Shown: piece after piece, positions 1 through 64,000 of the stretch | How positions within the stretch are numbered: the stretch's first letter is position 1 | How the letters are laid out: each line of letters begins with the position of its first letter | Source of the DNA: an uncultured Chloroflexia bacterium | GTDB taxonomy: Bacteria > Chloroflexota > Limnocylindria > Limnocylindrales > CSP1-4 | Assembly: GCA_963767945.1 (NCBI GenBank) | Contig: CAVYGH010000013.1 | Span: 70,078-134,077 of the forward strand | Reading direction: 5' to 3' | DNA length: 64,000 nucleotides | Program-made: the position numbers and the translations under genes | Notes under the pieces: model-generated | Databases searched by the model: none | Seen by the model: only the letters and a program-made list of their open reading frames with translations | Told to the model about the DNA's origin: nothing

Positions 1-168
1 GTACTTGCAGGGGCCGAGGACCTTGTGCGTGAAGCCGTTGACCCCGCCCTCGCGGAACTCCTTGATCTCGTACTCGAACCCGAGGCCCTCGATCTTGGTC
101 CAGATCCCGAGCGGGATGAAGCCGTCGACCGTGCACTTGTACGCGATGCTGACTGCCGGATCGCCCAT
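1..168 (-). CDS. contractile-tail tube protein, second paralogue (T4 gp19-like); first 56 codons only, gene continues past the left edge
   Basis: ATG at 168 with GGGAG about 6 nt upstream. MGDPAVSIAYKCTVDGFIPLGIWTKIEGLGFEYEIKEFREGGVNGFTHKVLGPCKY carries the E-[YF]-REGG-x5-HK-x5-KY signature of gp19-type tube proteins. Absent from the ORF track because no stop lies inside the window. Confidence 0.75.
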   Translation of the reverse strand, partial: MGDPAVSIAYKCTVDGFIPLGIWTKIEGLGFEYEIKEFREGGVNGFTHKVLGPCKY

Positions 169-180
169 CGGTGCTCCCTG

Positions 181-2213
181 CTAGAACGCGTCGTAGCCGA
201 GGCCCTTGGCCTCGCGCTCGTGGATGACCTCCGCCTTGAGCTGCGTGCGGATGCGGCCGAACAGCGCCTTGGCGAGCTCGTCGAGCTCGCGATCGGAGCG
301 GGCCTCGCCCTGGCGCGGAGGGGTCGGCGCGGGCGCCTCCTCGCGCTGGACGATCGGCGTGGCCGTGAACGTCGCCACCTGGACCCCGCCGCCGCTCGGC
401 GACGTCTGCACGACCGGCGGAGCGCCGGGCGTCGACGGGTCGGCGACGATCCGCGCGACCACGGGCGTCGCGGCCGCGGCCGGGGCGGGAGCCGCGACCG
501 GCGCGGCGCACGACGGGGCGGGCGAGCGACAGGGGCGAGCCCGATCGCTGGACGGCCGGGCCGGTCGAGCCGGAGACGGGCGGCGTTCCGGTCCGGGTCG
601 CCGGGGCCGGGAGGACCGGAAGGGCCGGCGACCAGGCGGCCTCGCCGGGGCCGCCGCCGTCCGAGTCCCGCGGCGGGAACACGATCTCGCGGGCGCCGGG
701 GGTGTCGCCGGTCGGCCGAGCGCTCGTCGAGGGGGCCGTCGCGCCTGGGCTCGAGAGCTGAACGGGGGTCGGCGCTCCGACGCCCGTGGACGGCGGCAGC
801 GAGGTCACCGTGTCCGGGAGGGTGTCGGGCGACGCCCATCGCGCCGGAACCGGCGACGCGGGCGCCGGCGTGGTGGACCCGGGCGCGGCGTCCGCGGTCG
901 GGGAACCCGATCCGGGCGTGGACGACGGCGCGGCGACGGCGGGTCGAAGCGGCCGGGCGCCGACCGTCGGGAGGGTGGTGGTCGCGGTGCGGGCGACGGT
1001 CGGCGTGCCCGACATCGGCGGTCGGGCCCGCCGCGCGCCGGAGGACGATTCGACGCCGGCGCGCGTGCCCGACGGCGGCGACCCGGAACCGGCATCGTCG
1101 CGCCGGCGCGCCACCGGAAGCACCGGGAGCGGGCGCGCCTCGACGGCGACGGCCGGATGGCTCACCGGCGTCGCGACCGCCGCGGCATGGTCGGGTTCGG
1201 CGGGCGATCGGGATCCGACGGCCGGGCCGGCGGCGGCCGCGTCGTCCGGCCGGGCGGTCTGCCACGGTCGAAGGGGCAGTCGATCCGGGACGGCCGTCGA
1301 CGGCGCGGCGGGCAGCGGGGCACCGAGGCCGGCGCGTCGGGACCCGGCCGCCTGGCGCTGGACCGCGCCGGCCGGCGCCTCCGCGGGCAGCTCCGTGAAC
1401 CGGCGGGTCGGCGCGAGCGGCGGCCGGGCGGCGTCCGACCCGCTCCGTCGACGCGGTCGGGCGGGCCGCCCCGGGGACTCGCGAGCTCGCCTGGATCGGC
1501 AGCGCGACCTGGGTGGGCCGCTCTCCCCGCGCGGCGACCGACGACGACGAGGTCGAACGCGAGACCGTCGCGGGCAGCGGGGCCAGCGTGGGGGCTGCCC
1601 GGGTGAGCGGCTGCGAAGCGGGGGTGACGGTCGCGGACGGGGCGACCGCCGCGAGGGTTCGGACGGGGGCCGGCTCGGTCGCGGGCACGATCGCGGTGGC
1701 ACCCACATCGGACACCGCGGCAGCCGAGGGGTCGACGCTTCGCGAGACGACGGCGGCGGTCTCGTCGTCCTCGGTGGCGGTCGCCCGGGTGTCGGCCGCC
1801 GGGCCATCGGCATGCCGCTGGACGGGCCGGCCGGGGAGCGGTGCGTGGGATGTCAGGCTCGGGACCGCCCGCGGGTGCGCGACGACCAGGCCCGCGGGGG
1901 CCGCCGCGCTGGACTCGTGCCCGAGCGGGGTCAGGATCGGCGGGAGCGGGGCATGCCCCGGGACGTCGGCGAGGAACGGCGCCGCCGGCGCGACGACCGG
2001 CGGTGGCCCCGACGAGCGCTGGATCGGCGGCAGCGTCCGCCAGGCGCCCGTCGGCGGGATCGGGGCGGCGGCGCCGGGGACCGAGCCGCCGGTCGTGTCG
2101 CCGGCGGGGTCGACGCCGGACGGCGTGCCGGAACCGGCGTCACCCGAGCGGCTCGACGCCCCGTCGTCGGACGTGCTGCGGCCGAACGGCCACGGCAGGC
2201 GCACGGGACTCAC
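181..2213 (-). CDS. tape-measure-position protein of the CIS: about 675 aa, Pro/Ala/Thr/Ser-rich and low-complexity with a charged helical C-terminus; needs two +1 frame changes (near 1440 and near 510) as assembled
   Basis: GTG at 2213 overlaps the stop of the upstream 52-aa ORF (GTGA). The high-GC3 frame runs 2213 to ~1440, the next frame ~1440 to ~510, then the listed ORF 181..462 (ends DRELDELAKALFGRIRTQLKAEVIHEREAKGLGYDAF). The first two frames stay open to the window edge, so they are not in the ORF track. Confidence 0.55.
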
Positions 2214-2368
2214 TCCTCCTCGGACAGGCGCCGGTTGATGCGGCCGATCTCATCCACGAACCGCAGCCGGAGCGGGTGCTCCAGGTCGAGGATGCTGTCC
2301 ATCGGCCAGTGGAAGTGATAGGCGACGTACGCGACCTCTTCGAACAGCCGGTCGGTCGCGTACGTCAC
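2210..2368 (-). CDS. small conserved CIS-associated ORF, 52 aa
   Basis: GTG at 2368 overlaps the stop of 2365..2799 (GTGA), and its own stop overlaps the next start (GTGA). Translation is VTYATDRLFEEVAYVAYHFHWPMDSILDLEHPLRLRFVDEIGRINRRLSEEE with high GC3. It is below the ORF-track size cut-off. I recall similar 50-60 aa ORFs (DUF6760-type, number from memory) at this position in actinobacterial CIS loci. Confidence 0.55.
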   Translation of the reverse strand: MTYATDRLFEEVAYVAYHFHWPMDSILDLEHPLRLRFVDEIGRINRRLSEEE

Positions 2369-2799
2369 GATTCCCCCAGGCGCTGCTCACCCGCCACGTC
2401 GACCGTGAACGCGTGGTTGCACGCGGGGCAGGTGACCGAGGCCTGGGTGTGGCCTTCCTGGTTGACCCTGCGGTACAGGTCCTGCAGGAACGCGAGGTCC
2501 GACGCGAACAGCCCCTCGATCACCCCGGTGTGCACCTGGGGCAGCGTCCCGAGCCGGGTCACGACCCGGGACAGCAGGAGGATCGTCAGGTAGGCCTCGT
2601 TCTCGCGGACGCGCGGATCCCGCTGCGGGATGATCTCGTCGCGAGCGGTCGCGAGGCGCATGACGCCGTCGCGATGGACGGTGCCGGACCCGTCGACGAA
2701 GCCGCGGGGCAGCGCGAACGCGTACTCGGTCCGGAGGCCGTCGGACGCGTTCGTGCCGCTGCGGGCGTCGCCGAGCTCGGGCATGACGGCGAGGGTCAT
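2365..2799 (-). CDS. CIS tail-assembly-slot protein, 144 aa (function unproven)
   Basis: Intact ORF 8 nt downstream of the tube gene, ending with the CPACNHAFTV motif. Its position between tube and tape-measure genes matches assembly-chaperone genes of contractile tails. Confidence 0.5.
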   Translation of the reverse strand: MTLAVMPELGDARSGTNASDGLRTEYAFALPRGFVDGSGTVHRDGVMRLATARDEIIPQRDPRVRENEAYLTILLLSRVVTRLGTLPQVHTGVIEGLFASDLAFLQDLYRRVNQEGHTQASVTCPACNHAFTVDVAGEQRLGES

Positions 2800-2806
2800 C
2801 TCGGCC

Positions 2807-3241
2807 TCAGGCCTTGATCAGGGTCTCGCAGGACAGGGTCGCCTCCTCGATCTGGACGCCGCTCGTCGTGGCGCCGCCCTCGGAGAGGCTCACCTTGGAC
2901 AACATCGCGTTGGTGAAGTCGTAGCGAAGGATCTCCTCGCCCATCGTGTTCATGAGGATCACCGAGCCGTTGCGACGGTCCGGGTTCCCCTGCATGACGG
3001 CGGCGTGCCAGTCCCAGATCTCGGTCGCCCCGGTGAGGCCGCGCTTGAGCGTGACCGTCGGGGTCTTCGGCTTGCCCGGGAGCTTGCCGATGGTGACCTT
3101 GCCCTGGTCGTTGACGAACGGGTTGTCGACGATCTCGACCTCGCTCGAGACGCCCGAGACCGAGGTGAAGTTCGCGACGACGCCGACGCCGTCGATGTCC
3201 AGCAGGACGTTGCCTTGCAGCAGCGGATCAGTCGTGGGCAT
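2807..3241 (-). CDS. contractile-tail tube protein (gp19-like)
   Basis: 144-aa ORF directly after the sheath gene. The segments VLLDIDGVGVVANFTSVSGVSSEVEIVD and TLKRGLTGATEIWDWH are typical of tube proteins. Confidence 0.85.
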   Translation of the reverse strand: MPTTDPLLQGNVLLDIDGVGVVANFTSVSGVSSEVEIVDNPFVNDQGKVTIGKLPGKPKTPTVTLKRGLTGATEIWDWHAAVMQGNPDRRNGSVILMNTMGEEILRYDFTNAMLSKVSLSEGGATTSGVQIEEATLSCETLIKA

Positions 3242-3280
3242 CGGTGCCTCCGTGGCTTTCCAGGCGGGTGGTCATGACGG

Positions 3281-4783
3281 CTACTCGGCGTCCGGCGAGC
3301 CGGAGAACTGCGCGATCCGGAAGACGACGAACTCGGCCGGCTTCACGGGCGCGATGCCGATGTCGATGATCAGCTGGCCCGCGTCGCGGACCTCGGGCGG
3401 GTTGTTCTCCTCGTCGCACTTGACGAAGAACGCCTGGTCGGGCGTCGCGCCGAACAGCGCGCCGTCGCGCCAGACCCGCAGCAGGAACGCGTTGATCGTC
3501 CGCTTCACGCGGCCCCACAGGCGCTGGTCGTTGGGCTCGAAGACCACCCACTGGGTGCCCTCGAAGATCGACTCCTCGATGTAGTTGAACAGCCGCCGGA
3601 CGTTGAGGTACCGCCAGGACGGGTCGCTCGAGATCGTCCGCGCGCCCCACACCCGGATGCCGCGGCCGGGGAACGCCCGGATGCAGTTGATCCCGTTGGG
3701 GTTGAGCTGGTCGTGCTCGGCCTTGGTCAGGTTGAGGGCGAGGCTGATCGCGCCCCGGACGACCTCGTTGGCCGGCGCCTTGTGGACGCCGCGGGTGTCG
3801 TCGTTGCGCGCCCAGATCCCGGCCATGTGGCCGGACGGCGGGATGAACCGCGCCTGGCCGGACAGCGGGTCGAAGACCTTGATCCACGGCCAGTAGAGCG
3901 TCGCGTACTTGCTGTCGTAGCCGGCCTTGTCGACCCGCCACTCCTTGACCTGCTGCGCGTTCAGCCCTGGCGGCGCGTCGAGGATGGCGACGCGGTCGCC
4001 CATGAGCTCGCAGTGGGCGATCATCGCGAGGTGGACGGCCTGGAGGCCCTCCAGGTCGAGCATGCCCTGCTCGTACACGGCCATCAGGTCGGGGACCGAC
4101 AGCATGGTGACCTCGTCGACCGCCTCGAGGCCGGCGAAGCCGGTCCGGTCGGCCGAGTTGCCGACGTAGTCGTCGGGGGTCACGCGGGCGGGCGTGGGCG
4201 CGCTGCCACCGGACAGCGCCGTCGATCCGGCCGCGGGCGCGAGGGCGCCGACGTCCTCGATCGTGATCGTCTTGGACTGCGCCTTCACCACGGTCGCGAC
4301 GTTCTGCTTGCCGCGGGCGGTCGACACGTTGTCGAACGACTCGACCTCCTTGCCGCCGCGCTTGACGACGAGCTTGAAGGCGCCCTCCTCGCCCTGCGGC
4401 TGGACGTCGACGGTGATGTCGTTGCCCTCCGGCCCGGCTTCGAGGGCCGCGACGCGGAAGGCGGGCTTCGCCTTGTCGGACGAGCTCGGCAGCTCGGCGC
4501 TGGCGGTCGGGGCGACCCCGTCGGCGCCGACGCGCACGACGTAGGCGGCGCCGCCGCCGTTCAGGAAGTAGCCGTAGACGGCATGGGCGAGGTACGAGCC
4601 CTCGACGAAGTCTCCGAACGTGGACGTGAACTGGTTCCAGTTCGTGACCAGGGTCGGCGTGTTCGCGGGCCCGCGGCCCGCCAGTCCGACGAACGCGGCG
4701 ACGGCCGTGCCCACGCCCTCGATCGGACGGGACCCGGCCTCCACCTCCTCGACGTAGACGCCGGGCGACAGATAGTTCGGCAT
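3281..4783 (-). CDS. contractile-tail sheath protein
   Basis: Start taken at the ATG at 4783 (MPNYLSPGVYVEEVEAGSRPIEGVGTAVAAFVG, the classic sheath N-terminus). 500 aa and intact. Confidence 0.9.
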   Translation of the reverse strand: MPNYLSPGVYVEEVEAGSRPIEGVGTAVAAFVGLAGRGPANTPTLVTNWNQFTSTFGDFVEGSYLAHAVYGYFLNGGGAAYVVRVGADGVAPTASAELPSSSDKAKPAFRVAALEAGPEGNDITVDVQPQGEEGAFKLVVKRGGKEVESFDNVSTARGKQNVATVVKAQSKTITIEDVGALAPAAGSTALSGGSAPTPARVTPDDYVGNSADRTGFAGLEAVDEVTMLSVPDLMAVYEQGMLDLEGLQAVHLAMIAHCELMGDRVAILDAPPGLNAQQVKEWRVDKAGYDSKYATLYWPWIKVFDPLSGQARFIPPSGHMAGIWARNDDTRGVHKAPANEVVRGAISLALNLTKAEHDQLNPNGINCIRAFPGRGIRVWGARTISSDPSWRYLNVRRLFNYIEESIFEGTQWVVFEPNDQRLWGRVKRTINAFLLRVWRDGALFGATPDQAFFVKCDEENNPPEVRDAGQLIIDIGIAPVKPAEFVVFRIAQFSGSPDAE

Positions 4784-4874
4784 GCGTGGCCCTTTCCGAT
4801 GCGATGGATCCCAGCCCGCTGACCGTCCCACCCGCGGAGGGGCCGAACAAGGTGCGACCGGGCGCGCGGGAGGG

Positions 4875-4890
4875 CGGGCACGATTGCCCG
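4875..4890. promoter_or_regulatory. inverted repeat in the divergent sheath/terminator control region
   Basis: CGGGCA-CGAT-TGCCCG (6-4-6), 79 nt upstream of the GTG at 4969 and 92 nt upstream of the ATG at 4783. Confidence 0.25.
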
Positions 4891-4968
4891 AACGGGCGAC
4901 CAGCGCTGCCCCGACGGATGCCCGCCGACCGGCTGGCGGCGGCTCGCGCGTGGGCCGACGATCGGCGG

Positions 4969-5695
4969 GTGATCCACGACGTCGATCAGCTGCTCGAGAA
5001 GCTGGTCAAGCGCGACGCGCTCAACGGCTCGTCCGTCGACCTCGTCTTCGAGGCGCCCACGAAGGACTGGGTCGCCCGGCGGAGCGGGCCGGCCGTCGAC
5101 CTCTACCTGTACGACATCCGCGAGGACCTTCAACGGCGGGTGCCGGCCTGGGAGGACGTCCGAGACGCCAACGGGACCGTGACCCGCCGCCACCAGCCGC
5201 CGCGCCGGTTCCGGCTCGCGTACCTGGTGACCGCGTGGACCCAGCGGCCCGAGGACGAGCATCGGTTGCTGTCGTCGCTGCTCGCGTGCTTCCTGCGCAA
5301 CCCGATGATCAAGCCCGAGGACCTCGACAAGCCGCTGGACGAGGCGGACCTGCCGGTCTACCTCGAGGTCGGCCAGCCGGCCAGCCAGGAGCGCTCGCTG
5401 GCGGACGTCTGGTCCGCGCTGGGCGGCGAGCTCAAGCCATCGCTCGACCTGGTCGTCACGGCGCCGATCGTGGTCGACTCGAGCGCCTACTTCGGGCCGC
5501 CGGTGCTCGAGGGCCCGTCCATCGGGATCTCGTCGACCGGCGGAGCCGCCGAGTCGCGCCGCGGGGCCAGCCGCCGGCAGGGCCGACCTGGAGCTGGAGC
5601 CGTCCACCACCGAGGTGCTGCCGGCCAACGCGGGCGCCAAGGATGGCGGCGTGCGGATCCGGGTGAGCGGCGTCCGGCGACCGCCCCGCCGGTGA
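4969..5695 (+). CDS. DUF4255 (Pvc16/Afp16-like) tail terminator protein; one +1 frame change near 5580 as assembled
   Basis: GTG at 4969 gives VIHDVDQLLEKLVKRDALNGSSVDLVFEAPTKDW...RRFRLAYLVTAWTQRPEDEHRLLSSLL. After ~5580 the high-GC3 frame moves by +1 and ends at the TGA at 5693-5695, which overlaps the next GTG (GTGA). Confidence 0.75.
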
Positions 5696-7846
5696 CGACG
5701 GCGCCCGGCGCGACGCCGACACCGGGCGAGACGCCGGCGTTCGACGTGACGCCCACGCCCGGCCGCTCGGCCGCGCCGGACCCGTCGCTCGCCCACCTGC
5801 TCGGGCGCCTGTCGCTGGTCGAGCGCCGCGTGCGGGCCGCCGTCGACCGCCGGCGGGCCTCCGACGCCGATCCCGGCGACCGCTTCCGCGGCCTGTACAT
5901 CTCCGACGAGCAGGTGGACGGGCTGCTGGATCGGCCCGCCGGCCCGCTGGTGCCGCCGGAGGCGGACGCGTCGACGGCCGAGCTCCGAGCGGCGCTCGAG
6001 GCCCGGGCGGAGGCGGCGGAGGCCGACGGCGCGATCCTCCGGCTGCGCGATCTCGCCCGGGTGTTCGCGCTCCAGCCGGTGGACACCGAGCTGCTGCTGG
6101 TGGCGCTCGCCCCCGACCTCGACCCGCGCTTCGAGCGCCTCTACGGCTATCTCCACGACGACGTCTCGCGGCGTCGCGCGAGCGTCGGCCTGGCGATCGA
6201 GCTGTGCGGCGCGACGACGGCCGCCGACGGCGCGCCGATCCGCGAGCGCCTCGGCCCGCTCGCGCCGCTCGTCGCCGGACGTCTGCTGATCGTGGAGGAC
6301 GCCGACCGCCCGTCGCTCACGCGGCCGCTGCGCGTGCCCGACCGCGTCACCGCCCACCTGCTCGGCGACGACCGCCCCGACCCGATCGTCGAGGCGTTGC
6401 TGGCGTCGTCGATCGCGGTCGAGGTCGACGAGGCGGAGGTCGTGGCCCGCGGTCTGGCCGCCGGCCGGACGCTCGTGTACGTCCGCGAGCGCGCCGGCGC
6501 ATCCGGGCGGTCGCTCGGCTGGACGGCGCTCGCGCGCGGCGGGCGCCCGGCGATCGCGCTGGACCTCGGCCGGATGTCGGCGGGCGACGACCCGGTCCAG
6601 CTGGCGGCCGCCGCGTCCCGCGAGGCGCGGCTGCGCGGCGCCGGCCTGGTGGTGGGCCCCGTCGAGCCGCTCGTGGAGCGCGGGCCGGCCGCCGTCCGGG
6701 CCTTCGCCGAGCAGGCCGGTCCGGTGATCCTCGTCGGCGGCCGGGACTGGGACCCGGCGTGGTCGCGGGAGCCGCCGCTCATCGTGGACGCTCCCGTCCC
6801 CGGCGTGGAGCGCCGCCACGAGCTGTGGCTCGGATCGCTCGACGGCGACGCCCCCGAGGGGTTCGACCCCGCCGCGGCGACGATCGCGTTCCGCCTGACC
6901 CCCGAGCAGATCGACCGCGCCGCCCGGGCCGCCCGCCATGCCGCAGGCGCCGAGGCGCGGCCGATGACGATCGGCGACGTGTCGGCCGGGGCGCGGGCGC
7001 AGAACGCGGCGGGCCTGGAACGGCTCGCCCGCCGCATCGAGCCGACCGTCGCGCTGGGACGACCTCATCCTGCCGACGGTCGTCGACGCCCAGCTGCGGG
7101 AGCTGACCGCCCGCGCCCGGCACCGCGACCGGGTCATCGGGGAGTGGCACATGGGCACCAAGGGCGCCCGCGGCGTCGGCGTGACGGCCCTGTTCGCGGG
7201 CGACTCCGGGACCGGCAAGACGATGTCGGCCGAGGTCGTCGGGCACGACCTCGGCCTCGACGTCTACGTGATCGACCTGTCCACCGTGGTCGACAAGTAC
7301 ATCGGCGAGACGGAGAAGAACCTCGACCGCATCTTCACCGAGGCCGATCGCGTCAACGGGATCCTGCTGTTCGACGAGGCGGACGCGCTGTTCGGCAAGC
7401 GGTCCGAGGTCAAGGACGCCCGCGACCGGTACGCGAACGTCGAGGTCGCCTACCTGCTCCAGCGGATGGAGCGCTTCGACGGGCTGGCGGTGCTGACGAC
7501 CAACCTGCGCTCCAACGTCGACGAGGCCTTCGTCCGCCGGCTCGACGCCATCGTCGACTTCCCGATGCCCGAGGAGGAGCACCGGCGCCGCCTGTGGGCG
7601 GCCAACCTCGCCCCGGACCTGCCGATCGCCGGCGACATCGACCTCGACTTCCTGGCGGGGCGGTTCAAGATCTCGGGCGGCAACATCCGCAACGTCTGCG
7701 TGACCGCCGCCTACCTCGCGGCCGCGGAGGATCGACCGGTCACGATGGCCGACCTCGTGCGGGCGACGGAGCGCGAGTACCGCAAGCTCGGGCGGCTGAC
7801 CGTTGAGGCCGAGTTCGGCGAGTACTACGACCTGGTGAACGGGTAG
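5692..7846 (+). CDS. CIS AAA+ ATPase (Afp15/Pvc15-like); one +1 frame change at ~7054 as assembled
   Basis: The N-terminal domain has the FRGLYISDEQVDGLL motif. The junction reads ...RIEPTVA / WDDLILPTVVDAQLRELT.... Walker A is GDSGTGKT and Walker B is ILLFDEADALF, both in listed ORF 7151..7846. Confidence 0.85.
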
Positions 7847-7972
7847 CGGACGCCGGTCGGCCGACATCCCCCCGTGTGCCCCTTGGGGCAGACTTCCGGG
7901 CGGTCGTGCTCGAGCCCATTGCGGAGGCCGTTTCGGTGGTCGATCCTGAGCCTGGACACAGGAGGACCGCCA

Positions 7973-8679
7973 ATGCGCGATTTCGAGTTGGAGGCCGCCC
8001 GCGGCGCGCTGCGGGCCCCGGAGCGCGACGTTCCCGCGCCGGCCGCGGGGGAATCGGCCCCGGGCGCGCCGGCCCGGTCGCCGGCGCTCGACGCGGCGAC
8101 CCTGATGCACCTCCAGCGCACGGCCGGCAACGCGGGCGTGGTGCAGATGCTGGCGGGCGAGGAGGAGCAGGCGTCGCCGGTCCACGAGGTCGTGGGCTCG
8201 GGCGGTGGTCGTCGCTCGACGCCGGCACGCGCTCGACGATGGAGTCGGCGTTCGGCCAGTCGTTCGACGAGGTCCGCGTCCACACCGACGACCAGGCGTC
8301 GAAGTCGGCCGAATCGGTCGGCGCGAACGCGTACACGGTCGGGTCGGACATCGTGTTCAAGAGCGGCCAGTTCGACCCCGGCAGCGCGTCGGGCCAGCGG
8401 ACCATCGCGCACGAGCTGGCCCACGTCGTCCAGCAGTCGCAGGGACCCGTCGACGGCTCGGACGCCCCCGGTGGCATCCGCGTCAGCGACCCGTCGGACC
8501 GCTTCGAGCGTGCCGCGGAGTCGACGGCCGACCAGGTGATGTCCTCGGTCTCCGCGTCGCCGCCATCGTCGGCGGCGCCGGCCGGCGTGCAGCGCGAGGA
8601 GGACGAGGCCTCGGGCGCCGTCGCGGCGGTGCAGCGCGAGGCGACGCCCGAGGAGGAGGAAGAGGAGCTCCCCTCCTGA
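7973..8679 (+). CDS. DUF4157 zinc-metallopeptidase-like protein (CIS cargo/marker family); one -1 frame change at ~8211 as assembled
   Basis: AGGAGGA lies 6 nt before the ATG at 7973. The N-terminus has LQRTAGNAGVVQML. The junction reads GSGGG(R)/SLDAGTRSTMESAFGQSFDEVRVHTD, followed by an HELAH motif and an acidic tail EEEEEELPS. Confidence 0.8.
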
Positions 8680-8686
8680 GCGAGGC

Positions 8687-9334
8687 CTAGATCAGGCCCT
8701 CGCGGATGGCGTACGCCACGGCGTGCGCCCGGTTGCGCAGCTCGAGCCGCGACGTCACGTCGTGGATGATGTTCTTGACGGTCCGCTCCGAGTAGTACAG
8801 CCGCCGGCCGACCTCGGCGGTGTCGCAGCCGTCGGCGAGCAGCCGGAGGACGGCGGCCTCGCGCTCGGTCAGGCCCGAGAACGTCAGCCCGCGCGGCGAC
8901 AGCACCTGGCGCTGGAGCTGGCCGACCTGGCGCAGGAGGCGCCCGAGGAGGTCCGGCGGCAGCGTGCCCTCGCCGGCCGCGGCGGATCGGATCGCGGCCG
9001 CCAGGTTGCCGGCCGTGGCCTCGCTGCGGCGGATGACGCCCGTGACGCCCGCCTCGGCCGCCGCGAGGAGCGACCGGTCGTCCACGCGTGAGACCAGGAG
9101 GACGATCCGTCGCACGCCGCGCGCGCGAAGCGCGCGCATCTCGGCGATGACCTCGGGCGCGACCTCCTCCGTCACCACCAGCGCGACCGAGTCCTCGGGC
9201 GGCTCGTCGTCGGCGACGACGACGAACCCCTGCGCCCGGCGGAGCTGGCTGGCGATGCCCGCCCTGGACAACGGGTCTGAGGCCCGCACCGCGACCGGGA
9301 TCGGGGCCTTGGTGGGCATCGGTTCGGCGACCAT
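8687..9334 (-). CDS. LuxR/NarL-family transcriptional regulator with an atypical receiver-like N-domain
   Basis: C-terminal HTH LTEREAAVLRLLADGCDTAEVGRRLYYSERTVKNIIHDV. Start preferred at the ATG at 9334 (GGGGAG 7 nt upstream); the ORF track extends to 9349. Confidence 0.8.
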   Translation of the reverse strand: MVAEPMPTKAPIPVAVRASDPLSRAGIASQLRRAQGFVVVADDEPPEDSVALVVTEEVAPEVIAEMRALRARGVRRIVLLVSRVDDRSLLAAAEAGVTGVIRRSEATAGNLAAAIRSAAAGEGTLPPDLLGRLLRQVGQLQRQVLSPRGLTFSGLTEREAAVLRLLADGCDTAEVGRRLYYSERTVKNIIHDVTSRLELRNRAHAVAYAIREGLI

Positions 9335-9373
9335 TCGGGATCTCCCCACTCGCGCTCCCGGCCGCCATCCACC

Positions 9374-9387
9374 CCGCGTCGACGCGG
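9374..9387. promoter_or_regulatory. perfect 14-bp palindrome upstream of the LuxR-type regulator gene
   Basis: CCGCGTCGACGCGG, 40 nt upstream of the ATG at 9334. In the same 223-bp divergent region TAACGGGC is repeated directly at 9411 and 9447. Confidence 0.3.
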
Positions 9388-9557
9388 TCCGGGAACCAGT
9401 CGGGCGACCCTAACGGGCCCGGCTGTCCGGCCAGTCAACGTGGACTTAACGGGCATCGCCGGCTGCCCTCGGCGTCGCCCGGATAGGCCGATCGAACTAC
9501 CCCGATGACCGCTCGGCTGGCTGTGCGGGCGTGGAACCCGCGGCTACACTCACGCCC

Positions 9558-10820
9558 GTGGGAGCATCCGTCACGCTGGTCACGCCTGCCCTGTCGGTCG
9601 AACCGGGGCAGGTGGCCACCGGCGAGGTCCGGGTCCGGAACACGGGCAGCGTCGTCGACGAGTTCACCCTGGACGTCCTCGGTGACGCCGCGGGCTGGGC
9701 CGCCGCCGAGCCGGCCGTCCTCTCGCTCTTCCCCGGCGCCGAGGGCACCGCCAACGTCGTGTTCCGGCCGCCGCGCGTCGCGACCACGCCCGCCGGGACG
9801 GTGCCGTACGGACTCCGGGCCCGCTCGCGCGAGGACCCCGCCGGGTCGGCCGTCGAGGAGGGCTCGGTCGAGGTCGGCGCGTTCCTCGACCCGTTCGCCG
9901 AGCTCGCGCCGCGCACGTCCCGCGGCTCCGGCTCCGGCTCCCACGACCTCGCCATCGACAACCGCGGCAACCTGCGCCTGAACGCCGAGGTCGAGGGCAC
10001 GGACGCGGACCGCCAGCTCAGGTTCGACATCAGGCCGCCGGGCGTGGTCGTGGAGCCGGGCATGGCGGGCTTCGCGAAGATCCGCGTCAGCCCGGTCAAG
10101 CGGTTCTGGCGCGGCCAGCCCAAGACGCGGCCGTTCCAGCTCTTCGTCCGTCCCGAGGGCGGCACGCCCATCACGCTCGACGGCACGCTGCTCCAGGAGT
10201 CGGTCCTCCCGCCCTGGTTCCTCAAGGCGCTGATCGCCCTCGTCGTGCTGCTGATCGCGCTGGTCCTGATCTGGCTGCTGCTGCTCAAGCCGACCATCCA
10301 GACCGCGGCGAGCGAGGCGGTCGAGTCGCCCCTCGCGAGCCTCAAGGCGGACGTCAACGACGCGCTGGGCGCCGCGGGCCTGCCGACGATCGGCCCCGAG
10401 GCGAGCGGCGGCAGCGGCGAGTCCGAGGCACCGTCGGGCGGCGCCCCGTCTGGCGAGGCGCCGAGCGGCGGCGGACCGTCGTCTGCCCCGACGAGCACGC
10501 CGGGCGTCGTGATCCCGGGCCTCGGGAACCCCGTCGACGGGCGCCTCGACAGCACGCACCCGCAGGTCGACGAGGACGGCACCCTGTTCGTGACCGACTT
10601 CGTGTTCTCCAACCCCAACGGGGCCGAGGGCGCGATCGTGGTGTCGCGCAACGACACGCCGCTGCTGCAGCTGCGGCTCGAGAACTTCCGCGACTACGAC
10701 CTGCACTTCGTCACCCCGATCGTCCTCGGCCCGGACGACGCGCTGAACCTCACGCTGAGCTGCACGAGCCCCGGGTCATGCGACCCCGCGGTCTTCTACT
10801 CCGGATACCTGCGGCCCTGA
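9558..10820 (+). CDS. bitopic membrane protein: two N-terminal Ig-like (CARDB/NEW3-like) repeats, one TM helix, a Gly/Ser/Pro linker and a C-terminal domain of about 110 aa
   Basis: Intact ORF. TM segment is ALIALVVLLIALVLIWLLLL. Repeats are LSVEPGQVATGEVRVRNTGSVVDEFTL and HDLAIDNRGNLRLNAEVEG. No N-terminal signal peptide. The start could be 9531 or the GTG at 9558; a TACACT -10-like hexamer lies at 9545-9550. Confidence 0.5.
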   Translation: MGASVTLVTPALSVEPGQVATGEVRVRNTGSVVDEFTLDVLGDAAGWAAAEPAVLSLFPGAEGTANVVFRPPRVATTPAGTVPYGLRARSREDPAGSAVEEGSVEVGAFLDPFAELAPRTSRGSGSGSHDLAIDNRGNLRLNAEVEGTDADRQLRFDIRPPGVVVEPGMAGFAKIRVSPVKRFWRGQPKTRPFQLFVRPEGGTPITLDGTLLQESVLPPWFLKALIALVVLLIALVLIWLLLLKPTIQTAASEAVESPLASLKADVNDALGAAGLPTIGPEASGGSGESEAPSGGAPSGEAPSGGGPSSAPTSTPGVVIPGLGNPVDGRLDSTHPQVDEDGTLFVTDFVFSNPNGAEGAIVVSRNDTPLLQLRLENFRDYDLHFVTPIVLGPDDALNLTLSCTSPGSCDPAVFYSGYLRP

Positions 10821-12925
10821 GCCCCGCGGTTCGCCGGGTCGCCGCAGCCGCGCTGGGCCTGGCGCTGGTCGCCCCTGCGGCGCCCGTGCCGCCGGTCGCC
10901 GCCTCGCAGGGCGCGGCGCCGCTTGCCGCCGGCCCTCGGATCGCCTCGCCGGCGCCGGTCACGCCGCCCGTGGGGCCGTCGGACGCCCCGCTGCCGGCGC
11001 CACCCGGGCGGACGACGCTCGTGTCCCAACGCGCCGGCGGCGGCTTCCCGAACAACGCGTCCGCGGAGCCGTCGATCTCGGCCGACGGGCGGTACGTGGC
11101 GTTCGCCTCCTCGGCCACGAACATCGCGGGCGGCGGCGCGGCGCCCAACCCGGCGGTCTACGTGCTCGACCGCCAGCGGGGCCGGACGATCCGCCTCCCG
11201 CTGCCGCCGGGGTTCGCGGGCGGCGGGCAGGCCCGCGAGCCGTCGATCTCCGCCGACGGCAACGTGGTCGCCTTCACGTTCCAACCGCCGTCGGGGCTCG
11301 CGGTGCCCGGCAGCCTCGTGATCGCGTGGGATCGGGGCACCGGCCGCTCGCAGGTCGCGTCGCGGACGTCGGCGAACGAACCCGCGGCCGGCAGCCGCGA
11401 GCCGTCCGTGTCCGCGACCGGCCGGTTCATCGCGTACACGTCCAACAACGTCAAGATCGTCGCGGGCATCGGAGACAACCTCAACGTCTTCCGGTTCGAC
11501 CGGCGCACTCGCGACACCGACCTGGTCTCGGTGGGCTTCGGGGGCCAGCCGATCGGCGCGACCAGCGGCGCGCCGTCGATCTCGGGCGATGGCGGCGTCG
11601 TCGCCTACGTGTCCGACGGCGGGGACGTGATCACCCACACGAACACGGGCTCAGGGTTGCAGGTCTACGTCAGGCGGATGGCTGCCGGGCGACCTCGCCA
11701 GGTGAGCGTCGCGATCGACGGCGCCCCGAACGGCGCCTCCGGTGCCCCGGCGATCTCGGCCGACGGGCGGGTCGTCGCGTTCGAGTCGGCCGCCCCGAAC
11801 CTCGTCGCGGACGACGGCAACGGCGCGCCCGACGTCTTTCGCCGGGACCTCGCGGCCGGCGCGACGACCCTCGTCTCGGTCACGCCCGGCGGCGACGCCG
11901 CCGGCGGGCAGAGCCGGCTGCCGGCCATCTCGGCGGACGGTCGCATGATCGCGTTCCAGTCCAGCGCCCCCGACCTCCTCGGCCCGGTCGCGTCCGTGCC
12001 CGACGCCCACCTCGCGGCCGTCGCGATCGCGCAGACCGAGGTCTACGAGCGCGACGTCGTGCTGGGCGACACCGTCCTGATCTCGGTCGCCCGCAACGGT
12101 GGCCCGGGTGGCCGCGCGAGCCTGATGGCGACCGTCGGCGGCAACGGCCGCTACGTGGCCTTCGCCTCGACCGCGGACACGCTCGTGCGCAACGACCGCC
12201 TCAAGCACGCCGACGTGTTCCTGCGCGACATGCCGCCGGCGCCGAGGCTCAACCCGGACACGATCGCGTTCGGCACGCTCGCGGTCGACGCCGCCGCGGC
12301 GCCGGCGGCGGCCACGCTCGTCAACGCCGGGTGGGGACCCCTGTCCGTCCGACGCGCCGCGATCACCGGCGCCGCCCGCAACGACTACGACGTCGTCGCC
12401 GACGGCTGCGTCGGGCGGGTGCTCCACCGCCAGGACGCCTGCACGGTGACCGTGCGGTTCGCCCCGTCCCGGGCCGGTGCACGCCCGGCCACCCTCGCCG
12501 TGCCCGACTCGTACGCGGGGTCGCCGCGCACCGCCGGCCTGCGCGGATCCGGGCTGCGGGCACCGCGCGCATTCGACCCTCGGCTGGTGCTCGATCCGGA
12601 GGTCGGCCCGCCGGGCACGGTGGTCGTCGCGACGGGTTCGGGGTTCCCGCCCAACGCGGACGTGCGCCTCGCCTGGTCGATCGGCATCACGCCCAAGCTC
12701 CCGCTCGTCCGGGCGGACGCCGCCGGGCGGTTCCGCGTCCAGGTGCTGGTCTTCCACAACGACCGGATCGGCCCGCGTGACCTGCGCGCCGCGCCCGTCG
12801 CCGCCGGCGCCTTCCCGACCGTGCCCGCGGACATGACCGTCACCAGGCCCTCCGTCGGGCCGCCGGGGTTCCTCATCATCCGACGCGTGATCGACCTTCC
12901 ACTCGTGCTCCTGATACGAGGCTGA
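10778..12925 (+). CDS. exported PD40/TolB-like beta-propeller repeat protein with C-terminal Ig-like domains
   Basis: Signal-peptide-like N-terminus. Contains at least 6 repeats of the type EPSISADGRYVAFAS, PSISADGNVVAF, PAISADGRVVAFES and PAISADGRMIAFQS. Intact, and overlaps the upstream gene by 43 nt. Confidence 0.7.
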   Translation: MRPRGLLLRIPAALSPAVRRVAAAALGLALVAPAAPVPPVAASQGAAPLAAGPRIASPAPVTPPVGPSDAPLPAPPGRTTLVSQRAGGGFPNNASAEPSISADGRYVAFASSATNIAGGGAAPNPAVYVLDRQRGRTIRLPLPPGFAGGGQAREPSISADGNVVAFTFQPPSGLAVPGSLVIAWDRGTGRSQVASRTSANEPAAGSREPSVSATGRFIAYTSNNVKIVAGIGDNLNVFRFDRRTRDTDLVSVGFGGQPIGATSGAPSISGDGGVVAYVSDGGDVITHTNTGSGLQVYVRRMAAGRPRQVSVAIDGAPNGASGAPAISADGRVVAFESAAPNLVADDGNGAPDVFRRDLAAGATTLVSVTPGGDAAGGQSRLPAISADGRMIAFQSSAPDLLGPVASVPDAHLAAVAIAQTEVYERDVVLGDTVLISVARNGGPGGRASLMATVGGNGRYVAFASTADTLVRNDRLKHADVFLRDMPPAPRLNPDTIAFGTLAVDAAAAPAAATLVNAGWGPLSVRRAAITGAARNDYDVVADGCVGRVLHRQDACTVTVRFAPSRAGARPATLAVPDSYAGSPRTAGLRGSGLRAPRAFDPRLVLDPEVGPPGTVVVATGSGFPPNADVRLAWSIGITPKLPLVRADAAGRFRVQVLVFHNDRIGPRDLRAAPVAAGAFPTVPADMTVTRPSVGPPGFLIIRRVIDLPLVLLIRG

Positions 12926-12932
12926 ACCGACG

Positions 12933-14066
12933 ATGACCGACCAACCCGGAACGATCTGCAAGCGCTGCGGCTTCAGCAACATCCCGGGCGACCAGTTCTG
13001 CGGCTCGTGCGGGGCGTTCCTGCCGTGGGAAGGGCAGCCGACCGATGCCCAGGCCGGCGAGCCCGGGTCGCCCGCGGTCCCGGCGCCGGTCGATCCCGCG
13101 GCGCCGGACGACGCCTCGGCGTCGTGGGGCGCGCCGTACGGCGATCCGCTGCCCACGCCGCCGCCGGTCCCGGCGTGGCCGGACGACGATGAGGACGACG
13201 ACGGCGACCTCGTCCGCTGCCCCGCGTGCGGGATCGCCAACCCGTCGAACCGGACCTTCTGCCAGTCGTGCGGCACGACCCTGGCGGCCGCGGCGCGGGT
13301 CGAGGACGCGTCGGACGACGAGATCGCGGCCGCGGTGGCGATGACGCCGACGCCGGTCGCCGAGCCGACGAGCCCGACCACGACGGCCCGTGGTACGCCC
13401 GACGGGAAGCGCGGCGTCCCGTCGTGGGTGATCGGCGTCGGCGTCGTCGGCCTGCTGGTCGGCGTCGCGATCGTCCTGGCCGGCCTCGCCCTGCGCGGCC
13501 CCGCCCCGGACTCGGGTGCCACGGGGTCCGGCGACGTCCCGTCGGGAGCGGCGGCCAGCGGCGCCCCGCAGGCCAGCGGCCCGTCGGGCTCGGCGTCGGC
13601 GCCCGGCACGCCCGTCCCGCTCGTGTTGACCAAGGCGAAGGCCTCGTCGGTCGCGGGCGACCGGCCGAAGTTCCAGCCGGGCATGGCGATCGACGGCGAT
13701 CCCGACACCGCGTGGCAGGAGGGCGCCCAGCAGGAGAAGGACCAGTGGATCGAGGTCGCGTTCGACGCGTCGCGCGCCGACACGCTGGTCGTCCGGAACG
13801 GCTACCAGGCGTCCCAGGCGCAGTTCCGCGGGACCCGGCGGCTCAAGGACGTCCTGGTCACCGTCAACGGCGGCAAGGCGATCCCGGTGAAGCTCAAGGA
13901 CTCGATGAAGCCCCAGGAGATCGACCTCGGCGGCGTCTCCGGGGCGACCAAGGTCAGGATCACGATCGTCTCGACCTGGCCGGGCGAGGCGACATCCGTC
14001 GACGGCACGCCGTTCGACGACGCGGCGGTGAGCGAGCTCACCGTGCTCGGCGTGCCCGGGGGCTGA
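12933..14066 (+). CDS. double zinc-ribbon, TM, discoidin (F5/8 type C-like) domain protein
   Basis: Zinc ribbons CKRCGF..CGSCG and CPACGI..CQSCG. TM segment is WVIGVGVVGLLVGVAIVLAGL. The C-terminal domain has AIDGDPDTAWQEG...VRITIVSTWPG. Confidence 0.65.
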   Translation: MTDQPGTICKRCGFSNIPGDQFCGSCGAFLPWEGQPTDAQAGEPGSPAVPAPVDPAAPDDASASWGAPYGDPLPTPPPVPAWPDDDEDDDGDLVRCPACGIANPSNRTFCQSCGTTLAAAARVEDASDDEIAAAVAMTPTPVAEPTSPTTTARGTPDGKRGVPSWVIGVGVVGLLVGVAIVLAGLALRGPAPDSGATGSGDVPSGAAASGAPQASGPSGSASAPGTPVPLVLTKAKASSVAGDRPKFQPGMAIDGDPDTAWQEGAQQEKDQWIEVAFDASRADTLVVRNGYQASQAQFRGTRRLKDVLVTVNGGKAIPVKLKDSMKPQEIDLGGVSGATKVRITIVSTWPGEATSVDGTPFDDAAVSELTVLGVPGG

Positions 14067-14087
14067 CAGCGTGCGCGGCGCTGCCGT

Positions 14088-15673
14088 ATGGTCCGCTCGG
14101 ACGCGACGGGCGTCCGGCGGTCCACGTGGGGGGACCAGGTGAGCGGATTCGGAGCGGGCGTCGGCAAGGCCGTCGGAGGCCTTGGCGGGCCGCAGGTCGC
14201 CGCGATCGCGATCGCGGGCGGGCTCGTCGTCGGGGCGATCGGCGGCGGGCTCATCGCCGGCGGCGGGTCGGGCCAGGGGGCGACCTCGGCGGCGACGCTG
14301 GCGATCTACCCCTGTCCCGAGGCGGGACCCGCGCTGGCCACGGTCCCGTCCGGGCAGCAGTTCCTGGTGACGGGCAAGAACGCCGACGCGACCTGGGTCC
14401 GGATCTACTACCCGCTGCCGGGTCGAACCGAGGCGTGGGTGACGTCGGGCCCCCTCCAGTTCGACGGGTCGCTGGGCGCCCTGCCGGTCGTGCCCTGCTC
14501 GCCGGTCGAGGCCGGCCCGGGCGCCTCGGTCGAGCCGGGCGCGTCGCTGACGGCGATCCAGGACAACAGCCCGTCGCCGCCGCCGTCAGCACCGCCCACG
14601 ACCGGGCCGACCACCTCCCCGGACGGCGGGCCCACGCTCGCGCGGCTCGAGTTCGGGACGACGATCGCGGGCGGCCCGCAGCGCTACTGCCAGCGCGTGC
14701 CGCGCTCGATCACGATCAGCGTCCGCGCGACGGATCGAACGGGCGTCGCCTCGGTGGAGCTGTCGTACCGCAAGCCCGGGGCGGCGAACTTCGCCACCAA
14801 GGCCATGTCGAGGGTCGGCGGGAGCGACACCTGGCGGGCGACGCTCGCCACGGATCCGGACGGCATCACGGGCCCGGCAGCCTCCGCTTCTTCGTCAGCG
14901 GCGACGGACGAGGACCCGAAGCCCAGGACGTCGCGCCTCCGCCGCGCGCTCGATCGGCGTCGTCGACTGCGCCAACGAGGGCCCGGTCCTCGCGTCGCTG
15001 CGGGCGGCCCCGGCCAGCGTGGTCACGAACCCGGGACGCCTGCCAGGAGAGCCCGAAGACCACGGCGATCACCGTGAACGCCACGGACGTCGACGACGTG
15101 GCCGGCGTCACCCTCCACTACCGGCTGCCGGGCGACGGATCGTTCCGCGACGCGAAGATGACGAAGAACGGGGACCGCTGGCGGGCGACGGTGACGCCGG
15201 TCGACCAGCGGCCCAACGCCGACGGCAAGGCCTCGTACTACGTCGTCGGCGAGGACGACCTCGGGAAGTCGAGGCGGTCGCCGACCCGGACGTTCACGGT
15301 CAACCGCTGCAACTTCCCGGCCACGCTTCGGTGTCGTCAACTGGGACACGAACCAGGTCTGCGCCTCGGCGACGACGGTCTTCGCGAGCATCGGGCGGGC
15401 CAACGACGCGGACGGCCTCGACGGCCCAGAGCGCCAAGGTCGTCTACACGCTTCACGCCGAAGGGCGGCGGCCGGAGGACGGCGAGCCGGTCGCTGGCGC
15501 AGACCCAGGTGATCGGCGACAACCACTACTACTCGGGGCAGGTCGGGCTCAAGGGCCTCGAGCCCGGGAGCACCATCTCGGCGTACGTCCAGCTGACCGA
15601 CAAGTACGGCAAGACCACGAAGGACCGATCGCCGAACGACACGTTCTCGGTCCAGGTCGCGGCGGGGTGCTGA
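14088..15673 (+). pseudogene. membrane-anchored SH3b-like plus three tandem Ig-like-module protein; at least 7 frame changes between 14875 and 15490 as assembled
   Basis: The first 263 codons are intact, with a Gly-rich TM and SH3b-like ATLAIYPCPEAGPALATVPSGQQFLVTGKNADATWVRIYY. The remainder is readable only by switching frames at ~14875(-1), 14900, 14940, 15034, 15326, 15426 and 15490. The modules repeat the pattern ITISVRATD..VELSYRKPG..W, AITVNATD..VTLHYRLPG..W and VVYTLHA... Confidence 0.5.
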
Positions 15674-15677
15674 GGCG

Positions 15678-17624
15678 ATGAGCCGCGCCGCCGCGTTCCT
15701 GCCCAGGCTCGTGCTGTTCGGGGTCATGGTGATCGTGGGCTTCGTGGTGAGCTCGGCGGTCGTGCTCGCGCTCCAGGACCGAACGCCGCAGTCGGCCGCG
15801 ACCGAGGCGCCCGACTACGTGCTCGCCGGCGCGCCCGACACCCCCGGCGGCTCGCCGGTGCCGGTGGCGTTCGACGCCCTGCCGTCCGGCTCGGCGGTCC
15901 CGCTCGAGTCCCTCGCCCCGGCCGACCTCACCGCGGCCGCCGACACCCTCCTCGGCGCCGAGCCCGCGGCCTACAAGAACCCGTCAGGCTTCCCGCGCGT
16001 GCCGCCGATCTCCCAGTTCGATGGCGGCCCATTCCAGGGCTCGAACTGCACCCTCACCTCGGGCGCGATGCTGGCCCGCCTCGGGTTCGGGATCGTGACC
16101 TCGGGCTCGACGCTGCGCGGGCTCCAGGACGACCAGGATGGGGGGACCGACCTCAACGACCTCAACCAGGCCCTGTGGCGCGGCTACGGGGTCACGTTCA
16201 AGACCGGCTTCCTCCGGCCCGACCAGCTCAAGTCCCTGCTCGCGGAAGGGTTCGGCACCGTCATCCAGGGCGACTACTCGAAGATCCCGCGCGGCCTGCG
16301 CCTCCAGAAGGACTTCCTGGGCGGCCACGCCATCTACCTCGACGGCTACTACCCGGGCAACCCCGACAAGGGCATCCCCGAGGCCTACTACGTGATCGAC
16401 CCGCTGGGCCGGCCGCACTCGGGCTACGAGGGCGACTGGTGGCCGGCGTCGGTGGTCGACGACTTCGCGACCGCGTTCGGCGGCGGACGCGTCCCCGCGA
16501 TGTGGGGCTATCCGCCGGGCGGCGTCCCGCCCGAGGTGGTCGGGCCCGACGTGCTGCCGATCCCCCATGGTGGCGGCGGCGGTGGCGGCGGCGGACCGAC
16601 GTCCACGCCGAAGCCCGGCGAGTCGGCGAGCCCGGGCGCGAGCGCCTCGCCGTCGGTCCCGCCGGTGATCGAGCCCGGCGACCTCCCGCCGGTCACGCCG
16701 GCCGAGGACACCCCGATCGACGGCGGCCCCGACCTCGGCGGCGTGGTCCTGATCCCGATCCTCGAGATCTGCCTCATCGACCCGCCGCCCGCAGGCTGCC
16801 CCACCGGCGTGCCCGCGGTCTTCCAGTTCGAGGCGACGCCGGTCCTCGAGGTCCCGCCCGGGCCATCGGTGGACGTCGTGTTCGTGGACTCGGACCGGCC
16901 CAACGTGGCGATCGTCGGGTTCACGGTCGACCCACCGGGGCCGGCCACGGTCCACGTCTGGCAGCACGACGGCTCGCCGCCGACCATCGGGACGCCGTCG
17001 TCGATGTCCTCGCTCACGCTGTTCGGGACCACGGTCCAGCTCGCCAACCTCGACGTGCTCGCCTCGACCGCCTACGACTTCCAGGTCACGGCCGGCAGCG
17101 GGCTATCGGTCGGGAGCAGCCCCGTCGGCCAGTTCACCACCGGCAACGGCGTCGAGCAGTTCGACGTCGCCCTGTCCCAGGCCGTCTCGCCGACCTTCGC
17201 GCTCGAGGACGGGCTGTCGCCCTACCTCCACCTCGCGCCAGGTGCGTACGCCCTGCCGCTGGTGCCGCTCGCCGACCTCGGCGGCGGGTCGTGCGACGAC
17301 GAGCTCGGCTTCGGCGGCGTGGGCTACTGCGCCGACATCGGACCCGGCGTCGCGGTCCCCGACACCTGCACCCGCGCCCAGGTCACGTACGCGCTGGCTG
17401 GCACCGAGGCCGAGTCCGTCGTGGTCCGGGCGTTCCCCGTCGAGGAGGGCACGACGCCCGAGGGCGAGGTGAGCCTGGAGGCCGTCCTCGAGGCCGAGGG
17501 CCCCGTGCCGTCGGGGGAGGTGAGCGTCGGCTGTCTCGCGCCCGGGCTGGCCTACCACGTCGTGCTCGACGCGATCGGCGACGACCGGGGGATCCTGGCC
17601 TCGGCGGACGTGACGGCGCCCTAG
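15678..17624 (+). CDS. membrane-anchored protein with a possible papain/transglutaminase-like Cys-His-Asp core, a Gly9 linker and a large Pro-rich beta-rich C-terminal region
   Basis: N-terminal TM LVLFGVMVIVGFVVSSAVVLAL. Candidate catalytic triad is GSNCTLTSGAM, GGHAIYLDGYY and YYVIDPLG. Intact, 648 aa. Confidence 0.4.
   Translation: MSRAAAFLPRLVLFGVMVIVGFVVSSAVVLALQDRTPQSAATEAPDYVLAGAPDTPGGSPVPVAFDALPSGSAVPLESLAPADLTAAADTLLGAEPAAYKNPSGFPRVPPISQFDGGPFQGSNCTLTSGAMLARLGFGIVTSGSTLRGLQDDQDGGTDLNDLNQALWRGYGVTFKTGFLRPDQLKSLLAEGFGTVIQGDYSKIPRGLRLQKDFLGGHAIYLDGYYPGNPDKGIPEAYYVIDPLGRPHSGYEGDWWPASVVDDFATAFGGGRVPAMWGYPPGGVPPEVVGPDVLPIPHGGGGGGGGGPTSTPKPGESASPGASASPSVPPVIEPGDLPPVTPAEDTPIDGGPDLGGVVLIPILEICLIDPPPAGCPTGVPAVFQFEATPVLEVPPGPSVDVVFVDSDRPNVAIVGFTVDPPGPATVHVWQHDGSPPTIGTPSSMSSLTLFGTTVQLANLDVLASTAYDFQVTAGSGLSVGSSPVGQFTTGNGVEQFDVALSQAVSPTFALEDGLSPYLHLAPGAYALPLVPLADLGGGSCDDELGFGGVGYCADIGPGVAVPDTCTRAQVTYALAGTEAESVVVRAFPVEEGTTPEGEVSLEAVLEAEGPVPSGEVSVGCLAPGLAYHVVLDAIGDDRGILASADVTAP
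16569..16595 (+). repeat. GGY codon run encoding Gly9
   Basis: ggt ggc ggc ggc ggt ggc ggc ggc gga, in frame with 15678..17624. Confidence 0.8.
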
Positions 17625-17686
17625 GCGGCGCGCGATCCGACATCCGTCCACTGGGCATGGACGGCCGTCGGGCGTAGATTCGAGGC

Positions 17687-19169
17687 ATGGACGCACGACC
17701 CCTGCCACGGGGCGCGGCCACCTCGGCGCCGCACCGCGTGGTCATCATCGGCGGCGGTTTCGCCGGCCTGTATGCCGCCAAGAACCTCGGCAAGGCCGGC
17801 GACCTCGTCGACGTCACCCTGATCGATCGGCGGAACCATCACCTGTTCCAGCCGATGCTCTACCAGGTCGCCACGGGCGCCCTGTCGCCGGGCGAGATCG
17901 CGCAGCCCCTGCGCTCGATCTTCCGCAAGCAGCGCAACACGACCGTGCTGCTCGGGGAGGCGATCGACATCGACGCCCAGAAGCGCGAGGTCCGGCTCTC
18001 GGACGGCGGCCCGGTGCCCTACGACACGCTGATCGTCGCCACCGGCGCCCATCACGCCTACTTCGGTCACGAGGACTGGGCGCCGTACGCGCCGGGCCTG
18101 AAGACCATCGACGACGCGACGGAGATCCGGCGCCGGATCCTGATCGCCTTCGAAGCCGCCGAACGCGAGGCCGACCCGGTCGAGCGGCGGGCGTGGATGA
18201 CGTTCGTGCTCATCGGGGGCGGGCCGACGGGCGTGGAGCTCGCCGGCGCGCTGGGCGAGATCGCCAACGACACGCTGCGCCACGACTTCCGGTCGATCAA
18301 CCCCCAGGACGCCAGGATCGTGCTGATCGAGGCGATGGACCGCCTGCTCGCGACCTACCCGCCCGGGCGCTCCGCCTCGGCGCGCCGCCAGCTCGAGAAG
18401 CTGGGCGTGATGGTGCGCACGAAGACCAAGGTCGTGCACGTGGAGGACGGCCTGGTCCGCATGGAGACGGCGGCCGGCGAGACCCAGCAGATCCACGCCC
18501 ACACCGTGCTCTGGGCCGCGGGCGTCCTGGCGTCGTCGTTCGGGCGGAAGGTCGCGGCGGCGACGGGCGCCGAGACGGACCGCAGCGGCCGGGTGCGCGT
18601 TCGGCCGGACCTCACGGTCCCCGGGCACCCGGAGGTGTTCGTCGTCGGCGATGCGGCCGTCCAGCCGTGGAAGAAGGACCGCGCCACGCCGGGCGTCGCC
18701 CAGGGCGGCATCCAGGGCGGCTCGTACGCGGCCAAGGCCGTCCTCGCGCGCCTCCGCGGGCAGCCGGTGAAGCCGTTCCGCTACAGCAACCACGGTGACG
18801 TCGCGGTCATCGGCCGGCTGCGGGGCGTCACCGACATCCCGTGGATGGGCCCGTTCGGCCAGCAGGGCGGCTTCACCGCCTGGCTGCTGTGGCTGGGCGA
18901 TCCACATCGCGTACCTGATCGGCTTCGCGAACCGGATCGTGGTCGTCACGCGCTGGGCGTTCTCGTTCCTGACCCGCGGCCGGTCGACGCGCCTGATCAC
19001 GGGCCAGCCGCTGGTGCCGCCGATCGAGGCGCCGCTGGCGGTCGACCACGACGGGCCGCCGGACGACGAGCCGCCGGCGGACGGGACGAGCGCCGGCAGG
19101 CACCGTCACCCCGAGGCCCGGGCGGCCGACCCCGAGTCGGCGCCGACCGGCGAGCGCGTCGAGGCCTAG
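17687..19169 (+). CDS. ndh: type II NADH dehydrogenase (NDH-2); one extra base at ~18899 as assembled
   Basis: Dinucleotide folds VVIIGGGFAGL and LIGGGPTGVELAG. The junction reads ...FTAWLLWLG / IHIAYLIGFANRIVVVTRWAFSFL and continues in listed ORF 18795..19169. Confidence 0.85.
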
Positions 19170-20575
19170 GCCCGGGCCCGGTTCGCGGCCACGATCCCAG
19201 CCAGCCGGGCGATCCCGGGCTCGATCGCCGGCTCCCGGATGACGCCGTAGCCGAAGATCAGGCCGCCCGGTCCGGGCGCGATCCGCCGGGCCGCGAGCCC
19301 GCCGACGGCGACGCCGGCCTCGGCAGCGTCCGCGACGGTGCGTGCCTCGTCGACGTCGGGCGGCAGCCACGCGAGCACGTGCAGGCCCGCGGCCGCGCCG
19401 ACCGGCCGGACGTCCGGCAGGTGTCGCGCGAGCGCGGCCAGCAGCGCGTCGCGACGGCCGCGGTAGATCGGCCGCATCCGGCGCAGGTGGTGATCGAGCT
19501 CGCCGCGCTCGAGGACGTCGGCGAACGCGAGCTGGTCGAGGGCCGGCGAGCCCATGTCGGCCGCCTGCTTGCGCTCGACCAGGCTGCCGGTGAGCTCGGG
19601 CGGGGAGAGCAGCCAGCCCAGCCGCAGCCCGGGCGCCAGCACCTTGCTCGCCGACCCCGCGTAGACCACCCGGTCCCGGCACAGGCCCTGGATGGCGCCG
19701 ATGGGCTCGCGGTCGTAGCGGAACTCGGCGTCGTAGTCGTCCTCGACGACCCACGCGCCGCGGCGGGTCGCCCAGTCGGCCAGCGCGGCCCGCCGATCGG
19801 GGGGCAGCACGGCGCCGGTCGGGTACTGGTGGGCGGCGGTGACGACCACGCCATCGACGTCGAGGTCCTCGAGGCGATCGACCCGCAGGCCGTGCTCGTC
19901 CACGGGCACGCCGACCGCGTCGAGCCCGGCCGACGCGAGGGTCGCCCGGTACTCGGGGTCCGAGGGATCCTCCACCGCGATCCGCCGCGCGCCCCGGTCG
20001 CGCAGGACGCGGGCCGTGAGCGCGAGGCCCTGCGCAAACCCGTTGCAGATCACGACGTCGGCGGGGTCGGCGGCGGTGCCGCGGGCGCGGTTGAGGTACG
20101 TCGCGAGGGCGATCCGCAGCTCCGGGGTCCCGGTTCCGCCGAGGTAGGTGAGGCGCTCGCTCGGCGCCTTCGCGAGGGCCGCCCGCAGGCTGCGCAGCCA
20201 CACGGCCCGGGGAAACTCGGACACGTCCGGCCGGCCGGGCCGGAAATCGAACTCGACCGCGGCCGCCGGCTCGATGGCCGGGGCGCGCGCCGGGGCGGCG
20301 ATCGCGGATCGCGCCACCCTTGTCGCGCCCCCGGCCCGGCTCGACAGGTAGCCCTCCGCGACCAGCTGCTCGTACGCCTCGACGACGATCCCGCGCGAGA
20401 CGCCCAACTGGCCGGCGAGCGCGCGCGTCGAGGGCAGCGGGGCCGCGGCGGGCAGCCGGCCGTCGCGGATCGCCTCGCGGAGCGCCTGCTCGAGCTGGCG
20501 ATGGAGCGGGCTCGGGCGCTCGCGGTCGAGCTCGACGAGCAGCTCGAGGTCGGAACTGGTCCTCGTTCTTGCCAT
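19166..20575 (-). CDS. MocR/PdxR-type regulator (GntR wHTH fused to a PLP aminotransferase-like domain)
   Basis: wHTH STRALAGQLGVSRGIVVEAYEQLVAEGYL and an AAT-fold region with SASKVLAPGLRLGW. Start taken at the ATG at 20575 (MARTRTSSDLELLVELD). Confidence 0.8.
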   Translation of the reverse strand: MARTRTSSDLELLVELDRERPSPLHRQLEQALREAIRDGRLPAAAPLPSTRALAGQLGVSRGIVVEAYEQLVAEGYLSSRAGGATRVARSAIAAPARAPAIEPAAAVEFDFRPGRPDVSEFPRAVWLRSLRAALAKAPSERLTYLGGTGTPELRIALATYLNRARGTAADPADVVICNGFAQGLALTARVLRDRGARRIAVEDPSDPEYRATLASAGLDAVGVPVDEHGLRVDRLEDLDVDGVVVTAAHQYPTGAVLPPDRRAALADWATRRGAWVVEDDYDAEFRYDREPIGAIQGLCRDRVVYAGSASKVLAPGLRLGWLLSPPELTGSLVERKQAADMGSPALDQLAFADVLERGELDHHLRRMRPIYRGRRDALLAALARHLPDVRPVGAAAGLHVLAWLPPDVDEARTVADAAEAGVAVGGLAARRIAPGPGGLIFGYGVIREPAIEPGIARLAGIVAANRARA

Positions 20576-20652
20576 CGAAGCGGACCTTATCAGGGGTCCG
20601 GTCTCGCGGCACGATGGTCTCGTCAACCGGTCATCATCACGGAGGCCATGAG

Positions 20653-20784
20653 ATGGACATCCTGTTCGGCATCGGGTCGATCGGCATCATCCTCGCGATC
20701 TTCGGCGTCATCGCGGCCGTCGTCGGCGAGGACACTCGCGACGGGTTCCGCGACGACCCGCGTCTGTCGCAGCGCTACCGGTAG
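20653..20784 (+). CDS. 43-aa single-TM peptide (hypothetical)
   Basis: GGAGG lies 7 nt before the ATG at 20653. Translation is MDILFGIGSIGIILAIFGVIAAVVGEDTRDGFRDDPRLSQRYR. Too short for the ORF track except as the tail of a spurious ORF. Confidence 0.4.
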   Translation: MDILFGIGSIGIILAIFGVIAAVVGEDTRDGFRDDPRLSQRYR

Positions 20785-20790
20785 GCGGCC

Positions 20791-21255
20791 GTGAGCGACT
20801 GGGCCACGTTCGCCGCGGGTGACCCGGGTCTCGCGGACGCCGGACGCCGACTGCTCGAGCGATCCGGGCACGGGTCGGGGCTGCTGGCAACGGTCAGGGG
20901 CGAGGCGCCGCCGCGCATCAGCCCGGTCTCGGTCGCGGTCACGGGTGGGCGCCTGCTGCTGTTCGTGATCATCGACTCGGCCAAGGACCGCGACCTGCTC
21001 GCGGACGGCCGCTACGCGCTCCACGCGCACCAGGATCCCGACGTCCCGCACGAGTTCCAGGTCCGCGGCCGTGCCGCCGAGGTCGCCGACCCGACCGTGC
21101 GCGCCGGCGCGGCGAGCGACTGGTTCTTCGAGGTCGACGACACCTATCGGCTGTTCGAGCTGGACGTCCAGCACGCGCTGCTCGGCGAGCGCGCCTCCGC
21201 CGACGACTGGCCGCCGGTGTACCGCTCGTGGAGGGCGCCGGCGCGTCCGGGCTGA
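20791..21255 (+). CDS. pyridoxamine 5'-phosphate oxidase-like (split-barrel flavin-binding) family protein
   Basis: 154-aa intact ORF with family-typical size and sequence (LLATVRGEAPPRISPVSVAV, YALHAHQD), in a divergent context with a MocR regulator. Confidence 0.5.
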   Translation: MSDWATFAAGDPGLADAGRRLLERSGHGSGLLATVRGEAPPRISPVSVAVTGGRLLLFVIIDSAKDRDLLADGRYALHAHQDPDVPHEFQVRGRAAEVADPTVRAGAASDWFFEVDDTYRLFELDVQHALLGERASADDWPPVYRSWRAPARPG

Positions 21256-21280
21256 CCGCCGCGTGCGCTAGATTGCCGCG

Positions 21281-22639
21281 ATGACCGACGAGGGGGGCAC
21301 GACATGCCGGATCGCGGTCCTCCTGGCGTCGCCCGACGGCACCGAGGTCCGCATCCGCGACGACGCGATCCTCGGGGGTCCGACGCTGCCGTCGGCCACC
21401 GTCGGCTTCATCGACGAGCTGCCGATGGAGCGGACGATCGACGTCGCGGGGGACATCCTCGGCCGGCCGATCGTCCCGCTCCGGCTGACCCTCCGCGCGG
21501 TCGATTCGGACCGCCGTCCCGCCCTCATCGTGGTCGAGGTGGCACCAGGCGCGATCGATGCGGCCGATGGCGGGCGATGGGTGTCGGCCGAGGAGCTCCG
21601 CGACCGGCTGCTGCCGGCTGATCTTCGCGAGACCCTCGCGTGGTGGCTCGATCGAGGCGGCGACGTCGCCGGCGCGCTTCCCCAGGCCGCCTGGACGCGA
21701 CCCGGCTGGTTCGAGCGTGCCTCGGCGTGGATGGCCGAGCACATGGCGCTCGCGAACCTGCCGCCCGACGGCCCGCCACGCGTCGTCTACCTGTGGCCGC
21801 TCTCGGTCGTCCTGCGGGCACCGTCGGGGGCGGGCAGCGCCTACCTGAAGGCCGCCGCGCCGATCTTTCCGCACGAGGCATCGATCACGGCGGCGCTCGC
21901 GGCGCGGTCACCGGACGCCGTGCCCGAGGTCCTCGACGTCGAGCCGGGCGAGAACTGGCTCCTGATGCGCGACATCGGCGGGTCGCTCCTGGGCGACGAG
22001 CCCGCGCCGGCGTGGGGCACCGGCCTCGCGGCTGCCGCCCGGCTGCAGCGGGCGTGGGAGGGGGCGTCCGGCGAGCTGCTCCTCGCCGGGGCCGCGAGGC
22101 GACCCCTCGGCGACCTGGCCGAGCAGGTCCCGGCCATCGTCGAGCGCCTGGGGCTGGGCGATCGAGTCGAGCGGGACCAGCATCGCGCCTGGCGCGCGGC
22201 CATCCCCCGGCTGTCGGCGGCGTGCGCCCGTCTCGAGGGCGTCGGCGTGCCCGAGACGCTCGTCCACGGCGACCTGCACCCCTGGAACATCGCGCGCACG
22301 CCCCGCGGCCTCGTCGTCTTCGACTGGTCAGACAGCGCGATCGGCCATCCGTTCGTCGACCTCGTCACGACCGTGATCCGGACCGAGGACGTCGCCGTCC
22401 GCCGGCGGCTGGCGGACGCCTACCTCTCGGCCTGGCCCGAGGTCTCCCGGGACGACCGGGAAGCGGTTGCCGGCCTCGCGATGGTCGTCGGATCGCTGTA
22501 CCAGGTGCAGAGCTATCTCGCGATCTTCGACACCCTCGACCCGATGGAGACGCTCGACCTCGACGGGGCCGACCTCGGCTGGCTGCAGCGAGCGCGCATG
22601 GCGCTCGACCTCGGGATCGCGGTGCCCGGACGGCGCTGA
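21281..22639 (+). CDS. aminoglycoside/choline-kinase-like phosphotransferase (APH family) with an N-terminal extension
   Basis: Catalytic loop LVHGDLHPWNI followed by VVFDWSDSAIGHPFVDL. Intact, 452 aa. Confidence 0.7.
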   Translation: MTDEGGTTCRIAVLLASPDGTEVRIRDDAILGGPTLPSATVGFIDELPMERTIDVAGDILGRPIVPLRLTLRAVDSDRRPALIVVEVAPGAIDAADGGRWVSAEELRDRLLPADLRETLAWWLDRGGDVAGALPQAAWTRPGWFERASAWMAEHMALANLPPDGPPRVVYLWPLSVVLRAPSGAGSAYLKAAAPIFPHEASITAALAARSPDAVPEVLDVEPGENWLLMRDIGGSLLGDEPAPAWGTGLAAAARLQRAWEGASGELLLAGAARRPLGDLAEQVPAIVERLGLGDRVERDQHRAWRAAIPRLSAACARLEGVGVPETLVHGDLHPWNIARTPRGLVVFDWSDSAIGHPFVDLVTTVIRTEDVAVRRRLADAYLSAWPEVSRDDREAVAGLAMVVGSLYQVQSYLAIFDTLDPMETLDLDGADLGWLQRARMALDLGIAVPGRR

Positions 22640-22649
22640 CCGTGGGACG

Positions 22650-23766
22650 TCAGGAGAAGGTCACCACCTGGCGAGCCGCCCGGCCGGCGCGCAGGCGGTC
22701 GAAGGCGTCCTCGAGGTCCGCGAGCGGCAGGCGGCGGTCGATGAGGCGGTCGACGGGCAGCCGTCCCGCGAGGAACCACTCGGCGTAGCGCGGGAAGTCG
22801 ATCGCGGCGACCGCCGACCCGTAGTTGGAGCCCAGGATCCGGCGCCCGCCATCGACGAACGGGAAGGCCTCGAACCGGGCCGCCTCGCCGAACTTCGTCA
22901 GTCCGACGAGCACGGCCGTCCCGCCCGGCGGCAGCGAGGCGATGGCCTGCTCGATCGTGGCCGGCAGCCCGATCGCCTCGAACACGAAGTCCGGCCCGCC
23001 GTCGCCCGCGGCCTGCCGGATCCCGTCGACCACCGCGCCGGGGTTCGCCGGGTCCGCCTGGACCCAGTGCGTCGCCCCGAGCTCGCCGGCGAGGTCGAGC
23101 TTGGGCCGGCTCACGTCCACGGCGACGATCCGCCGGGCGCCCGCCAGCTCGGCGCCCATCACGCACGACAGCCCCACGCCACCGAGGCCGATCACCGCGA
23201 CCGTCGAGCCCGCCGGCACCTCGGCCGTCTTGATCACCGCCCCGACGCCCGTGGACACCCCGCACCCGATCAGGGCCGCGACCTCGGGCGGGACCGCCGT
23301 CGGGCATGGGCACGACCGCCGTCGCCGGGACGACCTGGGCCGTCGCCATCGTCCCGATCGAGAGGTAGGCGAGCACCGGCGTCCCGTCCGCCCGCGCGAG
23401 GCGCGTGGTGCCGTCCGCCTGCGCGTGGCGCAGCGACGGCGATCCCGAGCACAGCCATTGGCGACCGCGCTGGCACTCCCGGCAGCGCAGGCACGGGGCG
23501 TACCAGGAGAGCGCGACCGGCCGGCCGACGACGTCGCGGTCGAGGCCCTCGCCGACCGCCTCGATCACGCCGGCGCCCTCGTGGCCGAGGACGATCGGTC
23601 CCGGGCGATCCCAGTCGCCATCGCGGACGTGCAGGTCGGAGTGGCAGACGCCCGAGGCCGTCATCCGGACGAGCACCTCGCCCGGCCGCGGGTCATCGAG
23701 GCGCAGCGTCTCGACGGCGCTCCGCTCGCCCGCGCGCTCGATGACCGCCGCCTCGATCTCCCGCAT
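22650..23766 (-). CDS. zinc-dependent alcohol dehydrogenase family; one extra base at ~23296 as assembled
   Basis: Motifs GVCHSDLH and GHEGAGVIEAVG. The junction reads ...VVPMPDG / VPPEVAALIGCGVSTGVGAVIK, followed by the NAD fold VIGLGGVGLS. Confidence 0.85.
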
Positions 23767-23828
23767 GCGCTAACGATGCCCGATCGCGGGCGGACGAGCG
23801 TGCCGCCCGGGCGTGCCGCCCGCGGCGC

Positions 23829-26767
23829 TCAGCCCGTGTTCTGGAGCCCGGCGGCGATCCCGTTGATCGTGACCCCGATGACCGTCCGGAGCGCGACCTC
23901 GTCGGATGCCGAGACGTCCGGCGCGCGGAGCCGCCCGAGCAGCTCGACCTGCACGGCGGACAGCGCGTCCACGTAGGGGTTGCGCAGCTCGATCGAGCGC
24001 GCCAGCGTCGGATGCCCGGCCAGCAGCCGGTCGCGCCCCGTGACCAGCAGCAGCAGCCGCACCGATCGGGCGTACTCGGCCTCGATCATGCCCCGGATCG
24101 CCGTCGCCTCCGCCCCCGCGGCGAGGTCCGCGTACCGCCGGAACGTGCCCAGGTCCGCCTTGGCCAGCGACAGCTCCGCGTTGTCCAGCACCGAGGCGAA
24201 GAACGGCCACCGCCGGTAGAGCGCGGCGAGCTGGTCGACGACCTCCCGCCCGCCGCGATCGGTGATCGCCTCGAGGGCGGTGCCCAGGCCGTACCAGCCG
24301 GGCAGGTTGGACCGCGCCTGCGACCAGGCGAACACCCACGGGATCGCCCGCAGCGCGCCGACGTCGTCGGCGTCCGCCTGGCGCGCGACCGCGTCGCCGG
24401 CGCCGCGCGCGACGCCCGCCCGCGCGCCGGGCCGTGCCGTCGGCCGCGACCCGAGGCCCAGGCCGGCGATGAGGTCGATCGGCGTCGCGGCCCGGAAGAA
24501 CGCGCCGAACGCCGGCCGCTCGACCAGCGACCGGTAGGCGTTGCGGGAGATCGCGGTGAGCTCGGTCATCGTCGCGCGCCCGGCCTCGGCCGCGTCCGCG
24601 GTCGCGCGGTCGTGCTCCGGCGTCGACGCCAACAGCGCGGCGGACGTGACCTGCTCGAGATGACGCTGCGCGATCGCCGGGTCGGCGTAGTGGGCGGCGA
24701 TGACCTCGCCCTGCTCGGTGAACTTGAGGCGACCGTCGACGGAGCCCGGCGCCTGCGCCAGGATCGCCCGGTTCGCCGGGCCGCCACCCCGACCGACGGC
24801 GCCGCCGCGCCCGTGGAACAGCGTGAGCCGGATGCCGTGCCGACGCGCGCTGGCGACGAGCGCCTCCTGGGCCCGGTACAGGAGCCAGTTCGCCGCGAGG
24901 AACCCGCTCTCCTTGGACGAGTCGGAGTAGCCGAGCATGACCTCCTGGGCGTCGTCGCGCTCCCGCAGGTGGGCGCGGTAGGCGTCGTCGGCGAGCAGGC
25001 CGTCGAGCAGCTCGGTCGCGCCCGCGAGGGCGTCGGCGCTCTCGAGCAGGGGCACCACGTCGAGCGCGGGCAGGCCGGGCGGCAGGTCGTCGAGGGCGGG
25101 CGCGGGACGGACGAACGGCTCGGGCTCCGCGGCGCGCCGCGCGAGCTCCAGCACCGCGGCGACGTCGTCAGGGCTCGTCGTGAACGAGATCACGTACCGC
25201 CGGCACGCCTCGATGCCGAACCGCGCCTGGAGCCTCGCGATCACCCGGAACGTGGCCAGCACCTCGGCCACCGTGACGCCCGCGGCGACCTCGGTCTCCG
25301 GATCCGCCCCCCGACGCAGCGCCTCGAGGGCGGCCCGATGGACCGCGGCATGCTGGCGGACCTCGAGCGACGCGAGGTGGAAGCCGAACGTCGCCAGCTG
25401 CCAGCGCAGCTCCGCGACCTCGCCCCACGCCACGCGACCGAGCCCGTCCGCGACCAGCGCGTGCTGCAGCGACGCCAGCTCGGCGTCGAGGACGTCCGCG
25501 CCCGCGTAGCCGCCGGACCGCGCACCCGCCTCACCGGTGAGGGCCGCGCGCGTGCGGCGCAGCCGCTCCGCGATCGCGCCGAGGCGCTGGCGGTAGGGCT
25601 CCTCCGGGAAGCGGCGCCGGAGCTGGCGCATGGTCTCGGGCAGCTCCTCGGCGTCGAGGGCCAGCGCGTGGTCGAGCGCCCGGTCGACGCGATCGGGGGC
25701 AACGCGTGCCGCGACCGTCTGCATCAGCCGCCCGGCGACCGCCTCGTAGCCGTGCAGGACGTGGTCGGCCTGGAGGCGGGCCGCGTGCAGGGTGATGTCC
25801 GCGGTCACGCCCGGGTGCCCGTCGCGGTCCGACCCGATCCAGGTCCCGAATCGGAGCACGGCCGGCGCGCCGGAAACCCGGGTGCCCGTCCGTCCCGCGT
25901 CGACCGCCAGCGCCGGTTCCGTCGTCGTGGATTCGCCCGCCGGCGGCGCGACCGCGTCCAGCGCCCGGTCCAGCGCGCGGACGTAGCGGGGGACGACCGT
26001 GAACAGCGTCTCGTCGAAGATCGCGAGGGCCGATCGGACCTCGTCGAGCGGCGTGGGCAGCACCGCCCGCAGGTCGCCGGTGTGCCACAGGAGCGTGATC
26101 TCCTCGCGCAGGCGGCGGCGCAGGTCGGCATCCTCGTCGTGGGTGGTCAGCGGGTCGTCGAGGGTGTCGAGCAACCGCCGGATCCGCCGCAGCGCGATCA
26201 GCAGCGTGCGTCGCCGGGCCTCGGTGGGATGGGCGGTGAGGACCGGGTGGACCTCGACCGAACGGAGCCGGGCCTCGATCGCGTCCCGGTCCAGGTCGAC
26301 CGCGAGCCGCTCGACCGCCTCGCCGAGGGACTCGTCGATCGGCCGGCCCTTCGCGCGACGCGCCCGCGTCCGGAGCACGCGTACGCGCTGGCGCTCCTCC
26401 GCGAGGTTGACGAGCTGGAAGTAGAGCGTGAACGCGCGGGCCACGGCCGCCGCGTGCTCGACGTCGAGCGACGCGATCTCCGCCCCGAGCCGCTCCCGCT
26501 CGATGTCCGGCTCGAGGACGAGGTCGGGATCGCCGCGCCGCAGGGCGATCGTCCGCCGCCGGATCCGCTCGACCAGGGCGAACAGCTCGGGTCCCGCCTG
26601 CTCGGCGATGACCTGCCCGAGCAGCGAGCCGAGGAAGCGGACCTCGTGGGCGAGCGGGTCGCGCGCGCGGCCCAGCCCGGGTCCCGGGGGCTCGGCCGCC
26701 GCGGCCGGAAACCGGGACCCCCGCGCGCGGGACGGGGCCCGAGCCGGTCGGGCAGCGCGGTCGGCCA
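23829..26767 (-). CDS. ppc: phosphoenolpyruvate carboxylase
   Basis: Intact. N-terminus has DPLAHEVRFLGSLLGQVI and the C-terminal signature is INGIAAGLQNTG. Start set at the GTG at 26767, where GC3 rises; the ORF track extends to 26858. Confidence 0.9.
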
Positions 26768-26893
26768 CGGGGACAGGATGGGGGAGGCCCGGTTCGGCTG
26801 CCAGTCGACGAGGGTTACGGTTCGACTGCAAGGGCACCCGCGCGGTACCGGGCCGCAACCGATTTCGGTAGCGGTGCCGCCTACGCTGGTACG

Positions 26894-28283
26894 GTGATCG
26901 TGATGGCCGGGATCGAAGGGCCGTACACCGCCGCCGACGCCGCCCGGCTCCGCCCGGACCCGGCGCCCGGGCGTGACGACGAGCCCGCCGGCGGGACGCC
27001 GGGCGAGCCCCCGGACCGACCGCGCGAGCCGCTCCGCGGGCGGCCGCAGGACCCGATCGCCGAGCTCCGGTTCCTCCACGAGCTGCTGGGCCTGGTCACG
27101 ACCGCCCAGACGTGGGAGGAGCTGCTCGAGACGGTCGTGGACGGGACGCGGGACGCGCTCGGCGCGAGCGTGTCGTCGCTGTACCTGCTCGATCGCGATG
27201 GCACCCGCCTGACGCTGGCCGCCACCAACGGCCTCGACCGCTTCCAGATCGGACGCGCCGTGGTGCCGTTCGGGGAGGGGATCACCGGCCGGGTCGCGGC
27301 CACCCGCGAGGCCATGGTCATCCCCGACGTCGCCGCCGAGCCGCGCTTCCTGTGGGTGCGCGGGATCGACCAGCGGCGCTTCGTCGCCTCGATGCTGTCC
27401 GTGCCGCTCACGTGGCACGACCAGGTCGTGGGCGTGCTCAACGTCCAGACCGAGGAGCACCGCGAGTTCACGCCGTCCGACGTGGACCAGCTGTCCGCGA
27501 TCGCGGACCTCCTCGCCGGGATCGTCGAGAAGGGCCGCCTGCAGCGCGAGGCCGAGGCGCAGGTCGAACAGCTCAAGGCCCTCGACCAGGCGCGCAACGA
27601 GCTCATCGCGCTCGTGACCCACGAGCTGCGGACGCCGCTGGCCGTCGTCCGCGCCTACACCGACCTGCTCGCCGACGAGCCCGTGCTCCAGGGCCGCACG
27701 TCGCGCGACCCGGTTCGCCGGGCGCAGCGGGCCTCGTGGCACCGCGGGCACGGTCGACCAGATCGAGCGGCTGGACCGGCTCGTCGACTCGATCCTCGAG
27801 TCGGTGCGCGTCGTGCCCGATCGGCCACCCGACCTCCAGACGATCGACCTGGCGCCGATGGTCGACGAGGTGCTGGGCGACCTCGGGCCGCTGCTCGCGC
27901 GGCACCGGCAGCGGATCACGGGCTCGCGCCGGCTGCACGTCATGGCCGACCGTGGACGCCTGCGCCAGGTGCTCGAGCACCTGCTCGAGAACGCGGTCAA
28001 GTACGCGCCGCCGGACACCCCGATCGAGCTCGACTGGCGGCTGGACGAGGGCGTGGTGCGGGTCGAGGTCACCGACGACGGGCCGGGCATCCCGCCGGAG
28101 TGGCGCGATCGGATCTTCGAGCCGTATGCGCGACACGAGACGGCCACGGCACGCGGCTCGGGCATCGGCCTGTACGCCGCTCGCCGGCTGGCCGAGTCGA
28201 TGGGCGGACAGCTGTGGTGTGAGCCGGCGCCGTCCGGCGGCGCGCGCTTCGTGCTCGCGCTGCCCGCGGCCGTCGCGGTCTGA
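26894..28283 (+). CDS. GAF-domain sensor histidine kinase; one extra base at ~27747 as assembled
   Basis: GAF region ITGRVAATREAMVIPDVAAEPRF, H-box THELRTPL, and the junction before TVDQIERLDRLVDSILESV. HATPase motifs are DDGPGIPPEWRDRIFEPY and GSGIGLY. Confidence 0.85.
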
Positions 28284-28302
28284 GGGAACGAAGGAGGGCC
28301 TG

Positions 28303-29028
28303 TTGATCGGCACGAGACCCCTGCGAATCCTGGTGGTGGACGACGACCCGGCGATGGTCGGCGCGATCACCGCGCTGGTCGGCACCGAGGGCCACCAGGT
28401 GATCACCGCCTACGACGGCCTGACGGCCGTCAAGCGCTTCCGCGAGGAGCGGCCCGACCTCGTCCTGCTGGACCTCGCGATGCCCGGCCCGGACGGGTTC
28501 ACGGTCATCGGCCAGCTGCGCGCCACGGGCAACGTCCCGGTCCTCGTCGTGTCGGGCGAGAGCGCCGAGGCGGCCAAGGTGAAGGCGCTGGGGATCGGCG
28601 CCGACGACTACCTCGTCAAGCCGTTCGGCAAGCAGGAGCTGCTGGCCCGGATCTCGGCCGTGATGCGTCGCGTGGACCTCGCGGGGACCGGGCACATCGG
28701 GGGCAACGGCGACGGCCCGGCGGGGGTCCTGACGGCCGGCTCGCTGACGCTCGAGCCCGCGCGCCACGAGGCGCGCGTCGGCGCCATCCAGCTCAACCTG
28801 ACGCCGACCGAGTTCCGGCTGCTCGAGGCGCTGGTCCGCGCGGGCGGCGACCTGGTCGCTCATCACCGGCTCGCGCGCGCTGGATGGCCCGCCGAGCCCG
28901 ATCCGGACCTGCTGTGGCTCAAGCCCCACCTCGCCCGGCTGCGGTCGAAGCTGGAGGCCGTCGGTGGGCCGCGGATCGTCGCCGTGCGTTCGGTCGGCTA
29001 CCGAATCGAGGCCGACGAGCCTGCCTGA
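28303..29028 (+). CDS. OmpR-family response regulator
   Basis: TTG at 28303 after GAAGGAGGG. Receiver region is LRILVVDDDPAM...LVLLDLAMPG, and the winged helix is LTPTEFRLLEAL...VGYRI. Confidence 0.85.
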   Translation: MIGTRPLRILVVDDDPAMVGAITALVGTEGHQVITAYDGLTAVKRFREERPDLVLLDLAMPGPDGFTVIGQLRATGNVPVLVVSGESAEAAKVKALGIGADDYLVKPFGKQELLARISAVMRRVDLAGTGHIGGNGDGPAGVLTAGSLTLEPARHEARVGAIQLNLTPTEFRLLEALVRAGGDLVAHHRLARAGWPAEPDPDLLWLKPHLARLRSKLEAVGGPRIVAVRSVGYRIEADEPA

Positions 29029-29125
29029 ATAATCGATCGTCCGGGTTAGCCGGGACCGGCTACACTCCCGCTCGTCACACGGCCATCCGGCCGAACCGTC
29101 ACTCGGACCGGGCCGTCAGACAACC

Positions 29126-31010
29126 ATGAGAGAGAAGGGGGAGCCGGTGCCGACCAGGTCGCGCTTCGCGCTGCTGCTCGCAACCGCGCTCGTGCTCGGG
29201 GTCGCGGCCCCGGCCGCGGCGTCGGGCGCCATCGACACCGCTCGCCGGACCGCCGACGCGGCGGCCTTCGAGGGCCGCCTGATCGTCGTCTGGAAGGGCG
29301 TCGCGCCCCGGACCCTCAACATGGCCGGCGTCGAATCGACGTCGCCCATGGAGCGGTTCACGCGTTCGGTGGTCACGACCAAGCCCGGCCGCTCGGCCGC
29401 CGTCGCCCGGTCCCTGCGCGCCGATCCGCGCGTGCTGGCCGTGGTGCCCGACGCCCAGCTCTCGTTCCTCGACTGGCCGGCCGACGGCGACCCGTCGGAC
29501 ACGCGCTACGCCGAGCAGGGCGACCTCGCCCAGATCGGCGTCCCCGACGCCTGGACGACGACGCGCGGCGACCCCTCGGTCGTGGTCGCGGTCATCGACT
29601 CGGGCATCGACCTGACCCACCCCGACCTCGACGACGTCGCCGTCGTCGACCCGCGCAACGTGGTCTGGAACAACGATGACGTGAGCGACCAGGTCGGCCA
29701 CGGCACCCACGTGATGGGCACGATCGTCGCCGAGACCAACAACGCCGAAGGCATCGCCGGCATCGCCCCCGATTCCACGCTGATGCCGATCAAGATCGCC
29801 GACGACAGCGGCTTCGTCGCCTTCTCGGACATCCTCGACGCCGTCGACTGGGCCCGCGAGCACGGTGCCGACGTGATCAACATGAGCCTCGGCGGCGCGC
29901 TCACCGTCGACCAGGTGGCGCTGGGGCAGCCCACGTTCACCGCCGCCCGCGACGCGGGGATCCTGATGGTCGCCGCCGCCGGCAACGAGGCGACCCAGAT
30001 CCGGATGTACCCGGCCTCGTTCGCCGGCGTGGTGTCGGTGAGCGCGGTCGACTCGACGGACACCATCGCCGAGTTCTCGAACAGCGGCCGCGCCGTGGAC
30101 ATCGCCGCCCCCGGCGTCGATCTCCTGTCCACGGTCCCCGACGGCGACTACGCGCTGGGGACGGGCACGAGCATGTCCTCTCCGCACGTCGCGGGCGTCG
30201 CCGCGCTGATCCGGGCGGCACGCCCGGGCCTCAACGTCGACGAGGTCGAGGCCGTGCTGCGCGCGAGCGCGGTCGACCTCGGCGCCCCGGGCCGCGACAA
30301 CGTCTACGGTGACGGGCGCGTCGATGCGGCGGCCGCGCTGGTGGAGCCGGTCCCGGACCCCATCCCGAACTTCGACCCGCCGGCGCCGTTCCCCCCGCTG
30401 ACGATCTCGTTCATCGCGCCGGCCGCCAAGGTCACCCAGACGGCGACCGACTACACCGTGCAGCTCGACATCAACCACGAGGTCGTCGACTCGATCGCGC
30501 TGCTGGGATCCTGGGCACAGACCAACGGCCACTGCAAGGACGACAAGCAGTTCCGCGTGCGGGAGCTGACCTTCGGTCCCACGATCCCGCTCCACAACCT
30601 GAAGCCAGGCCGCTGCTACCAGGTGCTCGTGGCGGCCGTGGACGAGGACCTCAACTACGGCGAGGCCACCTCGCCGCTGATCAAGATCCTCGACGTGACG
30701 CCGCCGGTGATCGTGGCCCGGACCCCGGCTCCGGGGAAGCACCACGTGAGCCGCTCGGCCAACGTGGGCATCCGGTTCTCGGAGCCGGTCGTGCTCAAGG
30801 GCACGCCCGCCGTGATCCGCAACGTGCACACGGGCAAGCTGGTCGCCGCGAAGGCGACCTGGAACGCCAAGACCCTGCACCCTGGTGCTCGACCCGACCA
30901 AGACGCTGCGCGCCGGGACCCGCTACCGGGTGGAGGTCGGGCTGAATGTCGTCGATCGCGGCGGCAATCACCTCGTGCCCGTCCACTGGGGCTTCGTCAC
31001 GGGCTCCTGA
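29126..31010 (+). CDS. secreted S8 (subtilisin-like) serine peptidase with C-terminal Ig-like (SbsA-type) domains; one extra base at ~30878 as assembled
   Basis: Signal peptide present. Catalytic residues: D in VAVIDSGID, H in HGTHVMG, S in GTSMSSPHVAG. The junction reads ATWNAKTL / TLVLDPTKTLRAGTRYRVEV...HWGFVTGS. An alternative start is the GTG at 29147. Confidence 0.85.
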
Positions 31011-31028
31011 TCGGGGCCGGGAATCGAA

Positions 31029-31054
31029 CGGCCCCGGGGCGTGAACCGGGGCCG
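31029..31054. terminator. GC-rich hairpin between convergent S8 peptidase and Cys-rich ORF genes
   Basis: 9-bp stem CGGCCCCGG / CCGGGGCCG with an 8-nt loop, then TTGCAT. An alternative overlapping 7-bp hairpin uses 31013-31019 and 31029-31035. Confidence 0.45.
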
Positions 31055-31099
31055 TTGCATGTAGTGGGGCCGGCGCGCGGCCGGGGCGTCAGCGACGCG

Positions 31100-31324
31100 T
31101 CAGGCGGCGACCAGCGCGCGACCGTGGGCGTCGTGCTCGGCGTCCGCGCAGTCGATCCGGCAGCCGCGGGCGTCGCGCCCGCCCATCGGCGCGAAGTGGA
31201 ACCAGACCTCTTCGCCGTTGGCGGCACGCTGCAGCCGGCAGCCGCAGGTGCTGCAGGTGATCGGGCCGCTCCGGCCGTCGATGGCCTCGGCGATGTGGCT
31301 GGTGTCGAAGGCGGGGTACGTCAT
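31100..31324 (-). CDS. 74-aa Cys-rich hypothetical protein
   Basis: ATG at 31324 with GGAG upstream. Translation is MTYPAFDTSHIAEAIDGRSGPITCSTCGCRLQRAANGEEVWFHFAPMGGRDARGCRIDCADAEHDAHGRALVAA. It appears in the track only as the tail of the 1695-aa composite ORF. Confidence 0.45.
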   Translation of the reverse strand: MTYPAFDTSHIAEAIDGRSGPITCSTCGCRLQRAANGEEVWFHFAPMGGRDARGCRIDCADAEHDAHGRALVAA

Positions 31325-31407
31325 CGGGGCTCCGGGGAGAACGGCGCCAAGGGACGCGGCGCCGAGCGACGATGGTCTCGCGCCGGGCGTTCGAGGATCG
31401 ACACCGC

Positions 31408-34400
31408 TCAGGCGACGGCCCGGTTGCGGTTCGGTTGCGCGTCGCGGGCCGGCGCACCGGGTCCCACGCCCACCGCGGCGGTCGCCTCGGCGGCCGCCGG
31501 GACCACGGCGACCGGCGCCACGGGCACCGGTTCGACCAGCCACACGTCGGCCAGGACCGAGTCTCCGCTCTCGAGCAGGCGAGCCGCGAGCGCCGATCCG
31601 GCGTCGCGGTGGGCGCCCAGGAGGCGTAGCAGCTCGGCCGCGAGCATGGCCCCGTCGTCCCGCATCGTGGCGGCGTCGACGAGCCGCGCCGCCCGGACGG
31701 ACGGGGCGTGCAGCGCCGCGACGTGGCGTCCCGACGGGTCCCACAGGTAGGCCCGGCCGCCCGTCATCCCGGCGCCGAAGCTCTGGCCGACGGGGCCCAG
31801 CACGACGACCGCGCCCCCGGTCATGTACTCGCAGCCGTGGGGTCCGACGCCCTCGACCACCGCCTCGGCGCCCGAGTTGCGGATCGCGAACCGCATCCCG
31901 GCCCGGCCGACGACGTGCAGCCGCCCGCCGGTGGCGCCGTACAGGCAGGTGTTGCCGGCGAGCGCGAACGACGAGGCGCCGCTCGCCGACGCCGCGGCGC
32001 CCTCGAGCATCTCGGGCGCCGGCCGGACGACGAGCTGGCCGCCCGACAGCCCCTTGCCCACGTAGTCGTTGGCCGTGCCCTCGAGCACCAGCGAGACGCC
32101 GTCGCCCGCCCAGGCGCCGAAGCTCTGGCCGGCCGCGCCGCGGAGGGCGAGCCGGACGGGCCCCCGGAGCTCGCCGCGGTGGATCGCACCGGTCAGCGCC
32201 GCGCCGAACGACCGCTCGGCCGTGGTGACCCGGAGGCCCGACGCCGACAGGCCGCCCTCCTGGCCGTCCAGCGCCGCGACGAGGCGGCTCTCGAGGCCCG
32301 AGGCCGCCTGGCGCTCGATGTCGCGCGACGCCGCCCACGGGGCCGACCGCCGCTCGGGCGACGCGCCCCAGGCCGGCGACAGCAGCGCGGAGAGGTCGAT
32401 CGTGCTGCCCTTGCCCTCGCGCAGGAACCGCCGGCCCTCGCCCACGACCTCGCCCACCGACCGGGCGCCCACGGCCGCCAGCGAGCGGCGCAGGTCCTCG
32501 GCCAGGCGCAGGAAGAAGGCGACGACCATCTCGGGGGTGCCGGTGAACTTGGCCCGCAGGTCCTCGCGCTGGGTGGCGATGCCCGTGGGACAGGTGTCGA
32601 GGTGGCACTGGCGGGCCATGTCGCAGCCCACGGCGACCAGCGCACCGGTCCCGAAGGCGAACTCCTCGGCGCCCAGGAGCGCGGCGATCAGGAGGTCGTT
32701 GCCGGTCTGGAGGCCGCCGTCGGTGCGCAGCGCGACGCGGTCGCGCAGGTCGTTGCGGAGCAGCGACTGGTGGACCTCGGACAGGCCGAGCTCCCACGGC
32801 GCGCCGACGTGCTTGATCGACGACAGCGGCGACGCGCCCGTCCCGCCGGCGTGGCCCGAGAGGTGGATGTAGTCGGCGCCCGCCTTCGTCACGCCCGAGG
32901 CGATCGTGCCCACGCCGCGCGTCGCGACGAGCTTGACGCCGATCCGCGCCCGCGGGTTGATCGCCCGCAGGTCCGCGATCAGCTGCGCGAGGTCCTCGAT
33001 CGAGTAGATGTCGTGGTGGGGCGGCGGGCTGATCAGCGGCTGCCCGGGCTGCGCACGCCGCAGGGCGGCGATGTAGACGGTCACCTTGCGGCCGGGGAGC
33101 TGCCCGCCCTCGCCGGGCTTCGAGCCCTGGGCCATCTTGATCTCGAGCTGGTCCGCGCGCGACAGGTACTCCGCCGTGACGCCGAAGCGCGCCGACGCGA
33201 CCTGCTTGATCCGCGCGTCCGTGGGCTGCCCGTCGGGGCCGGGCGCGTACCAGGCCGGATCCTCGCCGCCCTCGCCCGTGTTGGCGGCGCCACCCAGCGC
33301 CTGGATCCCGAGCGTCAGCGCCCGGTGGGCCTCGGGCGACAGCGCGCCCGACGCTCATCGCCGAGACGACGAACCGCCGGGCGATCGAACGGGCGTCCTC
33401 GACCTCGTCGAGCGGCACCGCCGAGGCGCCTCGCGGCGCGCGGACGCGGAACCCGTCGCGGACGAGCGCCGCCTCGCGGCTGAGGGCGTCGCGATACGTG
33501 GCCAGCGCGGCGTCGACGCCGGCCGCCGGGTCGTCGGTCGCGGCGAGCGTGGTGAGCGCGGACGCGTTGGCGGGGCTGTACAGGTGGAGCTCGCCGTCGC
33601 CGCGGAAGCGCGCGAAGCCGGGGTCGGGGAGCCGGTCCGGCCGTGCGGCCGCCGCGATGGCCTGCGCCTCCGCGAGGCGGGCCAGCTGGACTCGTCCGAG
33701 GTCCGCCGCCTCGAGCCGGCCGGGCCACGCCGCGGCGGCCGGGAAGCAGCGCGCGACGAGCGCCGGCGCGAGCTCCAGGGTCTCGAACAGCTGGCCGCCG
33801 ACGTAGCTGGCGACGGTCGAGATGCCCATCCGGGCCAGGACCTTGCGCAGGCCGGCGTCGAGCGCCAGCAGCAGGTTGGCGACGGCGTCGGCGGGCGTGA
33901 GGGCCTCTGCGCCGCGCGACCCCGCCTGCTCCCGGGCGAGCGCGATCAGCAGCCGCGGGTGGACCACCCGGGCGCCGGCGGCGACGACCATCGCCAGGCC
34001 GTGCACGTCGAGCACGTCGCCGGCGTCGAGCACGAGGTCGGTGCGACCGCGCAGGCCGGCCTCGGCGAGCGCGGTGTGGACGGCGCCCGCGGCGAGGACC
34101 GACGGGACGGGCAGTCGGGCCGGTTCGTCGAGGCTCGCCGCGGCGTCGGACAGCACGATGACCTCGGTGCTCGCCCGGGCCGCGTCGAGGGCGGCCGACG
34201 CGAGCCGGTCCAGCGCAGCCTCGAGCCCGGCCTCGCCCGCGGAGGCGGCCCAGGTGGCGTCGAGCCGGCGGACCGCGCGGTGCGGGGCGCGGGACCTCGC
34301 GCGGACCGCGTCGAGGAGCCCGTCGAGGTCGACGACGACCGGGCGGCCGACCCGGACCGTCGCGGCGCCGGTCGGCATGCCGCCCAGGAAGGCCGGCCGC

Positions 34401-36121
34401 CGACCGAGCTCCATCTGGAGGTCCATGACCGCGCGCTCGCGCTCGGGATCGATCGGCGGGTTGGTGACCTGGGCGAACGCCTGCCGGAGGTGGTCGGCGA
34501 CGGGTCGCGTGACCCGGCCGCGTCCGGCCAGCGGCGTGTCGTCGCCCATGCTCCACAGCGGCTCGTGGCCGTCGATGGCCATCGTCCGCACGTCGAGGCG
34601 CAGCTTCTCGGCATCCAGCCCGTAGAGATAGCGCAGGGCGGGGGCGGGAGCATCGGGGTCGGCCGGTGCGGCGTGGGCGGGTGTCGGCGCCTCGCCGTCG
34701 GCGGTCACGGGCGCGGCGGTCGCGATGACCGGGATCCGGACCTCCTCGTCGGGGAACACGTCGCGCGGCGCGTCGTGCAGCGGCAGCCGGCGGAGCACCC
34801 ACGACTTGGCGTCGGCGTCCGTGAGCACGCGCCCGGCCGCCGGGTCCACGAGCAGCAGCTCGCCGGGCGCGAGACGGCCGGTGCGGACGATCTCGCCCGG
34901 TGCCAGCGGGACGGCGCCGGCCTCGGACGCGACGGCGACCACGCGGTCGATGGTCACGGACCAGGCCGCCGGCCGGAGCCCGTTGCGATCGAGCAGCGCG
35001 CCGACCCGGCGGCCGTCGCTGAACACGAAGGCGCCGGGTCCGTCCCACGGCGCGACGAAGCCGGCGACCCGGCGCCGGAACGCGGCGACGGCCGGATGCG
35101 GCGTGCGGCGGAGGCCGGGCGCCTCGGGCACGAGGGCGAGCAGCGCGGTCTCGAGCGACCACCCGGTCGCGACCAGCAGCTCGAGGGCCTCGTCGAGCGA
35201 GCGCGAGTCCGAGACGCCCGGGGAGAGCAGGGGCCCGGCGGCGCGGAGCCGGTCGGCGGCCTCCCGGCGGCGGGCGGGGACGCCCGCGTCGTCGCGCCGG
35301 CCGCGGATGGCCTCGCGGTTGCCGCGGACGGTGTTGATCTCGCCGTTGTGGGCGACGAACCCGAACGGCTGGGCGAGCGACCACACCGGCTGGGTGTTGG
35401 TCGCATAGCGCTGGTGGAACATCGCGAACGGAACGTCGATCGCCTCGGCCAGGTCGGGGAACAGCTCGGCGAGGCGGGCGCCGGCCACCAGGCCCTTGTA
35501 GACGGCCGTGCGCGACGACGCCGAGACGACCGCGAAGGCGTCGAGTCCGGCGGCCCGAGCGGTCGCGTCCGCGCGACGGCGCGCGCACGCCAGGGCGAGC
35601 TCGAACTCGGGCTCGGTCGTCTCGTCGGGCCGGGGCACCAGCGCCTGGAGGATGTCCGGGAGGGAGGCGCCGGCCTCGCGGCCGAGGGCGGCGGGGTCGA
35701 CCGGGACCCGGCGCCACACGGGTGCCGGGAGACCCTCGGCGGCCAGCGCGGCGGCGACGATCGATCGGGGGTCGGCCGAGCCGGCCGTGCGACGCCGAGG
35801 CCAAGGGGCGAACACCGTGAGGACGCCCGGCCGCTCGCCGGCTTCGCCATCGGGATCGAGGAGGCGCAGGAGCGACGGCGTCAGGGGGAGGAGGACCCCC
35901 GCGCCATCGCTCGAGGCGCCGTCCGCGGCGAAGGCCCCGCGATGACCGAGGGAGCCGAGGCCCCCGAGCGCGAGCGCGAGGACGCGACCGCCGGACGTGC
36001 CACCGGCGTCCGCGACGAACCCGACGCCGCACGCGTCGTGCTCGTAGCGCGGGTCGTACAGCCGCGGCTCTCGTCGTCCGCGGTTCGGGGTCTGTCGCTG
36101 TGGGGCGCCGTCGTTGGTCAT
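31408..36121 (-). CDS. gltB: glutamate synthase large subunit; one extra base at ~33348 as assembled
   Basis: Ntn-amidotransferase start is YEHDACGVGFVAD. The junction reads RRFVVSAMS / VGALSPEAHRALTLGIQALGGAANTGEGGEDP and runs into listed ORF 31408..33135 (MAQGSKPGEGGQLPG...). Confidence 0.9.
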
Positions 36122-36203
36122 CGGAGACTCCAATCGGCCGCCGGACGGACCGGCGGCCGATCTGCGGGCACGGCCCGGCGAGCGCACCGGGCCGTCGGGG
36201 TCA

Positions 36204-37531
36204 TCAGGCCTGGTAGGCCGCCTCGCCGTGGACGGCGATGTCGAGGCCGACCTCCTCGTCCTTCTCGGCCACGCGGAGCCCGAGGACGAGGTCGACGACC
36301 TTGACGATCACGAACGTGCCGACGGCGGCGTAGGCGACGGTCGCCGCGACCGCGACGAACTGGGTGACCAGCTGCTGCGGGTTGCCGTCGAGCAGGCCCG
36401 AGTAGGCGGCCTGGACCGCGGACGAGGCGAACACGCCCGTGGCGAGGGCGCCGAACATGCCGCCGACGCCGTGGACCGCGAACACGTCGAGCGCATCGTC
36501 GACGCGCGAGCGGGCCCGCAGGAGCGTGGCGCTGAAGCACAGGCCACCGGCGACGAGGCCGATGACGAGCGCGCCGCCCGGCGTGACGTAGCCCGACGCC
36601 GGGGTGATCGCGACGAGGCCGGCGACGGCGCCGCAGGCGGCTCCGACGACGCTGACCTTGCGCGAGTGGACGTAGCTCGCGAGGACCCAGGTGACGGTCG
36701 CCGCGGCGGCCGCGATGTTGGTCACGGTGAAGGCGCTGGCCGCGAGGCCGCCGGCGGTGACCGCGGATCCGGCGTTGAAGCCGAACCAGCCGAACCACAG
36801 CAGGCCGGCGCCGAGCACGGTCATCGGGACGTCGTGCGGCTCGGACTTGTCGCCGTTCATGTGGCGGCGGCCGAGGATCAGCGCGACGACGAGGGCGGAC
36901 ACGCCCGAGCTGATGTGGACGACGGTGCCGCCGGCGAAGTCGAGGGCGCCGAGCTTGAACAGCCAGCCGTCCGCCGACCACACCCAGTGGGCGATCGGGG
37001 AGTAGATGAGGATCGACCACAGGATCGTGAACAGCACGAACGAGCCGAAGCGCTTGCGCTCGGCGAACGCGCCCGGTGATGAGCGCGGGCGTGATCGCCG
37101 CGAACATCAGCTGGAACATCGCGAACAACATGAACGGGATCGTCACGGCGTAGATGGCCGACGGGGCCTGGCCGACGCCGTTGAACATGCGCGAACTCGA
37201 GGCCGCCGATGAAGCCGCCGCCGATGATCGGGAGCGGGACGTCGGTGCCGAAGGCCAGGGTGAACCCGACGATCACCCAGACGATGCTCACGAGCGCCAG
37301 CCCGAAGAAGCTGTGCATCGTGGTGGACAGGACGTTCTTCCGGCGGACGAGACCGCCGTAGAACAGGGCAAGCCCCGGCAGCATGACCATGACGAGCGCC
37401 GTCGACATCAGCATCCACGCCGTGTCGCCGGTGTTGATCTCGCCGCCATCGGCCGCCGCGGCGACCCCGGGCAGTGCCGCCACGAGCGCGGCCGCTGCCG
37501 CGCCTCCGGCCAGCAGTCGTCGGGTCCTCAT
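36204..37531 (-). CDS. amtB: ammonium transporter; two extra bases (~37190 and ~37072) as assembled
   Basis: The three listed ORF pieces join as ...IIGGGFIGGLEFA / MFNGVGQAPSAIYAVTIPFMLFAMFQLMFAAITPALITG / AFAERKRFGSFVLFTILWSILIYSPIAHWVW.... ATG at 37531 after GGGAGGA. Confidence 0.9.
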
Positions 37532-37647
37532 GGGTCGATCGATCCTCCCACGCATCGATGCCCGGTCGCTCTCCGGGTTGCGCGGAGGTTCCGCCACGAG
37601 GTCCGGCACGTCAGTCGCCCTGCCCGGTTCGAGGCGGGGCCGATTGG

Positions 37648-37673
37648 GTTTCGACCGGTTGCGATCCGGTGAC
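37648..37673 (-). promoter_or_regulatory. GlnR-box-like repeat upstream of amtB
   Basis: The minus strand reads GTCAC-cggatc-GCAAC-cggtc-GAAAC, 117-142 nt upstream of the ATG at 37531. It resembles actinobacterial gTnAc-n6-GaAAc sites, but the spacing is imperfect. Confidence 0.25.
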
Positions 37674-37742
37674 GGCGATCAGCCGATCGGCGACGTTGAC
37701 CGCGCTAAGCCTCCGATGCATGGGTCGGGCCATCCTGTGGTC

Positions 37743-38396
37743 ATGGCCGAACGACGCCACGCGCTCACCGACGCCGACCGACGTGGTCGTCGGATCCGGA
37801 TCGCAGTCGGCGATGAGCTGCGGATCGGGCGAACTGGAGCCGGGCTGAGCCAGCGCACCGCGGCCGCCGCCGCGGGCATCTCGCATACCCACTGGGGCCG
37901 GATCGAGCGGGGCGACGTACCCAACCTCGGCATCGACCAGGCATGCCGAGCCGCGTCCGTCGTCGGCTTGAGGTTGTCGCTGAAGACGTACCCGGACGGT
38001 GACCCGTTGCGGGACGCCGGTCAGCTGGCCCTGCTCGAACGCTTCCGGGCGAGATTGCCGGCCGCTGCGCGATGGCAGACGGAGGTGCCCATGCCGATCC
38101 CCGGTGATGCGCGCGCTTGGGATGCTGTCGTCTCGCTCGGGCCTCGTCACGCCGGCTGCGAGGCCGAGGTGCGGTTGCTCGACCTCCAGGCACTCGAGCG
38201 TCGGCTCGCGCTGAAGGTCCGCGACGGCGGCGTCGACCTGCTCCTGCTGGTCGTTGCCGACACGATCCGGAACCGCTCCGTGCTTCGGATGCACCGCGAG
38301 CAGCTGCGCGCCCTGCTGCCGCTCGACTCACGCGACGTGTTGGCGAGTCTTCGGGCCGGACAGCTTCCTCGCGAGAGTGGGATCGTCGTGCTGTAA
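37743..38396 (+). CDS. XRE-family HTH protein with an uncharacterised C-terminal domain
   Basis: HTH region LSQRTAAAAAGISHTHWGRIERGD. The start is uncertain (ATG at 37716 or 37743). Confidence 0.6.
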   Translation: MAERRHALTDADRRGRRIRIAVGDELRIGRTGAGLSQRTAAAAAGISHTHWGRIERGDVPNLGIDQACRAASVVGLRLSLKTYPDGDPLRDAGQLALLERFRARLPAAARWQTEVPMPIPGDARAWDAVVSLGPRHAGCEAEVRLLDLQALERRLALKVRDGGVDLLLLVVADTIRNRSVLRMHREQLRALLPLDSRDVLASLRAGQLPRESGIVVL

Positions 38397-38420
38397 GGAG
38401 TCAGCGACCGACGCCGGGGC

Positions 38421-38562
38421 GGCACGTCGCAGGTTCCAACGGATCGCCGGGCGCCGACCGATGGCACGCCAGAGGTGTCAATCCGCCCGTCGAGGATTGG
38501 ACTTGGCACGCCCGAGGTGCCATCCGACCGCCATCGACCCTAGTTGGAACGTCGGGCGTGCC
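38421..38562. repeat. structured intergenic element: three degenerate 42-bp direct repeats enclosed by a 20-nt inverted repeat
   Basis: GGCACG occurs at 38421, 38463 and 38505, exactly 42 bp apart, with unit consensus GGCACGYCNNAGGTKYCAA. GGCACGTCGCAGGTTCCAAC (38421-38440) pairs with GTTGGAACGTCGGGCGTGCC (38543-38562) at 17/20 positions including one G-U. Confidence 0.6.
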
Positions 38563-38589
38563 ACGGGGCGGACGGCTGCGCGGCGCGCG

Positions 38590-39810
38590 CTACGTCGGAT
38601 CCGGCTCGTCGATCACGCCCGCGCGGCGGATGACCCAGCCCGCGGTCGTCCCCTGGACGAGCAGCGTGATGAGCACGACCCCGAACACGCCGCCCGTGAG
38701 CAGGTCGCGATCCGGCACCGACAGCGGCAGGGCGAGGGCCAGCGCCACCGCCACCGCGCCACGCAGTCCCGCCCAGAACATGACGTGGAGGAAGCCGACC
38801 GGCAGCGGGGCCTCGCCGCGATCCAGCCGCGACCCGCCGCCGATCAGGCCGTAGACGACGAGCACGCGCGCGACCGTGATCGCCAGGTACCCCGCGAGGA
38901 TGATCGGCAGCGCGGCCGTCAGCTGCCCGGGGCTCATCGCCAGGCCGACCAGCAGGAACGTCAGCGCGGTCAGCAGGAACGCGATGAACTCCCACACGAT
39001 GTCCAGCGACTCGACCGTGCGGACGCTCAGCCGGCGCTGGCCGCCGGCGTTGCCCAGCACCAGGCCGACGACGACGGTCGCGATGATCCCGGACTCGTGC
39101 AGCCGGTCGGCGATCAGGTACGTCCCGTACGCGAACACGACCGAGATCGCCACCTCGATCAGGTGGTCGTCCGCCAGCCGCATCAGCCGCTCCGCGACGA
39201 ACCCGGCCACGAGGCCGATCACCGCGCTGGCCACGATCGTCACCACGAACGTGACGACCCCCTCCCCGAGCGTCACGGGCTGGGCGAGCGCGCCCAGGGC
39301 GATCGCGAACAGGACCACGCCGGTGCCGTCGTTGAGCAGGCTCTCCGCCTCGACGACCGTCGACAGCCGGGCGGGCGCCTGCAGTCGCTTGAACAGCGCC
39401 ACGACCGCGACCGGGTCGGTCGCCGAGAGCATGGCGCCCAGGATGAACGCCAGCCCGAGGTCGAGGCCGGTCATGGCGGAGACGACGAGGGCGACGATGG
39501 CGGCGGTGATGATCACGCCCGGCGCGGCCAGGAACGCGATCAGCCGGTACGACCGGCGCAGCTCGCTCAGGTCGAGCTTGTAGGCGGCTTCGAACACGAG
39601 GCCCGGCAGCAGGACCGCGAGGATCAGCTCGGGCGTGATGTCCACCTGGGCCCCCGGGACCACGATGGCCAGCCCGAGGCCGGCGACCACGAGGGCGACG
39701 GAGTTCGGGATCGCGATCCGGCGAGCGATCAGCGCGATGCCCGTCGCGAGCGCGATCAGCAGGATGAACAGCTCGATGGGCAGCAGCCCCGCGGGTTCGC
39801 TCGAGGTCAT
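38590..39810 (-). CDS. CPA1-family cation/proton (Na+/H+) antiporter
   Basis: Multi-TM protein with the LSATDPVAVVALF motif. ATG at 39810 with GGAGG 4 nt upstream. Intact. Confidence 0.8.
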   Translation of the reverse strand: MTSSEPAGLLPIELFILLIALATGIALIARRIAIPNSVALVVAGLGLAIVVPGAQVDITPELILAVLLPGLVFEAAYKLDLSELRRSYRLIAFLAAPGVIITAAIVALVVSAMTGLDLGLAFILGAMLSATDPVAVVALFKRLQAPARLSTVVEAESLLNDGTGVVLFAIALGALAQPVTLGEGVVTFVVTIVASAVIGLVAGFVAERLMRLADDHLIEVAISVVFAYGTYLIADRLHESGIIATVVVGLVLGNAGGQRRLSVRTVESLDIVWEFIAFLLTALTFLLVGLAMSPGQLTAALPIILAGYLAITVARVLVVYGLIGGGSRLDRGEAPLPVGFLHVMFWAGLRGAVAVALALALPLSVPDRDLLTGGVFGVVLITLLVQGTTAGWVIRRAGVIDEPDPT

Positions 39811-39923
39811 CGGGCCTCCGGTGCCGTGCGCCGGACCGGGGCACGCGGCCTGAGCGTAGCCGAGCCGGCGCGCCCGGTCACACCCGTGGCGGCTACGCTT
39901 GGGCACCTGAACGGAGGGCAGGC

Positions 39924-40691
39924 ATGGATCTGGGTCTCGAGGGACGACGGGCGCTGGTCGGCGGCGGGGCGTCGGGGATCGGCGGCGGCATCGCGACCGC
40001 GCTGGCCGCGGAGGGGGCGCGGGTCGCGCTCGTCGGCCGGACCGCGGCCCGGGTGGAGGCCGAGGCGGCGAGGCTCGACGGGCTGGCCGTCATCGCGGAC
40101 CTCGCCACGGACGACGGCCCGGCCGGAGCGGTCGAGGCGACGGTCGGCGCCCTCGGCGGCCTGGACCTGCTGGTCGTGAACACCGGCGGGCCGCCCGGCG
40201 GCACGTTCGACACCCTGTCCGAGGACGACTGGGAGCAGGCGATCGCCGGCACCCTGCAGTCGACCCTGCGCCTGCTGCGGGCCGCGCTCCCGCACCTGCG
40301 CCAGGGCGACGACCCGTCGATCCTGATCGTGCTGTCGTCCTCGGTGCGCGAGCCGATCCCGGCCCTGACGACGTCCAACCTCCTGCGGCCGGGGCTGGCC
40401 GGCCTGGTCAAGTCGCTGACCGCCGAGATCGCGCCGATCCGGATCAACGGGCTCGCGCCGGGGCGGATCGCGACCGACCGGATCGCGACCCTGGACCAGC
40501 GCCGCGCGGAGGCGGCCGGGACCACCCCCGAGGAGATCGCCCGCCGCACGATGGCGACGATCCCGCTGGGCCGCTACGGCGACGTGGCGGAGATCGGGCG
40601 GGTCGGGGCGTTCCTGCTGTCGCCGGCCGCCTCGTTCGTGACCGGCGCCATCGTCCCGGTGGACGGGGGGATGATCCGCGCCCTCCCCTGA
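39924..40691 (+). CDS. short-chain dehydrogenase/reductase family protein (canonical YxxxK not evident)
   Basis: Rossmann motif VGGGASGIGGGIA and NTGGPPGG. GGAGGG lies before the ATG at 39924. Intact. Confidence 0.6.
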   Translation: MDLGLEGRRALVGGGASGIGGGIATALAAEGARVALVGRTAARVEAEAARLDGLAVIADLATDDGPAGAVEATVGALGGLDLLVVNTGGPPGGTFDTLSEDDWEQAIAGTLQSTLRLLRAALPHLRQGDDPSILIVLSSSVREPIPALTTSNLLRPGLAGLVKSLTAEIAPIRINGLAPGRIATDRIATLDQRRAEAAGTTPEEIARRTMATIPLGRYGDVAEIGRVGAFLLSPAASFVTGAIVPVDGGMIRALP

Positions 40692-41623
40692 CCCATGCGG
40701 CCGATCCGGCCCCGGCCCGGCAGCGGCAGCCCCAGCACGAGCGCGAGGCTGACGATGATCAGGCCGAACCCGACGACGAGCTCGGCGCCGACCGGCTCGC
40801 CGAGCGCGATCGCGCCCCACAGGATGGCGAACGCGGGGACGATGAAGGTGACGGTGCTGGCGGCCGTCGCCGAGGTGCGCTTGAGCACCCGGAAGTACAG
40901 CGGCCAGGCGAGGGCGGTCGAGATCACGGCGACGGCGAGCAGCGACGCGGCGCCGGCGGCCGACGGCGTGCCCGGCGCGCCGGACAGGATCGCGAACGGG
41001 AGCAGGACCAGCGAGGCCGAGACGAGCTGGCCGGTGGCGATCTCGATCCCGGGGATGCCCTGGAGCCGGCGGCGCACGAACGTGCCGGCGACGCCGTAGC
41101 TGAACGCGGCGCCGAGCGCCGCGCCGACGGCGAGCAGCGTGCCGGGCCCGAGGTCCAGCGGCGACCACCCGACCACGATGCCGACCGCGGCCACGCCCAC
41201 GAGGAGCCCGGCGACGATCCGGCCGGTGAGCCGCTGGCCCAGCGCGACCACGCCGACCAGCGCGGTGAACAGCGGGGTCGCGGCGTTGAGCAGCGCGCCC
41301 AGCCCGACGGGCAGCGTCAGGGTCGCGAACGCGATCAGCGTGAACGGGATCGCGGAGAAGGTCGCGCCCGTGATGAGGAAGTCGCCGATCCGGCCGCGCG
41401 CCGTCCGCCACGTCCGGCGACCCGCGACCGCGACGAGGATCAGCGCCGCGAGCACGACGCGGGCCTCGGCGGCCCAGACGGGACCGACCTCGGGCGCGGC
41501 GACGCGCATGAACAGCCACACGGCGCCCCACACGGCCCCGAGGAACAGCAGCGCCCCGAGGTCGGAGGCGGCGTTCGTGCGAGCGGGGGAGGGGACGGCG
41601 GTGGGAGCTGGCGACTCGGACAT
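40574..41623 (-). CDS. EamA/DMT-family transporter
   Basis: About 10 TM segments in two EamA-like halves. The last ~39 codons overlap the SDR gene antisense and may not be real. Confidence 0.7.
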   Translation of the reverse strand: MSESPAPTAVPSPARTNAASDLGALLFLGAVWGAVWLFMRVAAPEVGPVWAAEARVVLAALILVAVAGRRTWRTARGRIGDFLITGATFSAIPFTLIAFATLTLPVGLGALLNAATPLFTALVGVVALGQRLTGRIVAGLLVGVAAVGIVVGWSPLDLGPGTLLAVGAALGAAFSYGVAGTFVRRRLQGIPGIEIATGQLVSASLVLLPFAILSGAPGTPSAAGAASLLAVAVISTALAWPLYFRVLKRTSATAASTVTFIVPAFAILWGAIALGEPVGAELVVGFGLIIVSLALVLGLPLPGRGRIGRMGQGRARIIPPSTGTMAPVTNEAAGDSRNAPTRPISATSP

Positions 41624-41685
41624 CCAGTGAGTGTCGAGCCGGCCGCGGGCCCCGACAGTCGACGGCCGTCGAGACGTCGACTACG

Positions 41686-42618
41686 TCAATCGACGTCCGT
41701 CCACGACCCGGGCGCGAGGTGGCGATCCAGCCCGGTCCGGCGCAGCAGCTCGTCCAGGTCGGCGACCGTGCCCGCGTCGGGCGGCATGCCCGGAGCCCGG
41801 ACGGTCGAGTGGGCGATCGCGCCCCGGCGCTGGTAGACGACCTTGCGGATCGGCAGGTTCAGGATCGGCTGGTTCTCGAAGCGGACCAGCGTGGCGTAGC
41901 GGTCGAAGACGGCGGCCGCGCCGTCGTGGTCGCCGGCGAACCAGCGCCGCACGATGGCCACCAGGATCTCGGGAAACCCGAAGCCGGTCATCGTCCCGTG
42001 GCTGCCGCGGCGGAGCTCCTCGACCAGCATCTCGCCGCCGAGGCCGCCCAGCACGACGACGTCGGGCGATCCGTGGACGAGGCGGCCGGCCTTCGGCGGC
42101 GTCGGCTCCTCCTCGAGCTTGATCACGCGGCAGGACGGCGCCTCGGCGGCCAGCGCCAGCAGGAGCTCGACGCTCATCTGGACGCCGGAGCTGGCCGGGT
42201 GGTCCTGGACCACGACCGGGATCGAGACCGCGGCCGCGACGGCCAGGTAGTGGCGGCGGATCGCGGCGTCCGTGGGCCGGGCGAGGGGCGGCGGCGCGAG
42301 CATCACCGAGTGGGCTCCGGCCGCCTCGGCCTCGCGGGCGTAGGCGATCGCTCGGTCCGTCGACGCGTGCGACACGCCGACGCAGATCGGGAGCGTGCCC
42401 GCCGCGGCCTCGAGCGCCGTCTCGAGCACGCTCGAGCGCTCGGCATCGCCGAGCCGCGCCGCCTCGCCCAGCACGCCCAGGATCGTGAGCCCGTCGACGC
42501 CGGTCGCACGGACGAAGGCGACCAGCCTCGGGATCGACGCGACGTCGAGAGCGCCGTCCGGCAGGAACGGCGTCGGCACGATGTTCCAGACGCCGCGCAA
42601 CGCCCCGATGTCGCCCAT
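41686..42618 (-). CDS. dihydrodipicolinate synthase / N-acetylneuraminate lyase family aldolase
   Basis: Motif GLTILGVLGEAARL (GxxGE) and candidate Schiff-base Lys in RVIKLEE. ATG at 42618 with GGAGG 4 nt upstream. Confidence 0.7.
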   Translation of the reverse strand: MGDIGALRGVWNIVPTPFLPDGALDVASIPRLVAFVRATGVDGLTILGVLGEAARLGDAERSSVLETALEAAAGTLPICVGVSHASTDRAIAYAREAEAAGAHSVMLAPPPLARPTDAAIRRHYLAVAAAVSIPVVVQDHPASSGVQMSVELLLALAAEAPSCRVIKLEEEPTPPKAGRLVHGSPDVVVLGGLGGEMLVEELRRGSHGTMTGFGFPEILVAIVRRWFAGDHDGAAAVFDRYATLVRFENQPILNLPIRKVVYQRRGAIAHSTVRAPGMPPDAGTVADLDELLRRTGLDRHLAPGSWTDVD

Positions 42619-42701
42619 GCCACCTCCAGCCATGCCGATCCCCACGAGGCTACAGGGGATGGACGGCACCGGACGCCGCGCGGCGCGCGTCGCCCGGACG
42701 C

Positions 42702-43997
42702 TCAGCGGATGGCCGGGCGCTCCTGCCACTGGAACGCGATCGCGGTGCCGCGTCCGCCGGCGGGCTGGACGACCAGCAGCGTCCCGCCGCACGACGCCGC
42801 CTCGGCGCGCATGTCGGCGATCCCGCGCCGGCCCGCCCGGGCGGCGGCCGCCTCGTCGATCGCCGCGGTCACGCCGTTGTCCTCGATGCGCAGCCGGATC
42901 AGGGTGGGCGACACGGCGATCGACACGGTGGCCTCCGCGTCAGGGACGTGGCGGACGACGTTGTCGAGCGCCAGCTGGGCGACCCGGAACGCGGCCCGCT
43001 CGGCGTCCCGTGGCGGCCGGGGCGCCGCGCCGCCGTCGACGACCGAGTCGCCCTCGACGACGATCGCCACCCGAACCGCGGACCGGTCCTCGATCCGCTC
43101 GGCCAGCCACTCGATCGCCGCCAGCAGCCCCATCTCCTCGAGCACGATCGATCGCCGCGAGACGAGCAGCGACTCGACCTCGTCGACCGCCGACCGCAGG
43201 TCCGCCGCCAGGCGCTCCACGGTTCCGCCGGACTCGGCCTCGAGCAGGGCCCGCCGCAGCGACGGCAGCACCTCGGCATGGAGGTCGGCGGCGATGCGGG
43301 TGCGCTCGGTCTCGACGGCCTCGGCGCGACCGACGTCGCGCCCGGGCACGAGCTCGTCCACGAACACGCGCAGCAGCGCGAACGGGTGGCCGCTGCCCGT
43401 GCCCGCGGCCACGCGTCGGCGGGTGCGGAACACCGCGGGTCGCAGGTCACGGACCACGCCGATCGCCGCCAGCAGCCCGATGACCCCGAGCCACAGCCAC
43501 TCCGGGATCGCACCTTCCTGTTCGCCCGAGATCGCGCGACCCACCGACCGACCCACCAGGCCGATGGACAGGGCGACGACCGCAATCCAGACCGCCACGA
43601 CGACCGACCGCGGCGTCCGCGGGTCTGCCGTTGCATAGGCGCCCGCGATCGCAGCCGGGATGACGAGGGCCGCGAACATCGCGAGATCGAGCCACGGCCC
43701 GGGCTGGATGCCGATCGCACGCGCCTCCCACCCGATGCCGATCAAGGCCAGTGCGGCGGCCGTTGACCCGATGACCGCCGCTCCCCAGCCGACGGCCGGC
43801 GCCCATGAGCGGGTGAGGACGAGCACGATCGCGGCGCCCGCCCCCCACAGCAGCGGCACCATCGCCGACACCGACGGGCCGGGGAGGGCCAACGGGTTGA
43901 CCAGTCGAAGGGCGATCGATCCGATCACGAGGATCCCGGTCGCCAGCGCCACCAGGATCAGCTTGCGGGCCGCGTCCGTGGCGACCAGCGACGTCAC
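42702..43997 (-). CDS. NarL-type (HisKA_3) membrane sensor histidine kinase
   Basis: GTG at 43997 overlaps the response-regulator stop (GTGA). About 6 TM segments, H-box ERTRIAADLHAEVLPSL and a C-terminal HATPase. Confidence 0.8.
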   Translation of the reverse strand: MTSLVATDAARKLILVALATGILVIGSIALRLVNPLALPGPSVSAMVPLLWGAGAAIVLVLTRSWAPAVGWGAAVIGSTAAALALIGIGWEARAIGIQPGPWLDLAMFAALVIPAAIAGAYATADPRTPRSVVVAVWIAVVALSIGLVGRSVGRAISGEQEGAIPEWLWLGVIGLLAAIGVVRDLRPAVFRTRRRVAAGTGSGHPFALLRVFVDELVPGRDVGRAEAVETERTRIAADLHAEVLPSLRRALLEAESGGTVERLAADLRSAVDEVESLLVSRRSIVLEEMGLLAAIEWLAERIEDRSAVRVAIVVEGDSVVDGGAAPRPPRDAERAAFRVAQLALDNVVRHVPDAEATVSIAVSPTLIRLRIEDNGVTAAIDEAAAARAGRRGIADMRAEAASCGGTLLVVQPAGGRGTAIAFQWQERPAIR

Positions 43998-44626
43998 GAC
44001 CGGCCCTTCTCCGCCACCCAGCCCTCGCGCAACGCGAGCACGGCCAGCTCGGTGCGCGACAGGACCCCGTACCGGTCGAACAGCCGCCGCAGGTGGCTCT
44101 CGACGGTCTTGTCGGAGACGCCGAGCCGGCCGCCGATCTCGTCGTTGGTCGCGCCCGCACACACGAGCGTGAGCACCTCGACCTCGCGGTCCGAGGGTCG
44201 CCGCGGCGCGTTCCGGATCGTCCGCAGCATCGCCGCCGAGAACGCGGTCCCGCCGCCGGCCACGGTCCGGATCGCGTCCAGGATGTCGGGCAGCTCGCTC
44301 GTCTTGAGCAGGTAGCCGGCGGCGCCGCGGTCGAACGCCGTCCGCACCAGCGGCGGCTGGTCGAACGAGGACAGGAACAGCACCGACGGCCCATCCGACC
44401 CGATCGCGTCGAGCAGGCGCAGGCCCTCCGCCTCGCCGGCCAGCTGGACGTCGCTCACGACGACCTCCACGCCCGGCGTGGCGGCGAGGAGGGCCAGCGC
44501 GTCGTCGAGCGACCGGGCGGTCCCCGCGAGCTCGAGGTCGGGCGCGTCGCTGACGGCCGATCCGACGGCATCGAGGATGGCCGGATGATCGTCGACGAGC
44601 ACGACCCGGATCGGCTGGGGTTCCAC
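43994..44626 (-). CDS. NarL/LuxR-family response regulator
   Basis: Receiver region IRVVLVDDHPAIL...VVVSDVQL and HTH SDREVEVLTLVCAGATNDEIGGRLGVSDKTVESHL. Confidence 0.85.
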   Translation of the reverse strand: MEPQPIRVVLVDDHPAILDAVGSAVSDAPDLELAGTARSLDDALALLAATPGVEVVVSDVQLAGEAEGLRLLDAIGSDGPSVLFLSSFDQPPLVRTAFDRGAAGYLLKTSELPDILDAIRTVAGGGTAFSAAMLRTIRNAPRRPSDREVEVLTLVCAGATNDEIGGRLGVSDKTVESHLRRLFDRYGVLSRTELAVLALREGWVAEKGRS

Positions 44627-44763
44627 GCGCGCAGCCTAGCGCGGCGACCGACCGCCGCGAAGGCACGCCGCGGAGGGCCCGCGCCGCACGCCCGTTGCGG
44701 GTTTTCCCGCAGGCAACGTGGCGCCCGGCGGCCCGGCATACTCGCAGGCCACGGAGGACACCC

Positions 44764-45871
44764 ATGCCGGAGGACGATCCGACGCCGGACCACGAGTCGC
44801 CCACCGGCGCCCCGGACACCGCGCCCCAGCCGCCCCCTCCGCCCGCACCGTCGCCGACGCCGCCTCCGGTCGCTCCCGCGCCGTACGCCGCCTGGAACCT
44901 GCCGGCGGCCGCCTACGCGGGCCCGCGCCTCGAGCTCGGCTCGATCATCGGCCGCACGTTCGACACCTTCGGCCGGGAGTGGTCGCTGTTCCTCGTCCTC
45001 GCGGTGCCGGCGGCCGTCGCGAGCCTGTTCCAGCTGCTCACGACCCCGACCCTGGAGGCGCAGCGCCAGGCGCAGGCGTCGGCCTCGCGGCGCCAGCCCC
45101 ACCGATCCCTGGGCGCTGTTCGTGGTCAGCGTGATCGTGGCGACCGGGGTCGGCGTCAGCGCGCTCGCCAGCGTCGTCGCCGCGGACCGGCTGTGGCGCG
45201 GGGAGCCGGCGAGCATCCGCGATGCGTTCGGCGGGGTCGTCCGCAGCATCCCGCGCGCGATCCCGATCTGGCTGCTCGTCGTCCTCGCCGAGGTCGGGAT
45301 CGTGCTGTTCACCACCCAGCTGACGGCGATCGCGCCGACCGGACGGCCGACCGCGGCCGCCGCGCGCGAGCTCACGCTGCTCGTCGCGGTCGGGCTGCCG
45401 ATCCTCCTCGTCGCCGTCGTGATCGGCGTCGTCGTGCAGGTGCGGCTGTCGCTGGCGCTGCCGGTGATCGCGCTCGAGGAGGGGACGCCGGGCAGCGTGA
45501 TCCCGAGGACGTGGCGCCTGACCAAGGGCTCCGCGATCACCCTGTTCCTGTGCTCGTTCGTGATCGGGATCTGCGTCTCGCTGACGGCGTGGGGGTCGAC
45601 CCTGTTCCTCCTGTTCGGCGACAACCGCCTGGTCGTGGCGATCGCCGTCGCCCTCGCGGAGCTCGTCACCGCGCCGCTCACCGGGATCTGGGTGCTCGTC
45701 GCGTGGGGCGACCTGGTCGCCGCCGGGCGCCACCACGACTCCCCGCTGATGGCCCGTGGCCGCGGGCGATGGGCGACGGTGGCGATGGTGTTCGGCCTGG
45801 GCACGGTGCTGTTGGTGGCCGGATTCGGGGTGACCGGGGCCGCGGTCTCGAGGCTGGGTCCCGCCACCTGA
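44764..45871 (+). CDS. Pro-rich N-terminus, multi-pass membrane protein of unknown function; one extra base in the CCCC run at ~45098 as assembled
   Basis: ATG at 44764 (MPEDDPTPDHESPTG...). The junction reads ...QASASRRQ / PTDPWALFVVSVIVATGVG, then 5-6 TM segments in the tail of listed ORF 44093..45871. Confidence 0.5.
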
Positions 45872-46047
45872 GGGGAGCGCGGACGGCCGGCGCGGCGCAA
45901 TGACGGAACTGTCATACGCGTTCCCGGCGTCGTCATGAGTCTGCAACCTCCCGCTCGCTACGTTCGAGGCGTCGCTTGACGTATCCCGGGGTTGACCGTG
46001 CCCGCTGGCACCCGCGCCCGCGAGGCGGTGCCCCGCCAGGAGGTTGC

Positions 46048-46698
46048 ATGAGCGGGTCTCCTCGTTCCCTTGGTCTGTTCTCCGCCGCCGCGCTCGCCGC
46101 GGTGCTGTTCGCCGCGTGCTCGAACACCGCCTCATCCCCGGCCGGGTCGGTCGGCGGCGTGACGGCGCCGGCCTCGACCGCGCCGTCGGTCGCCGCGTCC
46201 GAGCCGGCATCCGCCGCGGCGTCGCCGTCGGCCGAGGCCGCCGCCAGCCCGTCCGCGTCCGCGGAGGCCGGATCGCCCACGGCCCGGATGATCGAGATGT
46301 ATGCGCTCGACGGGTCGTACCAGAATCCGCCGATCGACCCGACCCCGGGGACGATCATCGCGCTGCGCAACCTGGGCACGCAGGCCCACGAGCTCCGCCT
46401 GCTGCGTCGCAACGACGACGCGACGGACGCCCAGACGTTCGAGGACCTGTCCAAGGTGAAGGCCGCGGACCTGCTGAAGTTCGCGACGGTCGTCGCCGTG
46501 CTCGACGCGGCCCCGAACACCGTCGCCGACACTCAGATCACCATCGACCAGCCCGGCGACTACGCCGTCGTCGACTTCCTGAAGACCGGCACGACCGAGG
46601 TCCCGGCCAGCCCGGACCCGGGGATGGCCCCCGAGTCCGGCAGCAACTACTCGAAGGGCATGTTCACGACGTTCACGGCGGTCGAGCCGGCGTCCTAG
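46048..46698 (+). CDS. lipoprotein of unknown function
   Basis: CCAGGAGG lies before the ATG at 46048. Lipobox is AAVLFAAC, followed by an Ala/Ser/Pro linker. Confidence 0.6.
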   Translation: MSGSPRSLGLFSAAALAAVLFAACSNTASSPAGSVGGVTAPASTAPSVAASEPASAAASPSAEAAASPSASAEAGSPTARMIEMYALDGSYQNPPIDPTPGTIIALRNLGTQAHELRLLRRNDDATDAQTFEDLSKVKAADLLKFATVVAVLDAAPNTVADTQITIDQPGDYAVVDFLKTGTTEVPASPDPGMAPESGSNYSKGMFTTFTAVEPAS

Positions 46699-46733
46699 CC
46701 CGAACCCTCGCCACGCCCGAGCCGTCCCGGTCC

Positions 46734-46749
46734 AGCCGCCGGGGCGGCT
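46734..46749 (+). terminator. small hairpin after the lipoprotein gene
   Basis: 6-bp stem AGCCGC / GCGGCT with a 4-nt loop, followed by CGTCGATTTC. Confidence 0.3.
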
Positions 46750-46762
46750 CGTCGATTTCCGG

Positions 46763-48394
46763 CTAGTTGCGGATCCGCACGTTGTCGACCTGCGCCTCGA
46801 GCAGGTTGCCGTTGGCGCCGTCGCGGGCCGAGAACACGAGGCGGATCGTCTGGCCCGCCCAGTCGGTCAGCGACGCCGACGCCGACCGCCACGAGGCGTC
46901 GAGGTTGCCCGGCGCCCCGCGCCGCTCGAACACCACGGTCCGCGTGCCGTCCTCGGCCTGGACGAGGGCCCGGAAGTAGTCGGCGTCGGTCGAGGTGGCC
47001 GAGTGTGCGAACGAGTACGAGAACGTCAGCCGGCCGAAGTTCGCGGGGTCGTCCGGCAGCCGGATCTGACGGCTGCGGATCGAGGTCACGCCGCCGTCGA
47101 CGTCGTTGGACCCGGCGCTTTTGCCGGCCGCCGCTCCGGTCACCAGGGTCCCCGAGCCCGAGGCCGCCTGGCCCAGCTGCTTCGGGCCGTGCGCCCGCGT
47201 CGCCGCGGGGTTGGCCACCGCCCACAGGCCGGCCGTCGCCGTGTCGTTGTCGCGCGGATCGCGCACCCAGCCGCGGTTGATCTCGAGGTCGTCGTACACC
47301 GGCCCGCAGTCGGCCTTGCGCGCCTCGGCGCCGAGGGCGGCGTAGGGGCAGCCGGCCCGATTGATCAGCATCAGGAGCGCCTCGCGGTTGCGGGCGGTCT
47401 GCTTCGCGATCTTCGAGTCGTCGGGGTAGTGGTCGCCCCACACCGTCCGCTTCTCGGTCGGGAACAGCTCGAACGTGTAGGTGAAGATCCGGTACTTCGC
47501 GTACAGCCAGTCGATCTGGTCGCCGTCGGTGATGTACAGGTCGGACGACTGCTCGGCCTTGTAGCCGTTGGTGCGCGCCATCGCGCGTCCGAGCGCGACG
47601 AAGGTCTGGTGGTCGAGCCCGGTCATGTCGGGCGGGACGTCCTTCTTCGTGTACCCGTACGGCCACAGGATGAGCTCGCCGTTGGTGTGCAGCGTCACGT
47701 GGGTCCGGATCTGCTGGACGCCGTGCACGACGCGGCCGGCCACGAAGTCACGCAGCGCCTGCGTCTCCGGGGCGGAGAAGGGGCGCCGGCCGCGATACGT
47801 GATCGACTTCGGGTTGCCCGACGAGCCGTTGCAGCAGCCCCAGCGATACGCGTAGTTCCGGTTGAGGTCGGTGCCGACGCTGGGCCCGGCGTTGGGCTGG
47901 CGGTTCTTGCGCCAGGCGCGGAACGGGTCACCGGTCAGGTCGTACTGCATGCCGTCGGGGTTGAGCGCGACCAGGATCCAGATCTCGCGGCTGTCGACGA
48001 GGTCGGTGATCTGCGCGTTGCTGCCGTAGTCGCGCGTGAGCCAGCGCAGCGTCGCCAGCGCCTGCTCGGTGGTCAGGTGCTCGCGGGCGTGGTGGAGGGC
48101 GTCGATGAGGACCTCGGGCTCGTCCTCGTCGTCGCCGACCTGGTCGCTGACCTTGACGATCCAGATGTCGCGGCCCTGGTAGCTCTTGCCGATCGACGAC
48201 ACCTTGACGATGTCGGGGAAGTCCGCCTCGGCCTGCCGGATCTCGCCGACCATCTCCGGGTAGTTGTGGTAGCCGCTCATGTTGTCGGGGAAGTCGGGCG
48301 CCGCGGCTGCCGCGGGTGCCGGGCCGGCGACCTGGGCGACGACCAGCGTCCCGAGGCCGAGCAGCGTGGACAGGGCGCGCAGGTGCTGTCGCAT
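46763..48394 (-). CDS. secreted M14-family zinc carboxypeptidase with a C-terminal beta-sandwich domain
   Basis: Signal peptide from the ATG at 48394. Zinc ligands in HHAREHLT, plus LNPDG and NRNY motifs. Intact. Confidence 0.8.
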   Translation of the reverse strand: MRQHLRALSTLLGLGTLVVAQVAGPAPAAAAAPDFPDNMSGYHNYPEMVGEIRQAEADFPDIVKVSSIGKSYQGRDIWIVKVSDQVGDDEDEPEVLIDALHHAREHLTTEQALATLRWLTRDYGSNAQITDLVDSREIWILVALNPDGMQYDLTGDPFRAWRKNRQPNAGPSVGTDLNRNYAYRWGCCNGSSGNPKSITYRGRRPFSAPETQALRDFVAGRVVHGVQQIRTHVTLHTNGELILWPYGYTKKDVPPDMTGLDHQTFVALGRAMARTNGYKAEQSSDLYITDGDQIDWLYAKYRIFTYTFELFPTEKRTVWGDHYPDDSKIAKQTARNREALLMLINRAGCPYAALGAEARKADCGPVYDDLEINRGWVRDPRDNDTATAGLWAVANPAATRAHGPKQLGQAASGSGTLVTGAAAGKSAGSNDVDGGVTSIRSRQIRLPDDPANFGRLTFSYSFAHSATSTDADYFRALVQAEDGTRTVVFERRGAPGNLDASWRSASASLTDWAGQTIRLVFSARDGANGNLLEAQVDNVRIRN

Positions 48395-48567
48395 CGACAC
48401 AGGCTGCCAGACGTGGGCCGCCCGTGCCCATGCCGAGAACGTTGCAGTCCCGGGCAGGACCACCGGGTGGGCCGCCGCGGGTACGCGCGCACGTCGCGCC
48501 GATCTGCGACTTGACGACCTGCGACGATTTCGGCCCCGCGATCAACCACGGGCGTCCACGCGGAGTC

Positions 48568-49185
48568 ATGTGGAGTGTGAGCACGAGTCAACCGACAGCG
48601 ACGCTTGATCTGGCCCCGACCGCGATCGATCGCGACGTCGTCGAAGCCAACCTCGTCGAGCGTGCCCGGTCAGGCGATCACGATGCCTTCGCACAGCTGG
48701 TCGCGGCGCGCCTCCCGTCCACATTCCGGACGGTCCTTGCGATCCTCGGCAATGAGCCAGACGCGCGCGACGCGACCCAGGCGGCCTTCGTCCAGGCGTG
48801 GCGAAACCTGCCGCAGCTGCGCGATCCAGCCCTGTTCGGAGCCTGGTTCGGGCGGATCGTCGTCAACTCGGCCAGGTCGTCGATGCGCGGCAGGCGGCGG
48901 CGCGTCGTCCGCGAGATCCCGGTCAGCATCCTGCCTGAAGAGGGCTCCGCCCTCGCCTCGCGAGAGGTCGACCACGCGGATCGGACGGCGTCGCTCGATC
49001 GGCTCGAGCGCGCCTTGGAGCGACTGGCCCCGGGCGAACGAGCGGTGCTTTGGCTTCACCACTACGAGGGTTTGTCGCTCGCCGATGTCGGCAGCCGCAT
49101 GGGTGTGCCACCGAAGACCGTCAAGTCGCGCCTGTTCACGGCCCGGCGCGCCCTCGAGCGTGCCCTGATGGCGGAAGACCGATGA
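48568..49185 (+). CDS. ECF-type RNA polymerase sigma factor
   Basis: Region 2 is DAFAQLVAARLPSTFRTVLAILGNEPDARDATQAAFVQAW and region 4 is LSLADVGSRMGVPPKTVKSRLFTARRAL. Confidence 0.8.
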   Translation: MWSVSTSQPTATLDLAPTAIDRDVVEANLVERARSGDHDAFAQLVAARLPSTFRTVLAILGNEPDARDATQAAFVQAWRNLPQLRDPALFGAWFGRIVVNSARSSMRGRRRRVVREIPVSILPEEGSALASREVDHADRTASLDRLERALERLAPGERAVLWLHHYEGLSLADVGSRMGVPPKTVKSRLFTARRALERALMAEDR

Positions 49186-50120
49186 GCGCCAACAGTCCCC
49201 TGACCGACGACCTCGTGCGCGAGCTGTTCGAGCGGCGCGCCGCGGGCGCCATCCCCGCCGATCTCGGCGCCGCGATCCTCGCCGCGACGGCCACGCTGCC
49301 GCAACGCCGCCACTGGTGGCAGCGCCTCGGGCCAACGGCTGATCGTTCGCGGCGTGCGCCGCTCATGATCGCCATCGCTCTGCTTGCTGCGGCGTCGATC
49401 GCCGGCGGAGTGCTGGTGGTCGCGAGCCGACCGGGCGAGCCCGATCGGATGCCCGTGCCTTCGCCCGCTTCCGGGCCTGCCGTCAGCTCGGCACCAGCGC
49501 CCACCTCCCGTCCAGCTGCCAGCGCGTCACCGACCTTGGAGCCTGGCGTGGTCCAGACCGCATTGGCGAACAACGGCCTCGAGTATCGGATCCCCGCGGG
49601 GATCGACCTCCAGCCTGTCGCCGGATCTGGCGCCATGCTCGCCTTCGTCCCGGCTGGCCAGGAGCAGTACGGCCGGGATGAGAATGGCAAGTTCCTCCCC
49701 GGAGCGAGGGGCGTCACGCTCGCGTCGGCGCACGCGGCCGTGACGCACCCGTGCCCCGGCAGTGATGGCGGATCCAGCCGGGTCCCGATTCGGGAGGCCA
49801 CCGCCGACTTCATCGAGGACTTGCGAACGATCGGCGGGGCTAGCCTGACCGAGCGAGAGGCGACCGTGTTCGATGGCCGGAACGCGGTCGTGCTCAGCGT
49901 CGATCCCGGCTTGAACCGGTGCGAGTACGCCGACTTCCACGTCGCTGGGGGAGGCCTCGGGTCGGGATACGTCCTCTTGTCCGTCCCGTCACGACTGATC
50001 GTGACCCAGGTCGACGACATCACGATGGTGCTGCAGGTGTGGGCCGCGACCGAGGATGAGCTCGAGGTGTGGCTGCCTGCGGCAAACGAATTTGTCGAGA
50101 CCGTCCACTTCACGCCCTGA
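49182..50120 (+). CDS. membrane-anchored anti-sigma-like protein
   Basis: ATGA overlap with the sigma gene stop. A short cytoplasmic N-domain is followed by one TM (LMIAIALLAAASIAGGVLVV) and an extracytoplasmic domain. Confidence 0.55.
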   Translation: MSANSPLTDDLVRELFERRAAGAIPADLGAAILAATATLPQRRHWWQRLGPTADRSRRAPLMIAIALLAAASIAGGVLVVASRPGEPDRMPVPSPASGPAVSSAPAPTSRPAASASPTLEPGVVQTALANNGLEYRIPAGIDLQPVAGSGAMLAFVPAGQEQYGRDENGKFLPGARGVTLASAHAAVTHPCPGSDGGSSRVPIREATADFIEDLRTIGGASLTEREATVFDGRNAVVLSVDPGLNRCEYADFHVAGGGLGSGYVLLSVPSRLIVTQVDDITMVLQVWAATEDELEVWLPAANEFVETVHFTP

Positions 50121-50123
50121 GTC

Positions 50124-50152
50124 TTGACAGTGTCACGTGCAGTGTCATGATC
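50124..50152 (+). promoter_or_regulatory. candidate promoter/operator of the merR-like gene
   Basis: TTGACA (50124-50129). AGTGTCA direct repeat at 50129-50135 and 50141-50147 around CACGTG (50134-50139). CATGAT at 50146-50151. The ATG at 50159 would make a leaderless mRNA. Confidence 0.35.
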
Positions 50153-50158
50153 GTCGCC

Positions 50159-50836
50159 ATGCCTGACGACCCCTACAGCCTCGCCGATCTCGCCCGTCTG
50201 GCGGACGTCACGCCGCGCACGGTGCGGTACTACGTCGCCCAGGGCCTGCTGCCGTCGCCGGAGGCCGCCGGGTCGGCCACCCGCTACGGCGAGGGGCACC
50301 TCGCTCGGCTGCGCCTGATCAGGCGGCTCCAGCGGGACCACCTGCCGCTGGCGGAGATCCGGGCCAGGCTCGAGCGGATGGGGGACGACGAGGTGGCGGC
50401 CATGCTCGGCGCCGCCGAGGCCGTCGAGCCGCCGCCGTCGATGACGACCGACGAGACCCTCGCCTACGTCCGCAACCTGATGACGAGGTCGGGCGTGGCG
50501 CCGCGCTTCTACGACCAGCCGCCCGCCCATCCGCCGGCCAGCCGCGCGACCTTCATCCGCGAGGCGCCCGACGAGTTCCCGATCCGCGACGCGCCCGGCC
50601 TCCCGGCCTCCGCGCCCGCTCCATCGAACCCACCCCTCGAGGCACCGGTCCCCGCGTGGATCCCGGCGCCGCCGACAACCCCGAGACCGCAGCCCGTCGA
50701 CCGCAGCACCTGGGAGCGCATGGCGATCACCCCCGACATCGAGATCCACGTCCGCCGGCCACTGGACCGGCGCTCCAACAAGCTCGTCGAGCGCCTGTTC
50801 CGCATCGCCCGGGACCTGTTCGACGACGAGCCCTGA
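50159..50836 (+). CDS. MerR-family transcriptional regulator with a long Pro-rich C-terminal extension
   Basis: HTH region YSLADLARLADVTPRTVRYYVAQGLL. Start taken at the ATG at 50159. Confidence 0.75.
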   Translation: MPDDPYSLADLARLADVTPRTVRYYVAQGLLPSPEAAGSATRYGEGHLARLRLIRRLQRDHLPLAEIRARLERMGDDEVAAMLGAAEAVEPPPSMTTDETLAYVRNLMTRSGVAPRFYDQPPAHPPASRATFIREAPDEFPIRDAPGLPASAPAPSNPPLEAPVPAWIPAPPTTPRPQPVDRSTWERMAITPDIEIHVRRPLDRRSNKLVERLFRIARDLFDDEP

Positions 50837-50853
50837 ACTCCGAAAGGCACGCC

Positions 50854-52179
50854 ATGACCGCCGACACCCACCCGTCCACCCCCGATCGTCTCCTGGATCC
50901 GCGACTCGCCGTCCGTCCCGACCGGCGCCTCATCCGCGCCAACGGTCGCAGCGAGCGCTTCCTGCTCGTCGACCTCGTCGCGCCGACGGTCGCCCCGGAC
51001 CCGTCCCGCCGCCGGCCGCCGGTCAACCTCGGCTTCGTCCTCGACCGGTCCGGATCGATGGGCGGCCAGAACAAGATCGGCCTCGCCCGCCAGGCGGTCC
51101 TCGAGGCCGTCCATCGGCTCGAGGACCCCGACCGCTTCTCGGCGGTGGTCTACGACGACCAGATCGAGGTCGTCGTCGACGGCGTCGCGGCCACCGGCGA
51201 GAGCCGGAAGCTCGCCGCCGAACGCCTCAAGACGGTCGACGCCCGCGGCTCGACCAACCTCCACGGGGGCTGGCTCGCGGGCTGCGAGCAGGTCGCCGGC
51301 GGCCTCTCCGCCGAGGGCGTGAACCGCGTCCTGCTGCTCACCGACGGCCTCGCCAACGTCGGCATCACCGATCACGACGAGCTCATCGGGCTCGCGTACG
51401 ACCTGCGCCGCCGTGGCGTGTCGACGAGCACGTTCGGCGTCGGCACCGACTTCGACGAGACCCTGCTCCAGGGCATGGCCGACGCCGGCGGCGGGCACTT
51501 CTACTTCATCGGCGACGTGGCGCAGATGCGCGACCACATCACGAGCGAGGTGGGGGAGACGCTCGAGGTGGTCGCCCGCGAGGTCGTGCTCGAGCTGACG
51601 CTGCCCGAGTCCGTCCGGATCGACTCCCTGTCCCCGTTCCGCATCGAGCGGCGCGGCGGCCGCGTGCTCGTCTATCTCGGCGACATGCTGTCGGGCCAGG
51701 TCCTCTCGATCGTGCTCCGGGTGACGTTCGACTTCGGCGAGGCCGGCCGCGAGGTCGGGGTCGGGGTTCGCGTCAGCGACCGCGACGGCGCCTTCGAGCG
51801 CGCGGAGCCCGGCCTCGAGCCGGTCACGGTCGCCTGGACGTACGCCGACCATCCGGCCAACGACGCCCAGCCGCGCGACCGCGACGTGGACCGGGTCGTC
51901 GCCCGCCTGTTCGCCGAGCGCGCGAAGCAGGAGGCCGTCCAGCTCAACCGGCGCGGCCAGTACGCCGACGCCGGCAAGGCGCTCGACGGGGTGCGGAAGC
52001 GGATCGCCGCGTACGCCGGCTCGGACGCGGAGCTGCGGCGGATCGCCGCCGACCTGCGAGCGGAGGCGCCGGCCTACGCCGCCCCGATGCCGGAGATGGC
52101 CCGGAAGCAGCGCCACTACCTCGCGAGCCAGGTCTCCCGCATGCGGACGCCGGACGGGAAGTCGATGCGGCAGGGCTGA
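50854..52179 (+). CDS. von Willebrand factor A (vWA) domain protein
   Basis: MIDAS motif VLDRSGSMGG, plus LLTDGLAN. GAAAGG lies before the ATG at 50854, 17 nt after the merR-like stop. Confidence 0.75.
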   Translation: MTADTHPSTPDRLLDPRLAVRPDRRLIRANGRSERFLLVDLVAPTVAPDPSRRRPPVNLGFVLDRSGSMGGQNKIGLARQAVLEAVHRLEDPDRFSAVVYDDQIEVVVDGVAATGESRKLAAERLKTVDARGSTNLHGGWLAGCEQVAGGLSAEGVNRVLLLTDGLANVGITDHDELIGLAYDLRRRGVSTSTFGVGTDFDETLLQGMADAGGGHFYFIGDVAQMRDHITSEVGETLEVVAREVVLELTLPESVRIDSLSPFRIERRGGRVLVYLGDMLSGQVLSIVLRVTFDFGEAGREVGVGVRVSDRDGAFERAEPGLEPVTVAWTYADHPANDAQPRDRDVDRVVARLFAERAKQEAVQLNRRGQYADAGKALDGVRKRIAAYAGSDAELRRIAADLRAEAPAYAAPMPEMARKQRHYLASQVSRMRTPDGKSMRQG

Positions 52180-52191
52180 CGCCGGGCGACG

Positions 52192-52217
52192 GGCGCGCCG
52201 CGACCACGTGGCGCGCC
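52192..52217 (+). terminator. hairpin after the vWA gene
   Basis: The self-complementary octamer GGCGCGCC occurs twice (52192-52199 and 52210-52217), separated by 10 nt. Confidence 0.3.
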
Positions 52218-52223
52218 TCGCCC

Positions 52224-52253
52224 TTGACGCTCGCTCCCGCCGCGGGTCAGACT
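52224..52253 (+). promoter_or_regulatory. candidate promoter of the iolB operon
   Basis: -35 TTGACG (52224-52229), 18-nt spacer, -10 CAGACT (52248-52253). Confidence 0.35.
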
Positions 52254-52257
52254 GGTC

Positions 52258-52285
52258 GTGTAATCGATTGCCGTAGTCGATTGCC
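52258..52285. promoter_or_regulatory. candidate LacI-type operator(s) upstream of iolB
   Basis: GTGTAATCGATTGCC with palindromic core AATCGATT (52262-52269), followed by half-site TCGATTGCC (52277-52285). Confidence 0.45.
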
Positions 52286-52330
52286 GGCGACCGGCGGAAC
52301 AGGCGCGGCAAGGGCGGAAACGACGTTCGA

Positions 52331-53212
52331 ATGAGCCTTGATCGACCGGGGGCCGCGCGGCAGCTCCTCCGCCGCGCGGTTCCACCGGCCCCGGACGGGG
52401 CCATCGTCGACGTCACGGTCGCGTCGGCCGGCTGGGAGTTCGTCGACCTCGGCGTCTACCGGCTCCGGCCGGGGCAGACCCTGGCCCGCGAGGCCGACGA
52501 CCGAGAGCGACTCCTGCTCGTGCTCGAGGGCCGGGCGGCGGTCCGCGCCGGGGACCTCGACTTCGGCTCCCTCGGCACGCGCGCGTCCGTGTTCGACGGC
52601 CCGCCGCCGCCGACCGTCCTCGTCGAGCCGGGCCGGCCCGTCGACGTCGTCGCGGAGACCGACGCGCTCGTCGTCGTCGCCTCGGCGCCCGGCGGTTCCG
52701 TTCGGGTGACCAGGTCCATCGCCCCCGACGACGTCCTCGTCGAGGCGCGCGGCTCGGGCCAGACCGCGCGGCGCATCCACCACCTGCTGCCGCCCGACGC
52801 CGAGGCGGGACGCCTCATCGCCTTCGAGGTGTTCACGCCCGGTGGGAACTGGTCGAGCTATCCGCCCCACAAGCACGACACCGAGGACCCGCCCGTCGAG
52901 TCGCGGCTCGAGGAGCTCTACTTCTACCGGTTCGCCCGACCGGAGGGCTTCGCGTTCCAGCGCGTCTACACGCGGGACGGCTCGCTCGACGAGTCGCTGG
53001 CGCCCGGGGACGGGGACGTCGTGCTGGTCCCGCGGGGCTACCACCCGGTCGGCGTGCCCGCGGGCTACGACTGCTACTACCTCAACATCATGGCCGGCCC
53101 GACCCGGGCCTGGCACTTCACGATCGATCCGGACCACGCGTGGCTCATGGACTGGAACCCGGCGGCACCGACGGCGGCACCGACCGAGGCACTGGAGGAG
53201 GCGTCCGCATGA
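52331..53212 (+). CDS. iolB: 5-deoxy-glucuronate isomerase
   Basis: KduI/IolB cupin region GNWSSYPPHKHD...EELYFYRF...VPRGYHPV, in an iol gene context. Confidence 0.8.
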   Translation: MSLDRPGAARQLLRRAVPPAPDGAIVDVTVASAGWEFVDLGVYRLRPGQTLAREADDRERLLLVLEGRAAVRAGDLDFGSLGTRASVFDGPPPPTVLVEPGRPVDVVAETDALVVVASAPGGSVRVTRSIAPDDVLVEARGSGQTARRIHHLLPPDAEAGRLIAFEVFTPGGNWSSYPPHKHDTEDPPVESRLEELYFYRFARPEGFAFQRVYTRDGSLDESLAPGDGDVVLVPRGYHPVGVPAGYDCYYLNIMAGPTRAWHFTIDPDHAWLMDWNPAAPTAAPTEALEEASA

Positions 53213-54303
53213 CGCTCATCGAGGTCGAGAGTCCGCTCCAGCGGATGGTGGACGCGACCGCGACCGACTACTGGAACGACTCGTGCGCCGTCGCCGAGCT
53301 GGACTACGCCGTCGCGCGCGGCGGCACCGGCGCGACCTCGAACCCGGTCATCGTCGGCGAGGTCATGAAGAAGGAGAAGGACCACTGGGTGCCGCGCGTG
53401 CGCGAGCTCGCGATCGAGCATCCGACCTGGTCCGAGGTCGAGGTCACCTGGGCGCTCATCGAGGAGATGGGCGTGCGCGGTGCCGGGATCCTCGCCCCCG
53501 TCTTCGCGCGGGAGGACGGCCGCAAGGGCCGCCTCTCGCTCCAGACCAACCCGGCCGAGTACCGCAATCCGGCCCGGATGACCGAGCAGGCCCTCCACTT
53601 CACCACGCTCGCCCCGAACATCCAGGTGAAGTTCCCGACCACGGCGGCCGGCCTCCAGGGGCTCGAGGAGGCGACGGCGCGGGGCGTCGTGATCAACGCG
53701 ACGGTCGCCTTCACGGTGGCCCAGGCGGTCGCCGTCGGGGAGGCGGTCGATCGCGGCCTCCGTCGCTACGAGGCCGCCGGCGGCGACACGAGCCGCTTCA
53801 GCCCGGTGTGCTCGCTGATGATCGGGCGGCTCGACGACTGGGTGAAGGTCGTCGTCGAGCGCGACGACGTCGCCCTCGACCCGGACGCCGCCAACTGGGC
53901 GGGGATCGCGGTGTTCAAGCGGGCCTACCGGATCTACCAGGAGCGCGGCTACCGGACCCGCCTGCTGGCGGCCGCCTACCGGCACCGCCTCCACTGGACC
54001 GAGCTCGTGGGCGGAGACGTCGTGCTGACGATGCCCCACGCGTGGCAGGTGCGGTTCAACGGCAGCGGGATCGAGCCCCAGCCGCGGATCGACGTCCCGG
54101 TCGAGCCGGCGATCGTCGACGAGCTCCTCTCGCGGATCCCGGACTTCGAGCGGGCGTACGAGCCCGACGGCCTGGCCATCGAGGACTTCGCGGGCTACGG
54201 ACCCACCGCCCGGACCCTGCGCTCGTTCGTGCAGGGCTATCACGACCTGCAGGGGGCCGTCCGCGACATCGTCCTGCCCAACCCGGACGTCCGCGCCGGC
54301 TGA
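53209..54303 (+). CDS. transaldolase / fructose-6-phosphate-aldolase family protein
   Basis: ATGA overlap with the iolB stop. Motif GATSNPVIV and candidate Schiff-base Lys in IQVKFPTTAAG. Confidence 0.7.
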   Translation: MTLIEVESPLQRMVDATATDYWNDSCAVAELDYAVARGGTGATSNPVIVGEVMKKEKDHWVPRVRELAIEHPTWSEVEVTWALIEEMGVRGAGILAPVFAREDGRKGRLSLQTNPAEYRNPARMTEQALHFTTLAPNIQVKFPTTAAGLQGLEEATARGVVINATVAFTVAQAVAVGEAVDRGLRRYEAAGGDTSRFSPVCSLMIGRLDDWVKVVVERDDVALDPDAANWAGIAVFKRAYRIYQERGYRTRLLAAAYRHRLHWTELVGGDVVLTMPHAWQVRFNGSGIEPQPRIDVPVEPAIVDELLSRIPDFERAYEPDGLAIEDFAGYGPTARTLRSFVQGYHDLQGAVRDIVLPNPDVRAG

Positions 54304-54320
54304 GGCGGTGCCCAGAGGAC

Positions 54321-55496
54321 ATGGATCCATTCGGTGTCGGGGTCATCGGGATCGGCGACATCAGCGACGTCTACCTCACGAACCTCGCGCGCTACGGCGA
54401 CGTCGTCCGCGTTGTCGGCTGCGCCGGTCGCGACCTCGACAAGGCTCGACGAAAGGCGACCCAGCACGGCCTGGCGAAGGCATACGCGACGCCTGAGGAG
54501 CTCGTCGCGGACGCCGATCTCGACGTCGTCCTCGACCTGACGACGCCCGATGCCCACGCGTCGCTGAACCTGGCGGCTCTGCAGGCGGGCAAGCACGTCT
54601 ACTCGGAGAAGCCACTTGCCGCCACGTTCGCGCAGAGCCGTCAGCTCATGGACGTCGCGGCTGCTGCGGGCCTGCGGGTCGGCTGCGCGCCCGACACGTT
54701 CATGGGCGGGCGGTTGCAGACGTGCCGCCGCCTGATCGACGACGGCAGGCTCGGCGACATCGTCGGCGCAAGCGCGTTCTTCCTGAGCCATGGGCACGAA
54801 TGGCACCATCCGAGCCCAGCGTTCCTCTACGGGCGGGGCGCCGGGCCGATCTTCGACATCGGCCCGTACTACATCACGGCGCTGCTCTCGCTCCTCGGCC
54901 CGGTCGGGTCGGTGGCGGCGATGGCATCCCGGACCTACCCGCGCCGCACGATCGAGAACGGCCCGCGCCGCGGCGAGACGTTCGCGGTCGATGTCGACAC
55001 CCACGTCACGGGCGCGCTGCGGTTCGCGTCCGGGGCCCTCGCGACCGTCATCGCGAGCTTCGACGTCTGGGATTCGGAGCTGCCGCGGATCGAGGTGTAC
55101 GGCACGGAGGGCACGATCTGCATCCCCGACCTCGACCCGCTGTCCGGCCCGAACCTGTTCGGCGGGCCGGTTCTGTTCCGTGACGCGCCGAGCTCGCGCT
55201 GGCGCGGGATCCCGCGCGCGGACCCCCTGCCCGACTGGCCCGAGGTGCCCATCGAGCACCCGTTCACCTCGACGTCGCACCAGGACAACAGCCGGGGCAT
55301 CGGCCTCGTGGACATGGCGTACGCGATCCGCGACGACCGGCCCGCCCGGGCGAGCGGCGAGATGGCCCTCCACGCCGTGGAGGTGATGGAGGGGATGCTG
55401 ACGTCGGCGCGCGACGACCGGTTCATCGCGATGACGACGACATTCGAGCGGCCCGCGGCCCTGCCGGTCGACTGGCCGGCGGGCGAACGCCGCTAG
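54321..55496 (+). CDS. Gfo/Idh/MocA-family NAD(P)-dependent oxidoreductase
   Basis: N-terminal Rossmann fold VGVIGIGDIS and the EKPLA motif. AGAGGA lies before the ATG at 54321. Confidence 0.75.
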   Translation: MDPFGVGVIGIGDISDVYLTNLARYGDVVRVVGCAGRDLDKARRKATQHGLAKAYATPEELVADADLDVVLDLTTPDAHASLNLAALQAGKHVYSEKPLAATFAQSRQLMDVAAAAGLRVGCAPDTFMGGRLQTCRRLIDDGRLGDIVGASAFFLSHGHEWHHPSPAFLYGRGAGPIFDIGPYYITALLSLLGPVGSVAAMASRTYPRRTIENGPRRGETFAVDVDTHVTGALRFASGALATVIASFDVWDSELPRIEVYGTEGTICIPDLDPLSGPNLFGGPVLFRDAPSSRWRGIPRADPLPDWPEVPIEHPFTSTSHQDNSRGIGLVDMAYAIRDDRPARASGEMALHAVEVMEGMLTSARDDRFIAMTTTFERPAALPVDWPAGERR

Positions 55497-55537
55497 CGGC
55501 GATCCGGACCGTCGTACCCCCGGCCGCGGGTTCCGGA

Positions 55538-64000: not shown

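Follow-up and report, generated by a model that had tools for sequence, protein, structure and literature searches.

Cytoplasmic contractile injection systems (CIS) of class IId have been described in Streptomyces coelicolor and Streptomyces venezuelae (CISSc; Casu 2023 and 2025, Vladimirov 2023), and Gaisin et al. (2026, PMC12998442) reported a cytoplasmic CIS lineage of Chloroflexota and Deinococcota, including Roseiflexus, Thermogemmatispora and Deinococcus, as a clade lying outside that of Streptomyces. The window analysed here (the whole stretch of DNA, 64 kb) carries a system of this known kind, studied in Streptomyces, from an uncultured soil member of the Chloroflexota, and approximately two-thirds of the phage-tail-like "nano-syringe" cluster lie inside it. 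We regard it as likely that positions 1 to ~14066 hold most of a chromosomal class IId CIS cluster of the Streptomyces CISSc type, a judgement which also covers the Limnocylindria host, frame breaks that would be assembly errors and a putative cytoplasmic mode of action.

Organisation of the gene cluster

The minus arm comprises the sheath, the inner tube, a chaperone homologue with DUF6760, a Pro/Ala-rich gene and the start of a tube-initiator/baseplate module, while the plus arm comprises a DUF4255 cap, an AAA+ ATPase and a small DUF4157 protein:

1-168, minus strand: second tube paralogue (Cis1b/Afp5-like tube initiator), N-terminal 56 codons; Pfam Phage_T4_gp19, E=1e-3
2213->181, minus strand: Pro/Ala-rich gene in tape-measure position, ~665 aa if intact, split over three frames
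2210-2368, minus strand: DUF6760 ORF, 52 codons; Pfam DUF6760, E=2e-12
2365-2799, minus strand: 144-aa ORF, tail-assembly-chaperone homologue (G-like); PHROG 508 'tail assembly chaperone', E=9.5e-6
2807-3241, minus strand: inner tube (Cis1a/Afp1-like); Pfam gp19, E=1.2e-21
3281-4783, minus strand: contractile sheath (Cis2); Pfam Phage_sheath_1, Phage_sheath_1C and domII
4784-4968, between the arms: divergent intergenic control region; conserved blocks in an alignment of 18 loci
4969-5695, plus strand: DUF4255/Pvc16_N tail terminator cap (Cis16); Pfam Pvc16_N, 1e-38
~5746-7846, plus strand: AAA+ ATPase with N-terminal winged helix (Cis15/Afp15-like); Pfam WHD 1e-31 in frame 1, AAA 4e-23 in frame 2
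7973-8679, plus strand: small stand-alone DUF4157/eCIS_core protein; Pfam eCIS_core 1e-32 (in 7876-8679), HExxH motif, acidic tail
8687-9349, minus strand: NarL/LuxR-type regulator, convergent with the DUF4157 gene; Pfam GerE

An earlier note, made from the letters of this DNA, had named the sheath, tube, 144-aa ORF, 52-aa ORF, tape-measure-position gene and tube paralogue, all of which are present at these positions (Pfam, ORFs), and Pfam confirmed its plus-strand series of DUF4255, AAA+ ATPase and DUF4157 genes followed by the convergent LuxR-type regulator. The profile searches that it proposed for sheath, gp19 tube, DUF4255, AAA+ and DUF4157 matched every family, and its two divergent arms are upheld by gene order. 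Its choice of a Streptomyces-type CIS over a prophage agrees with the structure matches of sheath and cap, which are to Streptomyces CIS, and with the gene order, which is that of the CIS clusters of S. clavuligerus pSCL4 and a Kitasatospora plasmid; this gene-by-gene collinearity includes the regulator, the DUF4157 gene and the effector-like gene described below.

The best solved-structure match of the sheath is the Streptomyces CIS sheath (8BKY/8BL4, E=7e-199). Its identity is 65% to Kitasatospora and 58% to S. clavuligerus (Streptomycetaceae range 54-65%), 46.5% to Deinococcus, 41% to cyanobacteria and ~40% to Afp, the last over the C-terminal domain only; the best phage sheath reaches 34% and other phages no higher. 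The inner tube matches NCBIfam CIS1/CIS5 and TIGR02241 with scores under the family cutoffs, and the Pvc1, Afp1 and Streptomyces tube chains of the PDB at 1e-6 to 1e-8. Since it is only 30-37% identical to actinomycete tubes, cargo handling may differ. The weak score of the second tube paralogue is due to truncation of the gene by the window edge: the fragment agrees at 53/56 residues with the full-length orthologue of locus L008 (161 aa), which in turn hits gp19 at 1e-24 and, among solved structures, 9GTP_a, a tube chain of the CISSc baseplate, at 7.5e-22.

Within the control region, a palindrome (TGCCCGAACGGGC, 4885-4897) and two TGCCC repeats (4907-4924) were identified; the palindrome is not statistically enriched within the window, and a sigma-70 consensus scan of 4784-4968 returned no match. 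The Pvc16_N/DUF4255 and winged-helix domain matches both fall in the plus-strand frame opening at 4786. An intact cap orthologue (locus L007) matches the S. coelicolor CISSc cap 9GTS at 2.8e-58, and the intact 731-aa ATPase orthologue of the same locus shares 44.5% identity with the ATPase of the pSCL4 CIS; the start codon of the window's ATPase is inferred, and its AAA domain match lies in 6968-7846 of the plus strand. The DUF4157 gene has GGAGGA upstream of its ATG at 7973, and its product is 52% identical to an unannotated ORF of the pSCL4 CIS cluster. In NCBIfam, the regulator reaches NarL-type response regulators with scores under the cutoff; it adjoins the CIS in 13 relatives and shares 46% identity with the pSCL4 response regulator beside DUF4255.

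Host, syntenic relatives and the left flank

The host belongs to the Chloroflexota, class Limnocylindria, and is not an actinomycete. All 27 syntenic loci, several of them on contigs >1 Mb, are from Chloroflexota/Limnocylindria MAGs, with the exception of L022, a 2.7-kb fragment binned as Kineosporiaceae. The best named matches of the PEP carboxylase encoded in the window are from Chloroflexota and Candidatus Limnocylindrales, and a copy 88% identical to it shares a 2.69-Mb contig with CIS locus L008.

The protein in tape-measure position has no family match in Pfam, NCBIfam or PHROG; pSCL4 carries a 1383-aa Pro/Ala-rich ORF at the same cluster position. In the syntenic relatives, the minus arm runs ~6 kb further left in the order tube2, LysM tube initiator, VgrG, PAAR, gp25, Baseplate_J and Tail_P2_I, followed by a gene in CisA position (Zn-ribbon/TM, CisA type), and no relative has a tail-fibre gene after the baseplate. 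The earlier note had placed spike and baseplate genes left of coordinate 1, and these indeed lie directly past the edge in every sufficiently long syntenic relative; this left-flank content is read from relatives with only 84-86% DNA identity to the window, not from the window's own contig.

Genes beyond the regulator

The locus had been taken to end at 9334, but further conserved genes associated with the CIS follow at least as far as 10820 and probably as far as 14066:

9558-10820, plus strand: effector-like bitopic membrane protein, Streptomyces type; conserved N-domain, TM prediction, synteny
10778-12925, plus strand: PD40 beta-propeller envelope protein; Pfam PD40
12933-14066, plus strand: CisA-like candidate membrane adaptor; Pfam, TM prediction

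Beyond the plus-arm core, the NarL/LuxR regulator is accompanied by a single-pass membrane protein with effector-like features and by a Zn-ribbon/TM/discoidin protein resembling CisA. In the effector-like protein, a beta-sandwich N-domain of ~250 aa is followed by a single TM helix and, after a linker, by a variable C-domain; the gene is syntenic in eight relatives. The N-domain and TM segment of the protein are 41% identical (E=1e-49) to the pSCL4 CIS-cluster protein BB341_RS30070, with which it was compared, and it is 48% identical to a Kitasatospora CIS-cluster ORF; likeness to Sco4256-58 is by published architecture, which is the same (PMC10066040). The PD40 gene, whose tie to the CIS is uncertain, is syntenic in the four relatives whose loci extend far enough, whereas no homologue of its product was seen among the actinomycete CIS loci that were compared.

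In the CisA-like candidate, two zinc ribbons and an acidic linker are separated by a single TM helix from an extracytoplasmic F5/8-type-C (NADase_transloc) domain, a topology that agrees with published CisA (PMC12237407). A Kitasatospora post-baseplate CIS protein has the same domain order and aligns with it weakly over three collinear stretches (E=6e-7, 3e-5 and 5e-4). The likeness to CisA is judged from domain order, topology and these weak matches to the Kitasatospora protein.

Proposed mode of action

By analogy with the Streptomyces and Chloroflexota/Deinococcota literature (PMC10066040, PMC12237407, PMC10020575, PMC12998442), particles would assemble free in the cytoplasm; under stress, the membrane adaptor would recruit the fibre-less baseplate to the producer's own membrane, where contraction of the sheath would release membrane-targeting effectors and kill the producing cell. 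Alternatively, the locus could encode a classical extracellular CIS of the Afp/PVC kind, in which particles released by lysis inject toxins into other organisms. Its core gene set is common to eCIS, a DUF4157/eCIS_core protein is present, and Vladimirov et al. take the Streptomyces system to be an eCIS whose fibre is Sco4242 (PMC10020575). We nevertheless consider this improbable, as the relatives carry a CisA-type Zn-ribbon/TM protein instead of a tail-fibre gene past the baseplate, the 64 kb hold no lysis cassette, and the closest characterised relatives (Streptomyces, Roseiflexus and Deinococcota) are cytoplasmic (PMC10066040, PMC12998442).

Frame breaks

The four frame-disrupted genes noted earlier were confirmed in the sequence as given and are accounted for by five 1-nt indels. 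The tape-measure-position gene has two breaks (~1425-1440 and ~455-510), and in tblastn the intact 665-aa orthologue of L008 aligns to it as three collinear HSPs, in frames -2, -3 and -1. The DUF4255 gene is broken at ~5575-5590, its conserved C-terminal 35 aa resuming in the next frame; the ATPase gene has a 1-nt insertion at ~7069 relative to 6/7 aligned relatives (L025 did not align there), and the DUF4157 gene a 1-nt deletion at ~8211 relative to seven relatives.

These breaks had been thought to leave activity in question, yet they are most probably consensus errors of long-read metagenome assembly and not pseudogenisation, because genes elsewhere in the window, including those for an alcohol dehydrogenase and a histidine kinase, gltB and amt (twice), are split in the same manner and because the rate tracks assembly type. 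With an identical detector, frameshifts per 10 kb number 2.0 in the window, 0-5.9 in loci of the long-read MFD-series MAGs and 0.09 in loci outside that series, mostly short-read assemblies; the syntenic short-read assemblies have essentially no frame breaks. A decaying remnant, in which all five would be real mutations that leave this strain without a working system, would account for five indels in four genes and for the position of the ATPase and DUF4255 indels outside long homopolymers. The CIS arm is not enriched compared to the rest of the window (3 vs 10 frameshifts, P=0.24); indels become nominally denser there (P=0.03) if both tape-measure-gene shifts are counted, these having been found by a more sensitive method applied only to the CIS arm. 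Such decay is very unlikely given the broken housekeeping genes gltB and amt and the dependence on assembly type, and since the CIS genes contain no in-frame stops, deletions or insertion sequences and the orthologous clusters are intact in all clean assemblies.

Phage-like features and a recoding-like junction

As the earlier note held for the entire 64 kb, capsid, portal, terminase, integrase and lysis families were absent from Pfam scans of 57 coding segments, and ORF reading of the gaps between them revealed no such genes either. A prophage tail module or R-type tailocin is scarcely credible: the sheath-tube-chaperone-tape-measure order is that of myophage tails and the 144-aa ORF matches a phage chaperone family, but head, packaging, integrase, lysis and fibre genes are missing from the window and the relatives' flanks, no tRNA or attachment-site-like feature was found, DUF4255, AAA+ ATPase and DUF4157 are CIS markers, and the sheath is 34% identical to the best phage vs 58-65% to actinomycete CIS.

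The 144-aa ORF has no Pfam match, is 73% identical to its Kitasatospora CIS-cluster orthologue and 68% to that of pSCL4, and has at least 7997 homologues in the protein collection; 30/30 of those tested match PHROG 508 only. A protein identical to the window's DUF6760 is encoded on five metagenome contigs. The recurrence of this protein on a >1-Mb contig was counted for the artefact reading of the frame breaks. At the junction of the two ORFs lies a recoding-like cassette:

2322-2393, minus strand: recoding-like cassette with SD-like GGUGA (~2391-2387) and GGGGGAA (2377-2371)
2368-2322, minus strand: 3' part of the cassette, a hairpin of 12-15 bp, with the 0-frame stop UGA at 2367-2365

The junction shows no nucleotide variation across 31 Limnocylindria loci and is retained in four Streptomycetaceae loci, third-codon-position entropy has a trough there, and the hairpin 3' of GGGGGAA, a computed fold, is supported by covariation; neither DUF6760 nor the GGGGGAA/hairpin junction is present in the Deinococcus locus. 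A conserved -1 frameshift is reported for the tail assembly chaperones G/GT of phages (lambda G/GT, P2 E/E+E'; Xu, Hendrix & Duda 2004). As in phage G/GT, the chaperone homologue is immediately flanked by the tube gene on one side and the tape-measure-position gene on the other, its last codons are overlapped by a short second ORF, read from the sequence in the -1 frame, and a G-run slip site stands two codons ahead of the stop with a hairpin ~5 nt downstream. This arrangement suggests that GGGGGAA and the hairpin form a conserved RNA signal for a phage-style, G/GT-like -1 translational frameshift, and the DUF6760 ORF may be the 'T-like' extension of a putative fusion. In contrast to phage G/GT, the heptamer G GGG GAA is no canonical X XXY YYZ, and the second ORF starts with GTG or ATG in 92% of homologous junctions, so independent or coupled initiation of that ORF is possible.

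Comparison with known systems

The locus shares with CISSc a single-protein sheath, a Cis16-only cap, two tube paralogues, the order LysM initiator, VgrG, gp25, Baseplate_J and Tail_P2_I (known for this lineage from the relatives), the lack of a fibre and of a canonical Afp14 tape measure, an AAA+ ATPase and DUF4255 on a separate arm, a NarL/LuxR-type regulator, single-TM effector-like proteins sharing an N-domain, and a bitopic CisA-type protein. It differs in host phylum (Chloroflexota vs Actinomycetota), in its divergent inner tube and in the placement of a second CisA-like paralogue and of the effector-like gene, which follow the regulator instead of standing between ATPase and sheath. PAAR, present in the Limnocylindria relatives, also occurs in S. 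venezuelae but not in S. coelicolor, and the tape-measure-position protein is about half the length of its pSCL4 counterpart.

With the lineage of Gaisin et al., the present system, known from its genes, shares the phylum, clade IId, the lack of fibres and a presumed cytoplasmic location; however, its sheath is much closer to Streptomycetaceae than to Deinococcus, and its host is a mesophilic soil Limnocylindria as opposed to thermophilic Chloroflexia. The Afp and PVC systems of Serratia and Photorhabdus have the core sheath, tube, cap, ATPase and baseplate families in common with it, the sheath likeness being confined to the C-terminal domain, but encode three sheath paralogues together with the fibre Afp13 and the canonical tape measure Afp14, and carry toxin genes downstream.

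Gene content of the locus

Real genes were separated by third-position G+C together with a seven-state frame model, raw ORF lists consisting mostly of spurious frames in a window whose G+C content is 69-79%. Pfam profile searches found every element of the contractile injection system (CIS) locus that the earlier note had listed, namely the sheath, tube, 52-aa (DUF6760), DUF4255, AAA+, DUF4157 and LuxR genes. The genes follow one another closely, neighbours either overlapping by 4 nt or standing 7-39 nt apart.

Genes of the CIS locus within the window
1-168 (-), tube fragment (Pfam)
2210-2368 (-), DUF6760 ORF (Pfam)
2365-2799 (-), ORF144, 144 aa, between the tube gene and the Pro/Ala-rich gene
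2807-3241 (-), gp19-type tube (Pfam gp19, 1e-21)
3281-4783 (-), contractile sheath (Pfam Phage_sheath_1 and Phage_sheath_1C)
frame opening at 4786 (+), Pvc16_N/DUF4255 with winged-helix domain (Pfam Pvc16_N 1e-38, WHD 1e-31)
6968-7846 (+), AAA domain, Afp15-type AAA+ ATPase (Pfam AAA 4e-23)
7876-8679 (+), eCIS_core/DUF4157 (Pfam)
8687-9349 (-), GerE/LuxR regulator (Pfam)

The window thereby holds, as core elements of the eCIS type, a phage-type sheath, a gp19 tube, a DUF4255/Pvc16 cap and an Afp15-type AAA+ ATPase with an N-terminal winged helix. NCBIfam gave no match for ORF144, DUF6760, the tape-measure-position protein or DUF4157, consensus promoter and terminator scans of 1-9600 returned no matches, and no tRNA or Rfam family was found within the 64-kb window.

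A Type VI secretion system is dismissed, as the sheath is one phage-type protein rather than a TssB/TssC pair and no Type VI family, such as ClpV or the TssJLM membrane complex, appeared in any Pfam scan. A prophage tail or R-type tailocin was likewise rejected, since fibres, a holin-endolysin cassette, and head or terminase genes are lacking in the window and in the flanks of its relatives. Pfam scans and ORF reading of the gaps across the whole window yielded no head, packaging or integration gene, in agreement with the earlier reading of the locus as a CIS and not a prophage.

Two regions that the frame model had called non-coding encode an XRE-type HTH protein (37383-38396) and, at 48316-50120, an ECF sigma factor followed by an anti-sigma-like membrane protein; neither region is phage-related. 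Between 34000 and 44000, AT skew is strongly positive (0.12-0.19) over minus-strand genes (gltB, amt, a Na+/H+ exchanger and others), which looks like ordinary strand and coding bias.

Relatives and the baseplate side

A tube-protein search of one-genome-per-species contigs identified 27 syntenic loci, of which 26 lie in Chloroflexota/Limnocylindria MAGs, the exception being one short fragment; several sit on contigs of 0.7-2.7 Mb, and the closest relatives are 84-86% identical in DNA over the locus. The housekeeping PEP carboxylase of the window has Chloroflexota and Candidatus Limnocylindrales as its top named matches, and a copy 88% identical to it shares a 2,689,925-bp contig with the locus of L008, the cleanest relative. 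Because these relatives and matches belong to the Chloroflexota, the 74% G+C is no sign of an actinomycete, and a Streptomyces or other actinomycete origin of the DNA is ruled out.

The window edge corresponds approximately to position 13206 of L008, from which about 6 kb of structural genes are judged to lie beyond view. In L008 the Pro/Ala-rich gene is followed by a second tube gene (tube2, gp19), a CIS_tube and LysM initiator, VgrG (Phage_GPD and Phage_base_V), PAAR, gp25, Baseplate_J and Tail_P2_I, and the coding-segment layouts of four further relatives (L006, L007, L025 and L030) resemble this baseplate side. No fibre, head or lysis gene was found on the baseplate side of the relatives: where a tail fibre might have stood, Tail_P2_I is followed in most of them, after approximately 270 nt, by a gene that begins with a zinc ribbon. 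In L008 itself an IS3-family transposase (19436-20429) replaces this Zn-ribbon gene, which occupies the CisA position in other relatives.

Origin of the frame breaks

Comparison with intact orthologues located five single-base indels in four CIS genes, the number of disrupted genes reported earlier. The Pro/Ala-rich gene (2213 to 181) passes through three frames in its alignment with the 665-aa protein of L008, shifting near 1430 and 480; in DUF4255 the C-terminal 35 residues, which are conserved, move to the next frame past approximately 5580; the ATPase gene carries one extra base at approximately 7069 relative to six of seven aligned relatives; and the DUF4157 gene lacks one base at approximately 8211 relative to all seven.

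A biological origin of these breaks would imply decay of the CIS, and the earlier note had on this account considered activity an open question. With one uniform detector applied throughout, ten further unexplained frame switches were found outside the CIS arm against three within it, so that a concentration in the CIS is unsupported (P=0.24). The alcohol dehydrogenase gene (22653-23769) has ADH_N and ADH_zinc_N in different frames, with a break near 23295; the histidine kinase gene (26804-28280), broken near 27751, has HisKA cut at profile position 31 and HATPase_c in another frame; gltB (31411-36157), broken near 33343, has GATase_2 and the central domain in one frame, while a second frame carries GXGXG and Glu_synthase from position 77 on; and amt, for an ammonium transporter (36207-37531), extends over three frames, with breaks near 37066 and 37187 (all domains by Pfam); and further candidate breaks lie at approximately 15327, 15436, 18900, 30880 and 45102. 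The 13 detector events in 64 kb amount to about two per 10 kb, a rate typical of error-prone long-read MAGs: syntenic loci from long-read MFD MAGs gave 31 events in 327 kb (range 0-5.9 per 10 kb), whereas those outside the MFD series, mostly short-read, gave one event in 111 kb, and in clean assemblies the orthologous CIS genes are all intact. Since the same kind of break splits housekeeping genes, the rate follows assembly type, the CIS arm is not enriched and clean orthologues are intact, the five CIS breaks are probably consensus errors of the assembly and, as such, are uninformative on activity. The case cautions against taking broken frames in long-read MAGs for pseudogenisation.

Relationship to class IId systems

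The sheath finds its best PDB matches in 8BKY and 8BL4 (E=7e-199), which are Streptomyces CIS sheath structures (PMC10066040), followed by the next family at 2e-118, while Afp, PVC and AlgoCIS score approximately 1e-45 to 1e-50. DUF4255 matches the cap 9GTS at 3e-58 and tube2 matches 9GTP at 7.5e-22, both being structures of the Streptomyces coelicolor system CISSc (PMC12237407). In a plasmid search, sheath identity was 65% to Kitasatospora, 54-58% to Streptomyces/Streptantibioticus, 46.5% to Deinococcus and 41% to a cyanobacterium, with the best phage sheath only 34% identical; the L008 Baseplate_J is 54-57% identical to actinomycete proteins. By these PDB matches and identity rankings, the sheath and Baseplate_J would side with the Streptomyces-type clade, class IId. 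The clusters of the Kitasatospora plasmid and of the S. clavuligerus plasmid pSCL4 have the gene order of the present locus, including an ORF of approximately 130-160 aa, DUF6760 and a very long ORF ahead of tube2, and this shared order, together with the sheath and cap matches, substantiates the initial assignment to a Streptomyces-type CIS.

Conservation between L008 and two actinomycete loci (L033 and L034) is uneven, at 47-73% identity for the sheath, ORF144, DUF6760, gp25, Baseplate_J and the gpI-like protein and 27-37% for the tube, tube2, LysM initiator and VgrG. This mosaic, high in the outer parts and chaperone and low in the inner parts, may reflect an exchange of modules or a divergence of the lumen driven by cargo.

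Regulator, effector-like and CisA-like genes

The locus does not end at 9334, as first proposed, but runs on to at least 10820 and probably to 14066, with two genes whose products resemble proteins of actinomycete CIS clusters, an effector-like one at 9558-10820 and a CisA-like one at 12933-14066. The NarL/LuxR regulator is 46% identical to the response regulator beside DUF4255 in pSCL4 and adjoins the CIS in 13 relatives.

The product of 9558-10820 is predicted to have an N-domain of 250 aa, followed by a single TM helix and a C-domain that varies. BB341_RS30070, a protein of the pSCL4 CIS cluster, has the same build (41% identity, 1e-49), and an ORF of the Kitasatospora cluster also aligns. 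The effectors Sco4256-58 share an N-domain and have one TM helix and a variable C-domain (PMC10066040), and homologues of effectors of this type have been reported in Chloroflexi IId loci by Vladimirov et al. (PMC10020575). Compared through this published description, the product would be the equivalent of Sco4256.

Pfam and TM predictions give the 12933-14066 product two zinc ribbons, then a TM helix and an F5/8-type-C/NADase_transloc domain, arranged as in the post-baseplate proteins of the Kitasatospora and pSCL4 clusters. Its topology is also that published for CisA, whose N-terminus is cytoplasmic and whose single TM helix leads to an outside domain of approximately 150 aa (PMC12237407). 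Because sequence matches are weak, we call this candidate CisA-like only. Two more membrane-anchored proteins that have no family match are encoded after it on the same strand (14067-17621), past the point where the loci of the relatives stop; the first gene is broken by several frame switches.

The divergent intergenic region (4784-4968) is conserved in blocks over 18 loci. It contains a perfect palindrome, TGCCCGAACGGGC, at 4885-4897, which is kept across loci and is followed by two TGCCC repeats 12 nt apart; TGCCCGAACGGGC is not enriched within the window. The region is a candidate operator, perhaps for the neighbouring NarL/LuxR regulator. Upstream of DUF4157, at 7878-7890, there is a related palindrome, GCCCCTTGGGGC.

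A recoding-like junction between ORF144 and DUF6760

ORF144 and all 30 homologues tested fall in a single PHROG family, 508, described as tail assembly chaperone. The family has at least 7997 homologues in public metagenomes, across all phyla carrying it; the best 120 of these are all at least 72% identical, and one 94%-identical cluster holds 519 member sequences. A profile of ORF144 found no match in the PDB, and an AlphaFold2 model of ORF144 from 30 close homologues had a mean pLDDT of 46.

DUF6760 lies in the -1 frame and overlaps the last codons of ORF144, the minus-strand junction reading CAG CGC CUG GGG GAA UCG UGA with a candidate slip site, GGGGGAA, just before the stop codon of ORF144. 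All four Streptomycetaceae loci and 30 of the 31 Limnocylindria loci have this heptamer. The junction nucleotides (window 2322-2393(-); L034, approximately 18600-18680; L033, approximately 16390-16470) do not vary among the Limnocylindria loci, despite 15-25% difference elsewhere, and are nearly identical in the four Streptomycetaceae clusters. Third-position entropy averages approximately 0.75 bit upstream, is zero in all but one of the 13 successive codons between -27 and +11, and goes up over the next six codons and then down.

The invariant blocks fold as a 15-bp hairpin (approximately -34 kcal/mol), whose well-conserved core starts 5 nt past GGGGGAA and whose stems, unlike its loop, show no synonymous variation. 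Of the cells in 26 distinct junctions from genome and plasmid loci, 94% are paired, and compensatory changes occur in two pairs; among 137 distinct sequences from a metagenome scan, each of the seven pairs that the search pattern left free shows such changes (35 cells). The covariation was equalled or exceeded in 0-1 of 1000 shuffles, and slid-register controls paired at 21-49%.

Phage tail chaperones have this layout in their conserved G/GT -1 frameshift, the likeness lying in a chaperone homologue between tube and tape-measure genes, a second ORF in the -1 frame and a downstream RNA structure. The dnaX signal also resembles the cassette, with its upstream SD-like GGUGA. The CIS heptamer G GGG GAA is not a canonical X XXY YYZ, as the P site re-pairs perfectly but the A site only via G.U, which lowers its claim to be a classical G/GT signal though not its claim to work like one. 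In a serious alternative, DUF6760 is independently initiated and the hairpin enforces translational coupling. The nominal DUF6760 start is GUG in 112, AUG in 14 and CUG in 11 of the 137 junctions; of the four actinomycete clusters, two have CUG. The searchable literature contained no mention of DUF6760 or of a CIS with a chaperone frameshift. That ORF144 and DUF6760 form a G/GT chaperone pair expressed by programmed -1 frameshifting (SD-like element, GGGGGAA and covarying hairpin, from Chloroflexota to Streptomycetaceae), and that the Pro/Ala-rich protein would be the tape measure or length ruler of class IId, is a tentative reading to which we give slightly less than even weight.

If the chaperone reading is right, the adjacently encoded, disordered Pro/Ala-rich protein is likely the length ruler. 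The protein matches no TMP family, BLAST of its conserved N- and C-terminal parts against the actinomycete loci gave no match, and its likeness to the 1383-aa ORF of pSCL4 consists of position, composition and short motifs seen by eye. According to the Streptomyces papers a typical tape measure is lacking, yet extended particles are uniform at approximately 230 nm. Were the 665-aa protein a ruler, Limnocylindria particles would be markedly shorter than those built with a ruler of approximately 1400 aa, and the frameshift-like cassette offers Streptomyces laboratories a cheap experimental handle on length and assembly control in CISSc.

Repeated short 'VQR(E)' motifs were noted by eye in the Pro/Ala-rich protein (181-2213) and in the acidic tail of DUF4157 (8500-8679). 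In a more distant IId locus, on a plasmid of Deinococcus taeanensis (L037), a 59-aa protein (5046-5225) stands after the chaperone homologue and before tube2; it is Pro-rich at the start, its C-terminal helix is like the C-terminus of the Limnocylindria Pro/Ala-rich protein, and it could be a minimal 'tape measure'.

Function and comparison with known systems

Judged by its predicted products, the locus is a conserved fibre-less CIS gene set accompanied by a regulator, an effector-like protein and a candidate membrane adaptor. By homology, the particle would assemble in the cytoplasm, be recruited to the producer's own membrane, and contract and release its effector, leading to death of the producer cell. 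This course, from cytoplasmic assembly to cell death, has been demonstrated in Streptomyces (PMC10066040, PMC12237407, PMC10020575), and a cytoplasmic location of the CIS has been demonstrated in Chloroflexota and Deinococcota relatives (PMC12998442). Less probably, the Limnocylindria CIS may have an extracellular role.

Only class IId contractile injection systems have been shown to work within the cell that makes them, as a regulated cell-death device, a role studied so far in Streptomyces and lately in thermophilic Chloroflexota and Deinococcota. What appears to be a near-complete copy of the Streptomyces cluster, including the regulator and the effector-like and CisA-like proteins, is fixed in Limnocylindria, an uncultured class of Chloroflexota. 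Such fixation of a Streptomyces-like cluster, together with the wide spread of the chaperone family in metagenomes, argues for inter-phylum transfer and for a role that is not tied to the mycelial life cycle. The locus is a further representative of a known CIS class and not a new system; what it adds is its host lineage, a larger gene set and the recoding hypothesis.

Follow-up and report, generated by a model that had tools for sequence, protein, structure and literature searches.

A five-gene envelope operon beside a Streptomyces-like type IId CIS in a soil Limnocylindrales genome: a probable accessory module

Gene content and layout of the locus

The stretch of DNA analysed here (64,000 nucleotides of contig CAVYGH010000013.1, referred to as the window) belongs to a soil genome of a Candidatus Limnocylindrales (Chloroflexota). 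Its left part carries two arms of a cluster for a phage-tail-like contractile injection system (CIS), a regulator and five co-directional genes, as follows.

2210–4783, - strand: CIS structural arm, continuing past the left end of the window
2210–2368, - strand: DUF6760 gene of this arm (DUF6760 seen in identical short contigs)
2365–2799, - strand: second small protein of the arm
2807–3241, - strand: tube (T4_gp19 match)
3281–4783, - strand: sheath (Phage_sheath_1/1C matches)
4786–7846, + strand: CIS cap and ATPase arm, Pvc16_N (cis16-like) followed by WHD and AAA (cis15-like)
7876–8679, + strand: DUF4157/eCIS_core protein (eCIS_core E 6.8e-30 over 8239–8679)
8687–9349, - strand: NarL/LuxR-type response-regulator-like transcription factor (GerE E 1e-11), divergent from gene 1
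9521–9550, + strand: predicted gene 1 promoter, with a –35-like CTGTGC (9521–9526), an 18-nt spacer and a –10 TACACT (9545–9550), 7 nt from GTG 9558
9558–10820, + strand: gene 1, bitopic protein assigned to the Sco4256/4257/4258 family by AF2, Foldseek, hhalign and tblastn
10778–12925, + strand: gene 2, exported PD40 beta-propeller with a choice-of-anchor D/Ig-like C-terminal part
12933–14066, + strand: gene 3, putative CisA-like bitopic protein (DZR E 3e-9, NADase_transloc E 1.4e-11, NADase_discoid E 3.4e-26)
14088–15673, + strand: gene 4, N-terminal TM (38–56), SH3-like segment and three Cys-bracketed Ig-like modules
15678–17624, + strand: gene 5, TM anchor, predicted papain-fold (C39-like) domain, Pro-rich linker and C-terminal FN3/Ig-like domains

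The sheath is 58–59% identical to Streptomyces and pSCATT type IId sheaths, and an AAA fragment of the ATPase is 65–69% identical to its Streptomyces and pSCATT counterparts. The CIS is close to the Streptomyces type IId and is presumably cytoplasmic. Like the type IId clusters of Streptomyces and of Chloroflexota/Deinococcota (PMC10066040; PMC12998442), it comprises a sheath, tube, DUF6760, Pvc16_N, WHD-AAA ATPase, DUF4157 protein and LuxR regulator; unlike those clusters, it has its accessory membrane genes in one operon together with three extra envelope proteins. The cap and ATPase arm, identified by its Pvc16_N (E 1e-38), WHD (E 1e-31) and AAA (E 2.6e-23) domains, is in relatives encoded by two separate genes of ~250 and ~700 aa, and frame segmentation placed changes of reading frame near 5560–5690 and 7030–7150 in the window. 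No link between Limnocylindria and CIS was found in the literature searched.

The initial annotation had described five co-directional genes with spacings of –43, 7, 21 and 4 nt, and these were recovered with a GC3 of ~0.9–0.97, gene 4 not being an intact ORF. Most of its domain calls also held (those of genes 1, 2 and 3, and the N-terminal TM of gene 5), the matches to an SH3 domain in gene 4 and to a papain-like domain in gene 5 being weak. The divergent regulator it placed beside gene 1 is indeed present, is of the LuxR/NarL type and has CIS genes upstream. This regulator gave weak full-length matches to NarL/NarP/MadR and is 46–53% identical to LuxR genes in the CIS clusters of Streptomyces, pSCATT and Flindersiella.

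Relatives of genes 1 and 3 in Streptomyces CIS clusters

Gene 1, whose GTG start at 9558 is backed by homologues beginning M/VGASV and by the conserved promoter layout ahead of it, encodes tandem PapD/ASH-like Ig domains (residues 1–215), a TM (~219–245), a disordered linker and a conserved C-terminal beta-sandwich of ~100 residues with two conserved Cys (320–420). Its AF2 model (mean pLDDT 80.6) consists of two N-terminal beta-sandwiches, the TM helix and the small C-terminal beta-sandwich, and Foldseek matched it to Hydin/CEP192/PapD/FimC/RbmA/2QSV/WxLIP; the published HHpred list for Sco4256 holds the same structural neighbours and TM position (PMC10066040, PMC10020575). As a reference we used a Streptomyces RICIN-domain protein from the sco4256–58 position, between DUF4157 and the cis15 ATPase, to which gene 1 aligned with hhalign at 99.96% (E 3.4e-39, 39% identity over 246 columns). 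The pSCATT homologue was matched by tblastn with E 7e-44, and reverse tblastn with the RICIN-domain protein hit gene 1 in all 55 sequences searched.

Based on these alignments and models, we assign gene 1 to the Sco4256/4257/4258 family, published for type IId CIS and described from Chloroflexi clusters as well (PMC10020575, PMC10066040). Specifically, gene 1 and the S. coelicolor proteins have in common a PapD-chaperone-like tandem Ig N-domain of ~215 residues, a TM helix at ~219–250, the juxtamembrane motif KP-x-I/V-x-S/T-AA-S/T-EA and a position beside the DUF4157 and cis15/cis16 arm with a LuxR regulator near. In contrast to the three paralogues Sco4256/57/58, gene 1 is single-copy and opens a five-gene operon, and its C-terminal domain is a conserved beta-sandwich, also found in Kitasatospora and pSCATT, instead of a ricin or lectin domain; no toxin or lectin match was found for it. 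The earlier view that the set could not be assigned to any described pathway therefore no longer stands. Gene 1 had also been credited with a CisA-like topology, yet the two have only the generic bitopic layout in common; gene 1 as a CisA-like protein is ruled out by its family and by its lack of both CisA hallmarks, the zinc ribbons and the NADase-type discoidin C-terminal domain.

A CisA-type protein is nevertheless present in the operon, as gene 3 rather than gene 1. CisA (Sco4242) is a membrane protein that the S. coelicolor CIS needs in order to contract and fire (PMC12237407), and its published HHpred analysis gave a zinc ribbon and NADase_NGA at 99.7%. The parts of gene 3 follow one another as they do in CisA, with a first zinc ribbon (C9, C12, C23, C26), a low-complexity linker, a second ribbon (C96, C99, C110, C113) ~50 residues ahead of a single TM (169–187), as in CisA, and an NADase-type discoidin domain (234–370). 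With the Streptomyces cisA-position protein (encoded directly downstream of baseplate genes) it shares Pfam/NCBIfam families and an identical double CxxC-10-CxxC ahead of the TM, and the two align collinearly both by BLASTP (ribbon E 5e-6, C-terminal domain E 7e-5) and by hhalign (96.1%, E 3.2e-9). In the reverse search, gene 3 was the sole match in the window, and matches in the inspected related loci fell mostly at the gene 3 position; a BLAST search of plasmids with gene 3 gave no match. Gene 3 differs from the CisA type in its length (377 aa versus 468–545), its inter-ribbon span (~70 versus ~277 residues) and its C-terminal domain (22–27% identity). It lies on the cap/ATPase side, on the arm opposite to the canonical cisA position, and the baseplate end of the cluster falls outside the window. 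Proteins of zinc-ribbon/TM/discoidin build may also be widespread away from CIS loci. On this sequence evidence gene 3 is the CisA-like member of the operon, its orthology with CisA and its function being putative. In Roseiflexus, according to the literature, cisA has no close homologue.

Could gene 1 instead be the CIS-docking adaptor itself, acting like CisA with genes 2–5 as envelope-side partners? Gene 1 is bitopic with a large, very conserved and probably cytoplasmic N-terminal domain, and unlike gene 3 it was found in every CIS-linked locus, including pSCATT and deep-branching relatives (gene 1 46–58% identical), where gene 3 was not detected within the sequenced flank. Sco4256, furthermore, co-purifies with CIS particles (PMC10066040, PMC10020575). 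However, both families coexist in Streptomyces, where CisA is still needed for contraction, and loss of Sco4256–58, which phenocopies CIS loss in S. coelicolor, leaves assembled particles with an empty tube lumen (PMC10066040, PMC10020575), so that Sco4256–58 are read as cargo and not as an anchor. Together with the different family and missing hallmarks of gene 1, this makes an adaptor role for it quite unlikely.

In another reading, gene 1 is a toxic CIS-loaded effector, as proposed for Sco4256–58, with genes 2–5 either unrelated or serving self-protection or effector processing. In addition to the empty lumens of the triple mutant, Sco4256–58 are toxic in E. coli, and in about a third of the Sco4256/57/58 family the C-terminal domain resembles a lectin or a toxin (PMC10066040, PMC10020575); the conserved peptidase-like triad of gene 5 could process a substrate. 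For gene 1 itself, toxicity and lumen loading are putative only. Its small conserved C-terminal beta-sandwich gave no toxin or lectin match, and as a 420-aa single-pass membrane protein it would be unusual as lumen cargo. Moreover, gene 1 shares an operon with a CisA-type protein, and in a Flindersiella paralogue gene 1-type Ig domains are joined to a gene 3-type zinc ribbon; both observations argue for action at the membrane. We thus regard a loaded effector as improbable.

Genes 2, 4 and 5

Gene 2 starts at ATG 10778 or GTG 10886 and encodes a signal-like N-terminus followed by PD40 (E 4e-20) and choice_anch_D (E 2e-11) matches. Next to the CIS of pSCATT lies a weak, collinear homologue, matched with E 5.6e-6 over the propeller and E 7.6e-9 over the C-terminal part. 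By itself the propeller matches many unrelated secreted proteins and is a generic module.

The span of gene 4 (1586 nt) is no multiple of 3, and both frame plots and tblastn with intact homologues revealed that its coding frame switches seven times between ~14875 and 15450. Specifically, one base is missing after 14875 and extra bases are present at 14896/14897, 14941, 15037, 15324, 15423 and 15449. Because independent short-read contigs, assembled from four runs on soil or rhizosphere, lack all seven indels, and the seven edits restore a stop-free ORF of 1581 nt (526 aa) collinear with intact homologues, the indels almost certainly stem from errors in a long-read consensus. The TM/SH3b/three-Ig architecture proposed earlier was borne out in its Ig part, since the corrected protein matches Big_7 with 26.8 bits (cut-off 24.1), but less so in its SH3 part (SH3_3 E 0.004, under cut-off); CBM_56 matched weakly.

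In gene 5, the papain-like Cys-His-Asp core that had been suggested is consistent with the invariant residues N123-C124, H217 and D241 and with the order of secondary structure; in the AF2 model the Cys begins a helix and the His lies in a strand. Peptidase_C39_2, however, was matched only below cut-off (E 0.05–0.12) in 5 of 13 members, and the 270 homologues fall in no Pfam or NCBIfam family. Foldseek identified FN3 tandems in the protein. Genes 4 and 5 are clade-specific: no relatives were found in actinobacterial plasmids, and both are absent from the deep-branching clade. Operon membership is what ties them to the CIS.

Association of the operon with the CIS and its proposed role

Of 52 related loci, 51 have the regulator next to gene 1, and in nearly all of them the pair lies beside the cap/ATPase arm of the CIS, while the downstream flank varies. 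Where at least 6 kb of upstream sequence was available (n=44), the upstream flank held CIS structural genes in 35 loci and eCIS_core in four; an annexin-repeat cargo-like gene filled it in another four, and a single locus lacked all three. The copy of the annexin-repeat gene that was scanned (L035) contains an Ntox4 toxin domain. In Actinobacteria the regulator and gene 1 are likewise paired next to Pvc16 and the AAA ATPase, namely in Flindersiella, on a Streptomyces plasmid and on S. cattleya pSCATT. These data support the proposed link between operon and CIS.

Part of this conservation reflects simple inheritance, since synteny in many loci reaches an unrelated NDH-2-like gene. The operon might accordingly be a general Limnocylindrales module for envelope maintenance or remodelling that sits beside the CIS by inherited gene order, with no joint work. 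In one locus (L029) the five genes and their promoter have neither a regulator nor a CIS gene near them, a full-length gene 1 homologue in Kitasatospora has no CIS genes within 10 kb, and domains of the PD40, discoidin, SH3-like, Ig and C39-like types are commonplace as wall-associated modules. However, the CIS–regulator–gene 1 block is kept in the deep-branching relatives, whose downstream neighbours are different each time, and recurs across phyla, and genes 1 and 3 belong to the two accessory membrane families experimentally tied to the Streptomyces type IId CIS. A module independent of the CIS therefore seems rather unlikely.

We consider it probable that the five genes form an accessory membrane/envelope operon of the type IId, Streptomyces-like and presumably cytoplasmic CIS. 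Because genes 1 and 3 are related to both membrane protein types that work with the Streptomyces CIS, this would be a new arrangement of a familiar type and no unknown pathway, joining Sco4256-type and CisA-type relatives with three uncharacterised wall-binding proteins. Gene 1 would place its highly conserved PapD-like tandem Ig domains in the cytoplasm, one helix across the membrane and the small beta-sandwich outside; gene 3 would likewise place two zinc ribbons inside, one helix across the membrane and a glycan-binding NADase-type discoidin domain outside. In both, the predicted cytoplasmic parts are the most conserved (gene 1 Ig domains 0.77–0.81, gene 3 ribbons ~0.7, linkers 0.24–0.30). 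By analogy with S. coelicolor, the two might provide membrane-side contact and a cargo or effector function for firing of the cytoplasmic CIS. T6SS TssJLM and the anchor of the thylakoid-anchored Anabaena CIS, whose defining proteins are absent here, are analogous in function only, as membrane proteins holding a contractile machine, and are unrelated to the operon in sequence and fold. The products of genes 2, 4 and 5, membrane-anchored or exported, wall-facing and probably co-transcribed with genes 1 and 3, would most likely engage the wall at the same site, by binding or remodelling it, and may form an envelope-side complex with the products of genes 1 and 3; the C39-like domain of gene 5 possibly acts as a cysteine peptidase or amidase.

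Transcription would proceed from the gene 1 promoter, divergent from the NarL-type regulator that is kept in actinobacterial type IId clusters, and we infer a leaderless mRNA. The layout of –35-like element, 18 nt, TACACT, 7 nt and start codon is kept in nearly all related loci examined, even in L029.

Operon layout and CIS context

The window has a G+C content of about 74%, and its coding frames are clearly marked by the G+C of the third codon position. Beside the contractile injection system (CIS), five co-directional genes were found with spacings of –43, 7, 21 and 4 nt, as the initial annotation had stated.

The five-gene operon and its CIS neighbours (window coordinates)
9558-10820, + strand: gene 1 (ORF and third-position G+C)
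10778-12925, + strand: gene 2 (ORF and third-position G+C)
12933-14066, + strand: gene 3 (ORF and third-position G+C)
14088-15673, + strand: gene 4 (1586 nt, frame-broken in the window)
15678-17624, + strand: gene 5 (ORF and third-position G+C)
8687-9349, – strand: NarL/LuxR-type regulator gene, upstream of the operon
Upstream of the operon: genes for a DUF4157/eCIS_core protein, a WHD-AAA ATPase and a Pvc16_N cap protein
Opposite strand, running off the window end: sheath, tube and DUF6760 genes

The sheath was 58-59% identical to the type IId sheaths of a Streptomyces plasmid cluster (from Streptomyces sp. NBC_01426) and the S. cattleya pSCATT cluster, and the AAA fragment of the ATPase (a 231-aa ORF at 7151-7846) was 65-69% identical to the ATPase genes of the same two clusters. 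Chloroflexota CIS have been placed in lineage IId, probably with a cytoplasmic mode of action (PMC12998442). All named homologues of genes 1 and 5 originated from Candidatus Limnocylindrales or Chloroflexota MAGs, and the loci recovered from species-representative genomes were Chloroflexota without exception (48 of 48).

All five genes proved to be real, but gene 4 did not form one intact ORF in the window, as its length is not divisible by three and its frame changes seven times between approximately 14875 and 15450. In tblastn searches, intact gene 4 homologues from related loci (525-541 aa) aligned piecewise to the window over all three frames. Short-read contigs from four soil and rhizosphere metagenome runs carried one additional base after position 14875 and lacked single bases at 14896/14897, 14941, 15037, 15324, 15423 and 15449, and applying these seven edits yielded a stop-free ORF of 526 aa that was collinear with the homologues. 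Moreover, a long-read assembly with 95.7% identity to the window (L054) displayed 270 gap openings over 21 kb, with its genes being more fragmented still. The unbroken short-read contigs and this gap pattern together indicate that the breaks in gene 4 are consensus errors rather than decay. The alternative that gene 4 is a pseudogene, or two genes (14088-15077 and a second ORF), was rejected because the seven breaks were absent from the independent short-read contigs and the corrected ORF was intact.

Similar consensus damage appears to affect the cis15-like ATPase gene (near 7030-7150), an NDH-2-like gene (near 18900) and a gene at about 460-2200. Frame-breaking single-base indels were concentrated in gene 4, the cis15-like ATPase gene, the NDH-2-like gene and a 580-720-aa gene between the tube genes, and the indel-rich stretches of the window were located at 14630-15670, 4786-7846, 17687-19170 and about 460-2200. 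Compared with L054, gene 4 showed 42 indels and 68 mismatches per kb, while genes 1 and 2 showed fewer than 1 and 6-8, respectively. These stretches look like strain-variable regions with a poor long-read consensus.

Gene 1 as a member, and gene 3 as a probable member, of type IId accessory families

Two families of membrane proteins are known beside the type IId CIS of Streptomyces coelicolor, namely Sco4256/57/58 and CisA (Sco4242). As stand-ins for Sco4256 and Sco4242, we used the same-position proteins of Streptomyces plasmids together with published HHpred tables. The Sco4256-58 proteins have been described as closely alike in their N-terminal part, with a single TM domain and a C-terminal domain that varies (Casu et al., PMC10066040), with the first domain being pilus-chaperone-like and the second domain TM (Vladimirov et al., PMC10020575), and Sco4256-type homologues have been reported in the IId regions of other Actinobacteria, Cyanobacteria and Chloroflexi (PMC10020575). 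Gene 1, encoded beside a class IId CIS region, likewise specifies a PapD-chaperone-like/ASH tandem of Ig domains of approximately 215 N-terminal residues, followed by a single TM segment. Specifically, its AF2 model (mean pLDDT 80.6) revealed two beta-sandwiches at residues 1-215, a 55-residue helix (219-273) holding the sole hydrophobic segment (hydropathy peak at 225-243), a disordered Pro/Ser/Gly linker, and a C-terminal sandwich of eight strands in which two Cys residues are conserved. Foldseek matched this model to ASH/Hydin structures (Hydin/FAP47 7SQC_T0), the CEP192 SPD-2 domain (7PTB), 2QSV, RbmA, PapD/FimC, WxLIP and protein 4.2, and to nothing resembling a substrate-binding or discoidin domain. 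The HHpred list published for domain 1 of Sco4256 names the same structures, and its domain 2 (TM) is located at 219-250 (PMC10020575).

With 960 clusters at E <= 1e-30 among the 1.84 billion cluster representatives searched by profile, the gene 1 family is a large one, and its members in Flindersiella and Kitasatospora carry the name 'COG1470 family protein'. Using tblastn against plasmids, gene 1 matched Streptomyces genes annotated as 'hydrolytic protein', 'RICIN domain-containing protein' or 'hydrolase'. The match on the NBC_01426 plasmid (tblastn E 4e-53) sits between a DUF4157 gene and the cis15 ATPase, cis16 and LuxR genes, the place that sco4256-4258 occupy in S. coelicolor. When aligned to this protein by hhalign, the gene 1 family scored 99.96% (E 3.4e-39, 39% identity over 246 columns), with the alignment extending through the TM helix and a common juxtamembrane motif, and a further homologue was found on pSCATT (tblastn E 7e-44). 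The agreement with the published descriptions, HHpred structures and TM position, together with the hhalign result, establishes gene 1 as a member of the Sco4256/57/58 family. Its C-terminal sandwich was conserved in the Kitasatospora and pSCATT homologues, and sequence and profile searches of this domain gave no Pfam or PDB match. The Sco4256-58 proteins of S. coelicolor are toxic when expressed in E. coli, and their loss leaves assembled particles with an empty tube lumen and phenocopies CIS loss (PMC10066040).

On Deinococcus plasmids, the first Ig domain of gene 1 recurred in FHA-domain Ser/Thr protein kinases and hypothetical proteins, with 26-33% identity over approximately 130-145 residues. 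Deinococcota carry type IId CIS too (PMC12998442).

The initial annotation had likened gene 1 to CisA, which it resembles only in being bitopic: it has neither zinc ribbons nor a discoidin C-terminal domain, its first Cys is at residue 402, and its N-terminus is modelled as a folded Ig tandem rather than a disordered region. The operon does encode a CisA-type protein, but this is gene 3. CisA itself has an N-terminal zinc ribbon, a Cys-rich element approximately 50 residues before the TM segment, and a C-terminal domain of approximately 150 residues for which HHpred ranks NADase_NGA first (99.7%) and discoidin/F5_8-type C domains next (PMC10020575). Gene 3 displays the same order in its double zinc element before a single TM segment and an NADase-type discoidin domain after it, matching the Pfam families DZR/Zn_Ribbon_1 and NADase_transloc (E 1.4e-11) and the NCBIfam NADase-type glycan-binding domain (NADase_discoid; E 3.4e-26).

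For comparison, we took the gene directly downstream of the gp25, baseplate J and tail protein genes in the Streptomyces plasmid cluster as the cisA-position gene, the 545-aa product of which is annotated as 'zinc ribbon domain-containing protein' and matches the same Pfam families as gene 3. The Cys residues of gene 3 are located at 9/12/23/26 and 96/99/110/113 with the TM segment at 169-187, and those of the Streptomyces protein at 6/9/20/23 and 301/304/315/318 with the TM segment at 364-382; all eight Cys of gene 3 were invariant among 14 orthologues. BLASTP aligned both proteins collinearly, with E 5e-6 over the first ribbon and E 7e-5 over the C-terminal domain, and hhalign of the 14 orthologues against the cisA-position protein gave 96.1% (E 3.2e-9). 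In the reverse search, gene 3 was the sole match of the cisA-position protein in the 64-kb window, and this protein also matched 28 related loci, where most of the matches inspected coincided with the position of gene 3 (E 4e-5 to 8e-3). A tblastn search of plasmids with gene 3 gave no match. Taken together, the shared Pfam families, Cys/TM spacing, collinear BLASTP alignment, hhalign score and reverse search show that the CisA architecture is that of gene 3 rather than of gene 1, in compact form and at low sequence identity. As judged within the window, outside which the baseplate end of the cluster lies, gene 3 is encoded on the cap/ATPase side and not just downstream of the baseplate genes. 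CisA is required for CIS contraction in situ, has been shown to be oriented N-in/C-out and is predicted to contact Cis11 (PMC12237407).

Because gene 1 belongs, and gene 3 probably belongs, to published type IId accessory families, the view of the five-gene set as undescribed had to be abandoned. No new kind of system is revealed; new are the joining of both families and three additional envelope proteins in one Limnocylindrales operon, the CisA-type candidate in Chloroflexota, a phylum for which no close cisA homologue is known in the literature, and a domain fusion linking the gene 1 and gene 3 families.

Linkage to the CIS and a possible envelope platform

Gene 1 was found at 54 loci, some of which are redundant (L002 and L027 come from one contig, and both L001 and L054 are nearly identical to the window). 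The regulator adjoined gene 1 in 51 of the 52 loci with enough upstream sequence. Where at least 6 kb of upstream sequence was available (n = 44), CIS structural genes were present in 35 loci, eCIS_core in four, an annexin-repeat gene filling the flank in four, and none of these in one (L029). Genes 2 to 5 were present in 37 of the 44 loci with enough downstream sequence, and in all 37 gene 1 was at least 62% identical to that of the window. Deep-branching relatives (gene 1 at 46-61% identity) kept the CIS, the regulator and gene 1, usually with gene 2 and sometimes with gene 3, and were devoid of genes 4 and 5, the downstream neighbours being different each time. At L029 (9983-18217), all five genes and their promoter have LacI, GH16 and an 889-aa unrelated gene as neighbours, and neither the regulator nor any CIS gene lies within 10 kb, reflecting either translocation of the unit or loss of the CIS from this genome. 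A full-length gene 1 homologue with conserved N- and C-terminal domains was also found in Kitasatospora sp. NPDC048540 (L056, 10001-11464) near ssgA and a transaldolase gene, with no CIS gene nearby.

The retention in the deep clade, the variable presence of genes 2 to 5 and the stand-alone L029 locus show that the invariant unit consists of the CIS, the regulator and gene 1, and that the five-gene form is a clade-specific elaboration able to stand alone. The association with the CIS that had been proposed for the whole operon therefore has good support in the case of gene 1 and the regulator and is plausible for genes 2 and 3, while genes 4 and 5 are tied to it by operon membership only.

Annexin repeats are unusual in bacteria. 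At L009 (93-8342) and L035 (378-8375), the regulator was separated from the CIS ATPase arm by genes for giant proteins of approximately 2,500-2,800 aa, and similar ORFs occurred at L010 and L014; the two copies that were scanned both contained annexin repeats, and that of L035 a C-terminal Ntox4 toxin domain. Annexin genes were present at L001 and L002 too, and the giant proteins are probably variable CIS cargo. Since the annexin-repeat gene of 2,500-2,800 aa fills the 10-kb upstream flank at L009, L010, L014 and L035, a CIS-less status of these four loci is unsupported.

Neither gene 1 nor gene 3 encodes a signal peptide, and their N-terminal domains, which are the best-conserved parts of each protein, should therefore be cytoplasmic. 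Their C-terminal domains follow Pro/Ser-rich linkers and contain either paired Cys or a glycan-binding fold, features that fit a location outside the membrane; for gene 3, we infer this topology from the absent signal peptide and the domain types. In Flindersiella endophytica (L055, 1-11392), three gene 1 paralogues are encoded beside Pvc16_N, a WHD-AAA ATPase and a GerE regulator, and one of these paralogues (498 aa) joins a gene 3-type N-terminal zinc ribbon to a gene 1-type Ig tandem. This fusion and the common operon suggest that the two families might work jointly at the cytoplasmic side of the membrane. Whereas the two accessory membrane families are encoded at opposite ends of the Streptomyces cluster, they are co-operonic here and partly fused in one actinobacterium, which argues for such joint action.

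The remaining three genes encode further envelope proteins. Gene 2 combines a signal-like N-terminus with a PD40 propeller and a choice-of-anchor D domain; the propeller by itself matches many unrelated secreted proteins. A weak collinear homologue (propeller and C-terminal part) adjoins the pSCATT CIS, and a 1422-aa PD40/Tricorn/CLIPPER protein adjoins the Flindersiella gene 1 homologue. The corrected gene 4 encodes a TM segment, a weak SH3_3 match (17.8 bits, E 0.004; below the cut-off of 27) and Big_7/CBM_56-type modules repeated three times, with Big_7 at 26.8 bits exceeding the cut-off of 24.1 and so bearing out the Ig assignment. In gene 5, a TM anchor precedes a domain in which C124, H217 and D241 were invariant in 42 sequences, followed by FN3-like domains, and its model places the Cys at the N-terminus of a helix (124-137) and the His on a strand (216-225). 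Such a Cys-His-Asp arrangement may be that of a papain fold. Peptidase_C39_2 matched gene 5 at 13.3 bits against a cut-off of 24, a sub-threshold match found in 5 of 13 members. Foldseek with the full gene 5 model returned FN3/Ig tandems only and gave no fold-level placement of the putative catalytic domain. PDB sequence and profile searches with the gene 5 N-domain and gene 4 revealed nothing useful; both genes were without relatives in the plasmid collection (including by tblastn for gene 5) and without a curated family.

Genes 2, 4 and 5 become candidate partners of genes 1 and 3, whose site of action might also be where these three bind or cut the wall. It is conceivable, if on balance rather unlikely, that the five proteins constitute one trans-envelope platform where the cytoplasmic CIS docks and fires. 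In such a platform, the conserved cytoplasmic domains of gene 1 (Ig) and gene 3 (zinc ribbons) would be offered to the baseplate, the PD40, discoidin and SH3/Ig domains would hold the wall, and the C39-like enzyme would open it. The locus bears on two questions of the Streptomyces work, namely how cytoplasmic type IId CIS meet the membrane and what Sco4256-type proteins do. If the platform were true, Sco4256-family proteins would be membrane-side receptor subunits rather than lumen cargo, and Limnocylindrales would show the full parts list of the receptor in a single operon.

Promoter region and flanking genes

Upstream of gene 1 (window 9521-9558), a CTGTGC element is followed after 18 nt by TACACT and after a further 7 nt by the GTG start codon. 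This layout of a –35-like element, 18 nt, TACACT (or TAGACT), 7 nt and a GTG or ATG start was kept in nearly all of the 54 loci (L001-L054), and was retained even in L029, which is without the regulator. The arrangement would imply that the gene 1 mRNA is leaderless. A GTG at 9531 was rejected as the start of gene 1 in favour of that at 9558. A promoter and terminator scan of the operon yielded nothing meaningful.

At L002 (6840-9689), the regulator and gene 1 are separated by an inserted gene for a 949-aa protein with multiple PAS domains (probably a sensor kinase), which would supply a partner for the orphan NarL-type regulator in this clade. L027 represents the same contig shifted by 15 nt, and L016 has the same wider spacing between regulator and gene 1.

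Downstream of the operon (17687-20626), the NDH-2-like flavoprotein gene and a gene for a GntR-aminotransferase regulator were found. The former was syntenic in approximately 20 related loci and the latter in approximately 8, which shows that gene order around the operon is in part a matter of plain inheritance.
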